Shown in pieces: positions 1 to 64,000 of a stretch of DNA of 64,000 nucleotides. A model generated the notes under the pieces. It worked only from the letters and a program-made list of their open reading frames with translations. It was not told where the DNA came from and ran no database searches. The stretch lies in assembly GCA_964019335.1 (NCBI GenBank), contig OZ025725.1:124001-188000 (forward strand). The letters are read 5' to 3'. The first letter of the stretch is position 1; each line of letters starts with the position of its first letter. The stretch comes from Diplonema japonicum (lineage: Eukaryota > Protista > Euglenozoa: Diplonemea). Both the position numbers and the translations under genes were made by a program.

Positions 1-335
1 CCGACATCGCAAGGGTAGAGGTCTACAAGGAAGCCCTGAGGGCGACGTTGCGAGCCATCTTCGACAGGGAAAATATTCTGCATGCGATTAAAACAGCTGT
101 AAGCCCATGTGTACACAGAAGGATAGGCACGCACGGGGTGTACACCAGGCTGAGCAAGAGAACAGAAGAACGCCGGTTTGCTGTGATGAAGACTCGGCTG
201 TCTGCTGCCGACGGAACGGTGAGACGCTCTATCGCAGAGTGGCGTAAGGCGCTGCACAACACTTGCAAACCATTCACGTGGAGGGGTGTGGACTACGAGC
301 GGAAGATGCTGCATGACACCCCCGATTGGTCCTGA
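1..335 (+). CDS. Possible 3' end of an unidentified ORF entering the window
   Basis: GC-balanced open frame ending at TGA 333-335; no motif recognised; followed by repeat-rich DNA. Confidence 0.25.
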   Translation, partial: DIARVEVYKEALRATLRAIFDRENILHAIKTAVSPCVHRRIGTHGVYTRLSKRTEERRFAVMKTRLSAADGTVRRSIAEWRKALHNTCKPFTWRGVDYERKMLHDTPDWS

Positions 336-344
336 AGAGGCCAA

Positions 345-610
345 AAAAATAGCTATTTATTTGCAACAAATTATGGCCATAATTTACTCGAGAATCGTGG
401 GTTTTTTGGCCGAGGGCCCGCAGGGCCCGAGGTCAAAAAAAACGGTTCGAGAGTAAATGGGATGGCCATATTTTGGCGCAAAGTAAGTAATTTTATCTGA
501 TAGTTCAGAAATTGAGTCACTCCGAGTGACCGAGAAGGTGGGCCAAAAACCCAAAACCAAATTATGAGCTATCAACTGTCAATAATAGCTATCAAATTAT
601 GAAAAACAGC
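345..610. repeat. Cluster of short degenerate repeats (AAATTATG, AGCTATCAA)
   Basis: AGCTATCAA and CAAATTAT recur here and at 1285-1350; resembles transposon subterminal repeats. Confidence 0.4.
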
Positions 611-1129
611 CTATTTTCAGCTGATTCAGGCGGAAGTGCGGTGACCCTACACATTTTTAGTCCCCCAGGCAACCCTGTTGACCTGCGATATTGCACCTTT
701 CCAGGTTATAGTTCTCCGTTACACGAAGACCCCCGAAGAAACCGCATGCAAACAAAGCACGGTACAGTAAGAAGCGGTTCAGCGGCTCAGACCCAGGGCA
801 CTCCATAGACATGAGCTCCTCGAGATCCTCCCGTTCGAAAGTAGATGCTTTCGTCGGGGCCCTTGTTCTTCAGCACGCTCGCAAAAAAGTTTGACACGGT
901 CCATTCCCCAACCTTCTGGTTGCACTTTTCCTTAAAAACTACCCTTATCTGGGAGTACTTGGTTCAAAGAGAAGAAGGGGCAGCGCCGTTTTTCTTCAGC
1001 TTCCTAAGATGAGCGACTTCAGTCGGTCCTTCGTCTTTTTCCCACGAAAGTCAGCCCATGTTTTCAGGTCCTGTGCTTTGCTTATTTCGGGTAGAAGACT
1101 CTCTTCCTTCTTCGTTTTCGGCATTTGAT

Positions 1130-1177
<48 letters not shown>

Positions 1178-1206
1178 ATGATCTTGAGCTCAAATGTGTT
1201 AAAAAG

Positions 1207-1388
1207 AATTTCACTCTGCCCCCAATAATGTCACTTTCCCCTATAATTTGGCAGCCACGGACCATAAACACCTACCTCCTGCCCATAATTGAGCTATCAA
1301 ATTATAGCCCAGATTATCAAATTATAGCCCGGATTATCAAATTATGAGAGGGGGGTAATCAGATTATAGGGGGGGGTTAGGAGTGAAG
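1207..1388. mobile_element. Putative MITE-like element with imperfect TIRs (TTCACTC...GAGTGAA)
   Basis: Left end TTCACTCTGCCCCCAATAAT resembles the reverse complement of right end ATTATAG(n)TTAGGAGTGAA; three internal TATCAAATTAT copies. Confidence 0.4.
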
Positions 1389-1686
1389 AAATTTCTGACC
1401 TATCAGATAAAAAAAAAAAAAAAATAGATAGCGCACCATGTCTAAACCCCGTTAAACGAAGTCTCAAATGGCTTTAAGAACGCGAAGGGTTTTTAGAGAT
1501 ATGAAAGCGCGACCCTTCTTTCATTTACACTCTTTACAAGTATTTACTAAAGAAAAAAAAAATAGAAGAAAAGAAAAAAAAAGAAAAAAAAACATAACCT
1601 CCCCTCCTTCATTTTTTTTTTTTCTCCCCAGAAACCCCCCCTTACAACAACAAAGGGAGAAAAAAAAAAAAGAGAAAAAAAAGGAA

Positions 1687-2595
1687 ATGAGTGGCAGTGG
1701 TGGTGTGTTCCGTCAGAAATTTCTTAACCCCGATGACGTGACACTGCACTGCACAGATTTCAAGTTTGAAGATCGAGAGAAGGAGGTGTTGGAGATGGGG
1801 TGCGCGCTGACCGAGAGCGACCCCGACGAAGGCTGCGAAAACCGGAAGGGAGGACACGGCACAGCTTGGGAAAACCACTACAAAACACACAAGGAGAAAT
1901 TCTACCCCATCAAAAACTACATAATAAAGGCGTTTCCGGACCTCCTAGGAGAACCAAACGACGAATCCACCCCCCAACGCATTATGGAATGCGGGTGCGG
2001 GACCGGCAGCGCGGTACTACCTTTAATGAAGATCCGCCCGCACGACGAATATTTCGCATTTGACATAAGCCCCACGGCCGTCGAAGGGTTCAAAGACCAC
2101 GAGGTTTACAAAACCGTGAAATCTGTCACAAGTTTTGTATGGGACTGCTCCAAGGGCAGTGTTCCGGAGGAGCTCGAGGGCAAAGCGGCTACTTTCGATT
2201 TCATCCTCCTCTTCTTCGTCTTGTCCGCAATCCCAGGTGACTCTATGCAAGCTACTATAACCTTCCTATCCACCTACTTAAAGCCTAATGGCGCGATCCT
2301 CTTCCGCGACTATGGGAAATATGACCACTCGCAGCTCCGTTTCCATGACAAGCATGTCACGCCGGAGCACGAGAGGTGTATTTATAAGTCCCCCTCGACA
2401 GCCTCCCCTATCTACTTCAGAGGTGATGGTACCCAAACCTACTACTTCAGCGTTGAAGAGGTCGATGCGCTGGCAAGGACCGCGGGGCTCACCGCGAGCC
2501 CTTCGGAGTACCATTGCAACCAGGTCACAAACCGGAAAAACGGAAAAGTGATGCGGAAAGTATTCGTCAATTCCGTGTTGAGAAAAGCAGCTTAG
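1687..2595 (+). CDS. tRNA m3C methyltransferase, METTL6/METTL2/Trm140 family
   Basis: WENHYKTHKEKFYPIKNY, SAM motif ECGCGTG, FVLSAI, FRDYGKYD, YFRGDGTQTYYFS; start placed at ATG 1687 after an A-rich leader. Confidence 0.9.
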   Translation: MSGSGGVFRQKFLNPDDVTLHCTDFKFEDREKEVLEMGCALTESDPDEGCENRKGGHGTAWENHYKTHKEKFYPIKNYIIKAFPDLLGEPNDESTPQRIMECGCGTGSAVLPLMKIRPHDEYFAFDISPTAVEGFKDHEVYKTVKSVTSFVWDCSKGSVPEELEGKAATFDFILLFFVLSAIPGDSMQATITFLSTYLKPNGAILFRDYGKYDHSQLRFHDKHVTPEHERCIYKSPSTASPIYFRGDGTQTYYFSVEEVDALARTAGLTASPSEYHCNQVTNRKNGKVMRKVFVNSVLRKAA

Positions 2596-2624
2596 GAAAA
2601 AAGGGAAAAAAAAGGATATCTTCT

Positions 2625-2666
<42 letters not shown>

Positions 2667-2703
2667 CGTTATGTTAATCACAAAAAAAAGGAAAAAGGAG
2701 AGG

Positions 2704-4014
2704 ATGGCGAAACGATTCCAATTGCTGCCCGGTGTCAATGTTGGCAGATGGCGCCGCGTCTCGCAAGTGATGTCGGAGCAAGGCGGCGGGGTCAAGTCGG
2801 GACGCACCCTGGCAGCGTTCATCAAAAATCTGAACGGGAAAACCTGCAAAATGGACCTAACCGGGCTTGTTAGCTACTGCGACGATAACGCCCCGTTCCT
2901 CGAAAAGCACCACTTTTGGACGCGAATCTTCCCTTACATGTTGGACCAAGCGCAACACGTCGCAACGGTAGATGCAATAAACCGTCTGCCCCTCCTCTTG
3001 GAGCGAAACAGAAGTGGATCCACACAGTGCTCTTACAGTGATTTTATCGGGTATTTAACACACTGTTTTCTGTGCCTGGTTCCAGGGAGGTCTCGGAAGG
3101 ATGCGTGCAGCTATCCGAGCGTTAATTTCGACGTGTTGTTCTCGCTGAGCTCGACGACGGCACTGCAGAAACTTTCCTGTTTGATACAGTTCTTTGTGAC
3201 ATCATACAGCTGCAAGGATACCTGTCCCGACGGCTACATCACCGTTAACAGGAACGCGTTCGGCGTCGAGCGTGGTTTCCCCGACGCGAGAAAACTCTAC
3301 ACAACACCTCTTTGCAAGTTGCAGTTCGACAACTCTACCAAAATAGAGGACACCGGTGATACGCTGAAAATCGATTTTGCAAACAAGTACCTCGGCGGTG
3401 GAGCGCTGGGCAGAGGCTGTGTACAAGAGGAAATCCTCTTCATGATATACCCCGAGCTGATACTTGGCAGCATGGTGTGCGATCGGCTCGGGGGAAAGGA
3501 AGCGGTTGTCATACAAGGCGCGAGGCGGTTCAGCACCTACACAGGTTATGCGGATTCGTTTCAATTTAGCGGACCGTGTGAAGCATTGACACCTGCTACA
3601 TTTTCAGCGATTGACGCGCTTGATTTTAGTAATGACGGCTGCGTGGAATTTTCTGTGTGGGCCATCCGCAGGGAGTTCCAGAAAGCTTTTACAGGATTTG
3701 CCGTCGCTCATCCTAGCACCATAGCAACGGGGAACTGGGGCTGCGGTGCTTTTAAGGGGACCCGTTTGGTCAAGCTTCTTCTTCAGTGGTGTGCCGCGAG
3801 CGTGCAAGGCGGCAAGGTCCTCTCCTACCACACCCTCGGCGACAAGGGGGTGGAACGTGATATTGAAAAGATCTTGGCTGAAGTTCCTAACCCTACAGTC
3901 AGCGAGATCTATACCTCCCTTTTAGACTACATTCAGTACGCCGACGACCCTTCCTGGTCCGTCTTGCAACACGTCATCTTCTTTATACTCGAATGCCGAT
4001 CTGCCGAGACGTAA
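2704..4014 (+). CDS. PARG: Poly(ADP-ribose) glycohydrolase
   Basis: DFANKYLGGGALGRGCVQEEI (GGG-x-QEE), YTGYA and ATGNWGCGAF signatures. Confidence 0.92.
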   Translation: MAKRFQLLPGVNVGRWRRVSQVMSEQGGGVKSGRTLAAFIKNLNGKTCKMDLTGLVSYCDDNAPFLEKHHFWTRIFPYMLDQAQHVATVDAINRLPLLLERNRSGSTQCSYSDFIGYLTHCFLCLVPGRSRKDACSYPSVNFDVLFSLSSTTALQKLSCLIQFFVTSYSCKDTCPDGYITVNRNAFGVERGFPDARKLYTTPLCKLQFDNSTKIEDTGDTLKIDFANKYLGGGALGRGCVQEEILFMIYPELILGSMVCDRLGGKEAVVIQGARRFSTYTGYADSFQFSGPCEALTPATFSAIDALDFSNDGCVEFSVWAIRREFQKAFTGFAVAHPSTIATGNWGCGAFKGTRLVKLLLQWCAASVQGGKVLSYHTLGDKGVERDIEKILAEVPNPTVSEIYTSLLDYIQYADDPSWSVLQHVIFFILECRSAET

Positions 4015-4120
4015 CTTTTTTTTTTTTTTTTTTCTTGCTGACTTCAAAAAAAAAAAAAAAAAAAAAAAAAAAGTGGCGGGAAAGGGGAGGGGAAGAGAAA
4101 AAAAAAGGGGGGGGGAGAAA

Positions 4121-4594
4121 ATGCCAATGACATATCTTATGCAGTTGGAAGGGAGCGAATGGGACTCGCTGGTGGCGTCCAAAACACAATGTGTGGGGGA
4201 CATGTGCGTGCCGTTCGAGGTGTTTCTCATCCTCATGTTTCTGTTCATGATCGCGATGCTGAACATTGGGTGTGGGATTGTGTGGAGTGTGTTGACTTGT
4301 TCTTGCCTTGGGTGCATAGGAGACTTTGTGGATTGTGTATTCTGTGACATGCCTGCCTGGGTGTGCTGTCTGCTTCTTCCATGTTGTTGCTGGTTTGACT
4401 CCAATCATCACGAAAGAAGACGGTATGGTCATTATGACCCGCATCGCAACGGCCACAACCACCATCACCATCACCACAACAATTACAACACTGCAGTCCC
4501 GCCTTATAGTAGCTGCGCCGCACCTGCACCTCAATACATGGCACAACCTCAGTACACAGCTAATTACCCTGCTCCTTCTGCACCCCCTGTCTAA
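4121..4594 (+). CDS. Small Cys-rich membrane protein with His/Pro/Tyr-rich tail
   Basis: Hydrophobic Cys-rich segments followed by HHHHHH and PPY/PQY low-complexity tail. Confidence 0.6.
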   Translation: MPMTYLMQLEGSEWDSLVASKTQCVGDMCVPFEVFLILMFLFMIAMLNIGCGIVWSVLTCSCLGCIGDFVDCVFCDMPAWVCCLLLPCCCWFDSNHHERRRYGHYDPHRNGHNHHHHHHNNYNTAVPPYSSCAAPAPQYMAQPQYTANYPAPSAPPV

Positions 4595-4643
4595 CTTTTT
4601 TTTTTTTTTCAGGGGTTCTTGAATTTGGGTTAAAAGAAATAAA

Positions 4644-6894
4644 ATGACAACATCAACAACATCATCGACGTCCAGTGCGGTGGGAGCGACCTCCTCGAGG
4701 TTGAACCCCGGGCAACGGTGCCACATGGTGGGGGGTGGCAACGGCGAAGGCTTCGGCCGCGGGACGAACGGGGAGGTGAGCAAGGCGAAGGCCGAGCTCC
4801 TGACGAAGCTAGGAAGTGGAGTCTCGATCAGAGACTACTCCAAAACCGAAGGTGAGTGCCTCTACGAGGCGACCTCGGTAGCGATCCACCAGGGCACCTC
4901 GCTGGAGGGGCACTGAGGGAGCTGGTGGCCAGCCATCTGGCAGCCACCGACAACAGTGCGCTGTTGTACGCCCCAGAGCGCTACGGGGAGTACGTGCAAG
5001 CGGTGAGGGACGGGGCATGGGGAGACATCTTGCAGCTCCTCGCGGTCAGCCAGGTATGTCGGCGCCACCTGGCCTGCTACCAGGTGAAGGAAGGGAAGCT
5101 GCTGTGCACGTCTTTTGCTGCGCGCAACCCCGTAGTGAGCACCCCCATATACCTGGGGTTCGTAGCCGCTCACTACGTGACGCTGGAGGTGCGCGAGGGC
5201 ACGGAGCTCCCGGCGGCGGGGACCTACAACAACCCGAAGGTCCCTATGCCCTACCTGAGCGAGGGGGCGAAGAAGAAGGCGGCTGCGACCGCAGCTGCAG
5301 CCGCGCGGAAGGCCAAGGACGGAGACGGCGAGACGAAGCCGAAGGAAGACGCGGTGCTGGTGGCGAACGGCTGGGAGGCGTTCTCTGGTGACTGGACGCC
5401 GCAGGTGGGCAGGAACAGGTCAGTCCTGCTCGTGCCGGCAGGGATGAAGAAGGAAGCGTCGCTGTGGCTGATGGACGCCGGCGACAAGGATGGTCCCACC
5501 CTGGTGTCCAGAAGCAAGCTCCCCACGATGCAGGGAGAGCAAGAGCAGGTGGTTCTTGCAACCGACGGCGGCAAAGGGAGGTGTGTCCGCAGGCTGTGGG
5601 TGACCGCGAAGGGCGGCCCTCCGCTGAAGCAGGTCAAGCAAGCGACGACGGTCCCCGCGGTGGTAAGCTGTACCGCCGAGGTCTACCTGGTAGAGAAGAC
5701 CAAAAAGGACTTCCACAGCGCCAGGAGGGACCTCGTCCGCTGGGCTGCGAGCAAATGCGCAGCACGGGTCGAGCCAAGGTCAGGGTCAAAGGGGACGGCT
5801 GCGCCGAGCTATGCCTGGTGGTGGCCCGGGCAGACCTGGACACCCTGTACCGACACAGCGGGACCGGTGGGGTCTTTGTGCGCCCTCCACACCAGTCGAC
5901 AGGAAAGTTTCCGGTGCTGTGGATCGTAGGAGCCTCGGCTACTGACGTCGCACTCCTCGCGAAGCAAGCGGACGGGCTGGGTGTGGCCTGGAGCAAGAGC
6001 ACGGGGGAGTTCGGAATCCGAGTGAAGGCGGAGAAGCTGGAAGAGATGACGGCCTTCCTGCAGAACAGGACGGCGAAGAAGGTGAAGGACACCCGGCCTA
6101 CACCGATCAAGGGAATGGGAACGCTGGTCCCGGGGCTGGAGCAGAGGCTGCTCTCGATCGGGTGGGCGGCACAAGCGGTACGCGTGCTAGCAAGTGGCAG
6201 GAAGACGTGCACGTGGCTGGTTGCGTCGGAGGCTGAACCGCCTGGCCTTCTGTTCGGGAGCGGCGACGAGCAGTGGGTGATCCGGCCGCATAACGGGGAG
6301 GGTGACCTGCTGAAGCACTCCACATGGGGGAGCAGAGGTGGGCCGAGGAAACCGACGCCAGCCTCTCCACCTGCTGCCAAGAAGAGCACGAAGTCGAATG
6401 ACTTCCCTCCCCTACGAACCGCCGCGCAGCCTCGACCTGCCAAGCAACCGAAGCAACCGAAGCGGGACGGCGAAGCTGAGCAGTCGTTCCACTCGTGGTG
6501 GCAGGCCAAGGAGGCCGAGTTCGCGGAGAGAGATCGCCGACACGAGGAGACGATGGCGAAGCTCCATCACGAACAGCAGAGGAGGCAGGCTGACCAGGAG
6601 GCCATGTCGAAGGCGCTGCGGGACGCACTGAACAAGATTGTCCGGATGCAAGAGGAGCAGGAGCGAACGCAAGCCCGGCTGATGGAGGTGGAGCAGCAGC
6701 TTACCGAGTTGGCGGCGGTTGCGCTGACAAGCAGTGGCAGCAGGAAGAGAACGGCAGGCGGTGAAGAGAAAGGCGGGAAGGTGTCGAAGTCCGGCGCGAG
6801 GTCCACAGCGAGCACCCCCACGCAGATGGCGGTCGACCCGCAGCACCCAACCACCCCGCTGCTGCTGCCCCAAGGGCCGGCGCAACAACAATAG
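4644..6894 (+). pseudogene. Element A ORF1: OTU-like protease, central domain, coiled coil; two frameshifts
   Basis: Joined from ORFs 4644-4916, 4856-5929 and 5464-6894; EGECLYEA...WGDILQLLAVS...HY; ends at TAG 6892-6894. Confidence 0.7.
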
Positions 6895-9800
6895 CAATTA
6901 CAGTTGTCGGCAGGGATGAGTGGAGGAAGCGCTAGTGGCCCACCTCTGCTCGATGACGTGCTCCGGATCACATCGATCAACGTCGGGTCGCTGCACAACA
7001 AGCTCCCGCAGGTCCTCGCAACACAAGATGAAATCGTATGCCTGCAGGAGACCAAGCTCACTGAACACGGTCAGCACCAGCTATCGCAGGCGATCGATGA
7101 GGGCGGGTATCACCCCCTATGGGGCCGCGCTCAGGAAGGCATGCCAGACAGAGCAGGGGTACTCAATCCGAATCTTGGGCAAAGGGGAGGCGTCGCGGTG
7201 CTGACAAAGAAAGGCAGACCTGCCATCGTAGCTCCTGCGTCGGGGATCACTGTGCAGCCGAACAGGTGGCTGCACACCATGATAAACGTGGATGGCCGCG
7301 ATCTATGGGTACACGTCATCACGGTGTATTGCAGTGCCGGTTACTACGGGAAGGATGACAGGGAGCGACTCCTGCACGCGCTGCTCGTTGACCTGAGGGC
7401 TAGGCTTGGGGAGGTGCCGATCCTGATCTTGGGGGATTTGAACACGGACGTTTCCGGGTCGGCGACGCTGAGGCACGCAGTGGAAAACGACTGGGTCGAT
7501 GTCGGAGCACTTCAGGCCGAGAAGGACGGAAGGAGACCTGACCACACCTTTGAGCGACCCGGGACGGAGACTAAGACGCGTCTTAGACTTTGTCCTAGCC
7601 AACGCAGTGGCTGCCGGGGCGCTGAAACGCTTCTGGACGCACAAGAGGGTAAGGACTGGGGAGCATCTGTGCCTTTCTGTTGAGCTCTTCACACCGACGC
7701 TCAAGAAACGGACAAAGCGGTTTTTCCTCCCGAGGGAACTACCGGTGGGAGCGGTAACGCCTGACACTGAGCTTGACCAAGAGCTTGCTGACGACGTGCT
7801 CCGTCATGCTGCCGACGACAGGGACGTGGGAGGCCTCTACACCGTGCTGAGCTGCGCAACCGAGCGGTACATGCTGTCCGCCGCCGGGGTGACGAATGTG
7901 AAGCCGTTCGTAGGCAGGGGGGAACCACGGGAGCTGTCGGAGAAGATGGTGGCGGCGAAGTCGACTGGGACGTCAGGAGGGGCGGCCGCGCGGGACCAGA
8001 CGATGCACGGCAACCTGAAGAGGAAGATTCAGGCTCTCAGGATCGGGCTGAACGAGGCGCTGCTGCGGGGTGGACCAGGAACGCTGCCGGCGATGCTGCA
8101 TGGGACGTGGAAGAACATCGTGAAGCTGGCCGGGAAGATGCGCCTCGGGGTCGTGCCGGACGAAGATCTCCTACGGGGACCCAGCCTGGAAGCCGCGCTG
8201 GTGGGACTGCAGGAGCTGGAGGCTGCAGCGGACCAGGGTGACATGGAAACGGTGAAGCAGCAGCGTCTGGAGAACGAGGCAAGATACAGGAAGCGGGTGG
8301 CGGCTGATTTCCGTGACGACAGACGGCGTATCGTGGCGTACGTCAAGGGGAACAAGGAAGCCCACACACTGGCAGTTGCGAAAGAGGACAGTAGGTTGAC
8401 GGTAGATCTGGAGGAGATCGACGCACTGATGAGGGGGGCGTGGGCCTCTGTCTTCCACCTGTACCCGAACAAGAGCGACCGGCCCTCCTACGCTGCCTTC
8501 AAGGAGAGGTATGGCAAGTATGTCGACGGGCACCCCATGGAACTGGAACCGATCACGGGTGGCGACCTCAGGGAGGTGCTGAACAGTAGGCCGGCGAGAG
8601 GAACCCCGGGTGTGGACGGCTGGAGGATCGCGGAGCTGAAGGCTATACCTGACGCGCTGCTGGAGAGGTGGGCGCAGCTCTTCAACATCATCGAGGAGAC
8701 CGGCGAATGGCCGGAGGCGCTACTGACGGCACTCGTCTCCCTGATACCCAAGGGTGAGGACAGATCCCCGCTGAACCATCGGCCGATCACGGTCACCAGC
8801 GCTGTGTACAGGCTGTGGGCGACGACGAGGATGAGGCGCATCTTGGTCTGGCAGGAGTCGTGGGCGCACACGTCACAGCACGGTTTCAGGTCGAGGAGAG
8901 GGACGGACACGCTGCTGCTGGAGCTGACGACGCAACTCGAGGAAGCCCTGCTGTCGGGCACACCGATGCACGGTCTCGCACTGGACTTTGTCAAGTGCTT
9001 CGACCGCATCCCGCGGGAGGTGGCACTTGGACTGATGGGGGACCTGGACTACATCAGAACATACTGCGGCCGCTGACGACGATGTACGAGTCCCTCAGGC
9101 GGAGGTTCAAGTACCCGACAGGGGTATGTGACGAGTTCGCCACATCGAACGGCATCTTGCAGGGGTGCCCGATCTCGGTGGTGATGGTGAACGCGCTGGT
9201 GGGGGTGATGGTGAGGGCGATCATGGCGGAGGTGCCCGGGGCAGATTCCCTGTCGTACGCAGATGACGTGTACCTGATTGCAGCTCTGCTCAGCGCACTG
9301 GAGAAGGCGGCAGCGGGGGTAGGCGAATTCTCTCTGCTAACGGGGATGAGTCTCAACCTGAAGAAGACGGACATGTTCTCCACAGAAGGGTCCGGGTCGG
9401 TGAAGTGTGGGCGGGAAGTGCTTGCAGCCAAGACGGAGATCAGCGCCCTGGGCATCAAGGTTTGCATGGACGGCGAGCACAGGGCCAAGCCCCTTGTGGG
9501 AATGGAGCGGGCGTGCGGAAGGCTGGCTGCCATGCCGTTGGGATTCTCACAGAAGGCAAGGACCATCTCCAGCTCCATCCTCCCCTCTTGCCTCTACGGT
9601 GTTGCGTATGCCCCCCCCTCGAAAGTGGATGCAGGCACAATCCGGTCGAGAGTTGCGACATGCCTCTGGGGACCGAAGTTCAAGATGCGCTCACCGTGTG
9701 CTGTAGCGAACATCTTGCTGCCGGGGCACACGACGGACCCGCTGGTGGTGACGCTTTATCGACTGTTGTGCACGGTGGTGAAGGTTGGTAGGTCGGATGC

Positions 9801-11025
9801 AGAGCTGTGGGACCGGATGGGAAGGTGTGCCGCCCTGTACCTGCAGAGCGACGTGGAGGCCCAGGGACCAGTGGGAACCCTAGTGAGACGATGGCTGCCG
9901 GCGATCGGGAAGAGCTGGAGTTTTGTGGAAGGGCTGCGTACCACGACCGAGCGGGAACGCAAACACGAGATCCGCCGAGTGGCACGGGCCATGACAGCAG
10001 CGGAACAAGCAGAAGGGAGGACCTCCTACAGCGGCATGCCAGAGGGGGCCGACCCGGTCACGAACGGGTGGTGGAGGGCGCTCGCGAACAACCCGATGGC
10101 GGCGTACAGGTTGAGGAGGCTGATTGCTGGGGCGGTGTTTGCGGTGTACCCTGCGGTGCGGGGAGTGGCGGAGGGGCCGGACAACCCGCTGCAGCACCTC
10201 TGTGACGTGTGTGGGGAGCGTTACGGCAGCTACACCGAGGTGCTGGAGCACGCCCTCTGGCGATGCGAACTCGGAGATGCGGTGCGGGGCGAGGCAGAGT
10301 ATGCGAGTCTCGACCCGGCGACCATGCCGAACGCGACGGCGCTCCACGGGATAGTGCCCAGGGGATGCCAAGACAAGCCAAGGGCCCTGTTGGTGCAAAG
10401 GTATCTGCTGGAGGTGGTCACACTGAGGGATACGGCGGTGGAAGCGAACCGCGCATTGCAGACGCAGACATACCCGTGGCGGGTGGTCGTGACGGGAAGG
10501 GCACACCCGACGCCGACGGTGGCCGAATTACGTGGGCTGGGAGCATCGGGGAAGGTGATGGACAGGCTGCTGGGGCCGGTGCTGAGGTGGCTGAGTGGCT
10601 TGCTGTGGGATGACGCCCCTGGACGGCACACGACGGTTACGACGCTGGAGCTTGCCCTCGACTTCGAGCGGGAGACGGAGCTGCCGCTAGACGACGGCGG
10701 GGAAGTGGGCGAGGTGGAGGACCTGGGCGTCAAGGCAAGGAGGCTGAGGTATGTGCTGAGACGTGTCCAGGACCTGTACCACGCTGATGGCAGAAGGACG
10801 GCGTTCCCAGCAGCGCGAGTGGATCGCGTCAACTCCCTGCGCTGTATAGGAGGACCGACCACACACGGGTATGACAGGAGGCCAGTACTCCCGGAGCGAA
10901 CCATGAGCAGCATCGAAGGCTTGCGTGACACGTACCTGTCGCAGACCCCGACAAGGCTGCCCCGCAGTTTTACCACCGCAGTAGGAACCCGCCAGAGCCC
11001 CCAGAACGGGGACAACGGGGACTAA
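6895..11025 (+). pseudogene. Element A ORF2: AP endonuclease, reverse transcriptase, Zn finger; frameshifts near 7590 and 9045
   Basis: SINVGSL, CLQET, GGVAVL, LGDLN, LDFVL; PGVDG, HRPITV, QHGFR, LDFVKCFD, GILQGCPIS, YADD; CDVC...H...C. Confidence 0.88.
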
Positions 11026-11444
11026 GAACAGCGCGGCCGGTGAGCGCAAAAACGCATACCTTAAAAGAATAGTTTTTTTTTTTTTTTTTTTGTTTGTTCC
11101 CCCCTCACTTCGAGTACTCTCGGGTGACAAAACAACAGATTTTCTTTTTGAAAAGGACGCAGAACGGGGGAGGGTGGACGGTTTGTGCGTGAAGCACAGC
11201 CATCCAGCTACGACTATCCGAAACAAGACCTTTTCTCCCCCTCCCTTCCCCCCCGAGGTGCAAATGTACACCAAGCTGGGACACGGTAGCAGAATGACCA
11301 ATGGGATGCGAAGAAAAAAAAGAATTTCTTTTTTTTTTCTTACCTAATTGTTATGTACTCCCCCCCCCCCCTTTTATATATTTCGAACCCGTTAAGTAGC
11401 AATTAAACAGTTACAAAAAAAAACCCCCCCAAAAAAAAAAGAAA

Positions 11445-12164
11445 ATGGTGCGCTGCCCATCGGGGCACGTATTGGAAACAGTGGGAGCAGGTGGGGAAGA
11501 ATGGGCGTGCAAGGGGGCCTTAAAAGGTGGAAGATGCACGCGGGGGTTGGAAGTACAGGGGAAGGACAGCGTCGTAAGGCGAGAATGCAAAAAATGCGCG
11601 TGGGCGGTGTGCGACAGATGTGTAGTGGTACTCCGAGCGAAGGGGAAAGGAGACGATCAGCTCGAAGAGCTAATGCCGAAACTACTCAAATTGGAAAACA
11701 CGTGCAACCAAGGCCACATCTTAACCATTGACGAAACAGAAGCAGAAGAAGAAATGGAGTGGCTCTGCGATGGCAGTGCTGACCCAGGAGGCTGTGTGGG
11801 CTTTGGGAAGTCTTATGTCAAGCGCTGGCGGTGCGATGTATGCAACTTTGACCTTTGCGAATGTTGCCTTGATAGGCGTAAGGAGGACACTTGGGGGTCT
11901 GATGACGATGACACACAGCCGGACTCCGAGACTGAGATATCTAATGATTCCTCACTGGTTATCTACGAGCCCCACGATACTGTAAGCACGGCGATCCGCC
12001 TCTTCGACTCCTGCACGCTCAAGGACAAGAGCACCCCTCCCGCGTCGCACCTCACCCCGCCCACCTCTTCCCTCGCCCCCTCAACGTCTTTGCACACCCC
12101 TCCCCCCGAGATCATACATGACAATATAAGAAACGTGTCCAAACTTCGTGCTGTTTTCTCGTAA
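11445..12164 (+). CDS. Protein with two Cys/His zinc-finger-like repeats
   Basis: Two CxxGH...WxC...C...CxxC...CxxC units and an acidic/Pro-rich tail. Confidence 0.7.
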   Translation: MVRCPSGHVLETVGAGGEEWACKGALKGGRCTRGLEVQGKDSVVRRECKKCAWAVCDRCVVVLRAKGKGDDQLEELMPKLLKLENTCNQGHILTIDETEAEEEMEWLCDGSADPGGCVGFGKSYVKRWRCDVCNFDLCECCLDRRKEDTWGSDDDDTQPDSETEISNDSSLVIYEPHDTVSTAIRLFDSCTLKDKSTPPASHLTPPTSSLAPSTSLHTPPPEIIHDNIRNVSKLRAVFS

Positions 12165-12296
12165 GAGTTTTATTTATTTTATTATTCTGTACTGTATTTA
12201 TTTTTTTTTGTCTCTATTATCTGTTTTTTTGTTTGTTTTGTTTTCAGAAGAAGAAGAAAAAACGAGGAAAAAAAAAGGGGGGGCGGGGGGGGAGAG

Positions 12297-13759
12297 ATGG
12301 CCCTCTTCATCACGCTGCACATGGTGTCCGGTGTTGTTGTGGACATGCAACCGTTCTGCGACCCGTGTGTTGCACCGACCGAGTTGTACAGTGGTGACGA
12401 GGCGTACTTGAACCTGGAGCAACTAAGCTCGAAAATACCCCGATCGACACCGGACGGGGTGAACCCGTGGCCCTGCGGGATGGTGCCATCGTGGCCGGGT
12501 GTGGCGTGCAACCAAAGCGAGTACCCGAACCCGTGCTTTCAATACTGCACATCAGACAGAGCAGGGTGGTGGGACAGCCACCGCGACCGGCGTTCGCTTC
12601 CAACCAACTCATGGTTCACGGACATCTTCAGCTCATCACCTTTGCTGGCGAACCCACAAGTCTTCACATGGCCTGTGTTCGTGACCCCATACGCGGTTAT
12701 GGCTGCGGCCGATGGGATTTCAGTATCGCTGCCTCAGTACCTCATTGCGGCCAAAGGTGGTGTTCCGGGGTTGGCAGGCGACATTCCTTCAGACGTCGCT
12801 TCAGGGATCTCCCCGCAGATCGCAGCGGTCGGCGTGGACAGGATCGGGATATTCACAACAAACACCACGTCTTTCCCATACCGCAACCGTACCATCGCCT
12901 CGTTCGACCCCCATTCTCTTGGTGTTACGCTTGTCTACCACACCCAAAGCTCGACAAGTGCTGCCCCGCAGTCCCTCACCTTCCATCTCCTTCGTGGTTC
13001 GCCTTATGTTACCATCACCTACACAAATACGCCGCTTGTACTTGCTTTCCCAGATTTCGTTCTCAGATCTGTAAACGGGGTTGAGTGTTACACTGGGTGT
13101 GGGCCTTTGAACGGTGTCAAACTGCCATCTGGGGTTTTGAAGTACACATTGTCTATTTGGGGAAACAACGAGCCGTGGTACGAGTACGTTCTTTACGCTA
13201 GTAAGGAGTTGTATCCTTCTGTGAATGTTAAGGGGCAGAGGTTGACGGCGGCCTACGGGGGCGAGGTGGTGGTCAGGGTGGCGGTGACGCAGCTGACGAG
13301 GTTCCAGAACATCGACGGGAGCGCTGTGTTTTCAAAACGGTGGACGTCCCTCCCAGACGGGCTGATGAGCGTGGATCAAAGTGAACTGGACGCATCCTCT
13401 GCCGTATACCCCATTGTGACCGGTGAAAACAGCACCGTGCAGCACCTCTACGAAAACCACACTATGACGGTACGTATGTCATGGAACACCTCATGCATGG
13501 TCCCGGGGTGTGATCCTTCCGACCTGCTGATGCTCACCCTTCCTCATCACCGAGGCCTTGCTTCTGGTTGTCCAGCACAGGTACACAAAAAAAATGCAAA
13601 TAAAAAAAAACCCCCCCGAACAGGCAAGCGTAAACTCAATACAATACCCTGTTGTGAACGGGGTTGCGGTGGGATGCAAGGGCAGCACCTGGGCGGTGCC
13701 CTACAGAATCCCCAACGTCTTGTCTGGTGCAATGAGCGACGCGGTCGTGGTATGAGAAC

Positions 13760-13790
<31 letters not shown>

Positions 13791-15374
13791 CAGAACCACC
13801 TCGAAGGCAACCCGCCCGACAAAAAGGCCCGCTCTCCTTTCTACTCCAACAACAACATAAAGCCAGCATACCGAAGCACATTAACAACCTCGCTGAAGTC
13901 TGACATGGCGTATTGGATCAATGTGCACGACCCGAATGTTGTGCGGAGTCCTTCTTTCTTGTTCATGACGTCCGACTGCTACTCATTCGGCAAGCTCATC
14001 GGTGCGGTGGCACGGTTAGTCCTGATAGCCGACGAGCTGGAAGAATACACCATCGCAAGGGTGGGCAGGGATTTCCTAAGATGCAGGCTGAACCAATGGT
14101 TGGATTCAAAACAAGCTGCTTCAGAATTCTTTCCATACGCGGGGCAGGACTTTCCTGTGGCAGGGTCTCTACGCGGGGGTGTACCCATATACGACACAAC
14201 ATGGGGAGGCATCCCAACAGGAAATGGAATTAAAAACCCGGGACCGGATTGGGTACGAAACGGGACACAACCAGATTTTGGTTCAGGGGGTTACAATGAC
14301 CATCTGTTCCATTACGGGTACTATTTGTACACGGTAAGCGTTGTACTGAAGGGTGCAACGGTAGGTGGGGACGCAGTACCAGGACATGCAGGGTTGAGCT
14401 TTGACGATTCCACATGCCGACGAATGAACGCATCCGACTCAGAATGGTTCCAACCCCTCTCAAAACGAATCTTGGTGTGGGCGAGGGACATTGCAAATCC
14501 CAATGAAGCCGTCGATCCTTACTTCACACAGTCCCGCTACCACTCAGACGCGTACGTAGGCCACTCCTGGGCACGTGGACTCTTCCCGTCAGGACAGTCC
14601 TCTTCAAACATTGAATCGACGTCCGAAGCGATGCAAGCGTGGTACTCCCTCTTCCTGTTGGGCTACGCTATCGAAGCAGCGAAAATACCCAACATGGACA
14701 CAGAGGCCACGGCGCTTCAAAATACTGGCAGTGTTATTCTACTCACCGAGGCCGTTTCTGTGAAGTACTACTGGCATCTGTTCCCTGCAAACACGACAAA
14801 GATCCCGGATGACAGAACTAATATCACCCCGGAACCGTTCACCGATCTGGGTGTTGTTGGAAATGTGTGGAGCCTCGCGTTTAATTACCAGGTTTTCTTC
14901 TCATACGGGCGGTGTCAGTGGACAGGATGGGCCGGGCATAAGACACCTGGTGACGGGTGCCCGTACGATTTAACCCTCGAGCAGATTCATTGGTTCAACA
15001 GACTTTTTATTTTGCAAATTCAATTGTTGCCTTACTCGCCTATTACCGAGACATTAATAGAAGCTGGAGGATGGCTTCAGGCAGCAATGTTCACCCCTGA
15101 GCTGTCGTATACCAATTCTAAAGGGAACGTTTCGTATGGTTATGACCCCACTGCGATTTGGGACGACCTTCCTTCGTCTTACTCCAGGTGCAATGGGACG
15201 ACGCAGAATTTAGGTTCGAGATGCGCACAAGGTTGGATGGGCTATGCTTATCAGGCCTTTTCTTCTGTGACCGGGAATGCTCAGCAAGCGTGGGACAAGG
15301 CTTTAACTATGGATGGTGTGTCAGATGGCAGCACGATGACGAACTTGTTCTGGTGGATTGCTACCCGGGAGTGA
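12297..15374 (+). CDS. Secreted GH81 endo-1,3-beta-glucanase; introns about 13581-13623 and 13750-13793
   Basis: DFGSGGYNDHLFHYGYYLY, HSWARGL, NIESTSEA; hydrophobic N-terminus; the poly-Lys stretches in the ORF track are A-rich GT-AG introns. Confidence 0.9.
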
Positions 15375-16218
15375 GAGAGACGGGAAAAAAAAAAAAAAAA
15401 AAGAAAAAGAAAAAAAGTCCTGATTCCTATTTAAGTCTTCACTGCCTTTTTAAAAAAAAAAAAAAATTTGCTCAATGCCTGTTGTTATTATTATTATTCG
15501 CAAAGATGGGGAGAGGAGGTGGTCTATTTTCGATGGGGGGAAAAAAAAAAAAAGAAAGAAATTTGTGGTTGCATTCACTCTTTTTTCCCGTTGACTCTCT
15601 GTCGGTGAGGACGGAAAGAAGAAAAAAAAAAAAGGATATAAAAATGAAGAACAAAAAAAAAAAAAACAAGAAAGAAATGTAAGGGGGGAAAAAAATCTCT
15701 TCTATTTTCTTTGTTTCCTGCACACTGAAAGACCTTATCGAATTTTCTTTTTAGGGGTCAGTAGCGAGACTGAGAACCAGTGGTAGACTTCAGGCCGAGA
15801 TTCGCCAGAAAAGAGTGGTCCGACCCCTTCGTGTCTACAGAGCACACCAACCTACCGGAAGGCAGTCCACCCTTCCCGCAGCCAAAGTCATTCTTCTTTT
15901 TTTTCCTTTTCTTTTTTCTTTTTTCACTCCTTGCTTTCCCCTCCCTTCATCTCTTCTTCTTCTCTTTCCTCTTCCCCCCCTTCAACTCTTTCTTTCCCAT
16001 CACCTTTTTGGTGAATAGGGGAAAAAGGGCCGGGTACTTAAATTGCATTATTTCATGCAAACTGTGGTACACGGTACACTCTGTAGTAAGATTTTTTTTT
16101 TTTTTTTTTTTTTTTCTGATTTTTTTTTTTTTTACCCCTTCCAAAATCAAACACCAGCGGGGGTGGGGGTGGGCATCCGTCCCCCGAGTACACGGGAAAT
16201 AAACAAAACAAAAAAAAA

Positions 16219-16252
<34 letters not shown>

Positions 16253-16266
16253 TAAAAAAAAAGAAA

Positions 16267-19200
16267 ATGAGCTCCGTTGGCCGCAAGCAAAGCTATGGTG
16301 CTCTCGGGGAAGAACTGGGTGACAGAGCGCTGCCTTACGGCAGCACGAATTCAAACCAAAACCTGCAAGAGTCGGGCGCACCCTTTGGGTCGGACCCGAA
16401 CTTAATGGCGTTGGACGGCTCGGGCAGCGGGGCGTACGGCAGCGGCAGGATGGGACCTTTGAGCTCCCGGAGAACATCAAGGACAGGGGGGTACACCCCG
16501 AGAAGACAGTCTTTGACGTCTGCGAGACGAAGCAGCATAGCTGCCTCGCACGCAATACCGATTTTAAAAAACCTGGAACATCTATCAGCACCACCAGGAC
16601 TACCCCCTGCACCTCCCGAGGGGTTGGAGTACGCGCAAGGTATTCACACACCTGTCCCTATATCAGCAAGGCAGGACGAACGGGCACAGCGAGACCGTGC
16701 AGCCCGTGTGCAGATGACTGCTCAACAGCAAACTCCACAATTCACAGAAGGCGCTGCGGAGCTCTTCAAACCCCATGGGAAGCGTATTGATGAGCTTCCT
16801 GCTTGGAAGAATCTCAAAATGAAAGCCATGCTCACCTCCGCACGGCAGGTTGTCCGTGATGGCTATGACCTGTCATACGAACGCACTATGCGGTGGACAG
16901 AGGTCATACACGAGCCCTTCAGCAACGAACTGGACGCCAAGGTCCGTGCGCTGTTGAAGCTTGGCTACCCGCCCTCCGTGCTAACGGGCATACGCGACGA
17001 AATGCAGATCCTGGACGAGGCCATCGCCAACGAGGACGAGCACAAGGGCGACAAGTATAGCGCAGCCGTTACAAAATTCCAGCAGCTCCTTGGCTTGAAA
17101 GGCGAGACGACAGAACGTATGGTTATCCTTTTACAAAAAAAAAAAAAAAAAAAAAAAAATGTCAAAACAACAGTATTGATGACAACACGTGCGCTGGACG
17201 CTCAAAGGGTGATGGAGAACACCGCTGCCGTGCAGACGTTCCCTGACCAAGACGAAGAGGGGGGCATGATGATGATGACGGTAAATATAATTTAAAAAAA
17301 AAAAAAAATTTTTTTATAGGGTTCGTTAGGGAAACCCGTCGTGACGTTCCCCGAACTGCTGGACAATATTCTGATCTTCACGCCTGTGACGCCTGTGGAG
17401 GACAAACTGGATCTGCTGGTGGAGATGTTCGACAGTGGTGAGAGGGACTCCGAGTACATGTCCATGGACGACGTGTTCAGAATGCTAACATGGATAAGGA
17501 AAGAAGCGGATTATTCTGTAAACTCGCGGCAAGACGTGGTAGACATCATGTACCAAAGGCTTATCAGGGACTACCAACGTGCCCTGCGGGAGGATAACTG
17601 GACGCACGACTGCGACGAAGACACACACCCTGACGAAATCCTCCTCGCTCAAATGAAAGAGCAAGGCCTCCACCGATTCATCCTCGAACAGGTCCTCCTC
17701 TCCTCCGAACGGGGCGGCATGGTGCACTTCAAACCAGGCACAGAGGTCATCGTGCAAAACGTAAAATCAAAAGACCTCAACGGAAGGACCGGTAAGGTCG
17801 TCAGAAAAGACCCCAGGCAAAAGTACGAATCTAACAAAAAAAAAAAAAAGAAAAAAAAAAAAAGAAAAAAAAAAACAGGGGGTATATCATCGTGAACTTC
17901 CCGCAACCCATTGGCGAGAAACATCTTAAGCAGACGAACCTACGCAGCGCTCCGGTATTGAGAAAAAAAAAAAAAAAAAAAAAAAAAAAACCAGGGAGCG
18001 GAGAAGGTTGGCGACGTCTCTGTGGACGCATGGGGGATGTACGCAAACCTGTCGCTAAATATCCGCCCGAGGATGGAATCGAACCCATCATCAGTGCCGC
18101 TAGAGGGGTGGATCATGGTATGGAGGGTGGCCACAAACCACCCACAACACAATACAACACGACAGGTCACAAGCTGGATCCAACGAAACGCGAGAGCACT
18201 TCTGTTCCTCCTGTCAATTCTCCTAATCTTCGGGCTGACGTTCTACTTCAGATACTTCAAGAAAAAGGATGTGAGGGACGTGTTCGGGGCGGGCGCTGCG
18301 ATCGCAGGGTCGTGCGGGTGGGTCTTGAAATGGATCCTCACCGTAGTAATGATCTCAGGCTGCGCTGCTGTGATGAGGTTCCTCCCAGCAAGGATACGAA
18401 TCCGTACCGCAGACCTGCCATGGGTCCACCTGTCTCTGACTGCACTCTTTGTCCTCTTCGTGATCGCGCACGTCTCTGCAGCAGCGGACTTCATGCAAAC
18501 CATCACCGACAACGACGCTGACACCGTTAACAACATCCTTGGGACGGTATGTTTGGGGTGAGATAAAAGTACACACACACAGTCGTTCACAACCGGTAAA
18601 AGCATCAGCAGCATGGACGTGATCTCTACCATCCCTGGCATCACGGGTGTCGCGATGGTTGGGCTCCTCTTCCTTCTTGGCCTCGGGTCCTGTTTCGCAA
18701 GGGATTCCTGGCTCTTCTACCTCGCGCACAAGCTGTACATCCCGCTTGTTGTTCTCTTCGTGATGCACCCTATGGAAGGCTGGCTCGAATGGAAATTCGG
18801 AGCCCTCGTGTGGATGAGCGTCCCGACTGTCATCGTCATTGCAGAGTTCGTGTTGAACCTTCGAAACAGGACGACCTTCACTGCTGAAGGTACATTTTTT
18901 TCTTTTTTTTATTTTATTGAAAAAAAAACTTTTTTTTTGCAGAAGTCGTTCCGATCAGGAGCTTCAGAGGGAACACCGCAGGTGTTGAATTCCGCGTGAA
19001 GCGTCCGGAAGGCGGGATGGTGCAACAACAAGCCGGGGAGTACGTGCAGGTCATGGTGGACGCGGTCGACAGACAATGGCAGTCGGCAGCCGTCGTCACC
19101 GCACCTGAAATCGAGGACGAACTGGTAAGGCTGCAAGTGATGGCGAAAACCGGAACAGAATGGCTGAAACGCGCGGAAGACCTCGTAATCATGGACAGAG

Positions 19201-19949
19201 CTGATGTTAAAGGCCTGAAAATCAGAGGCCCTATGGGAATGGCTGCCGCTGACGTCATAAAACCGCTGTCCGAAGGAGGCGACGGGAAGATACTACTCGT
19301 GGCAAGCGGTGAGGGTTTACTGCACATCACCGCCATCATGATGGACCTGTGCCAGAGTTTAAGCAGACCGGACGACCACGTCCGCAGGAGAGTCTCAAGG
19401 CTGCATCCCGTCGTCGAAGAATTCGTGAAGAGCAAGGATAAAAAACTCGAGCTCCACATTGTTGCTGTCACAAAAGCACTCGAAGGACACCGGAGATTCC
19501 TAGAAGCGGTGCTGTTCTGTCTGGACCTGCACAATACAATGAGTGGGGTGGAGATTATGGAGTACGACTGTTCTAAAACATCGAAAATCACGCTTAACAT
19601 CCACGTCACGGGGTGGGCCGCGCAAGGTTCCGGCGTAGACTGTTGGAAAAGAATGAAAAAACTGGGGTCGAGCAAGCGGCACGAAGGGAAGAAAGACGAG
19701 AACAACGACGCACTCCTCACGCAAAATATCAAATACGGCCCGCCTGACTGGGATGGCATTCTGAACATGGCGCGTTACCGCTGGGTTGACTGTAAGGTCG
19801 ATGTACTGCACTATGGTGAAAACTCGCACGCTGACATCCTAGCCTCGGCGTGCTGCGAGCATTCTTACGACCCGTCTCGACCGCATCTCCGGTCAAGCGA
19901 CAAAACACAATTCTTCTTCCACCGTGGGGAAACAGTGTCTGTGCACTAA
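16267..19949 (+). CDS. Divergent NADPH oxidase/ferric reductase-like multi-exon protein
   Basis: Paired TM His in VHLSL...IAHV and AHKLY...VMHP; GEYV, IRGPMG, LLVASGEG, YGPPDW, FFFHRGE; EF-hand-like DKLDLLVEMFDSG; several short introns. Confidence 0.7.
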
Positions 19950-20903
19950 GAAGAAGAAGAAAAAAAAAAATTTTTTTTTGAAATGTATTATACATATGGG
20001 TTGAAGTGTGTGTGTTTTTCTTTTTTTTTTATTTTTTTTTTATTCAGCCCGATGGAACAAAATAAAAAAAAAAAAGAAAAGAGAAAAAGAAAAAAAGAAA
20101 AGAAAAAAAAAAACTCGGGGAGAAGTTTCCCTAAAAAATAAAGGAACAGCAAAAGAAAAAAAAATAAGGAATTTTTTTGGGGGGGTATTTTTTTTTTTTT
20201 ATGTTTATTGTTCTCTCTTTTCGCGGATCACAAAAGCGACCCTCGCCACCCTCCCTCTCGCAAAGCTTCCCCCCTTTTTTTATTCCTATATTTCTTTTTT
20301 TTTTCTTCTTCTTTTCTTTTTTTTTTTTTTTAATTTCCACGGTGCGAGGTACAAATGCAAAACTGCAAAATGAACGAAAAAAAAAAACGAGAATTTAATT
20401 TGAGGAACCAAAAAAAAGGGGGGAGAGGGAGAAATAAAGAATAAAAAAAAAAACTGAGCAAAAAAAAAAAAGTTTTTTTTTCTCTTCGAATTAGCTATAA
20501 ATATAGAAATGTGCCCCAAGACCGAAAGGGAGAAAAAAAAAAAAAAAAAAGGCGCACTTAAACTACATACCTCTACCATTACTTTTCTGTCTTTCTCCCC
20601 CCCCAACTCCCACCCTTGAATGAGGGCCTCTGTCTCTCGTCACCCTTTCCCATTCAAATACAGGATAAGAAAAAAAAAAACAAAAACAAACAAAAAAAAA
20701 GAAGAAGAAACAAAAAAAAAATGTATCAATCTTTCTTTTTTTATTTTTTTTTTCCTTTCCCCCCCAATTTTTTTTATTTTTCTCCTTGTACTTTCAACCC
20801 ACCAATTCTTTTTTTTATCTCCCCTGTCCACCCAACAAAAAAAAAAAAAATCTCACAGAAAAAAAGAAAAAAAAAAAGAAAGAAAAGGCCTTGGATAAAG
20901 GCA

Positions 20904-23900
20904 ATGCAATTAAGGCATGTAAAAACACTGCAACCGGCACAACCACATGTCGCACGTGTGACAGCAGCATGCTGGTCACCGAACAACAAAAGACTTGCAG
21001 TTGCAGACCACTACAGGTTCGTCCACCTCTTTGATGAAAACGGCGAAAAACGGGACAAGTTCAGCACCCGCCCGATGGACAATCGTTCTAAGACATATAT
21101 GGTGCGTGGGATGGTGTTCAGTCCTGACTCAGCAAAGCTTGCTATCGCCCAGTCCGATAACATGGTGTTCGTGTACAAGCTCGGTTTGGAATGGGGCGAG
21201 AAAAAATCAATCTGCAACAAATTCGCGCAAAACGTTCCGGTAACATGTGTGTGCTGGCCACACATCAGAGGCAACGAGCTTCTCGTCTTCGGCGTTGCAG
21301 ACGGTAAAGTCCGCATCGGGACCCTCGCGACAAACAAATGCCGGAACCTCTACTGCACTGATTCCTACGTTGTGTCAATCGCTGCTTCACAGGATGGAAT
21401 GGGGCTCATCAGCGGTCATCTTGACGGAAGTATACACAGATACTATTTTGAAGAGGCCGGTGCGCTTGCTGGAACCGCTAAGCTCTGCGTCAACCCATGC
21501 GTTCCACAGGGTATCTCTTGGGGTGAATCCATCTCCGCTGTTGGAAACGACTGCAAAGTCTACTTCTACGACCCCCGCACCGGCGCTGCGCAACAGCACT
21601 TCGACTACGATATTTCGGACGATCGTGAATTCTCTTGCTGCACCTTCAACCCCTCTGGCCACTCTCTCGTCGTCGGTGCTTACGATAAGTTCCGCGTCTT
21701 CAACTTCAACATGAAACAAGGTAAATGGGAGGAAGGCCAGCACAAAACCTTCGACAACCTCTACTCCGTTACAGCAATTTCCTGGAAGCACGACGGTGCG
21801 AAGCTCGCTGTTGCATCCCTCTGTGGTGCCATTGACATGTACGACGCTTGCATAAGGAGGTACCTCTACAAGGGGAAGTTCGAGTTCACTTACGTTTCAC
21901 ACTCGCAAGTCATCGTCAAAAGACTGTCCACGGGCACTAGAATCGTCCTTAAATCGCAGTTTGGTTACGAGATTGTAAAAGTCCATGTGTATCAGGATCT
22001 GTACCTTGTGTCGCACTCGCCGACGACACTGCTTGTTGGCGATTTGGGTAGTTGCAAGCTTTCGGAAGTGCCCTGGAACGGGTCCGGGCAGGAGAACTTT
22101 GTGTTTGACAACCCACAGGTGTGCATGGTGTTCAACGCAGGCGAGCTAAGCTTGATCGAGTACGGCAGGAACGAAATTTTGGGAAGCTGTAGAACGGAGT
22201 ACATGCTGCCACACTTGCTCAGCGTGAGAGTGAATGACGCCCCCGACCTGGACGAGGACAAGAGGCAGAAGATCATCGCGTACCTTGTCGACAGGCAGTC
22301 CATATGTATCTTGGATCTCGTGTCTGGCATCCGTGTTGCGACTATTCAGCACAGTTCAAAGATCGACTGGTTGGAGCTCAACAAACGTGCCACGAAGCTT
22401 CTGTTCAAAGACAAGACGCGCCAGCTATTCCTCTACGACATCAACACACAAACTAAAGCAACGCTGCTCAACTATTGCACGTACGTGTCATGGGTCCCTG
22501 ACTCCGACGTTGTCGTTGCGCAGAACAGAGGCGACCTGTGCGTGTGGTACTCCATCGACTCCCCCGACAGAGTAGCCATCGTTCCCATCAAAGGCGATGT
22601 GGAAGACATCGAGAGAACGGACGGCAAGACGGAGGTGATCGTGGACGAGGGTATCAACACAGTGGCATACGGACTCGACGAGTCTCTCATTGAGTTCGGG
22701 GGTGCCATGGAGGACAAGGACTTCGAGAAGGCGTGCGACCTCTTAGAACAGATCACCATCACCCCGGAGACGGAGGCCATGTGGCAGAACCTCTCCCAGC
22801 TTGCCTTGCAGGATAAAAAACTGCACATTGCCGAACGTTGCTTCGCGGCACTTGGTGACGTTTCCAAAGCACGGGCTCTAAACAAGATCGGCGAGCTAGC
22901 CCAGCAGGCAATGGGCGAGGACAAGGTCCTCAACCACGAAGGCTACGACCACTACACAGTGCGCGCTTCTCTTGAGGTTCTCAACAAGAATTTCAAGGCT
23001 GCCGAATCTATTTATCTAGAGCGCAACAAGGTGGGCGAAGCAGTGGCCATGTGGGAAGAGCTGTTCAGGTTCGATGAGAGCATAGCAGTGGCGGAGGCCA
23101 AGGGACACAAAGACGCCGAGAAGATGCGGAAGACATACTACGAATGGCTGATGGAGACCAAGCAGCAGGACAAGGCCGCGGAGCTGAGAGAACGAGAAGG
23201 AAAATACACCGAAGCCATCAACCTCTACCTTGCGGGTGGCCTCCCTGCACGCGCTGCCAACATCGTGAACGCCTACCAAGTAACCATTCCACAACAGCAA
23301 CAAGAAGCGATCGCCACTGCACTGTTCAAGGCACAGATGTTTGAAAAGGCAGGTGACTTCTTTGAAAAGCTGGGCCTGAACGAGAGGGCAGTTGAGGCGT
23401 ACAGAAGAGGACATGCCTACAGGCGTGCGGTGGACCTGTCACGCAGGGAGTTCCCTGGTTACGTCATCAGCTTGGAAGAGGAATGGGGCGACTGGCTTGT
23501 TAAACAGAAACAGGTATATCTTATCTTACATGCAAACAAAGAAACTTCAACAGGTGGACGCTGCCATCAACCATTACATCGAGGCTCGCCAAGAAATGAA
23601 AGCCATCAACTCGGCAATAAACTCCCGCCAATGGGCCAAGGCGGTGCAAGTATGCAAGGGAGAACCAACGGGCATCACATTAAACACAGATATTGGACAT
23701 GCAAGACCAGCACGACCCGACAGTGCTGAGGTACTACAAGAACATTGCAACGCACTACGAGGAAGGCCACCAGTTCTCCGAAGCGGAGAAGTACTACCTC
23801 AAGGCGCAGCTGCCGAAGGACGCTGTTGCAATGTACACAAGGAACAACATGTGGGAAGCGGCACACAAGGTTGCAAAGGTACACATGTCCGACCAGCAAA

Positions 23901-25927
23901 TCTCCGACCTCTACGTGAACCAAGCAAGGCAGCTAGAGCTGCAGGGGAAGTTCAAGGACGCAGAGCTCCTCTACAGAAAGATCAAGGAACCCGATCTTGC
24001 CATTCACATGTACAAAAAGGTGTGTTCTTTTACACTACACAATTACCCACCACTACCAGGCGAAGAAGTACGACGACATGATCAGGTTGGTGGCTCAGTT
24101 CAGAGTCGGCCTTCTCCCGAAAACGTACCTCACTCTCGCACAGCACCTCGAAAAAGAGGGCAACTACAAACAAGCAGAGAACTATTTCATCCAAGCCAAG
24201 GTGGAGAACACTGGCGAGGTATACATGATCTTTAATAAAAATCACACAATAAACAGGAGAGCCCGCAAGAGGGGTGGAAGGCGGCTGTGAACATGTACCG
24301 ATCGGCCAAGCTGTGGGAGGACGCCATCCGAGTTGCAAAGATGCATGGCGGCAGCGGTGCTTCTCGCAACGTGGTGATCGCATGGGCACTGGACCTGGGA
24401 GGGGACCAGGGGTGCAAGCTGCTGACACGCTTCGGGATGGTGGAACAGGCCATCGAGTACTGCAACAACAGGTTCCTCTTCGACACGGCCTTCGAGCTGG
24501 CCCAGAAAGGAATGCCAAACATGGTACCGCAGGTGCACCTCAAGCACGCCCTGTACCTAGAAGACGAGGGGCACTTCAAAGAGGCTGAAGACGAGTTCAT
24601 CAAAGCAGGACGTCCCAAGGAAGCCATTGAAATGTACATCCACACACATATGTGGCCTGATGCCATGCGGGTGGCGGGCGCCTTCGATCAGTCGGCGATC
24701 CGTGATGTGCTGATCGCAGAAGCGAAGTATGCCACATGTCGATTACTCATTATTTTTCAGGTTCGCATTCGAACGAGGCGACTACGTGCATGCTCAGAGG
24801 TTCTTCCTTGAGGCGAATGAACCGGAGATGTTGGTGATGCTGTTCAAGGACGCTGGGATGTTCCAAGAGGCAAGGAGGCTGGCTCAGGACCACTGCCAGC
24901 ACCTGGTGCAGCAAATCGACATGGACGAGGGTAAGAAGGCGGCTGACAAGTCGCCCGTTCAAGCTGCGAAGTACTTCGACAACGCTGGCGACTACGGCCG
25001 CGCTGTAGAGGAGTACTTCAAAATCACAGTGAACCACGCACCGATTGAAAAATGCGTTGAGATGTGGACAAGGTGCTTCAACCTGTGCATGAACCAGCAG
25101 AGAGACAACCTACCATTGGCTCGTAAGGTGATCATCGAGAAGCTCAAGGCAGCCGACAAATTCGAACAGGTACCCCTCCTCTTTTATACCCAAAACACGT
25201 CACATACCACATACCACACAGGCTGCCTCGCTTCTCGAACAAATTGAAGATTACCGTGCGGCCGTGAAGGTGTATGTCGAAGGGAAGATATGGAACAAGG
25301 CTCTGTCGTTGGCTTCCAATGTGTCTCAAGAGTTGGAAGACTACGTGCAAGAGGAGAGGCTGAGCAGCATGAAACAAGAAGGCGAGGGTGAAGAAATCGA
25401 ACGGGTGTACCCTTCTGCCGGGTTGGACTTTTACATCGAAAGCGGAAACTGGGAAAAGGTACATATTTTTTTAAAAAATTCTTTTCTTACTTCAACCACC
25501 AGGCAATGGGGCTGGCGAGGAAGCAAGACGACGAGACGCGAACAGAAGTCGCTGCAAAGTGGGTGGAGTCTCTTGTGGGAGACGAGCGTTTCGAAGAATG
25601 CCTTGAAGTGGTTGCGAAGGACGGGATGTCAATGGACTTCAGGTTCTACGCAACATACACCGCAATGGCGAAGGGGCTAATGCCGCACCTCAAGCCCGAT
25701 GGAACGCAGGAATTAATGTCCCTCCGCTCAGGGCTTTACCAACTGGTATGCACTTAAAAAAAAAAAAAAAAAAAAAAAAAAACTTCCGTACAGTTGGAGC
25801 AGATGAAGAAGACAGGCCAACAGCAAGAAGACCTCGCTGCAGTGACCAAGTACCTGAAGGTTGTGCACCGCTACGCCATGGCGCCCATCATGAAGCAAGA
25901 CGGATTCCAAGAGTACGCAGCGAAGGT

Positions 25928-25965
<38 letters not shown>

Positions 25966-26602
25966 TTTTTTTTTTTTAAAAAAAACCAAAACAGCTTATG
26001 GTCACAGTGGCGAGGTTTGCAGGAACGGTTCCGGCGGACAAAGCCTTTTTCGACGCTGGCAACGCTGCGAAGGAGATGGGGTGGACGAACACAGCTTTCG
26101 TGTTGCTGAACAGGTTCCTCGACATCAGTGAGCTGCAAGAAGAACAGGAGCTCACATTGGAGCAGTTGGAAAATGCTGACTTTGTGGAGTCAGATATCCC
26201 GTTTGACTTCGAAATTCCACGGGAACCCTTCGTGGATGCAGACCCTGCAGAGAAGACACGGCAGTGGGTTCTTTCTATGTCCGTGGACAGAAAGCTTGAG
26301 CAAGTTCTCAAGGCGGAAAAATGCCAAAAATGTGGATCGAACAATTGGGAAGGCTCCTTAAAGTGTCACAACTGCTGGGACGAGGTTGACGAGTGTGTTG
26401 TCACCGGATTCCCTGCACAGAAGAAAATCGCCTGCAAAAACTGTAATATGCCTGCTATTAAGGTACGAATGGGGGGGGGGGGGAGAAAAAACAAAAAAAA
26501 CAAAAAATAAAATAAAAGGATGACTGGAACCGATATATCACGAAGAAGAGACTCTGCCCGTGGTGCAACAGCCAGCAGTCTACAATTTTTAATGAAGGTT
26601 GA
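20904..26602 (+). CDS. IFT172: Intraflagellar transport protein 172 (WD40 + TPR), about 10 short introns in the 3' half
   Basis: MQLRHVKTL, WSPNNKRLAV, GEKRDKFST, AIAQSDNMVFVYKLGLEWGEKKSICNKF; TPR exons join via 34-70 nt GT-AG introns; C-terminal DWN...CPWC. Confidence 0.95.
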
Positions 26603-27068
26603 GATTTTTTTTTCTTTTTTTTTCCTTTTTTAACCTTACATGTTAGATAGTTAAACGCTTTTTTTTTTTTTTTTAACCGACCCCATTCTTTAAAAGACAA
26701 CAAGCACTGTCCCCCCCAATATAGAAAAACATTTTCTTTTTTTTTTAAAGGCAGAAGGGCGTGTGGGAGAAGGGGAAACGCTACACGAGGGGGAAATATC
26801 AAAACGAGAGGGGGGGGGGGGGGAAGGAAAAGGAGAAGATATCTTTCTCCACTCACGGAAGCCCTTGCCCTATCCCTGCTCTTTTTTTTTTTTTTTTTTT
26901 CCTTCAGCGCGAAAAACCGCCGGGTCCTTTCTTCCCCCCCAGTCTCTTTTCTTTTTTTTTTTCTTTTTTTCCACCTTATGTAGTCCGTTTTCTTTTTTTT
27001 TTTTTTTCTCTTTTGTTTACCATCACCGCATTTTCGTTTTTACACAAACAGGCTGGGGGGGCCCTTTT

Positions 27069-30000
27069 ATGGAAGGCCAGCCACGTTTCGGAGGCCAAGT
27101 CGGGATATATAAGTCGGAGGGGAAAGAAGACGAAAGAGGATGGAAGGACAAGCTGGGTGTGAAGAAGCAAGCAAGCTTTTCAAAGCCAGGTGTGGAGGAG
27201 GGAAAGGCCGAGGGGATCGCGATGATGGGCGGGAAGAACGCGTGGCAACAGTTTGTGGACGATGAAGGGAGGGTTTTCTTCCACAACGCCGCCACGGAAG
27301 AAACATCGTGGACCCTGCCTGGAACCGACGCGGAAGAACAACAAAATGCAAAGAAGTGGAATCGGTACCGAGACCCCTCTGGGACCGCGTACTATGCTAA
27401 CACCACGACCAACGAAACAACATGGGACAGGCCCTTGAGCTTTGCAACCGCCACTCCTCTTACCGAGCCCAATGGTATCCTCCCTGGATCCACAAACACT
27501 TCTTTTGGGAACCTTTCTGACGGCGAACTCGATCTTGACCTTTCTGCTTTGGAAAGCCCTCGGGCTCCCGAAGAAACTCGTCCGCCTATTCAGCGTGCGG
27601 AAGATATCAACCTCGAAGACCTAGATCTGGACGTTGATGAGAAAGCGGAGGACGATTTTCTAGCGAACGACTTGGATCTTGACAGTGATGAGAAAGTGGA
27701 GGAACATGATTTTTTAGCACAGATTGAAGACGATCTTGCGGACGGGAAAAAAGAAGAAGAGGATGAGCTGCTCGTGGTGCCTCGGTCGCCCGCCTACGAA
27801 CTGCCGGCCTTCGCCACCGCACTTCTCCAACCATCATCGTCGAAACGGTTCAAGAAGCGTGAGCTCGGATCCGGGTTTTCTACGTTTTACGACATGCGCG
27901 AGGCACGCCGAGCGGCCGTGGAAAAAACCAAGCCTGTAAAACCCGTCCTCCAGCTTCCCATGACGTGCTGCGCCAAAAAACTCGGCGGAACCCTGAACAG
28001 GGAGTGGAACAAGAAATGGTTGGCGCTCACCAACACGGAGCTCTCCTTTGCAGAGGATGAGACAGGCAGCGCAAACCGAAAGATTGTTCCGCTAGAAAGC
28101 GTAACATCCGTCTCTACACTGAGCGACTCAGTGCACGGAAGGCAATTCGTCTTCCAGATTAAAGTGACGAACCAAAAGGACAAAGTCTTCCAAGCATCAT
28201 CCGCTGCCCTCCGAGACGAGTGGATCGCAGCGCTCCTTCAGCTCAAAAAAGAAGCTAGTACTGCCGCTCAGATGTTCGATGCATCTAAAATGGGCGAAAC
28301 CTGGGGCGACATGCCCGGCGAATTCATGTTCAAACCTCGCTCAGAGAAGATCGACCCGTCCTTCACTCGAGAAGTCACGAGCTTCTTCCGCTCCGACACC
28401 TGGGCAGCCAGGTGGGTTTGGACCTCGAAAGGCATTCTGAGCTACGCAAAAAAGAAAGGCGGTGCATCTGAAAAGGAGATCCGCCTCGATTCCATCGTCT
28501 ACTGTGGGGTGTGTATTTTTTTCTCTTTTTTTTTTCCTTTTTTTTCTTTGCTTGAACAAGAAAAACATTACTTTATTTCACTCTTCGAACGCGTCTGTCT
28601 GTCTGCCAGCCAAAGCTGTTTTTTGTTAAGATGCCATTCACTGCTCTTCTAAATTTCTGACTGTTTTCATTATCTTGTTTAGTCCAATTCACCTGGCATA
28701 TGAGACAATATCGCCTGGCAGAGAGAGACGGGTTTGCGGAATCGGATTCTGTCCCAGCATGATCTCTGCAACACTCATGGTACATTCTACGCAGTCAGAT
28801 CGTCCATGTTTACATGTATATGATACACATGAGCCGTATGGGGTGTCCGTCTGATTGTGCGTATTCCGGACCGCGCCATTGACACATGCATATGCCACAG
28901 GGTTGGTGCAAGCCTGTGCACACACGATAAACTCCAAGTCCATGTGGTTTAATGGAAGAGCGCTTGACTACGAAAAGTGGTTCATTTATTTTTCACGATA
29001 AGTGGAAAGAAAAGAAAAATGGGCAAGAAGAAAGACAAGCACAAGGAGAAGGCAAAGCCGGAAGGGAACGGGGCCAGCACGCAGCTGGCCCAGTCCAAGG
29101 CCAGGGAGGAGCGGCGGGTGGAGAGGATGCTCCGCAGCGCGGGAGCAGCCGGGGAGCTGGGGCAGCTCCTGACACCGGAGCACCGGGAGAAGATGACGGG
29201 GGTGGTCACCGTAATTGACCTCCTCACGCCCGACGCCGCCGCCGCTACAGCCGGCCCAGCGACACCTGTCGCCTCCACCCCGACCGGCTCCGTCAAAAGG
29301 CCGGTTTCGCCTGACGCCAGCGTCGCCACCCCGACCTCCAGCAAAAAAGCTAGGAGGAAGGCCGCCAGAGCCGCGCGCGCTGACGCTGCCGCCGAAGCCG
29401 CACACATAGCTGACGCCACACACCCCCTCGAAGCCGCACGCACTGCGGCCGACGTCGAACTCGCGGGAATCGCTGCTGATTTGGAAGCTGCACGCGAGTC
29501 GGCCGACGTGGTAGCTGCAGAAATAGCTGCTAAGATGAAGGCTGCGCAGGAGGTGGCTGATGCTGCTGTTGTCAAAATGGCAGCCGAGACGGAAGCTGCA
29601 CGCGTGGCTGGTGTGGAGGCTGCTCGCAGAGCAGTCGAGGCAGAGGAGAAGGCTCTGCGCGAGCGGTCTACTGCACGACTTGCGGCAGAGGAGAAGGAGG
29701 CTGCGCGTGCTGCGGCCGAGATGAAAGCAGCCGAGGAGAAGAAGGCTACAGCCGCAGCCGCTGCAGCCGAGAAGAAGAAAGCCGCAGCCGCCGCCGCCGC
29801 CGAGAAGAAGGCCGACGCCGAGAAGAAAGCAGCAGCCGCCGCCGCCGCCGAGAAGAAGGCCGCAGCCGCCGCCGCCGCCGAGGAGAAGGCCGCCGCCGAG
29901 AAGAAAGCCGCAGCCGCCGCCGCCGCCGCCGAGAAGAAGGCCGCTGCCGACGCCGCCAGGAAGAAAGCTGCAGCCGCCGCCGCCGAGAAGGAGACCGCAG

Positions 30001-33000
30001 CCGCAGCCGCCGCCGCCGAGGAGAAGAAGAAGGTCGCAGCCACCGCCGCCGCCGAAAAGGAAGCCGCCGCAGCCGCTGCCAAAAAGGAGGAAGCTTTGAG
30101 GTTGGCGGCCGCCAAGAAGGCAGATGCCCAGAAGGTCGAGGACGAAGCAGTCGCGAACGCTTCCGCCAACGCGTCAACAGACCAAGGCACGCTCCTCCTC
30201 AGCTCAGACTCTGACACCAGCTCTGGCCCTGAGGAGATGGAGGACGACCCTGCCCCTGCCCCTTCCACAACCCCGCGATGGGACCTGGTGCCAGACACAT
30301 GGGACGCCCCGATCTACACTAACGTGTCCCCCCCGACGGAAACATCCCGCGCTGTCATTGCGCTCGACGATCCCTCCGAAATGGGGGTCGTGTGCTCCGC
30401 GTTACCTACGGCATCCATCACCTTTGTCCTTATGACAGAGGTCCCCGGTGTCACCACCCCCAGCGAGATTGTCATGGTCTCTGGGTCGCGCGCAGTGAAC
30501 AGGAGGGTCCACGTCTCCACGTTCGGGCTGGACCCCCCCACCTACACCCCGCCTTCCACCTTCAACAGCGGATCGGAGGTCGTCTACGTCTGTGTCAGTG
30601 CAGACAGCCTGAAGGAGGCGAAGGCCAGGGTCCTGGAGCTCGCCAAGGCTCAGGGCGCGGTGGTGGAGGATCGTGCGGTCTTCCGCCCAAGGAAGTTCGG
30701 TGAGGAGGAACCGCGGGCGAGGCACTGGACCCACGAGGTGGGGCTGCGCCTGCAAGCAGCACACGTCCACGCCGTCCTGCGCCGGTCCGGGGACGGGTGC
30801 ATGATCCGGACGACGGAGAGACGCGGGGGGTACGCTTATGTACCCATCGTGGCGGAAGGGAGGGCGGATGCCTTTCGGATTGCGGGGACGCTGGGTGGGT
30901 TGTCTCTCGGGGTGGCGCACCGTAAGGGATGGACTGTGCGGTGCCTACCGGAGACGGAACAGCGGCTCCGGGAAACCCTCGCAAAACTGCGTACGAAGCG
31001 CAAGTTTTTGCTCACCGGGGCCCCGCCGTCCATCACCAGGGCGGCCTTCGATGAAATGATGGACCACATCGGCTGGAAACCATCCTCCGTCCTGCGGCGC
31101 ACGCAGACGATGTTCCAGGGCACGAGGCAACTCGTGTTCTTCATCGTCGTCGACAGCCCGCCCCCGAAGTCCAGGACGTGGCTCCTTGGGGGGCGCCTTG
31201 TCTGCCTCCGTGATGCGGACGACCACCCGACCGTCAAGCCGCCCCCTCTCATCAACAGGACGACACCTGCATCTGCACCTGCGCTTGCAACGTCCTCGAC
31301 CCCGGCACCCACATCTTCTCATGTACCTGCACCTGCGCCTACACCTGTACCTGACCCGGCACCTGTATCGGCGTCGACACCCTCGGAGACTGGCCCTGCG
31401 GTGAAAGCAACTGGGCTTCCTCCCACCAGCCCGTGGGCGTCCATACCGAGCTCGGTGGCTCCCCCCCAGCTCGACACTGTGACGTCCCCTACACCGCCCC
31501 GCAACGTGTCTGGGGGAAACAAGGAGGGGGTCCCTTCCGGGTCGCCTGAGGTCGCCGCTCTCACTGAGCTCGTCGCCACGCTGAAGGAGTCGATCGTCGG
31601 GCTGCAGAGGACGATCGACTCTCAGCAGGAGATGATCTCCGATCTGCGGACGACGCTCCGCCTCCTCCTGCCGCAGGCGGCCACGCTGACGACGGGAACG
31701 GCAGTGCCGCGGGACCCTACACCGGGGGCGACGACGACACACGACAGTGTCTGGAAAGGGAAGGGGAAGGGGAAGAAGGGGGCTCCTCCTCTCGCTACGA
31801 CCTCTGAGGCTGCGGTGACGAACCTGGGTACGAGGGGGCGGGCCAGGTCGTTCGCGGAGACCAAAGATCTCTTCACCAATGGGGTCAAGGGGCGCTCTGC
31901 CTCCATGGGTCCATCCAATTGAAGGGGCCCCGCAGAACAGGGGGAGCAGCAGATCTACGACCATGCTCCCTCTCCTAGTCTCCCTCGCATCCTCCCCAGG
32001 AGACTCCTACCTCTCTGTTTCTTCACCGACTTTTCTGCACTGATCCCCACCCTACTCGGGAGGATGTCCGTCAGGGACCTGCTGGGGCTGCTTGGGCTGG
32101 TCGAAACAAACCCTGGCCCACCCAAGAAGCTGCCGCCCCCGTCGCCTAAGGGTCTCAAGGTTGTCTCGTGGAACTGCAACGGCCTCGTTGCGAAATGGAC
32201 CGTCGTATCTCGCCATGCTGACTTCTTGTCGCTGGACATCATCATGATACAGGAGACGCACCTGAGGGAAGGGCACGACACGCCACACCTGCCTGGGTAC
32301 AGGTCATACAGGAGGGATCGGTTGACACCGGTGACTGACGGCACTGCGACGAGGGGTGGTGGTATTGTCACGTATGTCCGCGACGATCTTGCCTCGGAGG
32401 AGGTTCCGCACGTACTCCCGGCTGGGGACTGTGTCACTGAGAGACTGGATGTGAGGATCTCCTGCGAGAAGCGTGAGCCGATCACTCTCTCCAACGTTTA
32501 CCTTACACCGGTAAGCGCGAGCAGAGGCACGAGGGACCCTGAGTACCTGCGGCCTGGCAGCCTTCCCATGGGGAAGAACACAGTCATAGCGGGTGACTTC
32601 AATGCTCACCACAGCTCCTGGGACGCCACGGTGACGACGCCGAACGAGAGGGGGAACGTGGTCAGGGACTGGCTGGACACCCACGGGTACACCGTCTACA
32701 ACGACCGCAACGAACCGACGAGGGACTCGTCACGACACGTTCTGGACCTGGTTGTGGGGCGCTGCGCGAAGCTTGAGCCGAAGACGCTGGGCACGTGGGG
32801 CTCCGATCATAGTCCCGTATCCTTTCACCTGCCTCTTGAGGACGTCTACCGTTCGGAGCGCCCCTTCCCCACCTGGAATTTCAAAAAAGCCAGATGGGAT
32901 GACTACACTGCTGCTGTTGCCCGCCTGCTTGCTGGTGTTGACACGGCGGCTCCGATTGACTCTGTCACGAAGGGGTTTACACAAGCCCTTTTGACTGCGG

Positions 33001-36000
33001 CGAACGACCACATTCCCCTCTGTGGGATGCGACGTGGCCCGACCCCCTGGTGGACTGCTGAGCTCGAGGACGCCTTCGAAGAGCGGAACACCCTGCGCGA
33101 ACTCCTGCTTCAAGAGGCGGACGTGGTGGTGGAGGAGTACAGGGCGAAGGTGAAGGAAGTCAACCGACTCCTTGACGAGACGAAGCGTGAGGCATGGGGA
33201 AGGATGGCGGCCGACCTCAGCCGGAGCAAGGACCTCGGGGCTGCGTTCAGAGCGGTGAAGAAGCTGGACGGCAGGCACCGAAAGACACACCTTCCTGTAC
33301 TCGAGGGAAGATTTGTGTCGGACAAGGCGAAGGCCGACCGGCTGGGGGCGCACTTCGCTAAGCTCTACGGCAGGCGTGGTGACGGGAACTCGAAGGACGC
33401 CGCTCCTTCTGCAAGCAGACTCGGGTGTCAAGCCTTCACCGTGGACGACCTCACCCGCGGCCTGAGAAGGATGAAGACGCGCAGCGCGGCCGGGGAAGAC
33501 GGAATCTTCTCGGAGATGCTCCTACACCTGAACACGGACTCCCTCGGTGTCCTCCTTCTACTCCTCAATCGCTCCTGGCTGATGGGTGTCGTCCCCGGTG
33601 CCTGGAAGAAGGGAGTGATCGTCCCGGTACCGAAACCTGGAAAAGATGCGACTCTCTTGGCTTCCTACCGGCCGATCTGCCTGACCAGCTGCCTCTGCAA
33701 GCTGCTGGAGAGGATGATCGAGGAGAGGCTCACGTTTCTTCTTGACGCGGACGGGACGGGAGTCGAGGGACTCCACGACAGCCAGGCTGGTTTCAGACGC
33801 GGCCGCTCCACGGAGGAGCAGGTGGCAACCCTCACTGAGTGCATGTCGAGGAACAAAGACGATCGACGTCTCTCGGCCGCTCTGCTGTTCGACTTCTCTT
33901 CTGCCTTCGACCTGGTGCCCCATGGTGCCCTGCTGGACAAGATGCGAGGGAAGGGTCTCCCCGAACCCTTCGTGGAGTGGACGCGGTCCTTTCTATGCGG
34001 CCGTACTGCTGCGGTCACGATTGGACGGTCGAGGGGGTCGACGACGAAGGTGCGACGGGGTGTCCCCCAGGGCTCTGTCTTGGGTCCCATCCTGTACACC
34101 ATCTACGTCGACGAACTCGCCAGGAGACTGGAGGGACTGGCGGACGTCTCGGTGCTCTACGCCGACGACGTGGCGGTTGTGATCTCCTCTGGACAAGGGG
34201 ACGTGGCTGGGCTGGAGCGGAAGGCGCAGGCAGTGGTGGATGCGGTTGAGGACTGGTGCAGGGAGCGTGACATGCTGCTGAGCACGTCCAAGACGCAGGC
34301 AGTCTGCGTCCCCCCCCAGAAACGTCTCGGGGTCTACTTCACTTCGTCACGAGTCCCCCTTCAGCCAGGTGCCTTCCAGAACCCGCTCTTCGGCCTGGGG
34401 GTGAACGCCGATGGCACGATCTCCGGGGACCAGGAGCTGGCGGGCCTTCAGGTTGTGGAGGCGGGTGGTGTGCGGATCCGCTGCGTGCGGGACATGCATG
34501 CAGCCGTGCGACGGCCCGACGTGGACTACGTTGCGGCCCGTCCCCTGCCTCTGTCTGAACACGCGAGGTACCTTGGGGTAACGGTGGACTCTGGGCTCAC
34601 GTTCGGTGAACACGCACAGGACATCCTACGGCGGGCCAGCAAAAGGCTGAGGGTGCTGAAGCTCTTGTCCGGCACGTCCTGGGGCAGCAAGAGGGACACT
34701 CTGCGGTCTCTCTACGTTACGTACATCCTCCCGCTGCTGCGCTACTGCATGGGGGTCTACTACAGCAGGCTCGATGATGTCGGGAGGAAGGACCTGGCTG
34801 GGCTTCACCAGGAGGCGGCGGTGCTGATCACGGGCTGCTGGAGTGGCTCCGGAGGGTACAAGCTCCTAGCTGAGGCAGGACTGCTTCCCCTCGAAAGAAT
34901 GGCTGAGGGTGCTGCGGCGACGATGACGGCGAAGGCCTTCTGCTGGCAGTCTTCCCCGGTTCACAGGGAGACGGTCAAGCTGAAGCAGGCGAACAGGCTG
35001 GGGTGTGGGTGGCTGCGCTCTGGCTACCAAGCACTGCGTCGATGCGGGTTGGAACCAAAGGTGCACTTCGAGTACCTGTCGGCTACGCCCCTGGCGGCCC
35101 CGTGGCAGACAGGCATGGTCGACTTCAGGACTGACCTCCCCGGCGGGGTCACGCGATCGTCGCCAGACGCGGACAGGCGGAAGGCGGCCGAGGCTGCTCT
35201 TGCGGCTCTCCCCCCGGGCATCCATGCCTACACGGATGGCTCGGTTGTACAGGTCGGACAGAAGGCGAAAGGTGGCTCTGGGGTTTATCTGCAGCTGCCT
35301 CCCCCCCTGACCCCTGTGTCTGTGTGCCATGGCGTCAACGACTTCTGTTCATCTTTTCGGGCAGAGGGCATGGCTGTGAAAACGGCGCTGGATATGGTGG
35401 CTACCCTCCGAAAAACACACCCTTCGCTGGCGAAGTCCCCGCTGTCGATCTGCACCGACTCCCTCTCCCTCGTCGAGCAGCTGCGAGCTGGCCCAACGCG
35501 ACAGAGGGAGAAGCTCGACCACCAGACGTGGAGCCGGCTGGTGTCCGCGGTGCGCACGCAGGGGACACCGGTGGTCCTCCAGTTTGTGCCCTCCCACTGT
35601 GGGGTGGACGGGAACGAGAAGGCTGACGCTCTAGCCGGGGAGGGAACGAAGCGGAAGCAGGACAGGCCCTCCCTTGACTACCGATCAGTGAGGGCCCTGG
35701 TGCGACGGTGGGTGGTGCGGAGGTCCGCGGAGCTCATAACATCCCTAGCCCACAACTACGCGGTGGCGACCGAGCTTCGGTCTGCGCACTTCCCCCTTGG
35801 CTTCCCCAGACAAGCTGAAACGGTCATCTCGCGGCTGCGGATTGGTCACTCGGCTCTCTTCTTCGGCTTCCTGCAGACTGCTGGCCCGAACAGGAAGCAC
35901 AAGGGTGTGCTCCGGTGCCCAGCCTGCCACGCAGCACCGATGTCCAGGGAGCATGTTGTCGGTGGGTGCCCTGTGATCGGGAGGGGGGCGATCGACACTC

Positions 36001-38537
36001 CTGCTGGTACTCCCTCCCTAGCCTTCTCCCTGTCGAGACGCGTGACCCAGATCTACGACCTCATTGTTGAGTCTGGCCTGCTCGCCTGGTCACGCTCCGG
36101 ACTGTTCACCTCGCCATCATCCCTGGCGTCTACAGACGTCACTGCACCTTCAAACGTGCCGCCTCCTCCTCCGGTCTCTCTTGACGCCGGTCCCGCGGCC
36201 CCCGTGCTGCGCTAAGGGATCGCCCCGTGTGTGTGTGTTAAATGGAATGTTGTGTTTCCCACTTTCCTTTCCCTTCCTTCTCCTTCCTCTCACTGTTTCC
36301 CATTTCCCCTTTTATTTCACACTCACCAATGATTCGCTCAATAGGAGCAATACCTCCCTGGGGGGCTTTCCGCCGGAGGTTCCAGCCAAAGAAGGACATC
36401 CAGCTGGAAGGTAGGCCCCCGTTTTTCTCTCACTTGACTGAGGGAATAATGTAATTCAGCCCTCTTCGGCTGTCCCAAAGCAGAGCACGGGTTGGTGGGG
36501 GACCAGGGCTCCTCCTGCTTGCAGAAGCCTGGTCCTTTGCCCTCCCTATTTCCCCATGGTTTCCCTTCACCTTTTTTTTTCCCTTTTCTCAGGTGTTGCT
36601 CTCCATGGCGGCCCTGCATTGGTATTTTGAAAAAAAAAAAAAAAAAAAAGGGGGTCTCCAAGTCCGTGTGGCTCAATGGAAGAGCGCTTGACTACGAATC
36701 AAGCGGTTGCAGGTTCGAGTCCTGCCTCGGATGTTTTTTTATCAACACATTTTTTTACAGGTTCTTGACAATGATGTAGCAAAGGAAATGGAAGCCCCTA
36801 AGCACTACTGGTCAAAAATATTCGAAATACAAACGGACGGGAGAAAGGTGATGTTTGCAACGGAGACGAAAGCATCACGCGATAAGGTTTGGAGAACAAA
36901 AACAACAACAAAAAAAAGAGGGGGTGAATAACAAGAAAAGAAAGGAAGGGAAAAAAAAAAGAAAAAAAAAACAGTGGGTAGCATACATCAACGATGCAAT
37001 GTATAGCACATCGTCTGTGGTGGCCGTGACAAAAGAGAAGAAGAATGATTGGATGTCTTCTGATTGGTCGGAAGACAGATGGTCTCAATGGGAAAAAGAT
37101 GCATTAGAATTTTGGGAAGAAGACCTGCCAGACGCAGAAATAGACATAGATATGGTATGCAAACTCGAAGCACTCAAATCAAAACCCCCACAGGTAACAA
37201 TGAATTTCGTTTACGATGAAGAAGAGTGGCCGACGCTTCCCATCTGGATGAAGCGTGCCGGCGGAACAGATGAGGATGTATACCTGGCGAGTGCCGTGAA
37301 GGATGGGAGCGGGCATTTAAACTTGAACATGATGCCGATGAGCTTGAAAATTCTAGGTTTTGGGAACGAATGCAGCACGCAAACAAAGAACCAAATCAAA
37401 ATCGGTTCCCGCATCGTCAGTGTAAACAACCGCCCTGTTTCGTGGATAGGAAACTATCGGCAAGCGCTTCGCAGTGTCTCAGAGGCGGGTGTTGTCCTTG
37501 GGTTGAAACCCCCTAGGCTTGACGAGGAGCGTTTCGAGTCAAAGGAGTACGAGACAATTATCTCAATGCCGATGACACGGGGACAGCATGCCCCAGACCC
37601 GCTTGTGGAATGCATGGAGTTCACCCCACAGGAAATGCGGGAAAAACGGAAGATTGCAAAAGAAAAACGAAAGACAAAGGAACGCGAGGCACACACAGCA
37701 CAGCAGGAAAAGCGTGTTCAAAAAGCAGGGGAAGCCAAGGAGATCCACGAGAAGACCGCCGCAAAGGTGTCGTACGCAGCTCACGCCGTCCACGCAGGTG
37801 CGAAAAGCGCGATAAGAGATGCAAAGAAGAAAGCGGATCAGAAGTTTACAGGTGCGCTGTCTGGTCGGATCAATGACAGGTTCAAAGAACATTTTCCAGA
37901 GTACTGCGATGAAGGGCTGATATGCGACTATAAGTGTTTGATGAGATTCGAACCTTCGGGTGGGGAACGTGAAGTCATCCAACCACGTGACCTCGATGCC
38001 CACTTCATGCTGACAAAGTCAGCGATATTTTACTACTCCGGCGGGAGGTCATCGGAAGCGTTCCGGGGATGGATACCTTTATCCCGTGTCGTGAGTATTC
38101 AGTTTGGCGAACTAGTCACCGACGAGGACACGAACAGGACAAAGTACGCCACGATTGATTGGGTTGAAAATGATATCTCAAAATCAGACTGCCTTCAAAT
38201 ATTCACCTCTGATCACCATCGCTACGACTTCTTCAAGGTCCGCGCCATCAGCCTCGAGAAGATCAAAAAGGTCGACGGTGTGACGGCCATCGGTGGGCTC
38301 TATTCCTATCTCGATATCTGTTGGAGAGACCTCATAGAAGTGCCTTGTCCTTCCTATGAGTACACACTCCCCGGCGAAGCATTTTCCCCCCTCCTTAAAG
38401 ACCCTCCTAAACGGGAACCGAACAAGCAAGGTGTTCGTACCTGTCGAGCATACAGACGCCTTCTTGAAGACACCTGCGCTGACGTTCTCACTGCGAAGCC
38501 TATTACGCTGGAACCCATCTTGGAGTCGATTGAATAA
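27069..38537 (+). CDS. WW-WW-PH-PH-(PDZ-like)-(GRAM-like) protein; exons 27069-28508, 36761-36886, 36975-38537
   Basis: Two WW motifs and a complete PH; second PH restored in phase across intron 28509-36760 (SIVYCG|VLDND...FEIQTDGRKVMFATETKASRDK|WVAYINDA). Confidence 0.8.
28932..28974 (+). pseudogene. Duplicated 6-nt leader plus 5' half of tRNA-Arg(ACG) at the 5' junction of element E1
   Basis: 40/43 identity to 36656-36698; ends at the end of the anticodon loop. Confidence 0.85.
29019..31922 (+). CDS. E1 ORF1 (Ala/Lys/Glu repeat, central domain, Pro-rich linker, coiled coil)
   Basis: Open from ATG 29019 to TGA 31920-31922; strongly similar to E2 ORF1. Confidence 0.85.
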   Translation: MGKKKDKHKEKAKPEGNGASTQLAQSKAREERRVERMLRSAGAAGELGQLLTPEHREKMTGVVTVIDLLTPDAAAATAGPATPVASTPTGSVKRPVSPDASVATPTSSKKARRKAARAARADAAAEAAHIADATHPLEAARTAADVELAGIAADLEAARESADVVAAEIAAKMKAAQEVADAAVVKMAAETEAARVAGVEAARRAVEAEEKALRERSTARLAAEEKEAARAAAEMKAAEEKKATAAAAAAEKKKAAAAAAAEKKADAEKKAAAAAAAEKKAAAAAAAEEKAAAEKKAAAAAAAAEKKAAADAARKKAAAAAAEKETAAAAAAAEEKKKVAATAAAEKEAAAAAAKKEEALRLAAAKKADAQKVEDEAVANASANASTDQGTLLLSSDSDTSSGPEEMEDDPAPAPSTTPRWDLVPDTWDAPIYTNVSPPTETSRAVIALDDPSEMGVVCSALPTASITFVLMTEVPGVTTPSEIVMVSGSRAVNRRVHVSTFGLDPPTYTPPSTFNSGSEVVYVCVSADSLKEAKARVLELAKAQGAVVEDRAVFRPRKFGEEEPRARHWTHEVGLRLQAAHVHAVLRRSGDGCMIRTTERRGGYAYVPIVAEGRADAFRIAGTLGGLSLGVAHRKGWTVRCLPETEQRLRETLAKLRTKRKFLLTGAPPSITRAAFDEMMDHIGWKPSSVLRRTQTMFQGTRQLVFFIVVDSPPPKSRTWLLGGRLVCLRDADDHPTVKPPPLINRTTPASAPALATSSTPAPTSSHVPAPAPTPVPDPAPVSASTPSETGPAVKATGLPPTSPWASIPSSVAPPQLDTVTSPTPPRNVSGGNKEGVPSGSPEVAALTELVATLKESIVGLQRTIDSQQEMISDLRTTLRLLLPQAATLTTGTAVPRDPTPGATTTHDSVWKGKGKGKKGAPPLATTSEAAVTNLGTRGRARSFAETKDLFTNGVKGRSASMGPSN
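29740..30120 (+). repeat. Coding minisatellite (GCC)n-GAGAAGAAG encoding AAAAAEKK
   Basis: Directly visible tandem units; absent from E2 ORF1. Confidence 0.85.
31923..36215 (+). CDS. E1 ORF2: linker, 2A-like motif, APE, RT, RNase H, CCHC (first Met 32064)
   Basis: LVETNPGP; SWNCNG, IQET, GDFNAH, SDH; YRPICL, QAGFR, FDFSSAFD, GVPQGSVLGP, YADD; YTDGS, TDS, VPSHCG..GNE.AD; CPAC...H...C. Confidence 0.93.
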   Translation, partial: RGPAEQGEQQIYDHAPSPSLPRILPRRLLPLCFFTDFSALIPTLLGRMSVRDLLGLLGLVETNPGPPKKLPPPSPKGLKVVSWNCNGLVAKWTVVSRHADFLSLDIIMIQETHLREGHDTPHLPGYRSYRRDRLTPVTDGTATRGGGIVTYVRDDLASEEVPHVLPAGDCVTERLDVRISCEKREPITLSNVYLTPVSASRGTRDPEYLRPGSLPMGKNTVIAGDFNAHHSSWDATVTTPNERGNVVRDWLDTHGYTVYNDRNEPTRDSSRHVLDLVVGRCAKLEPKTLGTWGSDHSPVSFHLPLEDVYRSERPFPTWNFKKARWDDYTAAVARLLAGVDTAAPIDSVTKGFTQALLTAANDHIPLCGMRRGPTPWWTAELEDAFEERNTLRELLLQEADVVVEEYRAKVKEVNRLLDETKREAWGRMAADLSRSKDLGAAFRAVKKLDGRHRKTHLPVLEGRFVSDKAKADRLGAHFAKLYGRRGDGNSKDAAPSASRLGCQAFTVDDLTRGLRRMKTRSAAGEDGIFSEMLLHLNTDSLGVLLLLLNRSWLMGVVPGAWKKGVIVPVPKPGKDATLLASYRPICLTSCLCKLLERMIEERLTFLLDADGTGVEGLHDSQAGFRRGRSTEEQVATLTECMSRNKDDRRLSAALLFDFSSAFDLVPHGALLDKMRGKGLPEPFVEWTRSFLCGRTAAVTIGRSRGSTTKVRRGVPQGSVLGPILYTIYVDELARRLEGLADVSVLYADDVAVVISSGQGDVAGLERKAQAVVDAVEDWCRERDMLLSTSKTQAVCVPPQKRLGVYFTSSRVPLQPGAFQNPLFGLGVNADGTISGDQELAGLQVVEAGGVRIRCVRDMHAAVRRPDVDYVAARPLPLSEHARYLGVTVDSGLTFGEHAQDILRRASKRLRVLKLLSGTSWGSKRDTLRSLYVTYILPLLRYCMGVYYSRLDDVGRKDLAGLHQEAAVLITGCWSGSGGYKLLAEAGLLPLERMAEGAAATMTAKAFCWQSSPVHRETVKLKQANRLGCGWLRSGYQALRRCGLEPKVHFEYLSATPLAAPWQTGMVDFRTDLPGGVTRSSPDADRRKAAEAALAALPPGIHAYTDGSVVQVGQKAKGGSGVYLQLPPPLTPVSVCHGVNDFCSSFRAEGMAVKTALDMVATLRKTHPSLAKSPLSICTDSLSLVEQLRAGPTRQREKLDHQTWSRLVSAVRTQGTPVVLQFVPSHCGVDGNEKADALAGEGTKRKQDRPSLDYRSVRALVRRWVVRRSAELITSLAHNYAVATELRSAHFPLGFPRQAETVISRLRIGHSALFFGFLQTAGPNRKHKGVLRCPACHAAPMSREHVVGGCPVIGRGAIDTPAGTPSLAFSLSRRVTQIYDLIVESGLLAWSRSGLFTSPSSLASTDVTAPSNVPPPPPVSLDAGPAAPVLR
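36662..36733 (+). tRNA. tRNA-Arg(ACG), intronic
   Basis: Cloverleaf: GTCCGTG/CTCGGAT, D arm GCTC/GAGC, anticodon arm CTTGA-CTACGAA-TCAAG, T arm GCAGG-TTCGAGT-CCTGC. Confidence 0.93.
36734..36740 (+). terminator. Pol III oligo(T) terminator, 20 nt upstream of a host 3' splice site
   Basis: T7 directly after the tRNA; acceptor AG at 36759-36760. Confidence 0.75.
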
Positions 38538-38596
38538 TTGCGAAAAAGGGAAGCTCGGAGGGAGACATATACACAAAATATTTAATAGCTTTAGAT

Positions 38597-38633
<37 letters not shown>

Positions 38634-39015
38634 CTGTTCTGTGTTCCCTCTCTTTTCTTCTTTATTTCTTTCACTTTCGTGTTGTTTCATTTTCCCCTGC
38701 CCCGTTTCAGCGCCTTTTTTGCTGATGATATAAACATAGTCAGACTTATGGGTTCATTCTCTTTTGTCGAGGAGAAAAAAAAAGAAGGGGGAAAAAAAAG
38801 AAAAGAAAAAAAAAGAAAAAAAAAAGGTCTGACGGTGGTATGTTAGCAAAATAGACCCACATCCTACAAAATTTGTTCTAAAAAAAAGGGGGGGGGGTAA
38901 AACGACAGGAAGGACTAAAAAAAAAATCTTTCAATAAAAAAATTTTTTTTTTCTACCTTGTGTCAGAAATTCCATTTCATCCCAGAGGGGGAGGGGGTGG
39001 GGCAGAAGTGGCACG

Positions 39016-42000
39016 ATGACAAAATGGCAACGGCGGGTGGTGTCATCAGCTGCCGAGGAGGCGCCGAGAAGACTGAGGAGAGTAGAACCTCACGCATGGC
39101 AGGCAACGGTGAAAATGGCACCGAAAGAAAAACCACCCCTCGTGGGGGCGCTGGAAAAATTCACGAAACTCGGGATGCTGGCTAACAGATCAGGGATGTC
39201 AGATGCGATACGGAAAAAAGTGGTGCAACAAGAAATAGAACGGCGGAAAATTTTAGAAGAAATCAGGAGGATCTCTGCGGAGAAGGTCAAAAAGGAGCTG
39301 GAAAGAAAAAGACAAGCTGAGGAGGAACGGATCCGAAAGAAGGAAGAACGCGCGGCGCAACTAGAAGCAGACCGTGTTCGACGTGAAGAAGAACGGAAAA
39401 TCCGAGAAACGCAAGAACTCCGACGCAAAGCCGACTTCGAAGCCAACAAAGAAACACCACAAGAAATCGATCCCGAGGAGGAAAAAAGAATGCGGCAGAT
39501 CGACGCAGCCGACAGAGAAAAGAGAAACGAAGCAAGGGAAGCACACAGGCGAGCGTTAGAAGAACGGCAACGAAACAAAATGGCGGCAGCACAAGCCGAC
39601 AGAGAAGCAAGGCAGCTTCCTGAACAAACAACAGGCGACTGGAGACAGGGTGAAGAAGTTGAGTTTGACGAAGACGACGACCACGACCACACACCAGAAC
39701 CGGCAACCTTCACCATTGTATGTTGTGGGTTTCTTTTTTCTTTTTCTTACATTTTTCTTTTTCTTTTTTTGCAGGCGGAGAAAATGAAACAATTTACAAC
39801 TTCTAAAATATTGAAACCAAAAACACCGCCGAAGCTGGAAGCGAAAGCTGAAGCGGCAGTGCAAGCGGTTTCTGAAGATGGGAAAGTGTTCCAAGACGAG
39901 CTTTCAGACATTTCACTGTTGAGTCACATCGCTAACACCGCAGAAATAGAAGACTTTGACACCGACACCGACATTGCTCTTGTGGACGAGTCGATGCTCG
40001 TCCGACGAACGGAGCTGAAAAACGATGAAAAAGAGAAAACGCTCCCGGAACTGAGCCCAACATTGAGGATGAGAATGCTTGCGTCGGAGTACGACGATCT
40101 CCCAGGGGGTCCGAAGGGACCCAGCAAGACGTACAAGCAATGGTATGGCTTTTCTTTTCTGTTGTGATTCACAACACAGGAAAAACGATTTCGGGGAAAC
40201 TCCAACCGACGACATCAAGTGGGTCATTGCGTCCGAAGGGTTCGTTGGAGGAATCCAGTGCCTGAACGATTTCCACACTGCAAAGCTCAAAGTGACCGAC
40301 GAACAACGTGCCGCTCTGATTGAGAGCTCGCTCAAGAAGGTTGCGATTTCCGAGAGGAAGTTCGCATTTGAAACCATCAAGGGGGTGGAACAAACCTTCG
40401 CTGACTCACCGCCAGGTGAAGCCACTCTTGAAATGTACTTCAAGCTTGCAGGGAAAATAGGGTATTTCAAAGACAACACAAATAATAATAATACAGGCAA
40501 CCCAGTACTGTCAAGTCAGCTTGGGAAAAGTACTGCACATTCCCACCTGAAAGCCCATCTGTCTACTTCTCAGCCATCCAAGCACTCACCGTCGTTCCAA
40601 CGAAGATACATTTCCACCACCACCCGATCATCGACAACCTGGATGCGGCAGGCAAAATCTTCGATTCTTACTGTCAAGAGTTTGAGTCTTTCTTAAATTC
40701 TACGGATATTATTTCTGATGTATGTGGGTTCGGGTTTGTTTGCTTTGCTTTTTTCTTTGATTTGGTGATAACGTAATTTTTATAAAGGTCCAGTAAGTAC
40801 TTTTTTTTTTTTGACTAGAGTTCCAAATGAAAATTCTCCTCCGTTTGTCTTCTTCTTTTAATTGGGACTGTTCTCAAGACCTTGATCCTGTGATCGGCAG
40901 GGGCCTACTGGCACTCCCTCCCTGTTGAGACGCGTGCTTATTCACCTCGTCCCCTGACGTCACTGCACCATCAAACGTGCCTCCCCCTCCTCCGGTCTCG
41001 GAATGAAGTAAATTCTTAAAATCTGAGAAATCGTCTCTTATTATTAGAAGCGGCTAATGCCTCGAGGGGTGCTTTTATTATATTATGAAAAGAGCGTGGG
41101 TCCGGGCAAGAATGTGTTCTCTGGGACTGCTCAGATTTGCGCGTGACTCCTGCTCACAGCGTAACCGCTCCTATTGTTGCCCAGCCCCCTGAGATGTGTT
41201 AAATTTTGTGTGTATGAAAAGAAATAAAATGTTCTTTACTAGAGGGGGGCGGCACAAAATTCCGACAGATCCTGTTGTGATTTTGTACCGCGCACTGTGA
41301 AAAAAGATATATAGAAATAAAGATTTGAAAACTAAAAGTGTGAAAAACAACAAAAGTGTGCTGATGCACGCTCACGGTGCGTCATCCGCCCGCCTCTTCG
41401 CACGTCCCAGAGCACATTCCTTCAGTAATCGAAGATTACTTATCATTTTACTTCAGGGAGCAGCGGACCAGGACCCCTCGACCAATGGCTCAGTAACAGA
41501 GATTGCTTTTCACGAGTCACTTTCGAACACTACTCTTGGTTGGAAGTGATATCCCTTTCCCCTTACGTGGGAGATGTAAAGAGGGTGCACAAGATGCAGT
41601 CCGGTTTCAGGAAGGGGCATTCCACAGAAGAGAACGTCCTGCAAGTGACGACGAAACTGAACCGCATCAGAGACGATGAGTTCTGCGGTGGACTATTGCT
41701 CTTCGACCTGAAGGGCGCCTTCGACAGCTTCTAGGAAGAATCTGACCAGGTACGAGACGCTCTTACCGAGGAGGACTTGGTCGGAATGGAGGGCAGACCA
41801 ACGAAAAAGCTACAGTTTCTGTACTTTATTGAAAAGAAAAGAAACATGTCGACCTCCAACAAGAAGAAAAAGAGGCCCGCTCACCACAAGTCCAGGACGG
41901 AAGAAATCCTGGAGAAAGCCCGCGGTGAGCGGGTAAAGGACAACGCCGCCGCCAGGGCGAAGCGCACGCGCGAGGAGGTGGAGAGGAAGCGCGCAGAGGG

Positions 42001-45000
42001 GGTCACGCCGGTGGTGACACCCTCCCCCGGGCAAGGGAAGAAGGCGGCCAGAAGGGCCAGACAGAAGGCAGCAGCTGCTGACGCTGCCACCGCCGCCGCT
42101 TCGGGCTCCGACGACTCTGTCGTCTTAATTAGCGAGTCGCCGGGCGTTGTCACCTCGTTCACGGTCGACACGCCAGAGGTCAGGAGGGCGAGGATGAGGA
42201 CTGCTGCCGCCGACACCACTGCTCCTGCACCTGCTGCTGCCGACTCCCCTGCTCCTGCGCCTGCTCCAGCCTCTACTGCTGCCGTGTGGTCTACTGCCGT
42301 CCTTACTGCCGCTGCCTGCGACACCGCCCTCCCCATGTCGGACTCTGACACCGACGAGAAGAACACTGCCCCCGCTCCCGCACCGGCCCCGGAGCCTCAC
42401 TGGGATCTGGTCCCCGACACGTGGGACGCCCCCATCTACACCAACACTGCTCCCCCTGAGGAGGTGCCCCGCGCCGTCGTCGCTCTCGACGACCTCCAGC
42501 AGGTGGACGCGATTCGCACTGCGAGGCCCACGGCCTCCCTGACCTTCGTCCTCTTGACGGAGGTTGCCGGTTCGACCACCCCATGCACCGTCATCGTACT
42601 CGCCGGCCAGCGTGTCGTGCACAAGGCCGTGCACACCTTCTCGGTCGGGTCGAACCCCCTCCTACACCCCACTCGCTTCTTTTGATGGCGGCTCTGAGGT
42701 AGTGTACGTCAGCGTGAAAGCTGACAGCGTGAACGCGGCGAAGGCCAGGGTTCGGGACCTCGTCGCGACCCAGGGCGTGGTGGAGGAGCAGGCGATCTTC
42801 CGCCCGAAGAAGATCGACGGGAACGAGCCGCGGGCACGGCACTGGAGCCACGAGGTGGGCCTGCGGCTCCCGGCGGCATCCGTCCATGCGGTACTCCGGG
42901 CCTCGGGCGACGGCTGCATGGTCAGGACGACCGAGCGGCGCGGGGGGTACACCTACGTGCCCATCGTAGCGGAGGGGAGGGCGGAGGCCTTCCAGCTGGC
43001 GAAGGCACTGGGCGGGTTGTCCCTGGGGGTGGCCCATCGCAAGGGTTGGACCGTGAGGTGCCTGCCGGAGACGGAGCAGCGTCTGAGGGAGGCCCTCGCC
43101 AAGCAGAGGACAAAGCGTCGGTACCTGCTCACCGGAGCCCCGCTGTCTGTTACCAGGGCAGCCTTCGACGGGATGATGGACCACATCGGTTGGAAGCCGT
43201 CGTCCGACGCTCTGACACGGCGTTCCAGGGCATGAGGCAACTCGTGTTCTTCATCGTCGCCGACGCCCTGCCCCCCAAGGCCAGGACATGGCTCTTCGGC
43301 TCTCGTCTCGTTCGACTGCACGACGCGGAAGACCACCCGAGCGTCACGCTCCCGCCCCGCACCAACAAGAAGGCTCCACCCGCGGCTCGGACGCCGGTTG
43401 CGGCAACCACGGCCCAGACGCCGACGCCGGCCCCTGGCCCCACGGTGCAGTCCACAGGGCTGCCGAGCACCAATCCGTGGTCATCTCCACCGAGCTCGGT
43501 TGCCCCTCCGCCACTTGGCACTGTGACTCCGGTCTCCTCTGCGGCTTCCCCGACCACGACACCTCCCCGTGACTCCCAGAAGAAGAATCCCGCACCGGAA
43601 CCTGAGGTCCCGGCGCTCCTCGCGCTGATCCAGTCGATGCAGGCGACCATCGACGGTCTGCAGGCGACGGTCCGCGACCTCCAGGAGAAGATGGCAGCGT
43701 CACTTGGCGCGCCGGCGCCATCTGCAGACGGTGCTGGGCGGACGGCAGTTGCTGGGAAGGGCAAAGGCGGCAAGGCTGGGTCCAAGGCAGGGACGAAGGG
43801 GCACCAGGCGCAGGGCGTAAGCACGCCAGGCCCCTACCCGACATCGACGGAGCAAGGGGGCGGAAGGGGACGCGCCCAGTCGCTGGCTGGCGACTCTGCT
43901 ACCCCCAACGGGGTCGGCCGTGGAAGGGCAGCCTCTGTGGGCCCGGCCCCCGCCCCTGCCAATTGAAGGGGTCCCGCTGAGCAGGGGGGGCGGCAGATCG
44001 ACGACCACGCCCCCTCTCCTGGTCTCCCGCGCATACAGCCGAGGAGACACCTTCCACATCACTTGTACGACGTCCTCCCTTCCTTGATCCCTTCCTTACT
44101 TGAACGGATGTCGGCCAGGGACCTGCTGGGGCTGCTTGGGCTGGTTGAGACGAACCCCGGTCCACCTAAGAAGCTCCCACCCCCGAAGCCGAAGGGACTC
44201 AGGGTCCTGTCCTGGAACTGCAACGGTCTTGCCGCCAAGTGGGCAACCGTGTCCTACCACGCTGTCCTACTGACGCTGGATATCATTATGATCCAGGAGA
44301 CACACCTTAGGGAGGGGCATGAGACACCATACCTGCCTGGATACACGTCCTACAGGAGGGACCGCACAACACCGGTGACGGACGGCTCTGCGACGAGAGG
44401 CGGTGGTGTCATCACGTATGTCCGTGACTGCCTTGCCTCGGAGGAAGCTCCTTTCGTACTCCCTGAAGGTGACAGTGTCACTGAGCGATTAGACGTGAGG
44501 ATCTCCTGTGTGAAGCGCGTCCCGGTCACCCTCTCCAACGTGTACCTCACGCCTGTGAGTATAAGCAGAGGAACAAGGGACCCCGAGTACCTACGGCCGG
44601 GCAGCCTACCTGCGGGGAAGAACACGATCGTTGCTGGCGACTTCAACGCACACCACAGCTCTTGGGATGCCAAGGTGACAACGCCCAACGAAAGGGGGAA
44701 CGTGGTCAGGGACTGGCTTGACACCCACGGCTACACGGTCTACAACAACCGTGACGAGCCGACGCGGGACTCACCGCCACGCGTTCTGGACCTGGTGGTG
44801 GGACGTTGTGCGGAACTGGAGCCGAGGACGTTGGGGACGTGGGGCTCTGATCACAGCCCGGTTTCCTTCCGCTTGCCGCTTGAGGACGCCTACTGCTCGG
44901 AGCGCCCCTGCCCTACCTGGAACTTCAAAAAGGCCAGGTGGGACGACTTCTCCGCGGTCGCTGCCGCCCTTCTGACCAAGATCGACACGAAGGGTCACAT

Positions 45001-48000
45001 TGACTCCTTCACGAAGGAGGTAACAGAGGCTCTTCTGCATGCAGCTGACGACCACATTCCGCTTTGCGGAGTGCGACGAGGCCCGACCCCCTGGTGGACG
45101 GCCGAACTCGAAGACGCTTTCGAAGAACGGAACGCCCTGCGGGATCGCTTCCTCAAGTCGGCTGAGACAGAGGATGACAGCGTAGCGGCGGTGTACAAGG
45201 CGAAGGTCAAAGAGGTGAATCAACTCTTGACCGAGTCGAAGCGCGCGGCCTGGGGTGAGATGGCGGCTGACCTCAGTCGGAGCAAGGACCTCGGGTCTGC
45301 GTTTAGGGCGGTGAAGAAGCTGGACGGCAGACACCGCAGACCGCACCTTCCCATTCTCGAGGGGAGGTTCGTGACGGACAAGGCGAAAGCCGACCGCCTG
45401 GGGGCTCACTTCGGCAAGCTCTACGGCCAGGGTGGTGATGGGGACGCGGCGGACGTAGCTCCTTCGACGAACGTGCTTGGGTGCCACGCCTTTACGGTGT
45501 ATGATCTCACCCGCGGTCTGGGAAGGATGAAGACACGCAGTGCAGCGGGTGATGATGGCATCTTCGCGGAGATGCTTCTCCACCTCGACCAACCCTCGCT
45601 CGGGGTTCTACTTCTGCTCCTCAATCGCTCATGGCAGGCGGGGATTGTGCCGGGTGCCTGGAAGAAGGGGGTGATTGTTCCAGTGGCGAAGGCAGGGAAG
45701 GACGCCACGTTGCTTGCATCGTACCGTCCCATATGTCTCACTAGCTGTCTTTGTAAGCTGCTTGAGAGGATGATAGAGGAGAGGCTTACCTTTCTCCTAG
45801 ACTCTAGCGCGTCGGGCGTTGAGGGTCTCCACGATAGCCAGGCTGGCTTCAGGAGGGGCCGCTCCACGGAGGAGCAGGTGGCGTCCCTGACCGGGTGTCT
45901 GTCGAGGAACAAAGACAGTCGGCGTCTGTCGGCTGCCCTGCTGTTTGACTTCTCATCTGCGTTTGACCTGGTTCAGCACGAAGCTCTCCTGGGCATGATG
46001 CGGAGGAAGGGGATCCCTGAGCCCTTCGTCGAATGGACGCGCTCCTTCCTCTGCGGTCGTACGGCGGCGGTCACGGTGGGTCGTTCGCGCGGGTCGACGA
46101 CGAAGGTGAGGAGAGGGGTGCCCCAAGGGTCTGTGCTGGGACCCGTCCTTTACACCATCTACGTCGACGAGCTAGCCAGGTTGCTGGTTGGGATGGCGGA
46201 CCTGTCGGTTCTTTATGCCGACGATGTTGCGGTGGTGGTCTCAGCCGGGCAGGGCGACCTGGCTGGTCTTGAGCGAGGGGCCCAGGCTGTGATGGACGCG
46301 GTTGAGGGCTGGTGTGGGAGACGGGGCATGCTGCTGAGCTCCAGCAAGTCGCAGGCAGTGTGCGTTCCCTATCAAAAGCGGCTTAAAGTCTACTTCTCTT
46401 CGTCGCGTGTCCCGCTTTGCCCGGGGGCCTTCCAGGACCCTGTCCTTAACCTTGGGGTTGGGGCCTGTGGGACCTTGTCTGGCGTCCGTGAGCTGTCTGG
46501 CTTTCGGGTCGTGGAGGCGGGTGGCAAACGGTCCTTCGACATTCCCGCCGCCATCCGGAGGTCCGACATTGGTTACATGGCGGCTCGCCCCCTACCTCTG
46601 TGTGGGTCGGCGAAGTATCTTGGGGTCACTGTAGACTCTGGGCTCACGTTTGACGAGCATGCGGGGGATGTCCTGAAGCGCGCTGACAAGAGGCTGAGGG
46701 TTCTAAGGCTCCTGTCGGGCACGGCCTGGGGGTGCAAGAAGGCCACGCTCCGATCTCTGTACCTCACGTACGTTCTCCCGCTACTCCGGTACTGCATGGG
46801 TGTTTACTTTGCCAGGCTCAGGGACAGCAGGGTGGAGGAGCTTGTTGGGCTCCACCAGAGAGCGGCGGTGCTGATCTCGGGTTGTTGGCACGGCTCGGGC
46901 ACGGCGAAGGCTGTTGCTGAGGCAGGACTGCTTCCCCTCCGACAGATGGCTGAGGGAGCTGCGGCGGTGTTGACGGCGAAGTCGTTCTGCTGGAGGACCT
47001 CCCCGGTTCACCGCGAGGTCCTTGAGCAGAAGCGGATGACCGGTATGGGCAATGGGTGGCTGCGTGCGGGTATCCTTGCGCTACGGCGCTGCGGACTGCA
47101 GGGATGGACGACGCAGGAAGGCTTCAGGAAGTACGACACCTTCGAGCTACTCACTGCCTCGCCCAAAGTAGCACCGTGGCATGCGATCCTGGTGGAGTTC
47201 AGAACTGCCCTTCCCGGCAGGGTCACGCGTTCGTCGCCGGACGTGGATAAGCGGAAGGCGGCCGTGGAGGCTCTGGCTGCCCTTCCACCGGGTATCCATG
47301 CCTATACGGATGGTTCTGTCGTACGGGACCGCCAGAGGTGGAGGGGCGGTGCCGGGGTCTACTTGCAGCTCCCCCGCCCCCACGAACCCGTGTCCGAGAG
47401 CTTCGGCGTCAGCAATTTCTGCTCTTCCTTTCGGGCGGAGGGTCTGGCTGTCAAGGTGGCTCTGGACATGGTGGCCGCGCTCCGGAGCGAGCACCCCACG
47501 TTGGCAGACAGCCGGCTGTCGATCTGTACCGACTCGCTCTCTCTCCTTGATCATCTGAGGGCAGGTCCTTCGCGGCAGAGGGAGAAGCTCGACCACGAGA
47601 CCTGGGAACTGCTGGTGGCCGCGGCACGTGCGCAAGGTGCACCAGTCATTCTCCAGTTTGTGCCGTCCCACTGCGGGGATCCTGGCAACGAGGCGGCAGA
47701 CAGGCTGGCCGGGGAAGGCACGAAGCGCGAGCTGACTCGCCCCTCTCTCGACTACAGGTCGGTCAGGGCCCTGGTCCGTCGCCAGATTCAGCAGAGGACT
47801 GCGGTCATTGTCGGGGAGGTGGCCCCGAGATACGCGAGGGCCACGGGGCTCCGAGCGGCGTGCTTCCCCCAGTCCCTCCCCAGGCTAGCGGAGACGGTCA
47901 TCTCGCGGCTGAGGGTAGGGCTCTCTTCTTTGGCTTCCTGCAGGCGGCTGGACCGAACAGGAAGAAGGCTGAGCTCAGCTGTCCAGCGTGTGGAGCACAG

Positions 48001-50774
48001 ATGTCCAGGGAGCACGTTGTTGGGGGGTGCGCTGTGGTTGGACGGGGTTCGCTCGACGCTCCCAATGGACGCCCCTCGCTGGTGGAGTGCCTGTCAAAAC
48101 GCGTGACGCAGGTATTCACCCTTATCGCCGACTCTGGCTTGCTTGACTGGGCCAGATCCGGGGTCTTCACGTCGCCGTCTGCGGCAACAGCAGGTACCGC
48201 TGCCCCTTCGTTCATCCCGCCCCCGCCGGCTGTCTCCCTTGACGCCGGCCCTGCGGCCCCCGTGTTGCGCTGAAGTGAGTAGGGTGAGATCAACTTTTCA
48301 ATTCTTTTAGTGCTTACGTTCCCTTCCCTTCTCTTTTCTTATGTTATCATCATCATCCGGCGTCTGGCCTTTCTCTTACCAGTATGCCCGTCCCCACTTT
48401 TAAATTTTTAAATTTTTAAAATTAACATCCTCTTGTTGCCGTGTGCCCTGACATTGTAGTCAAAAACGGATGGCCCGACCTACTCTGAAGTTGCCCTGAT
48501 GAGTCCTCTCATCTTCGCACGAACGAGTGTGGTACGGCCATCCCCTCCCCCCGCCTGCCGGAGTGCAGCGGGGAGAGCAAATACTTCCCCTATCATCCCC
48601 ATGCGCACACGCACACTCGCTTCCCCTTTTGATTTTGAGAGATTTTACTCTCACCCTTTCATGTTTCGCTCAATGGAGCAAATCCCTCTCGAGGGGGCGA
48701 CCGGGGCCAGTTCCGGTCACCAGAGGTCCCAGTTGAGAAAAACTACGAACTGGGGTAAGGTCCCCGTCCGAGTCACGTAGGTCTACGCGGCTTGGAATTA
48801 AAGTAATTCAGCCCTCTTCGGCTGTTCCAAACAGGTGCACGGGTTGGCGGAGTCCACAGCTCCATCTGATTGCAGAAGAACTGGTCTTCGCCCTCCCTGT
48901 TATATTTCCATGCTTCCCTTCACCTTTCCCCTTCCCAGGTGTTGCTCCCCCATGGTGGCACCTATTGGTATTTTGAAAAAAAAAAAAAAAAAAAATGGAG
49001 GGCAGAGTCCCTGGTAGTATAGAGGTCAGTATATCCTCCATGAGCTAACATGCGGATGACCCGGGTTCAACTCCCGGCTAGGGAAATTTTTAACAGCCTA
49101 CAATTTCTTTTAGGCAACTTTTTTCCACGCCCACGGTAACCCATAACTTTTCTCCACTCAGCCACAGGACCTTCCTTATTGTTATCTTTTTTAGTTGAAG
49201 GGCGCTTCTTGCCTGATGAACACAGCCCCTGGAGGAGTGGCAAGTTGAGTCCGAAACTGAGATGCCTAGTACTGCCACGAAAGTCCGGGAAGGCTTTATT
49301 CCCCGTGCAGCTCTTACGAGAGCAAAAATGATGTTCCTTTCACTGCATTCCATTTTGAATGGAGGGCGAACACTACGCTTGGTTTGAAGTGATATCCCTT
49401 TCCCCTTTCCCTTGAATTGTTTTCTCTACTCCCCATCGATCCTCCCGCCTGGTAGTGGAATATTTATTATTATTTTGAATGGAGGGCAGAGTCCCTCTCC
49501 TCCCCCCCACACACACACACACAAAACGGGCCAAAGAACGCCTCCCAAGAGATGGTCACGGATGGCCGGGAGGGCGCAGGACGCAGCACGAGGACGCTCC
49601 TGCGTTAAATCTCGAGGGGTTCGCCCCGCATGTAATCAGCCAAGTCGGCTGTCCCACGCAAGGGGAACGGAGAGCCGGAGGGATGGTCCAACCCCGTGGT
49701 GGCCCTCTCGATTCCTCCAGACAAAAGACTGGAGCACCCCCCCCCCCCCCCCCCCCCCAGTTTCCCCCCAGTGGTTATTATTGCAATATATATATATATA
49801 TATATATATGAGTTAAAGGAGGCCGGTGTTGGCGGCGCCCTGCACAAGAACTGTCTACTTGATTACAGGGGGCGCGCCGCGGCCGAGTTGTAGCTTCTTC
49901 TGCGTTCCGCGTCGTGTCCTTAATGCGTGCGGTGTACAGCTCAACCCCAGCCGGGGCGTCCCGGGTAACCAAGATTCTGCGCTCGTGCAGTTTGCTGCCT
50001 GTTCGTCACCCTGAGCATCTGCATTCCCTGGTAGTATAGAGGTCAGTATATCCTCCATGAGCTAACATGCGGATGACCCGGGTTCAACTCCCGGCTAGGG
50101 AATTTTTTAACAGCCCACAAATTTATGTATGTAAACTTCCTTTGGTTAGGGGCTCATTCCCATTCGCTTCTTCTTCATGCGTTGCAATTCCTTGTCCTCC
50201 ATGGTAATGTGGGCAACAGGAGGGAGGATCTTTATTCTTGTGCTGTTGTTTCGAGAGCACACATTCTCGGCCTTTTGGCGAAGATCAATGTGTAGTATTT
50301 ATCAGCTTAATATCTGATACAGCACCTCGTGTGCTGCGATAATAAACTATGCGTCAGGTCTTGTCTGGTCTGCCTCACTGATCTTTGTTTGCCTGCTATT
50401 TTATAGTGGAGAGTGCAACCTGGTTACTTACAGCTTGCGTAAATTGAATACACTTGGGAGAGGTTTGCCTTCCTCCTCTGGGAAGTTTTCTTGTAAATCT
50501 TGTGACCTTCCTTTGGGACCAACATGGGTTGGTGTCTGGCTTGATAAAGTAGTGAGCTGGTTTCCACAATGAAATTCTTGGTAGCAGTGGCAATGCCACT
50601 TCCCCCCCCTTCTAAACTCAACCCTCGGTTAATAATACAACTAACACAGCCTTATAGCCAAAACAAGAGAGGGAAGTACTTGCCATCGTACTACGAGGCT
50701 GTAGAGAAGCTGATCCAGGCGTACACAAGGATGTCAGAATTTAACCAGGTATGAAAAAAATATTGGAACAGCAA

Positions 50775-50812
<38 letters not shown>

Positions 50813-51551
50813 TGAAGCACTGTGGACAAAGGTATCGCAGAAGAGTATTGAACTTCCGGTCTCTGTGAAGAAAGCTTACTTGAGGAAGCTGACCGAGAAT
50901 GTCCAACCGGAGATTGAAAAGGCTGTGGATCTCATCGAGTCCTTCAAGCTTGAGGAGAAAGGTGAAGACATCTACGCGTTGATGATGACGGCATACTGCA
51001 AGAACGGAGACATGACAGAGGCGGAGAAGTACTGGAATCACCTCCCGAAAACCTCGCATAGGAACGGGAGAGGCTGGGTGGCGAACCGAATGATCACCGG
51101 GTACGCACAACAGGCCGTCAGGGATAAGCAAAGAGAGAACCCACTTGCACGCCACGAGATGTACGTTACAGGGGTCGAATCCGTGATAAAGAGAATTGAA
51201 GAGCTCGGCTCCAAGGTGCAATGGGACTCTGTCATCATAGGCCTCCGAAAGCTGTATACTAGTATTGCAGGCCCGCTCAGCAGCGGGACCCTCGACGAGA
51301 GAAAAGAGGCGAAAACCATGATGATAACCTACTCCGACACCGTCCGTGAAAAGTGCGGATACCCTGCAGACGGCACCAACCTCAAATGTACCGCTTTGGT
51401 TACATATCTCATACAACTGTATTTGGCTGTGGGCGACAAGACGCGTGCCAATAGCCTTGTCGGGTCTCTAGACAGGTCGACCATCCCACCCTACGTGGAT
51501 CTGAATCTAAAAAAATGCCTCCACGCACTCAGCGAGCGTAAAGACATATAA
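39016..51551 (+). CDS. Coiled-coil + PPR-like protein; short introns plus a 9930-nt intron (40720-50649)
   Basis: Phase-0 join ...STDIISD|PYSQNK (GTATGT...CTAACACAG); PPR-like LIQAYTRMSEFNQ|AEALW and YALMMTAYCKNGDMTEAEKYW. Confidence 0.68.
40887..40999 (+). mobile_element. Heavily deleted relic of an E1-type ORF2 3' end
   Basis: Colinear blocks match about 35970-36178 (CCTGTGATCGG, ACTCCCTCCCT, GAGACGCGTG, GACGTCACTGCACC, TCAAACGTGCC, CCTCCTCCGGTCTC). Confidence 0.75.
41575..41734 (+). pseudogene. RT fragment from a further, more distant non-LTR family
   Basis: HKMQSGFRKGHSTEE...LLFDLKGAFD versus E1 HDSQAGFRRGRSTEE...LLFDFSSAFD. Confidence 0.75.
41797..41831 (+). other. Retro-copied spliced-leader exon at the 5' end of E2
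   Basis: ACCAACGAAAAAGCTACAGTTTCTGTACTTTATTG; conserved euglenozoan SL 3' end and diplonemid-like 5' end; no GT donor follows. Confidence 0.9.
41846..43966 (+). pseudogene. E2 ORF1, frameshifts near 42660 and 43205
   Basis: Pieces match E1 ORF1 (WDLVPDTWDAPIYTN, LGVAHRKGWTVRCLPETEQRL). Confidence 0.85.
43967..48273 (+). pseudogene. E2 ORF2 (2A-like, APE, RT, RNase H, CCHC), frameshift near 47920
   Basis: Colinear with E1 ORF2; C-terminus continues in ORF 47860-48273. Confidence 0.88.
49008..49085 (+). ncRNA. tRNA-like gene copy 1 (Asp/Glu-type body, enlarged anticodon arm)
   Basis: Acceptor TCCCTGG/CTAGGGA, D arm GTAT/GTAT, T arm CCGGG-TTCAACT-CCCGG, oligo(T) after; anticodon arm 23 nt instead of 17. 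Confidence 0.8.
49855..50022. repeat. About 165-bp dispersed repeat, inverted copy of 55254-55418
   Basis: Near-identical reverse complement; ends 2 nt before tRNA-like copy 2. Confidence 0.85.
50025..50102 (+). ncRNA. tRNA-like gene copy 2, identical to copy 1
   Basis: 78/78 identity to 49008-49085; similar T-tract-AACAGCC 3' flank. Confidence 0.8.
50259..50398 (+). ncRNA. U2: U2 snRNA (variant or pseudogene)
   Basis: TTCTCGGCCTTTTGGC, AAGATCAA, GTGTAGTA branch-recognition sequence, stem IIa TATCAG/CTGATA, stem IIb CAGCAC/GTGCTG, followed by TTTT. Confidence 0.85.
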
Positions 51552-51728
51552 CAGGAATCCTGAGAGGAAGAAAAACAACAAAAAAAAAAAAAGAAGAAAA
51601 AAAAAGAAGAAGAAGAAGAAGAGTGCTTTCTTTCCCCCTTTTTTTTCTTTGCTTCGTTTCTTTTCTTTAAACCCCTTTTCCATGCTCGGTTTCAAGCTCC
51701 CTTAGATTTTTTCACACAGGAAAACCAC

Positions 51729-52701
51729 ATGAAGCGCGTCTTTGAAGAAGACGATGCTCCCAAGGCATGCCTTCCTCTTTACGGGGAAGAGGGGAACAAC
51801 GAAGAGGACGACGAGTCGCAGCCCCCCGCGGACGGGTTCGAGTACCTACGAAGAGTGAGGAAACAGGCGAAACTGTGCCCAAGCACGGTGGTGGCGAAAA
51901 ACCGCGACAAACACGTGGGAAAAGGTGGCCCAATCCAGATCAAAGGCGTCGGTGTGAACTTCTTGGAAAAACACATGGTGCCTGAAAAGGGATGGAGGAT
52001 GGCAACGCTAGCTCAATTTCGGGACATGAGAACAAAGTATGAAGAGATACGACCCCCTAGAGGCGCAAAACTGCCAAAGGCACCCCAAGGAGTCCCTGCC
52101 TCAAGAGATGGAAGCGAATGGAAAGCATTCTGCTTTGGAGGGAAGAACAAAGAACCGCACAAACCAGCCTTGGATGTGTTGCTTTCCTTGGAGCAAGTGA
52201 CCGTATCGTGGTTGGTGGTGTGCCACAAGAACTGGCTATGCAACTCCCCAGTGTTCCCTTCCCACTCATCGCTTCCTTACACAAGGGACGACCAAACTAT
52301 GTTAGCGGGGAAACAAGGTCACCACCTACGCATGGCGTATCAGGCTCTATGGGGGCATGGTGAAGGAGGCAGCATATCATGGCTGTACTCCCTTCTCGTC
52401 TGCCTTGAAGAGCCGCTTGTCCCTGCTGATCAAACCGCACTGGCCGAGTTGCTCTGGTCCCTCTGCCAGCTATGGAGACAGGTATTCATTCATCCCCCCT
52501 TTTTTTTGTTGACTCTTAATCCTCACACAGCTTGACGCTTGGGGGTACCTCAGCCGCCCTGCCACAACACCATCCCCGCCTCCTAAAGAACATCTCGACA
52601 CCTCTAAATTAATTGGCCTCGTCGCTACGCTTGTAACAGTGATCCACTGTTACTTCAAGCAGGGGTGCTCGGACGCCCTGTGGGAAAGAGACGTTCTGTG
52701 A
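51729..52701 (+). CDS. GEMIN2: Gemin2/SIP1 (SMN complex); intron 52482-52530
   Basis: PPADGFEYLRRVRKQAKLCPSTVVA, WLYSLLVCLEEPL, C-terminal YFKQ in exon 2. Confidence 0.82.
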
Positions 52702-52802
52702 GTGTTTTGACCCCCCGATTTACTTCCCCCCGTTCCCCCCCCAAAGAGCCGAGCACGTGTAGACAGGTGGGGAGGGAGCAAAAAAGCTCAGGAAACAGGA
52801 AG

Positions 52803-52844
<42 letters not shown>

Positions 52845-52862
52845 AACCACCCCGTTTTAAAA

Positions 52863-54086
52863 ATGATGGAAGGACCAACTGCAAGGCGGAAGCAGATTGA
52901 AAGGGACGATCTAAGGAGGGAGTTGGAGAGGCAGTTTTTCAAGGTTCAGCCAAAGAAGGTGGGCGATGTGCTGGCAAAGCATTGGGCGGGCAAGCTGGAC
53001 ATGACAGCGGTGAAGAAGGTGCTGACGGAAGAGCAAAGTGCAGTGTCTGCAGCTGAGTTCAAAGAGAAGAACGACAGCAGTACGGGGGGGAAGAAGATCA
53101 TCCTTTATGTGACGAACCAAACGGGCGACAGGCATGTTCGCTATAAGTGCAATAGGTTGAAGTTGTCGTTTACCTGTCTGAGGTTGGACTGGGAGGAAGT
53201 AGATGTGGCAGGGAACAGGTGGTTGAGGCAAAAGTTAGCTCAAGACGCGAAAGAAGATGAAATCCCCCTCACATTTGTGGGGATGGGTTCTGATGTATGG
53301 GAGAAAAAAAAATAATTCTTTTTTTTTTATGGCTCTATGTCTTTGTTGTTCGCACGAACAAAAAAGGTTTTTTGCTCGGCACAAGTTGCATATAAAAGGG
53401 AGAAAAAAAAAAATTAGCTATTTACTGCCAACAAGTAATGACTTTACCGTTACCTCGAGTGGTCGGTAAAGCATTACTTGGCGGTAGGTAAGTGGTTTTA
53501 TTTCACGACACTCTGAAATTACTTCACCACGAGGGGCACAACAGGGTGACAAGGGGTACAACAAGAGAGGGGTTACAAAGGTTACAATCAATACAAGTTG
53601 TTTTTCCTCCTTTTGTTGACTAAGAGCTGCCGCTGTCGCTGGCATTGCCACTGTCACCATCTCTAATCAGGCCTTCCCATACCTGGCGCGGCCGCTGGCT
53701 CCTTTTTTTCTGCTGCTTCGGTATTTTGAAGTCTTTTGGGGTGCTTGGGTAAGCTGACTAAGTTACCCTTACCCACAGAAGAGTTACCGACAGAAACTGG
53801 GAACAAGGCCTAGCCAAAAGTGGGCAAATTGGGAGGAAAAAGTAGTCCAACTTGGAACTGAGCCGAGGCAAAAGTTGGCCAATTGAACTGAACCTGGGGG
53901 AAATTAGCAAACTGAGAGGAAAAAGTAGCCCCACTGGGAACCGAACCGAGGCAAAAATTGGCCTACCGAGGCATATTATTTACTATTGCTTCACGGAAAA
54001 CAGGCCATTGTTTCACCGTGAAGTAATGAGATTTAGCGTGAAGTAATGGGCCCCCCAGTGCGTGAAGTAATTTCTGAAGAGTGAAA

Positions 54087-54125
<39 letters not shown>

Positions 54126-54213
54126 AGGGAAAGTTTGCAGGCACCTATGACGAACTGCTTTCTATCATCGACGACGGCAAAATCTACGATCACTTCCGGA
54201 AGCTGGGGTCTGG

Positions 54214-54258
<45 letters not shown>

Positions 54259-54336
54259 AGGTACAAGCACCCCCATAAAAAATGCAAGCATTTCGTCTTC
54301 TCTGGAGATACCTCTAGGATAAAGGTGGCTGAATAG
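52863..54336 (+). CDS. SH3BGR/glutaredoxin-like protein; introns 53295-54127 and 54208-54260
   Basis: KIILYVT...EEVDV...LRQKL...IPLTFV|GKFAGTYDEL; fold completed across the intron. Confidence 0.72.
53500..54088. mobile_element. Putative non-autonomous TIR element inside an intron
   Basis: CACTCTGAAATTACTTCAC (53509-53527) versus GTGAAGTAATTTCTGAAGAGTG (54062-54083); three CGTGAAGTAAT copies; internal duplication 53824-53880/53907-53963. Confidence 0.55.
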
Positions 54337-55253
54337 ATTTTTTTTTTGTTGTTTTTTTCTATGTTTCTTGTTTAGCTTGTCCCCCTTTCTTTCTCAATAT
54401 CTCTCCACTATGTATGCACGGGTTCTGTGATGTGATGGTTATGTTGCCTTGTCCCCCCCCTCCCCTACTTTTTTAAGGTCGGTTCTGGTTTCACAAAAAA
54501 AAAAAAAAAAAAAAAAAAAAAAGAAAAACCTAGTGTGTATTGCTTGAGGTTCCAAGCCCCTCACCTCCTTTTCTTAAAATCTTTTTTTTATCTTTTGTAT
54601 TTTTCATCCCTTGCATTTTCTTTCCCTTCATGAGGTGGAGAAAGAAAAAAAAAAGAAGAAGGAAAAAGAGGGAGGGGAAAAAAAAAAGAAACGAAAGGAC
54701 TGGAAAGATCGATTCGTGCGCACACATTCTTGTTTTTTTTTTCCCCCCATTTTTTCTTTTTCATTTGGTTTTCCCCTATCCCCCCCTTTTATTTCATTCT
54801 TTTTCTCCTTAGATCCACCCCCTTCCCCCCCCCCTTTTTTTTGGTGCTGTAAATAAAAAGAGGGAAAAGAAGTGAGAAAAAAATAGAGAAAATGTAGGTC
54901 AAAAAAGAAATTCTTCCCCCTCCCCCCGATTCTCCGCTCGGAGATCTTCCGTATTTTGCCTTTTTCTTCATCCCTTATCGATTTGAGGGAAAGCCCCCCC
55001 CCCCCCCCCCCCCCACGCCTGCAAAGCACCGATAGAAGCCTTCATCCTCGATCATCAAGTTCCGAGGAGGAGTTTAGGAAAAATGAAAAAAAAAAAAACC
55101 CCCGTTCAGCCATGCCTGCATCTTTTTTCCTTCATTTCATCTTTTTTAGGGTGGTGGGGATAACATGGAAATATAAGAAGTACATCAGATGTGTTGTTCG
55201 CTGTTGACCTCCACGTCGCCATCACCGGTAGCGCCCGAGTGGAAGAACGTAAC

Positions 55254-55418
55254 GCAGATGCTCAGGGTGACGAACAGGCAGCAAACTGCACGAGCGCAGA
55301 ATCTTGGTTACCCGGGACGCCCCGGCTAGGGTTGAGCACACCGCATGCATTAAGGACACGACGCGGAACGCAGAAGAAGCTACTGCTCGGCCGTGGAGCG
55401 CCCCCTGTAATCAAGTAG
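55254..55418. repeat. About 165-bp dispersed repeat, partner of 49855-50022
   Basis: Direct sequence comparison. Confidence 0.85.
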
Positions 55419-55712
55419 GTATTTCGTGCTTCGTTGCACGCTTAACGCCACCTAGTGTTGCAATCAAAGCCCCATTTTTTTTTTTCTTTTGCCTTTTTCA
55501 AATTTTCTGCCGTCCCCCTTTTTTTTCCATCTTTTGTTTTCCCCACCGACCTCAACTATTTTCTCCTTTTTTTCTTCTTCTTTTTTTTTTTTTTTTTTTT
55601 TCCTTTTTTTTTTTGCCCACCCACCCACTTTTTTCCTTCGACCCCCCCCTTTTTTTTCCTTCTTATTTCCTTCTCTTAAACAAAATACATTTGGTTTTCC
55701 TACATGTTTTCT

Positions 55713-55743
<31 letters not shown>

Positions 55744-55863
55744 CTTTTTTTTTTTTTTTTAAATTTTTTTTAAACCCCCATTTTCCCTTGTAATCCTCAT
55801 CCCCAGGCTGTGCGGGGTGGCGGGAGGGAGGGAGGAGGGGAGTACATACAAGGGAGAGAGACT

Positions 55864-57809
55864 ATGCCGCATATAATATTATCAGCGATAATCAGCATCG
55901 GGGTCCTCGGAACGAGCCCGCATTGCAACCCTATGTTCTGCAACTGCCCACTATCAGAGACCGTGTCACCAAATGTGGTTGAAATATCTGCTCTACTGAG
56001 ATACATGAGGAGCAACCAGGGCATGCCATTGTCATACCTCACTCCCATGTCATACTGGAACACCTACAACCAGATAGGAGGAAGCCCGGAACGAAGGGTA
56101 CAAAAGGCTTTCGGACTGGACCTGAAATCAAGCGGAGCATTGATGCTAGCATACGGCCTACAGAGAGGGTGGTCCTCAGGGCAACAAATCGTCGACATCG
56201 TCGGGATGTTGAAAGGCAACTACACAGCGATACACGGAAATGGAGAACAATGGTTATACGGGGAGGTGTACCAGAAGTACAACGACTGCGGTGACAAGTG
56301 CGGTTTGTACATGCAAAGTATTTCAGATAGACCAGCATGGCCGGATCCGGTTAGGGTTGGAAAAAAATTATGTCAATTCTGGTCATGCCCGAGGTTTAAT
56401 TTCACTTCCGACCCGCCACAGCTGCGTGCAACGGTGTGGGCTGGGATGATCGGCCCTCTTCAGCTAGCATGGATGCAGTACGTAGCTGCAGAAGGGGGTA
56501 CAATCCCCCCTGGTACCCCCGCCATACAAATGGTGATGGATTTGATCGACTCGATCTTCGGTTCGACTGCGACCATCGGGGGTTTTTACGAATCCCCGGT
56601 ACTTGCTTACGGCGAGCCGCTTGTTATAAACATAGCCTCCAACCTTGCCTTTCAGTCCGCCATCACAATGGCCCGCATCATCTCCGTCCAAACAGCCAAC
56701 ACTGGCCTCACCGCCAAGCTCGACAACACGCTGCTTTCGTGTCAACGCCTCTTTGAAGGGAGGGACGCCAACAACTCCTTTATCGCATGGGATTCAACCA
56801 TCGGGGTATTCAGGGAATCCATCACTATATTGGACCCCACCAACGCGCCAGAGGAGCCCACCTACGCTTCTCAATGGGGCTTGGAGGCCCAGCTTGTCGG
56901 GTTGAACTCGTACGGCATCCAGCTGCAGCGCATGTTTGATAGAAATGAAGACGCGCCATTGAACTTGTGGGCTGCGGTGTGTGCCCCCTGATTTAAATAA
57001 AATAAAATAAAAAAAAAATAAAAAAAAATAAAAAAAAAAAGGTTAAATCAAAGTTTGGGCACTTTAACGGCGACAGCGTTTTGATCGGGTTTGGGGAGGA
57101 CCCGACAGGACCGGTTGTGACATTGGTATGAGGGAAAAAAAAAAAAAAAAAAAAAAAATCCACATCCGTAGACGACGATGTTAGGCATTTCTGCAGGTGC
57201 GAAGTTGTCGCGTGACTACGAGACGGTCAACCCGGATGCCTCTGCGATGATCGCAAAGGACGTTTATAACATGAGGAACAACATTCTAGGCCTGCAGGCG
57301 TACGGGTGCAAGGTCCGGCAGAACGCCACCATCGCTGAGAACAGCACCTTCGCGACCACGGGTCCGGCGAAGTTCGGGTATCTCGCCACCGTGAAGCTCA
57401 CTGTAGGGTCAGACCAGGAGCTGCAGACCCCACTCATGGCAGATGACAAACCTCCGTTTGTCTCACTGGAGGAGGCGTCGTGGGCTATGATCCTGAACGC
57501 GGTTTACGACGACAACTCTCAATTCAACCCATTTGTGTTGACAAACAATTTGCCGGGTCCGATAAGCACTCCTGGTATGTGGGGGAGAGAAGAAAAAAAA
57601 AAAAAAAAAAACATACAGCCCCCACCGGTACCTCCAGTGAAAACTGGTTTGCGAATAACTGGGGTTTCATCGTCGGTGGGATCAGTGCTTTCGTCGCCGT
57701 TGTCATCTCTGTCGGCAAGGCGGTTCAACTGCGCCGTGTTAGGTTGAAGTACCGAGACCTTCGGGCAGCGCAAGAAAGCCACAAAGGCCAAAATCTTGGG
57801 TTTTTCTGA
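55864..57809 (+). CDS. Type I membrane glycoprotein resembling trypanosomatid Golgi/lysosome glycoprotein GLP-1; multi-exon
   Basis: Signal peptide; PLSY, WAGMIGPLQ, IGGFY motifs recalled from that family; C-terminal TM (WGFIVGGISAFVAVVI) and short tail. Confidence 0.55.
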
Positions 57810-58690
57810 GGGGAAATGCCAATTTTTCTAAAAAAACTTTCTCAGCCGACCTTCACAAGATTTTCTCCCTCTAGGTCTTTTTGCCTGACGGCTTAGCATG
57901 ACAGGTTTTTGAGAGATATGGTGCGGAAAAACCCCCCCCATCTCCCCCTAAAATCTTTCCTCTTTCCCCCTTCAACTTTCGTGCGTGGTTTTGCTACTTA
58001 TGGAGCCCCCCCCCAAGAAAAAAGAAAGGAGGAAAGCTTTTTGTATCTTCGTGTGGCAGAATAAATAACTTGATAGATGAACAATGTAAAAAGAAAAAGA
58101 GAAAGAAAAAAAAGGGGGGGTGCATAAGGGGCAAGGGTTGGGTTTTGTTCTTTTTCTTCTTCAATTTTGTTGAAAACAAAAAAAGAAGAAATGTTCGGTG
58201 TTGTAAAAAAAAAGAAAAAGAAGAACAAAAAGAAGGAACTAGCTTCTTGATTTCTTTTCTCTTTTTTTTTCTCTTCTTTTTTTTTCGGCGATCCTGTCAC
58301 ATACTGCAGGTTCCCTTCAAAGACATCTTTTTTCTCTTCTTCTTTGGTACGAGTAAATTTAGGGGGGGGGTTGTCAAGCAAGAAAAAAAGGAAATGCTAC
58401 CCCCCTTTTATGCTGTTCAGTATTTACCCTGTTTCACTCTATACATTTTTCTTTCCTTTTTTTCCCCCACCCCTACTGCAAACTAAAGTGCCAAAAGTAC
58501 TGCCTTGTCATAAGGCTATCTCTGTTGTCCCCCTTTACGTGTCCATCCATTTTATTGCTAGCGCGTTCTCTCCAAATTCGGAAAAAAAAAAAAAAAAAAA
58601 AAGTTTAGTTTTTTTTTTTTTTTTTCTATGTTTATTTCTTTATCTCCGTGAAGAAAAAACTGGTACCATTTGCAACATTGATCAGCCACG

Positions 58691-58722
<32 letters not shown>

Positions 58723-58726
<4 letters not shown>

Positions 58727-59322
58727 GCACCCAACTGGAAGATAACCCCTGGGCCCCCGCAGGGAGCGACGTCGACTCAAAGGGAAGGGTCGTGATCCGG
58801 CAGCGGCGGTTAGATATCGGCACGGAAGTGGAAGTGGGAGACAAAACAGGCATCGTAGTGGGTAGACAAGGAGCTCTCTACAACATACATATCCCAGGGG
58901 AGTACGGAGGCGACGAATGCGACGCGGAACTAGATGATATGGTTGTACTCGAGAGAGCCGTATACCCCCTCCCTGCTCCTGCCGAGGGGTCCACTGCCAT
59001 CAACAGCCTTGAAGCCATTCGCATAAGTCATCTTGAGGAGCCGTTTACACATCTCAACGGTATTTATAAGAGAATGGGGGTCACGGGGACCGGGAAGTTC
59101 GAGCTCCACCACACCTCCGCCGACGTGTCTTCGGTCTGGAGGGATCCCCGCACCGCTCGCTGGCGTTTGGCTAACAGTGAAGACATCACACAGGGCTGGC
59201 TCTTTTCGTCTCCCACAATCCTCGGCCATTGGTCCCCCGACCCCTCTGCTTCGGACGCCACATGTGTGGCAGGCACGGTCTACCCTTATATATCCCGGGC
59301 AGACAGTAAAGGTGGGATGTAA
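58723..59322 (+). CDS. Hypothetical protein with possible SH3/KOW-like N-terminal barrel
   Basis: Clean ORF after an A-tract; IGTEVEV...GIVVG. Confidence 0.6.
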
Positions 59323-59436
59323 GATAGAATAAAAGAACTAAGTATCGACTCTTTTTTTTTTCATCCCCTTCATCCCCCTCCATTTTTGTCGTTCAGAGGA
59401 GGGGAAGAAATAATAATAATAATAATAATAAAAAAA

Positions 59437-61695
59437 ATGTTTGCGCGCAGCCTGTTGCTGCTTTCGTGCGTTGCTTTGATGCAGTGCAGCCTTGAAGTCA
59501 ATGTGCAGCCCACAGGAGCTTACAGCGTGCTTGTGAATGGGAAGACATGGCTTCAAAGCGGGAAGACGGAGTTCTTTGAAGGCGGTGTGTGGTCGTCGCC
59601 TGTACCTGTTGTGCAGCCCACCACGCGGGGCTTCGACACCACTCTGGGCGCAGGGTTCAACCAAACGGTTCTCACCTATACGACCCCCGCCTACTCTGTG
59701 AACGCCATCGTCAGGCAGTACGATAGGGAGGACCTAGTCTCGTTCACGACAAACTTCACGACTGGGATGAAGGGGAGCAACGCAGGTACATCTGCCGACA
59801 CAACCTCTTCAAGATTCCCTTCCTTCCAGCTTCAGAAGCCTGCTGGAGCCAACCTCGGGTGCATGGCATGGGGCGGCACATTCATCAACAACGGCAACTC
59901 CGGGCCTGCCATCGGTTCCTGGCCGGGTACTACATCGACAGGCAAGGACGGTGGCCCGCACACTCTCTTCGACCTGGACAGCACTGATGCCATCGTCCTC
60001 ACGCACGGTAGCCAGTTCATGTCACAGAGCTTTGAGTCGGTTAATGGCAACCTTGCTTCCGGTGTTATGGGCGGTGTTACAAATATCCCTGCTGGCTTCA
60101 GCGTCAGCACCATCATCACTTACAGCGGGAACGGTGCAAACAACGCCATGACGCAGTGGGGCGCAAAGTTGATGCAGATGTACGGGAAGACCACCGCACT
60201 CCGCGACAGCGACCCCATCCTCAGCGTGCTGGGCTACAATTCTGACCACGGTGCTTACTACTACTACCATCCCGCCCCGAATATGACGCTGGGTGGCACC
60301 ATGCTCGCGGTTCACGCGGAGGCGATGAAACAGCAGATTCCTTACAAGTACATCCTCCTCGACTCCTGGTGGTATTTCAAGGGCTCGCAGAACGGTGTTG
60401 TGAACTGGACCGCGACCCCGCAGACTTTCCCTCCCGGCGGGGACAACGCCCTGAAGTCCTTTACAGAAGCGACAAACTGGATGGTGATCGGGCACAACAG
60501 GTACTGGGACCACAGCACAACCTACTCTGTCCACAACGGGGGCAAGTTCAACTTTTCGGACGACGGCAGCAGCCACTATGTGGTGCCGCTGACGAAGGAC
60601 TTCTGGGACTTCTTGATGCAGAAGAGTAAAGCGTGGGGCCTCACGACCTACGAGCAAGACTGGCTGTACAACGAGTTCAACAACGTGCCTTACTTGCAAC
60701 AGAGCGCGACAATGGCAAGAGAGTGGCTCATGCAGATGGGCAACGCTGCCGCAAAGAACGGCCTCACAGTGCAGTACTGCATGCCGTACCCAAGACACGT
60801 GCTGCAGTCCGTTGAGATCCCTGCTGTGACGCAAGTTAGGGCGAGCGACGACTACGTCCCTGGCGGCGACAAGGCACCGGGCAACTGGAACCTCGGTGGG
60901 TCGTCCATCCTGGCGCATGCCTTGGCCTTGGCACCGTTTAAAGACAACTTCTGGACGTCTACCCAAGAACCCGGTGGGTCATGCGGCAGCACCACGAACC
61001 CCGATGTGTGGAGGGCTGCTGCTGTGGCAACCCTGTCGAACGGCCCGGTGACGCCTGGCGACGGCATGCAGTACATGAACAAGAGCATGATCATGAGGGC
61101 TTGTTCTGAGGACGGGACGCTGCTGAGGCCTGCAAGGCCCATCACATACCTCGACTCTTACATCTACAAACGTGCAGGAGGCGCGGGCCCTGATGGGCAT
61201 GTGTGGTCCACCTACACCACCGTCTCTGAGCAGAGGTACGAAATCGTACTGTCAATGGTAACGACCGATTACCAACTGAAGCCTTCCGAGCTGACTCTGG
61301 ACAGAAAGACCGGAGTAACTGCAGCTGGGGTATATTACACGAGAGACACAAAGTCCTTCACGGGTTTGGTGGTTGCCCCGTTGAACCTTGCAGGTTCTGG
61401 TATCCCTTTGACGCCGCCGCAGAGTGAGAATGACTTCCATCTCACGTACGTGGCGCCTCTTCAATCCAACGGCTGGGCCCTCTTGGGAGAGCTTTCAAAG
61501 TGGGTCCCAGTGTCCTCGCAGCGTGTCACTTCGGTGGCCGTCAACGGTGACAACATCGAGGCAACCGTGAAGGGGGCCAACCACGAGACTGTCATTCTTA
61601 CCTTTTATAAAACACAGCCTGTGGAGGTACACTGCACACTTCCTTCGTCAGGTGTCGTTGTCCTTACGTCGAGCGGGTCGTGCAAGTCGCAATGA
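59437..61695 (+). CDS. Secreted glycoside hydrolase, probably clan-D/GH36-like
   Basis: Signal peptide; LLDSWWY, YEQDWL, QYCM, RASDDY, LLGELSKWVPVS; intronless. Confidence 0.7.
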   Translation: MFARSLLLLSCVALMQCSLEVNVQPTGAYSVLVNGKTWLQSGKTEFFEGGVWSSPVPVVQPTTRGFDTTLGAGFNQTVLTYTTPAYSVNAIVRQYDREDLVSFTTNFTTGMKGSNAGTSADTTSSRFPSFQLQKPAGANLGCMAWGGTFINNGNSGPAIGSWPGTTSTGKDGGPHTLFDLDSTDAIVLTHGSQFMSQSFESVNGNLASGVMGGVTNIPAGFSVSTIITYSGNGANNAMTQWGAKLMQMYGKTTALRDSDPILSVLGYNSDHGAYYYYHPAPNMTLGGTMLAVHAEAMKQQIPYKYILLDSWWYFKGSQNGVVNWTATPQTFPPGGDNALKSFTEATNWMVIGHNRYWDHSTTYSVHNGGKFNFSDDGSSHYVVPLTKDFWDFLMQKSKAWGLTTYEQDWLYNEFNNVPYLQQSATMAREWLMQMGNAAAKNGLTVQYCMPYPRHVLQSVEIPAVTQVRASDDYVPGGDKAPGNWNLGGSSILAHALALAPFKDNFWTSTQEPGGSCGSTTNPDVWRAAAVATLSNGPVTPGDGMQYMNKSMIMRACSEDGTLLRPARPITYLDSYIYKRAGGAGPDGHVWSTYTTVSEQRYEIVLSMVTTDYQLKPSELTLDRKTGVTAAGVYYTRDTKSFTGLVVAPLNLAGSGIPLTPPQSENDFHLTYVAPLQSNGWALLGELSKWVPVSSQRVTSVAVNGDNIEATVKGANHETVILTFYKTQPVEVHCTLPSSGVVVLTSSGSCKSQ

Positions 61696-62152
61696 GTACT
61701 ATGATAAATGAAGAAGGGGTTCTTTTTTTTTTTTTTTCTTCTTTTTGCCCAGAAAGGTGTGACCCACAGATTCGCAGCGGGCGGTCACTTTTTTTTTATC
61801 GTTTTTCCTGTTCTTTTTGTAACAGGGGAAAATACCATTCCAACGTTTGTCTTTTCATCCCCTCCCCTTTACCCTTACTTCTCTCTCTCTCTCTCTCCTG
61901 TTGTCCCCGCCGTGGTGGGGAAAACCAAACAATGAAGAAAAAAAAAAAAGAAAAAGAAAACTCGAATGGGGTTTCCAGTCATTTTTTTTTTTTTATTATT
62001 TGCTCGGCCGAGGTGCGCCCCACTGTAATCGAGAATACAATGCTTGTACAGGGCGCCGGAAACACTGGCCTATTTTTTTCTAAATATTCTTTTGCGGTGT
62101 TTTTGAAAAGGGTCAAAAAAAAAAAAAAAAAAAAGAAAAAAGGTGGGGGTAA

Positions 62153-62755
62153 ATGCAGTGGGTGCCGCAGAACGAGCAGCAGCCGCAACATGCAGACGAG
62201 GAAGCCTTACCAGGAGAGAGAAGCAAGAGTGTGGAAGAGGTCTCGGAGGAGGCGCTAGACAGCATCGCAAAGACACTCCCGCAACTGATAGAGGGAATGA
62301 AGAGGGAGCTGGCCTTAAAGGATGAGATGATCAAGAAGCTAAGGGAGAGGAACGGGGAGATCTTGTGGAACCCAGTGTGTCAACCGAGCACGGAGGCGTC
62401 CACGGGTGATGGCGACGAACGAGGAGAGGACATCGATTCCTTTTTAGATGAGATTGCTGAGCAGCGAAAGCAACCACCCATCCCACCCAACCCGCCCCTC
62501 TACCCTCCTGGCTCTGTTATTCAAGGCAGGCACGGTGGTGCTGTTTTCGCTGAATGCACGGTGCAGTCCATCACCCCTGTTCCCAAGACCACCACCTACT
62601 TGTACTCAGTTCGTTGGTCTCCGCAACACGGAGGTGGTATTTCTACCCATGTTCCCGAGTCTGAGCTCAGGGCCATCCCCACCGTCCCCAAGTCACATAC
62701 ACGGCCACCGGCTTCGAAATTTCAAATGCCGAATTTTGAAACTTTTGAAAAATAG
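62153..62755 (+). CDS. Hypothetical coiled-coil protein with possible Tudor-like C-terminus
   Basis: Clean 200-aa ORF; YSVRW...VPESELR. Confidence 0.6.
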   Translation: MQWVPQNEQQPQHADEEALPGERSKSVEEVSEEALDSIAKTLPQLIEGMKRELALKDEMIKKLRERNGEILWNPVCQPSTEASTGDGDERGEDIDSFLDEIAEQRKQPPIPPNPPLYPPGSVIQGRHGGAVFAECTVQSITPVPKTTTYLYSVRWSPQHGGGISTHVPESELRAIPTVPKSHTRPPASKFQMPNFETFEK

Positions 62756-62832
62756 AAAAAGAAAAAAAAAAAAAAAAAAGAGAACGAAAGGCGCAGTTTT
62801 CCTGGCCCCCTGGCGCCCCTCCCCCCTGCGAA

Positions 62833-62863
<31 letters not shown>

Positions 62864-63001
62864 CCTTCTCTTTCTCCTTCTCATTCCCCCACCCTTTAAG
62901 TACGTAAACACAACGCAGTATATCGAAAAAAAAATAAAAATAGTGCTTTTTTTTTTTGTGTCTTTATAAGAAAGACAATGTGAATACACTTGGCGGTTAC
63001 G

Positions 63002-64000
63002 ATGTCTGAGTGGTCAAGAACACATGCTGTGAAGGTTTTTTCGGATCTGTTCGATGAGCAGAAGGCAAAGGAGCAAGTGCCGAGGCTCTTGCGGGCGTGT
63101 GACCTCGCAGGGGTAGGGTACGACACCATGTACAGGAGGCTCATGTTAATGCGGCCGTTGAGCCCTGCGCCTGAGACGCCTAGCAGCTCCCCATGCGGGA
63201 GTAGTGTGCAACTGACAGAGAGCGAAGGGGGGGAAGGGGAGGAAGCACCACTCCCTGTGACGGGCTGCTGGAAGGAGCGAGTGGATAACCTCTGCTCCCG
63301 TTACGACATTTCACGCAGCTACGCCCACGAACTCCTTATGACGACAAACGGGCACGCAGGGAAGGCCTCCCGTCTCATAACACAGAACCCACCCCCCTCA
63401 CCCTCACCATCACTGCTCTCTTCCGAGTCTCCTAACGGGTCTCCTCTCGCCCGTACGCAGTCCGCATATCCGTCGCATTCCAACTATTCAATGCCGCCTT
63501 CGTCCCGTCTCCCTCCCACCTCCTACGCCCCCATCTCAGAAGGGATGCCCACCATTCCTGACACTATTGTAAGCGATCTTATATCGGAGACGGAGGAGTC
63601 CTCCGCGCCGCAAGAAGAAGGAATCTGTACCGTAGAGGTGATGGACAGTATTGGCACAACACCGTCGGGGAGGTATCTCATGTGCTACAGGAAGAAGTGG
63701 GGGTGTGTGGCGTTCTTCGACGTGGGGATCGAGTTCGAAGGGGAGAAGCCTTCGTGGGACGAGCTCACAGACTACACACCGATCGCAACGGTGCTGTTCG
63801 TGGAGCTAGGCAACGTGGAATACAAAGAAGAGACAGACCAACAGGTGGGGCAACGAAACTCTCTGTCGCCGAAACACAGATCGCGAGGATCCACAATGTC
63901 ATGCATTGCAAGGCTGGTAGGCGTGCTAGGACAGGTTAGGTTGAGATTGCAACCCTTGGACTACATGGACACCTGTGAAAACCTGCAGAGTTGTATCGTA
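63002..64000 (+). CDS. Hypothetical protein running off the window (UBA-like segment, Ser/Pro-rich)
   Basis: Frame appears open from ATG 63002 to the window end; YAHELLMTTNGHAGKA. Confidence 0.55.
   Translation, partial: MSEWSRTHAVKVFSDLFDEQKAKEQVPRLLRACDLAGVGYDTMYRRLMLMRPLSPAPETPSSSPCGSSVQLTESEGGEGEEAPLPVTGCWKERVDNLCSRYDISRSYAHELLMTTNGHAGKASRLITQNPPPSPSPSLLSSESPNGSPLARTQSAYPSHSNYSMPPSSRLPPTSYAPISEGMPTIPDTIVSDLISETEESSAPQEEGICTVEVMDSIGTTPSGRYLMCYRKKWGCVAFFDVGIEFEGEKPSWDELTDYTPIATVLFVELGNVEYKEETDQQVGQRNSLSPKHRSRGSTMSCIARLVGVLGQVRLRLQPLDYMDTCENLQSCIV

Follow-up and report, generated by a model that had tools for sequence, protein, structure and literature searches.

The translation of ORF2 from a bicistronic LINE RNA is a long-standing open question. 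To our knowledge, programmed stop-codon read-through has not been described in Euglenozoa, except in lineages with changed genetic codes. Among LINEs, 2A peptides have been associated with elements that lack an ORF1 (PMC3894237), and the trypanosome elements L1Tc and ingi lack an ORF1 and carry the 5' Pr77 promoter/ribozyme hallmark (PMC3894237, PMC5814959). Two LINE families, here named E1 and E2, were found in the window (the whole stretch of 64,000 nucleotides analysed), and both combine an ORF1, an in-frame stop, a translated-looking linker and a 2A-like peptide. They are young, transcribed and present in a trans-splicing protist. Neither the Pr77 hallmark nor the single long ORF without ORF1 that characterize the ingi/L1Tc clade was found in them: Pr77 was undetectable at E1 and E2, whose 5' end is either (GAAAA)n or a spliced leader, with no Rfam ribozyme family.

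Structure, copies and transcripts of E1 and E2

E1 and E2 are APE-RT-RNase H non-LTR retrotransposons, each with a large ORF1 (Table 1). The Pfam domains of E1 ORF2 are PF03372/PF14529 (residues 34-252), PF00078 (522-757) and PF00075 (RNase H, 1054-1195), which places an AP endonuclease followed by a reverse transcriptase within a single ORF, and the element has no LTRs, a poly(A) at its 3' end and copies dispersed over many contigs. The E1 ORF1 can be aligned end to end with those of E2 and of E3, a sister family with a homologous ORF1. Homologues of ORF1 beyond its own transcript were not detected among 5.8 billion proteins, and the single-sequence model of its core fold had a pLDDT of 34 and was unusable. 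Comparison of the core with the Atlas gave weak RRM-like leads only (0.76-0.81).

Table 1. Coordinates of the E1 and E2 features within the window
Feature	Position	Strand	Description
E1 ORF1	29019..31922 (28977/29019..31922)	+	967 aa and a TGA; no match in Pfam
E1 ORF1 regions	30276-31229 (conserved central domain)	+	N-terminal half A/K/E-rich
Conserved stop context	31915..31933	+	CC-AAT-TGA-AGG-GGY-CCC-GC, common to E1 and E2
E1 in-frame TGA	31920..31922	+	between ORF1 and ORF2
E1 linker	31923..32063	+	47 codons, no in-frame ATG or stop; pyrimidine-rich
E1 hairpin	31939..31973	+	10-bp stem 31939-31948 / 31964-31973, 15-nt loop
Second predicted hairpin	31977..32005	+	AGUCUCC / GGAGACU; stem the same in E1 and E2
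First ATG and 2A-like peptide	32064..32120	+	MSVRDLLGLLGLVETNPG/P; predicted skip GGC 32115-32117 / CCA 32118-32120
30-nt stretch of E1/E2 identity	32072..32101	+	codons RDLLGLLGLV; longest in 31917-32400; unexplained
E1 ORF2	32064..36215	+	AP endonuclease, reverse transcriptase, RNase H, C-terminal Cys/His motif; stop TAA
E1 3' UTR	36216..36650	+	end pyrimidine-rich; poly(A) 36630-36650
Spliced-leader sequence at E2 copy 5' end	41797..41831	+	(AAAAG)n comes next, then the ORF1 ATG (41846)
E2 ORF1	41846..43966	+	three frame segments in window copy; near-junction part intact in other copies
E2 in-frame TGA	43964..43966	+	between ORF1 and ORF2
E2 linker	43967..44107	+	length equal to E1 linker
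E2 hairpin	43983..44017	+	stem 43983-43992 / 44008-44017
E2 ORF2	44108..48106	+	begins with MSARDLLGLLGLVETNPGP (44108-44164)

The ORF1-ORF2 junction is present in at least 39 copies for E1 and at least 19 for E2, near-identical within each family, and the two are young multi-copy families. The 5' ends of the copies contain a variable (GAAAA)n. The window copy of E2 is damaged, its ORF1 being split and the C-terminus of its ORF2 shifted, and E2 copies elsewhere in the genome are open both upstream and downstream of the junction. Upstream of the stop the frame was open to the locus edge in 20/30 fetched E1 loci and 10/20 fetched E2 loci; downstream of it, in 28/30 and 14/20, respectively. These families are best explained as APE-type LINEs that are active or were so until recently.

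The E1 ORF1 is 99% identical to the transcriptome protein P0038 and ORF2 is 100% identical to P0001; the ORF1 and ORF2 proteins of the public transcriptome trace to one Trinity gene. None of the runs on record as RNA carried the element. Contigs of four public runs span the junction unchanged, a result of small weight as evidence. One run, X1, comes from a related organism and contains an ORF2 of 96% identity. One E2 copy starts with the spliced leader and has both ORFs behind it. The same leader heads full-length copies from two other LINE families, and the genome contains 217 occurrences of its 3' half, compared with 0 for the control.

The stop codon, the linker and the 2A-like peptide

An earlier note, made from the sequence alone, had described ORF1 and ORF2 of both families as lying in one frame separated by a single TGA, followed by 47 stop-free codons before the first Met of ORF2, by a 10-bp stem with two compensatory A-U to G-C pairs and by the motif LLGLVETNPGP. 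All of these were found at the positions given there, and the linker peptides that it quoted were exact. At the nucleotide level, E1 and E2 become similar again 5 nt upstream of the stop (blastn match from query position 216). The in-frame TGA was kept in 59/59 junction copies of the 62.5-Mb genome, counted as matches to the junction pattern with two mismatches at most, as well as in 50/50 fetched loci, and was unchanged in the Logan contigs spanning the E1 junction; ORF2 lies in the frame of ORF1, behind a stop that is kept among relatives. The context AAU-UGA-AGG-GGY matches no classical leaky context (UAG-CAA-UYA, UGA-CGG/CUA, UAG-G plus structure) of those listed in PMC13517186. Long-range pairing of the stop region amounted to 9 bp in E2 and only 4 bp in E1, and is therefore not conserved. 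A candidate further family with a similar stop context, represented by the motif TGAAGGGGGGTAGCAGAGCAGGG, was rejected, all of its 12 copies lying outside LINE junctions.

The E1 and E2 linkers differ by 0 indels over 141 nt at 72% identity, unlike the ORF1 tail immediately upstream, where several indels separate the families. The linker dN/dS was 0.20 in the ORF1/ORF2 frame and 1.18 and 1.32 in the other two frames, a pattern that mirrors the adjacent ORF2 (0.13 in frame vs 1.6 and 2.4 off-frame). Amino-acid-identical codons numbered 30/47, against 23.3 +/- 2.3 expected (simulation P=0.003), in a comparison of E1 with E2 that involves two lineages only. A dN/dS comparison across copies had been proposed in the earlier note, and the values found here amount to a coding signature specific to the ORF1/ORF2 frame. 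Synonymous divergence between the families reaches about half of the sites (pS 0.50 in ORF2 and 0.57 in the linker). Only frame 0 of the linker is stop-free in both families, which by itself is weak evidence (P about 0.43). Because of the low in-frame dN/dS and the single open frame, the linker is probably translated; its coding signature, drawn from two lineages, lies past the stop and ahead of any start codon.

An Rfam search of the linker and of the leaders of other families did not detect a ribozyme, IRES or read-through element. It returned only miRNA-like matches at the hairpin, which are due to chance, and one match below threshold that covers the NPGP codons. The linker was also considered as a possible Pr77/HDV-ribozyme hallmark, and this was rejected: when the linker was locally aligned with the Pr77-like leaders from families 3 and 4, the scores stayed within the range of shuffles.

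In the 10-bp stem behind the stop, 100% of cells were paired across six distinct copy variants. A G-U intermediate occurs in one E1 copy beside the two A-U to G-C double changes, which count as two events between two lineages (P about 0.01, a rough estimate). The hairpin is present in the MFE of both families, and its folding energy showed no excess over dinucleotide shuffles (z from -1.2 to +0.3). It begins at +20, counted from the U of UGA, while the read-through stimulators that have been tested begin at +9 to +16 (PMC13517186; PMC3159437). The role of read-through stimulator that had been proposed for this stem is at best weakly supported, in view of its distance from the stop and its ordinary energy. 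The stem of the second predicted hairpin, being invariant between E1 and E2, is uninformative.

The 2A-like peptide is, as judged from the codons of both families, under purifying selection: every E1/E2 difference in VETNPGPPKKLPPP is synonymous, and in VETNPGPP synonymous differences affect 6/8 codons with the amino acids unchanged. Numbered as for F2A (bioRxiv 10.64898/2026.09.24.754024), the peptide reads M1-S-V-R-D5-L6-L7-G-L9-L-G11-L-V13-E14-T-N16-P17-G18-P19 and matches the FMDV 2A at 11/19 positions (D5, L6, L7, L9, G11, V13, E14, N16, P17, G18 and P19). The upstream hydrophobic tract of class A (FDLLKL type) is present as RDLLGL at positions 4-9, the same in E1 and E2. Compared with the core D(V/I)ExNPGP, LVETNPGP agrees at 7/8 positions, with Leu replacing Asp12, and Leu is not among the residues allowed there even by the widened core (D/G/C/N)(V/I)ExNPGP (bioRxiv 10.64898/2026.09.24.754024). 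When F2A and P2A were scanned by mutation, every substitution of Asp12 was inactive (same source), and STR-32_SP, a natural LINE 2A with Gln in place of Asp12, is active (PMC3708506). Of the earlier suggestion of StopGo at this site, purifying selection on the motif is supported, whereas activity is supported weakly at best, with Leu at the position where the F2A and P2A scans tolerated no change. Past NPG/P, the ORF2 protein of E1 and E2 would begin 19 residues before the WNCN motif.

Production of the ORF2 protein

The full-length mRNA of E1 and E2 would carry both ORFs, and one source RNA or more would also have had the spliced leader. The majority of ribosomes would terminate at the UGA of ORF1, yielding the ORF1 protein, and a minority would decode the UGA by a near-cognate tRNA and continue into the 47-codon linker, giving a product that spans the junction N-X-RGPAEQGEQQIYDHAPSPSLPR. 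Through the 2A-like peptide, the protein with APE, RT and RNase H would then be set free, or at the minimum produced, after NPG/P, and the outcome would be a high ratio of ORF1 to ORF2 protein from a single RNA. We assign a probability of about 0.5 to this main reading, in which ORF2 is produced on one RNA by UGA read-through, translation of the linker and a 2A-like peptide. Read-through at the UGA, its efficiency, the StopGo activity of the Leu12 peptide and the role of the hairpin are each points that we infer, and a read-through cassette in E1 and E2 is plausible. The earlier proposal of read-through is favored by the frame-specific coding signature of the linker, the absence of indels and the kept stop, and gains little, if anything, from the stem or from the UGA-AGG context.

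More tentatively, two recoding events may be chained on each mRNA, with UGA read-through setting the protein ratio and the Leu12 2A freeing the enzyme. The LINEs of this genome appear to express ORF2 by continuing upstream translation, as in element A and family 3, and the 2A may act as an insulator, giving the ORF2 protein a fixed N-terminus whatever precedes it. Element A has the in-frame arrangement ORF1-CAA-UAG-CAA-UUA-ORF2, kept between subfamilies at 85% identity. In LINE family 3, ORF2 has a 2A and no ATG, and overlaps ORF1 in the +1 frame. P0162, a distant relative, has an ORF1-sized region joined to APE-RT by 2A peptides within a single ORF. The nearest relatives of ORF2, P0002 and P0039, are transcriptome proteins without DNA. 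An ORF1-stop-2A arrangement was not found in the 55 metagenome loci scanned (those matching into the APE N-terminus, from 80 returned marine/soil loci, at no more than 45% identity), which have a canonical 2A within a single ORF or no 2A; the cassette was thus seen in no relative outside this genome.

An independent start of ORF2 at AUG 32064 (44108 in E2), by reinitiation 141 nt past the UGA or from a separate SL-spliced ORF2 mRNA, is a serious though rather unlikely alternative, according to which the linker serves as 5' UTR or as a spacer, and the 2A-like peptide is no more than a short leader at the N-terminus, a role that has been proposed in ORF1-less LINEs. The two families share the position of this ATG, and no other ATG intervenes between it and the candidate acceptor AGs CCCCAG/GAG and CAG/CCGAG/GAG; the pyrimidine-rich linker (61% in E1), with its conserved AG dinucleotides, could be an SL acceptor region in a trans-splicing organism. 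However, the E2 tract is interrupted by purines, no AG occurs in E2 from its last pyrimidine run to the ATG, and the contigs of the four public runs, which drop minor forms, contain no leader joined inside the linker. In E3 the two ORFs meet at a stop-start junction, TAG-CC-ATG, in a different frame; this family has no 2A, and its ORF2 opens at a Met of its own that lies 15 residues ahead of the WNCN motif. A Met located 14-18 residues before G/P in L062-L064, P0002 and P0039 also hints at a role as start codon. SART1 is an established case of termination-reinitiation and human L1 a proposed one, yet after a 967-codon ORF reinitiation is considered very inefficient (PMC3894237), and an out-of-frame ATG inside the E1 linker (31963) would hinder scanning to 32064. 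Such a start would also leave unexplained the frame-specific synonymous excess of the linker, its lack of indels and its stop-free frame 0. That signature would be accounted for if the linker were translated by internal entry at a non-AUG start near its beginning (IRES-like or structure-guided), with the hairpins as part of the entry site and their role independent of the distance to the stop; ATG-less open leaders of about 125 codons precede the 2A in L061 and L164, and IRES-like translation has been suggested for L1Tc (PMC5814959). We regard this as improbable: neither the frame shared by ORF1 and ORF2 in both families nor the onset of conservation just before the stop would be explained, the Rfam search gave no match to a known IRES family, and the structures are energetically ordinary.

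Two further explanations have very little in their favor. The arrangement could be functionless, with the TGA as a tolerated defect, the elements mobilised in trans and the likeness of E1 and E2 due to shared ancestry, as the many damaged copies, including the E2 of the window, might suggest; this is very improbable given that stop, frame and peptide are all kept with about half of the synonymous sites differing, that 39 E1 and 19 E2 junctions are near-identical, with many loci open upstream or downstream of the stop, and that ORF1 and ORF2 proteins occur in the transcriptome. The UGA could also be read, under a changed genetic code or by a dedicated system, as selenocysteine or some other amino acid; this has the slightest probability of all the explanations weighed. 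An in-frame UGA with a hairpin nearby does recall some selenoprotein mRNAs (PMC3159437), and a structured 3' UTR had been remarked on earlier. Against it, TGA terminates many long ORFs of the window, among them the ORF2 of E2 and those of host genes, and neither a tRNA-Sec nor a suppressor tRNA was found within the window. SECIS was absent from 36200-36760 (E up to 10) and from the whole window (gathering score), and for the E1 3' UTR the only Rfam match was the tRNA next to it.

Comparison with known recoding systems and LINEs

The gammaretrovirus gag-UAG-pol and alphavirus nsP3-UGA-nsP4 junctions likewise join a structural or abundant protein to a polymerase in one frame across a single stop, with conserved sequence 3' of the stop, a base-paired element downstream and a low fixed ratio of the downstream product. 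E1 and E2 differ from them in that the UGA-AGG-GGY context is outside the Beier-Grimm types and that a simple 10-bp stem begins at +20. They are also LINEs of a euglenozoan, in which release would occur through a 2A-like peptide and not a protease, and in which read-through is putative.

L1Tc and ingi of trypanosomes agree with E1 and E2 in domain order (APE, RT, RNase H, Cys motif), in having a 2A-type peptide directly before the APE and in their euglenozoan host. Unlike them, E1 and E2 have a 967-aa ORF1 conserved in E1, E2 and E3, a (GAAAA)n 5' UTR and Leu in place of the critical Asp; if the Leu12 peptide works, the known sequence limits of StopGo would be widened. An ORF1 together with a 2A in ORF2 also occurs in CR1-26_BF, CR1-53_BF and CR1-1_LG (Odon et al. 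2013), which are rare exceptions to the association of 2A with ORF1 loss. These are metazoan elements of the CR1 clade, and an in-frame single stop followed by a translated linker is undescribed for them in the literature compared.

The UAAUG coupling of SART1 and the reinitiation of human L1 also concern a bicistronic LINE RNA whose ORF2 depends on the ribosomes that translate ORF1, and in SART1 a downstream structure matters as well. In those elements translation begins anew at a start codon on or close to the stop, whereas E1 and E2 have 141 translated-looking nt before the first AUG; it is the E3 junction, TAG-CC-ATG, that does resemble SART1.

Junctions of E1 and E2 and their transcripts

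Two related non-LTR retrotransposons, E1 and E2, carry ORF1 and ORF2 in the same frame, separated by the TGA that ends ORF1; downstream of this stop, 47 codons precede the first in-frame ATG. The peptide beginning there, MS(V/A)RDLLGLLGLVETNPGP, adjoins the endonuclease domain directly. ORF2 of E1 encodes AP-endonuclease, reverse-transcriptase and RNase H domains, and no Pfam family was matched by its ORF1 (967 aa). The earlier note had described these junctions from the sequence, and every detail of that description was recovered in place.

Coordinates of the elements and other features (window positions unless a contig is named; G000 is the source genome, C-numbers its contigs and L-numbers fetched loci)
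Feature	Position	E2 position	Remark
E1 non-LTR retrotransposon	about 29004-36650
E2 non-LTR retrotransposon		about 41797-48500
Spliced leader at start of E2		41797-41831	...ACCAACGAAAAAGCTACAGTTTCTGTACTTTATTG
5' UTR (GAAAA)n repeat	29004-29018	41832-41845	variable length, also in L070-L079
ORF1-terminal TGA	31920-31922	43964-43966
First in-frame ATG after TGA	32064	44108
Second hairpin	31977-32005		invariant, hence uninformative
Identical 30-nt run	32072-32101	44116-44145	codons RDLLGLLGLV
Hairpin, both families	32084-32135		predicted, not significant
tRNA-like 5' half	28944-28975		GTGGTTTAATGGAAGAGCGCTTGACTACGAA, just before E1 5' end
tRNA-Arg(ACG) gene	36662-36733		11 nt past E1 poly(A)
Element A (LINE)	5464-7683		span as noted (L080-L083)
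Element A ORF1	5464-6894		stop 6892-6894
GH81 glycosyl hydrolase ORF	12297-15374
WD40/TPR (IFT-like) ORF	20616-23729
U2 snRNA short match	50259-50350
E3 family	G000:C102:204823-208725		L066
LINE family 3	G000:C17:633300-635400		L164
LINE family 3	G000:C20:670700-672800		L165

A search of the 62.5-Mb genome (132 contigs) found at least 39 E1 and at least 19 E2 junctions with the exact stop context, and one more whose mismatch leaves the stop itself intact. Loss of the TGA was not seen among junction copies within two mismatches of the pattern, and the TGA was kept in 50/50 fetched loci. Twenty of the 30 E1 loci were open across all 573 fetched upstream codons and 28 across 659 downstream codons; over the same spans, 10/20 E2 loci were open upstream and 14/20 downstream. 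Because identity between copies of the same family is 97-100%, the copies were counted as two lineages rather than 58 observations. Head-to-tail arrangements are frequent, with one copy following the poly(A) of another within a few bases (L070-L079), which could reflect either arrays or targeting of A-rich sites. The motif TGAAGGGGGGTAGCAGAGCAGGG occurs 12 times in the genome in unrelated surroundings (L067, L068 and 10 other places), against 0 for its control.

The organism uses a spliced leader, which we take to be closest to the diplonemid leader. It heads the window's E2 copy, and in two further LINE families the full-length copies begin with ACCAACGATTCTAAAGCTACAGTTTCTGTACTTTATTG. The leader 3' half occurs 217 times in the genome versus 0 for the reversed control; leader-headed retroposed copies were observed, and the 3'-half matches often lie near contig ends. 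In a public transcriptome, ORF1 (P0038, isoform i3, second ORF) and ORF2 (P0001, isoform i6) belong to one Trinity gene, which, together with the leader-headed E2 copy, fits a bicistronic RNA. Assembled contigs crossing the junction, from public runs with no RNA label on record, keep the TGA unchanged. No leader was found joined inside the linker in these contigs, which cannot reveal minor RNA forms.

Linker, hairpin and 2A-like peptide

The E1 and E2 linkers (141 nt between the TGA and the first ATG) align with zero gaps and 40 differences. The dN/dS ratio (Nei-Gojobori) is 0.20 in the ORF1/ORF2 frame, with 20.5 synonymous changes over 36 sites and 19.5 non-synonymous over 105, versus 1.18 and 1.32 in the two alternative frames. 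For the initial 112 codons of ORF2 the ratio was 0.13 in their own frame, with 1.6 and 2.4 in the shifted frames, and synonymous divergence was similar (pS: linker 0.57, ORF2 0.50). When 40 substitutions were placed randomly, retaining the observed transition share, 23.3 +/- 2.3 codons kept their amino acid, compared with 30 observed (P = 0.003). This frame is the sole stop-free one in both linkers, by itself weak evidence (P about 0.43). Directly upstream of the stop the ORF1 tails are homologous and indel-rich, and BLAST-detectable nucleotide similarity restarts 5 nt before the stop. Short of ribosomes translating the linker in frame with ORF1, this pattern would be difficult to account for. 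No in-frame ATG occurs in the linker, so the simplest source of such ribosomes would be UGA read-through.

Downstream of the stop, a 10-bp stem is present in the minimum-energy folds of both elements, and its pairing is complete throughout six distinct copy variants. As noted earlier, two pairs changed on both sides (A-U to G-C), one E1 copy showing a G-U intermediate; in both, the 5'-arm change is non-synonymous and its 3'-arm partner synonymous. In the first 81 nt, E2 has G/C at 8/29 sites that are A/T in E1, and from this rate the chance probability of two compensatory pairs is estimated near 0.01, for two events in two lineages. The structure is probably real. Its proposed role as a read-through stimulator is not supported: with the U of UGA as position +1, the stem begins at +20, outside the +9 to +16 of tested stimulators (PMC13517186), and none of the four folded segments exceeds dinucleotide shuffles in stability (z -1.2 to +0.3). 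Older surveys give stop-to-structure spacers of 6-12 nt (PMC3159437). The earlier interpretation, in which read-through sets the ORF1:ORF2 ratio, is partly supported.

The proposed 2A-like motif is present and matches FMDV 2A at D5, L6, L7, L9, G11, V13, E14, N16, P17, G18 and P19 (numbered from Met), including the hydrophobic DLL-x-L cluster. All E1/E2 differences in VETNPGPPKKLPPP are synonymous, indicating that the peptide is under selection. It overlaps the region's longest identical run, which has no synonymous change, although E1 and E2 differ at about half of the synonymous sites nearby. However, the critical Asp at position 12 of FMDV 2A is replaced by Leu. Deep mutational scanning of F2A and P2A found every D12 substitution inactive, and natural peptides widen the core to (D/G/C/N)(V/I)ExNPGP (bioRxiv 10.64898/2026.09.24.754024); by contrast, a LINE 2A from a sea urchin that carries Gln there was active when its upstream context was right (PMC3708506). 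We give activity of the Leu12 form about even odds.

Alternative routes to ORF2

The best reading, to which we give a probability of roughly 0.5, is that a minority of ribosomes would pass the UGA from ORF1 into the linker and continue through the 2A-like peptide into ORF2. Its main rival, a less likely but serious one, is that ORF2 starts independently at the conserved AUG, either through reinitiation or from an internally trans-spliced mRNA. Stop-start coupling is available to this lineage, as indicated by the sister family E3, whose ORF1 is homologous to those of E1 and E2 (the fetched copy has one stop within it): its junction is TAG-CC-ATG, with ORF2 beginning two bases past the ORF1 stop in another frame, without linker or 2A; this favours the rival. 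The same family also favours a processing role, since 15 residues separate its ORF2 Met from the WNCN motif and 19 separate the predicted post-2A N-terminus of E1 from that motif, which would make the 2A site the natural ORF2p N-terminus. Conserved AGs in a pyrimidine-rich linker make a separate trans-spliced ORF2 mRNA conceivable, although the E2 tract holds many purines.

Internal entry at a non-AUG codon is doubtful. A functionless defect is very improbable; the window's E2 copy is itself damaged, with ORF1 in three frame segments and a shifted ORF2 C-terminus. Selenocysteine decoding of the UGA is, if anything, still less probable, and TGA is an ordinary stop in this genome, terminating many long ORFs of the window, host genes included.

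Parallel junctions and known recoding devices

Other LINEs of this genome have comparable junctions. ORF1 of element A ends in CAA-TAG-CAA-TTA, an exact match to the leaky stop context of tobamovirus type. An AP-endonuclease domain in the same frame begins 28 codons after the stop, and a Met lies 8 codons after it. This junction is kept in an 85%-identical subfamily, upstream indels being only 3n. Full-length copies of family 3 start with a complete spliced leader; ORF1 ends GQY-TAA, and ORF2, in the +1 frame, overlaps it by 27 nt (GTA-AAA-AGG-AAG...), a candidate programmed frameshift, followed by about 125 ATG-free codons and the canonical CGDIEANPGP. In P0162, a distantly related database protein, an ORF1-sized region and APE-RT are joined by 2A peptides in a single ORF. 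Judging from these sequences, it seems a recurrent feature of these LINEs that ORF2 is expressed by continuing translation begun upstream.

A shorter family 3 copy (L061) begins exactly at GCCCTGGAAGCTGGGG, resembling the Pr77 start of L1Tc. Families 4-6 (L062, L063, L064, L166) share a block of ~110 nt, AATCCTGGCCGGCCCC...AGGGCCGGCCCCCCCC, upstream of MDILxCGDVExNPGP and preceded by an A-rich tract. An Rfam search of this block found nothing; possibly the block is a hallmark of the Pr77/HDV-ribozyme-like kind, here occurring outside trypanosomatids.

The E1/E2 cassette was not found in the protein and metagenome relatives examined outside this genome, and we found no description of an ORF1-stop-linker-2A-ORF2 layout in the literature on LINE 2A peptides. 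In LINEs, 2A has been linked to ORF1 loss, with only three exceptions named and Ingi-clade elements lacking ORF1 (PMC3894237, PMC3708506). Being young, transcribed and present in many copies, the elements make the cassette well suited to experiment. As read here, it would be a new variation on known recoding devices, in a LINE.
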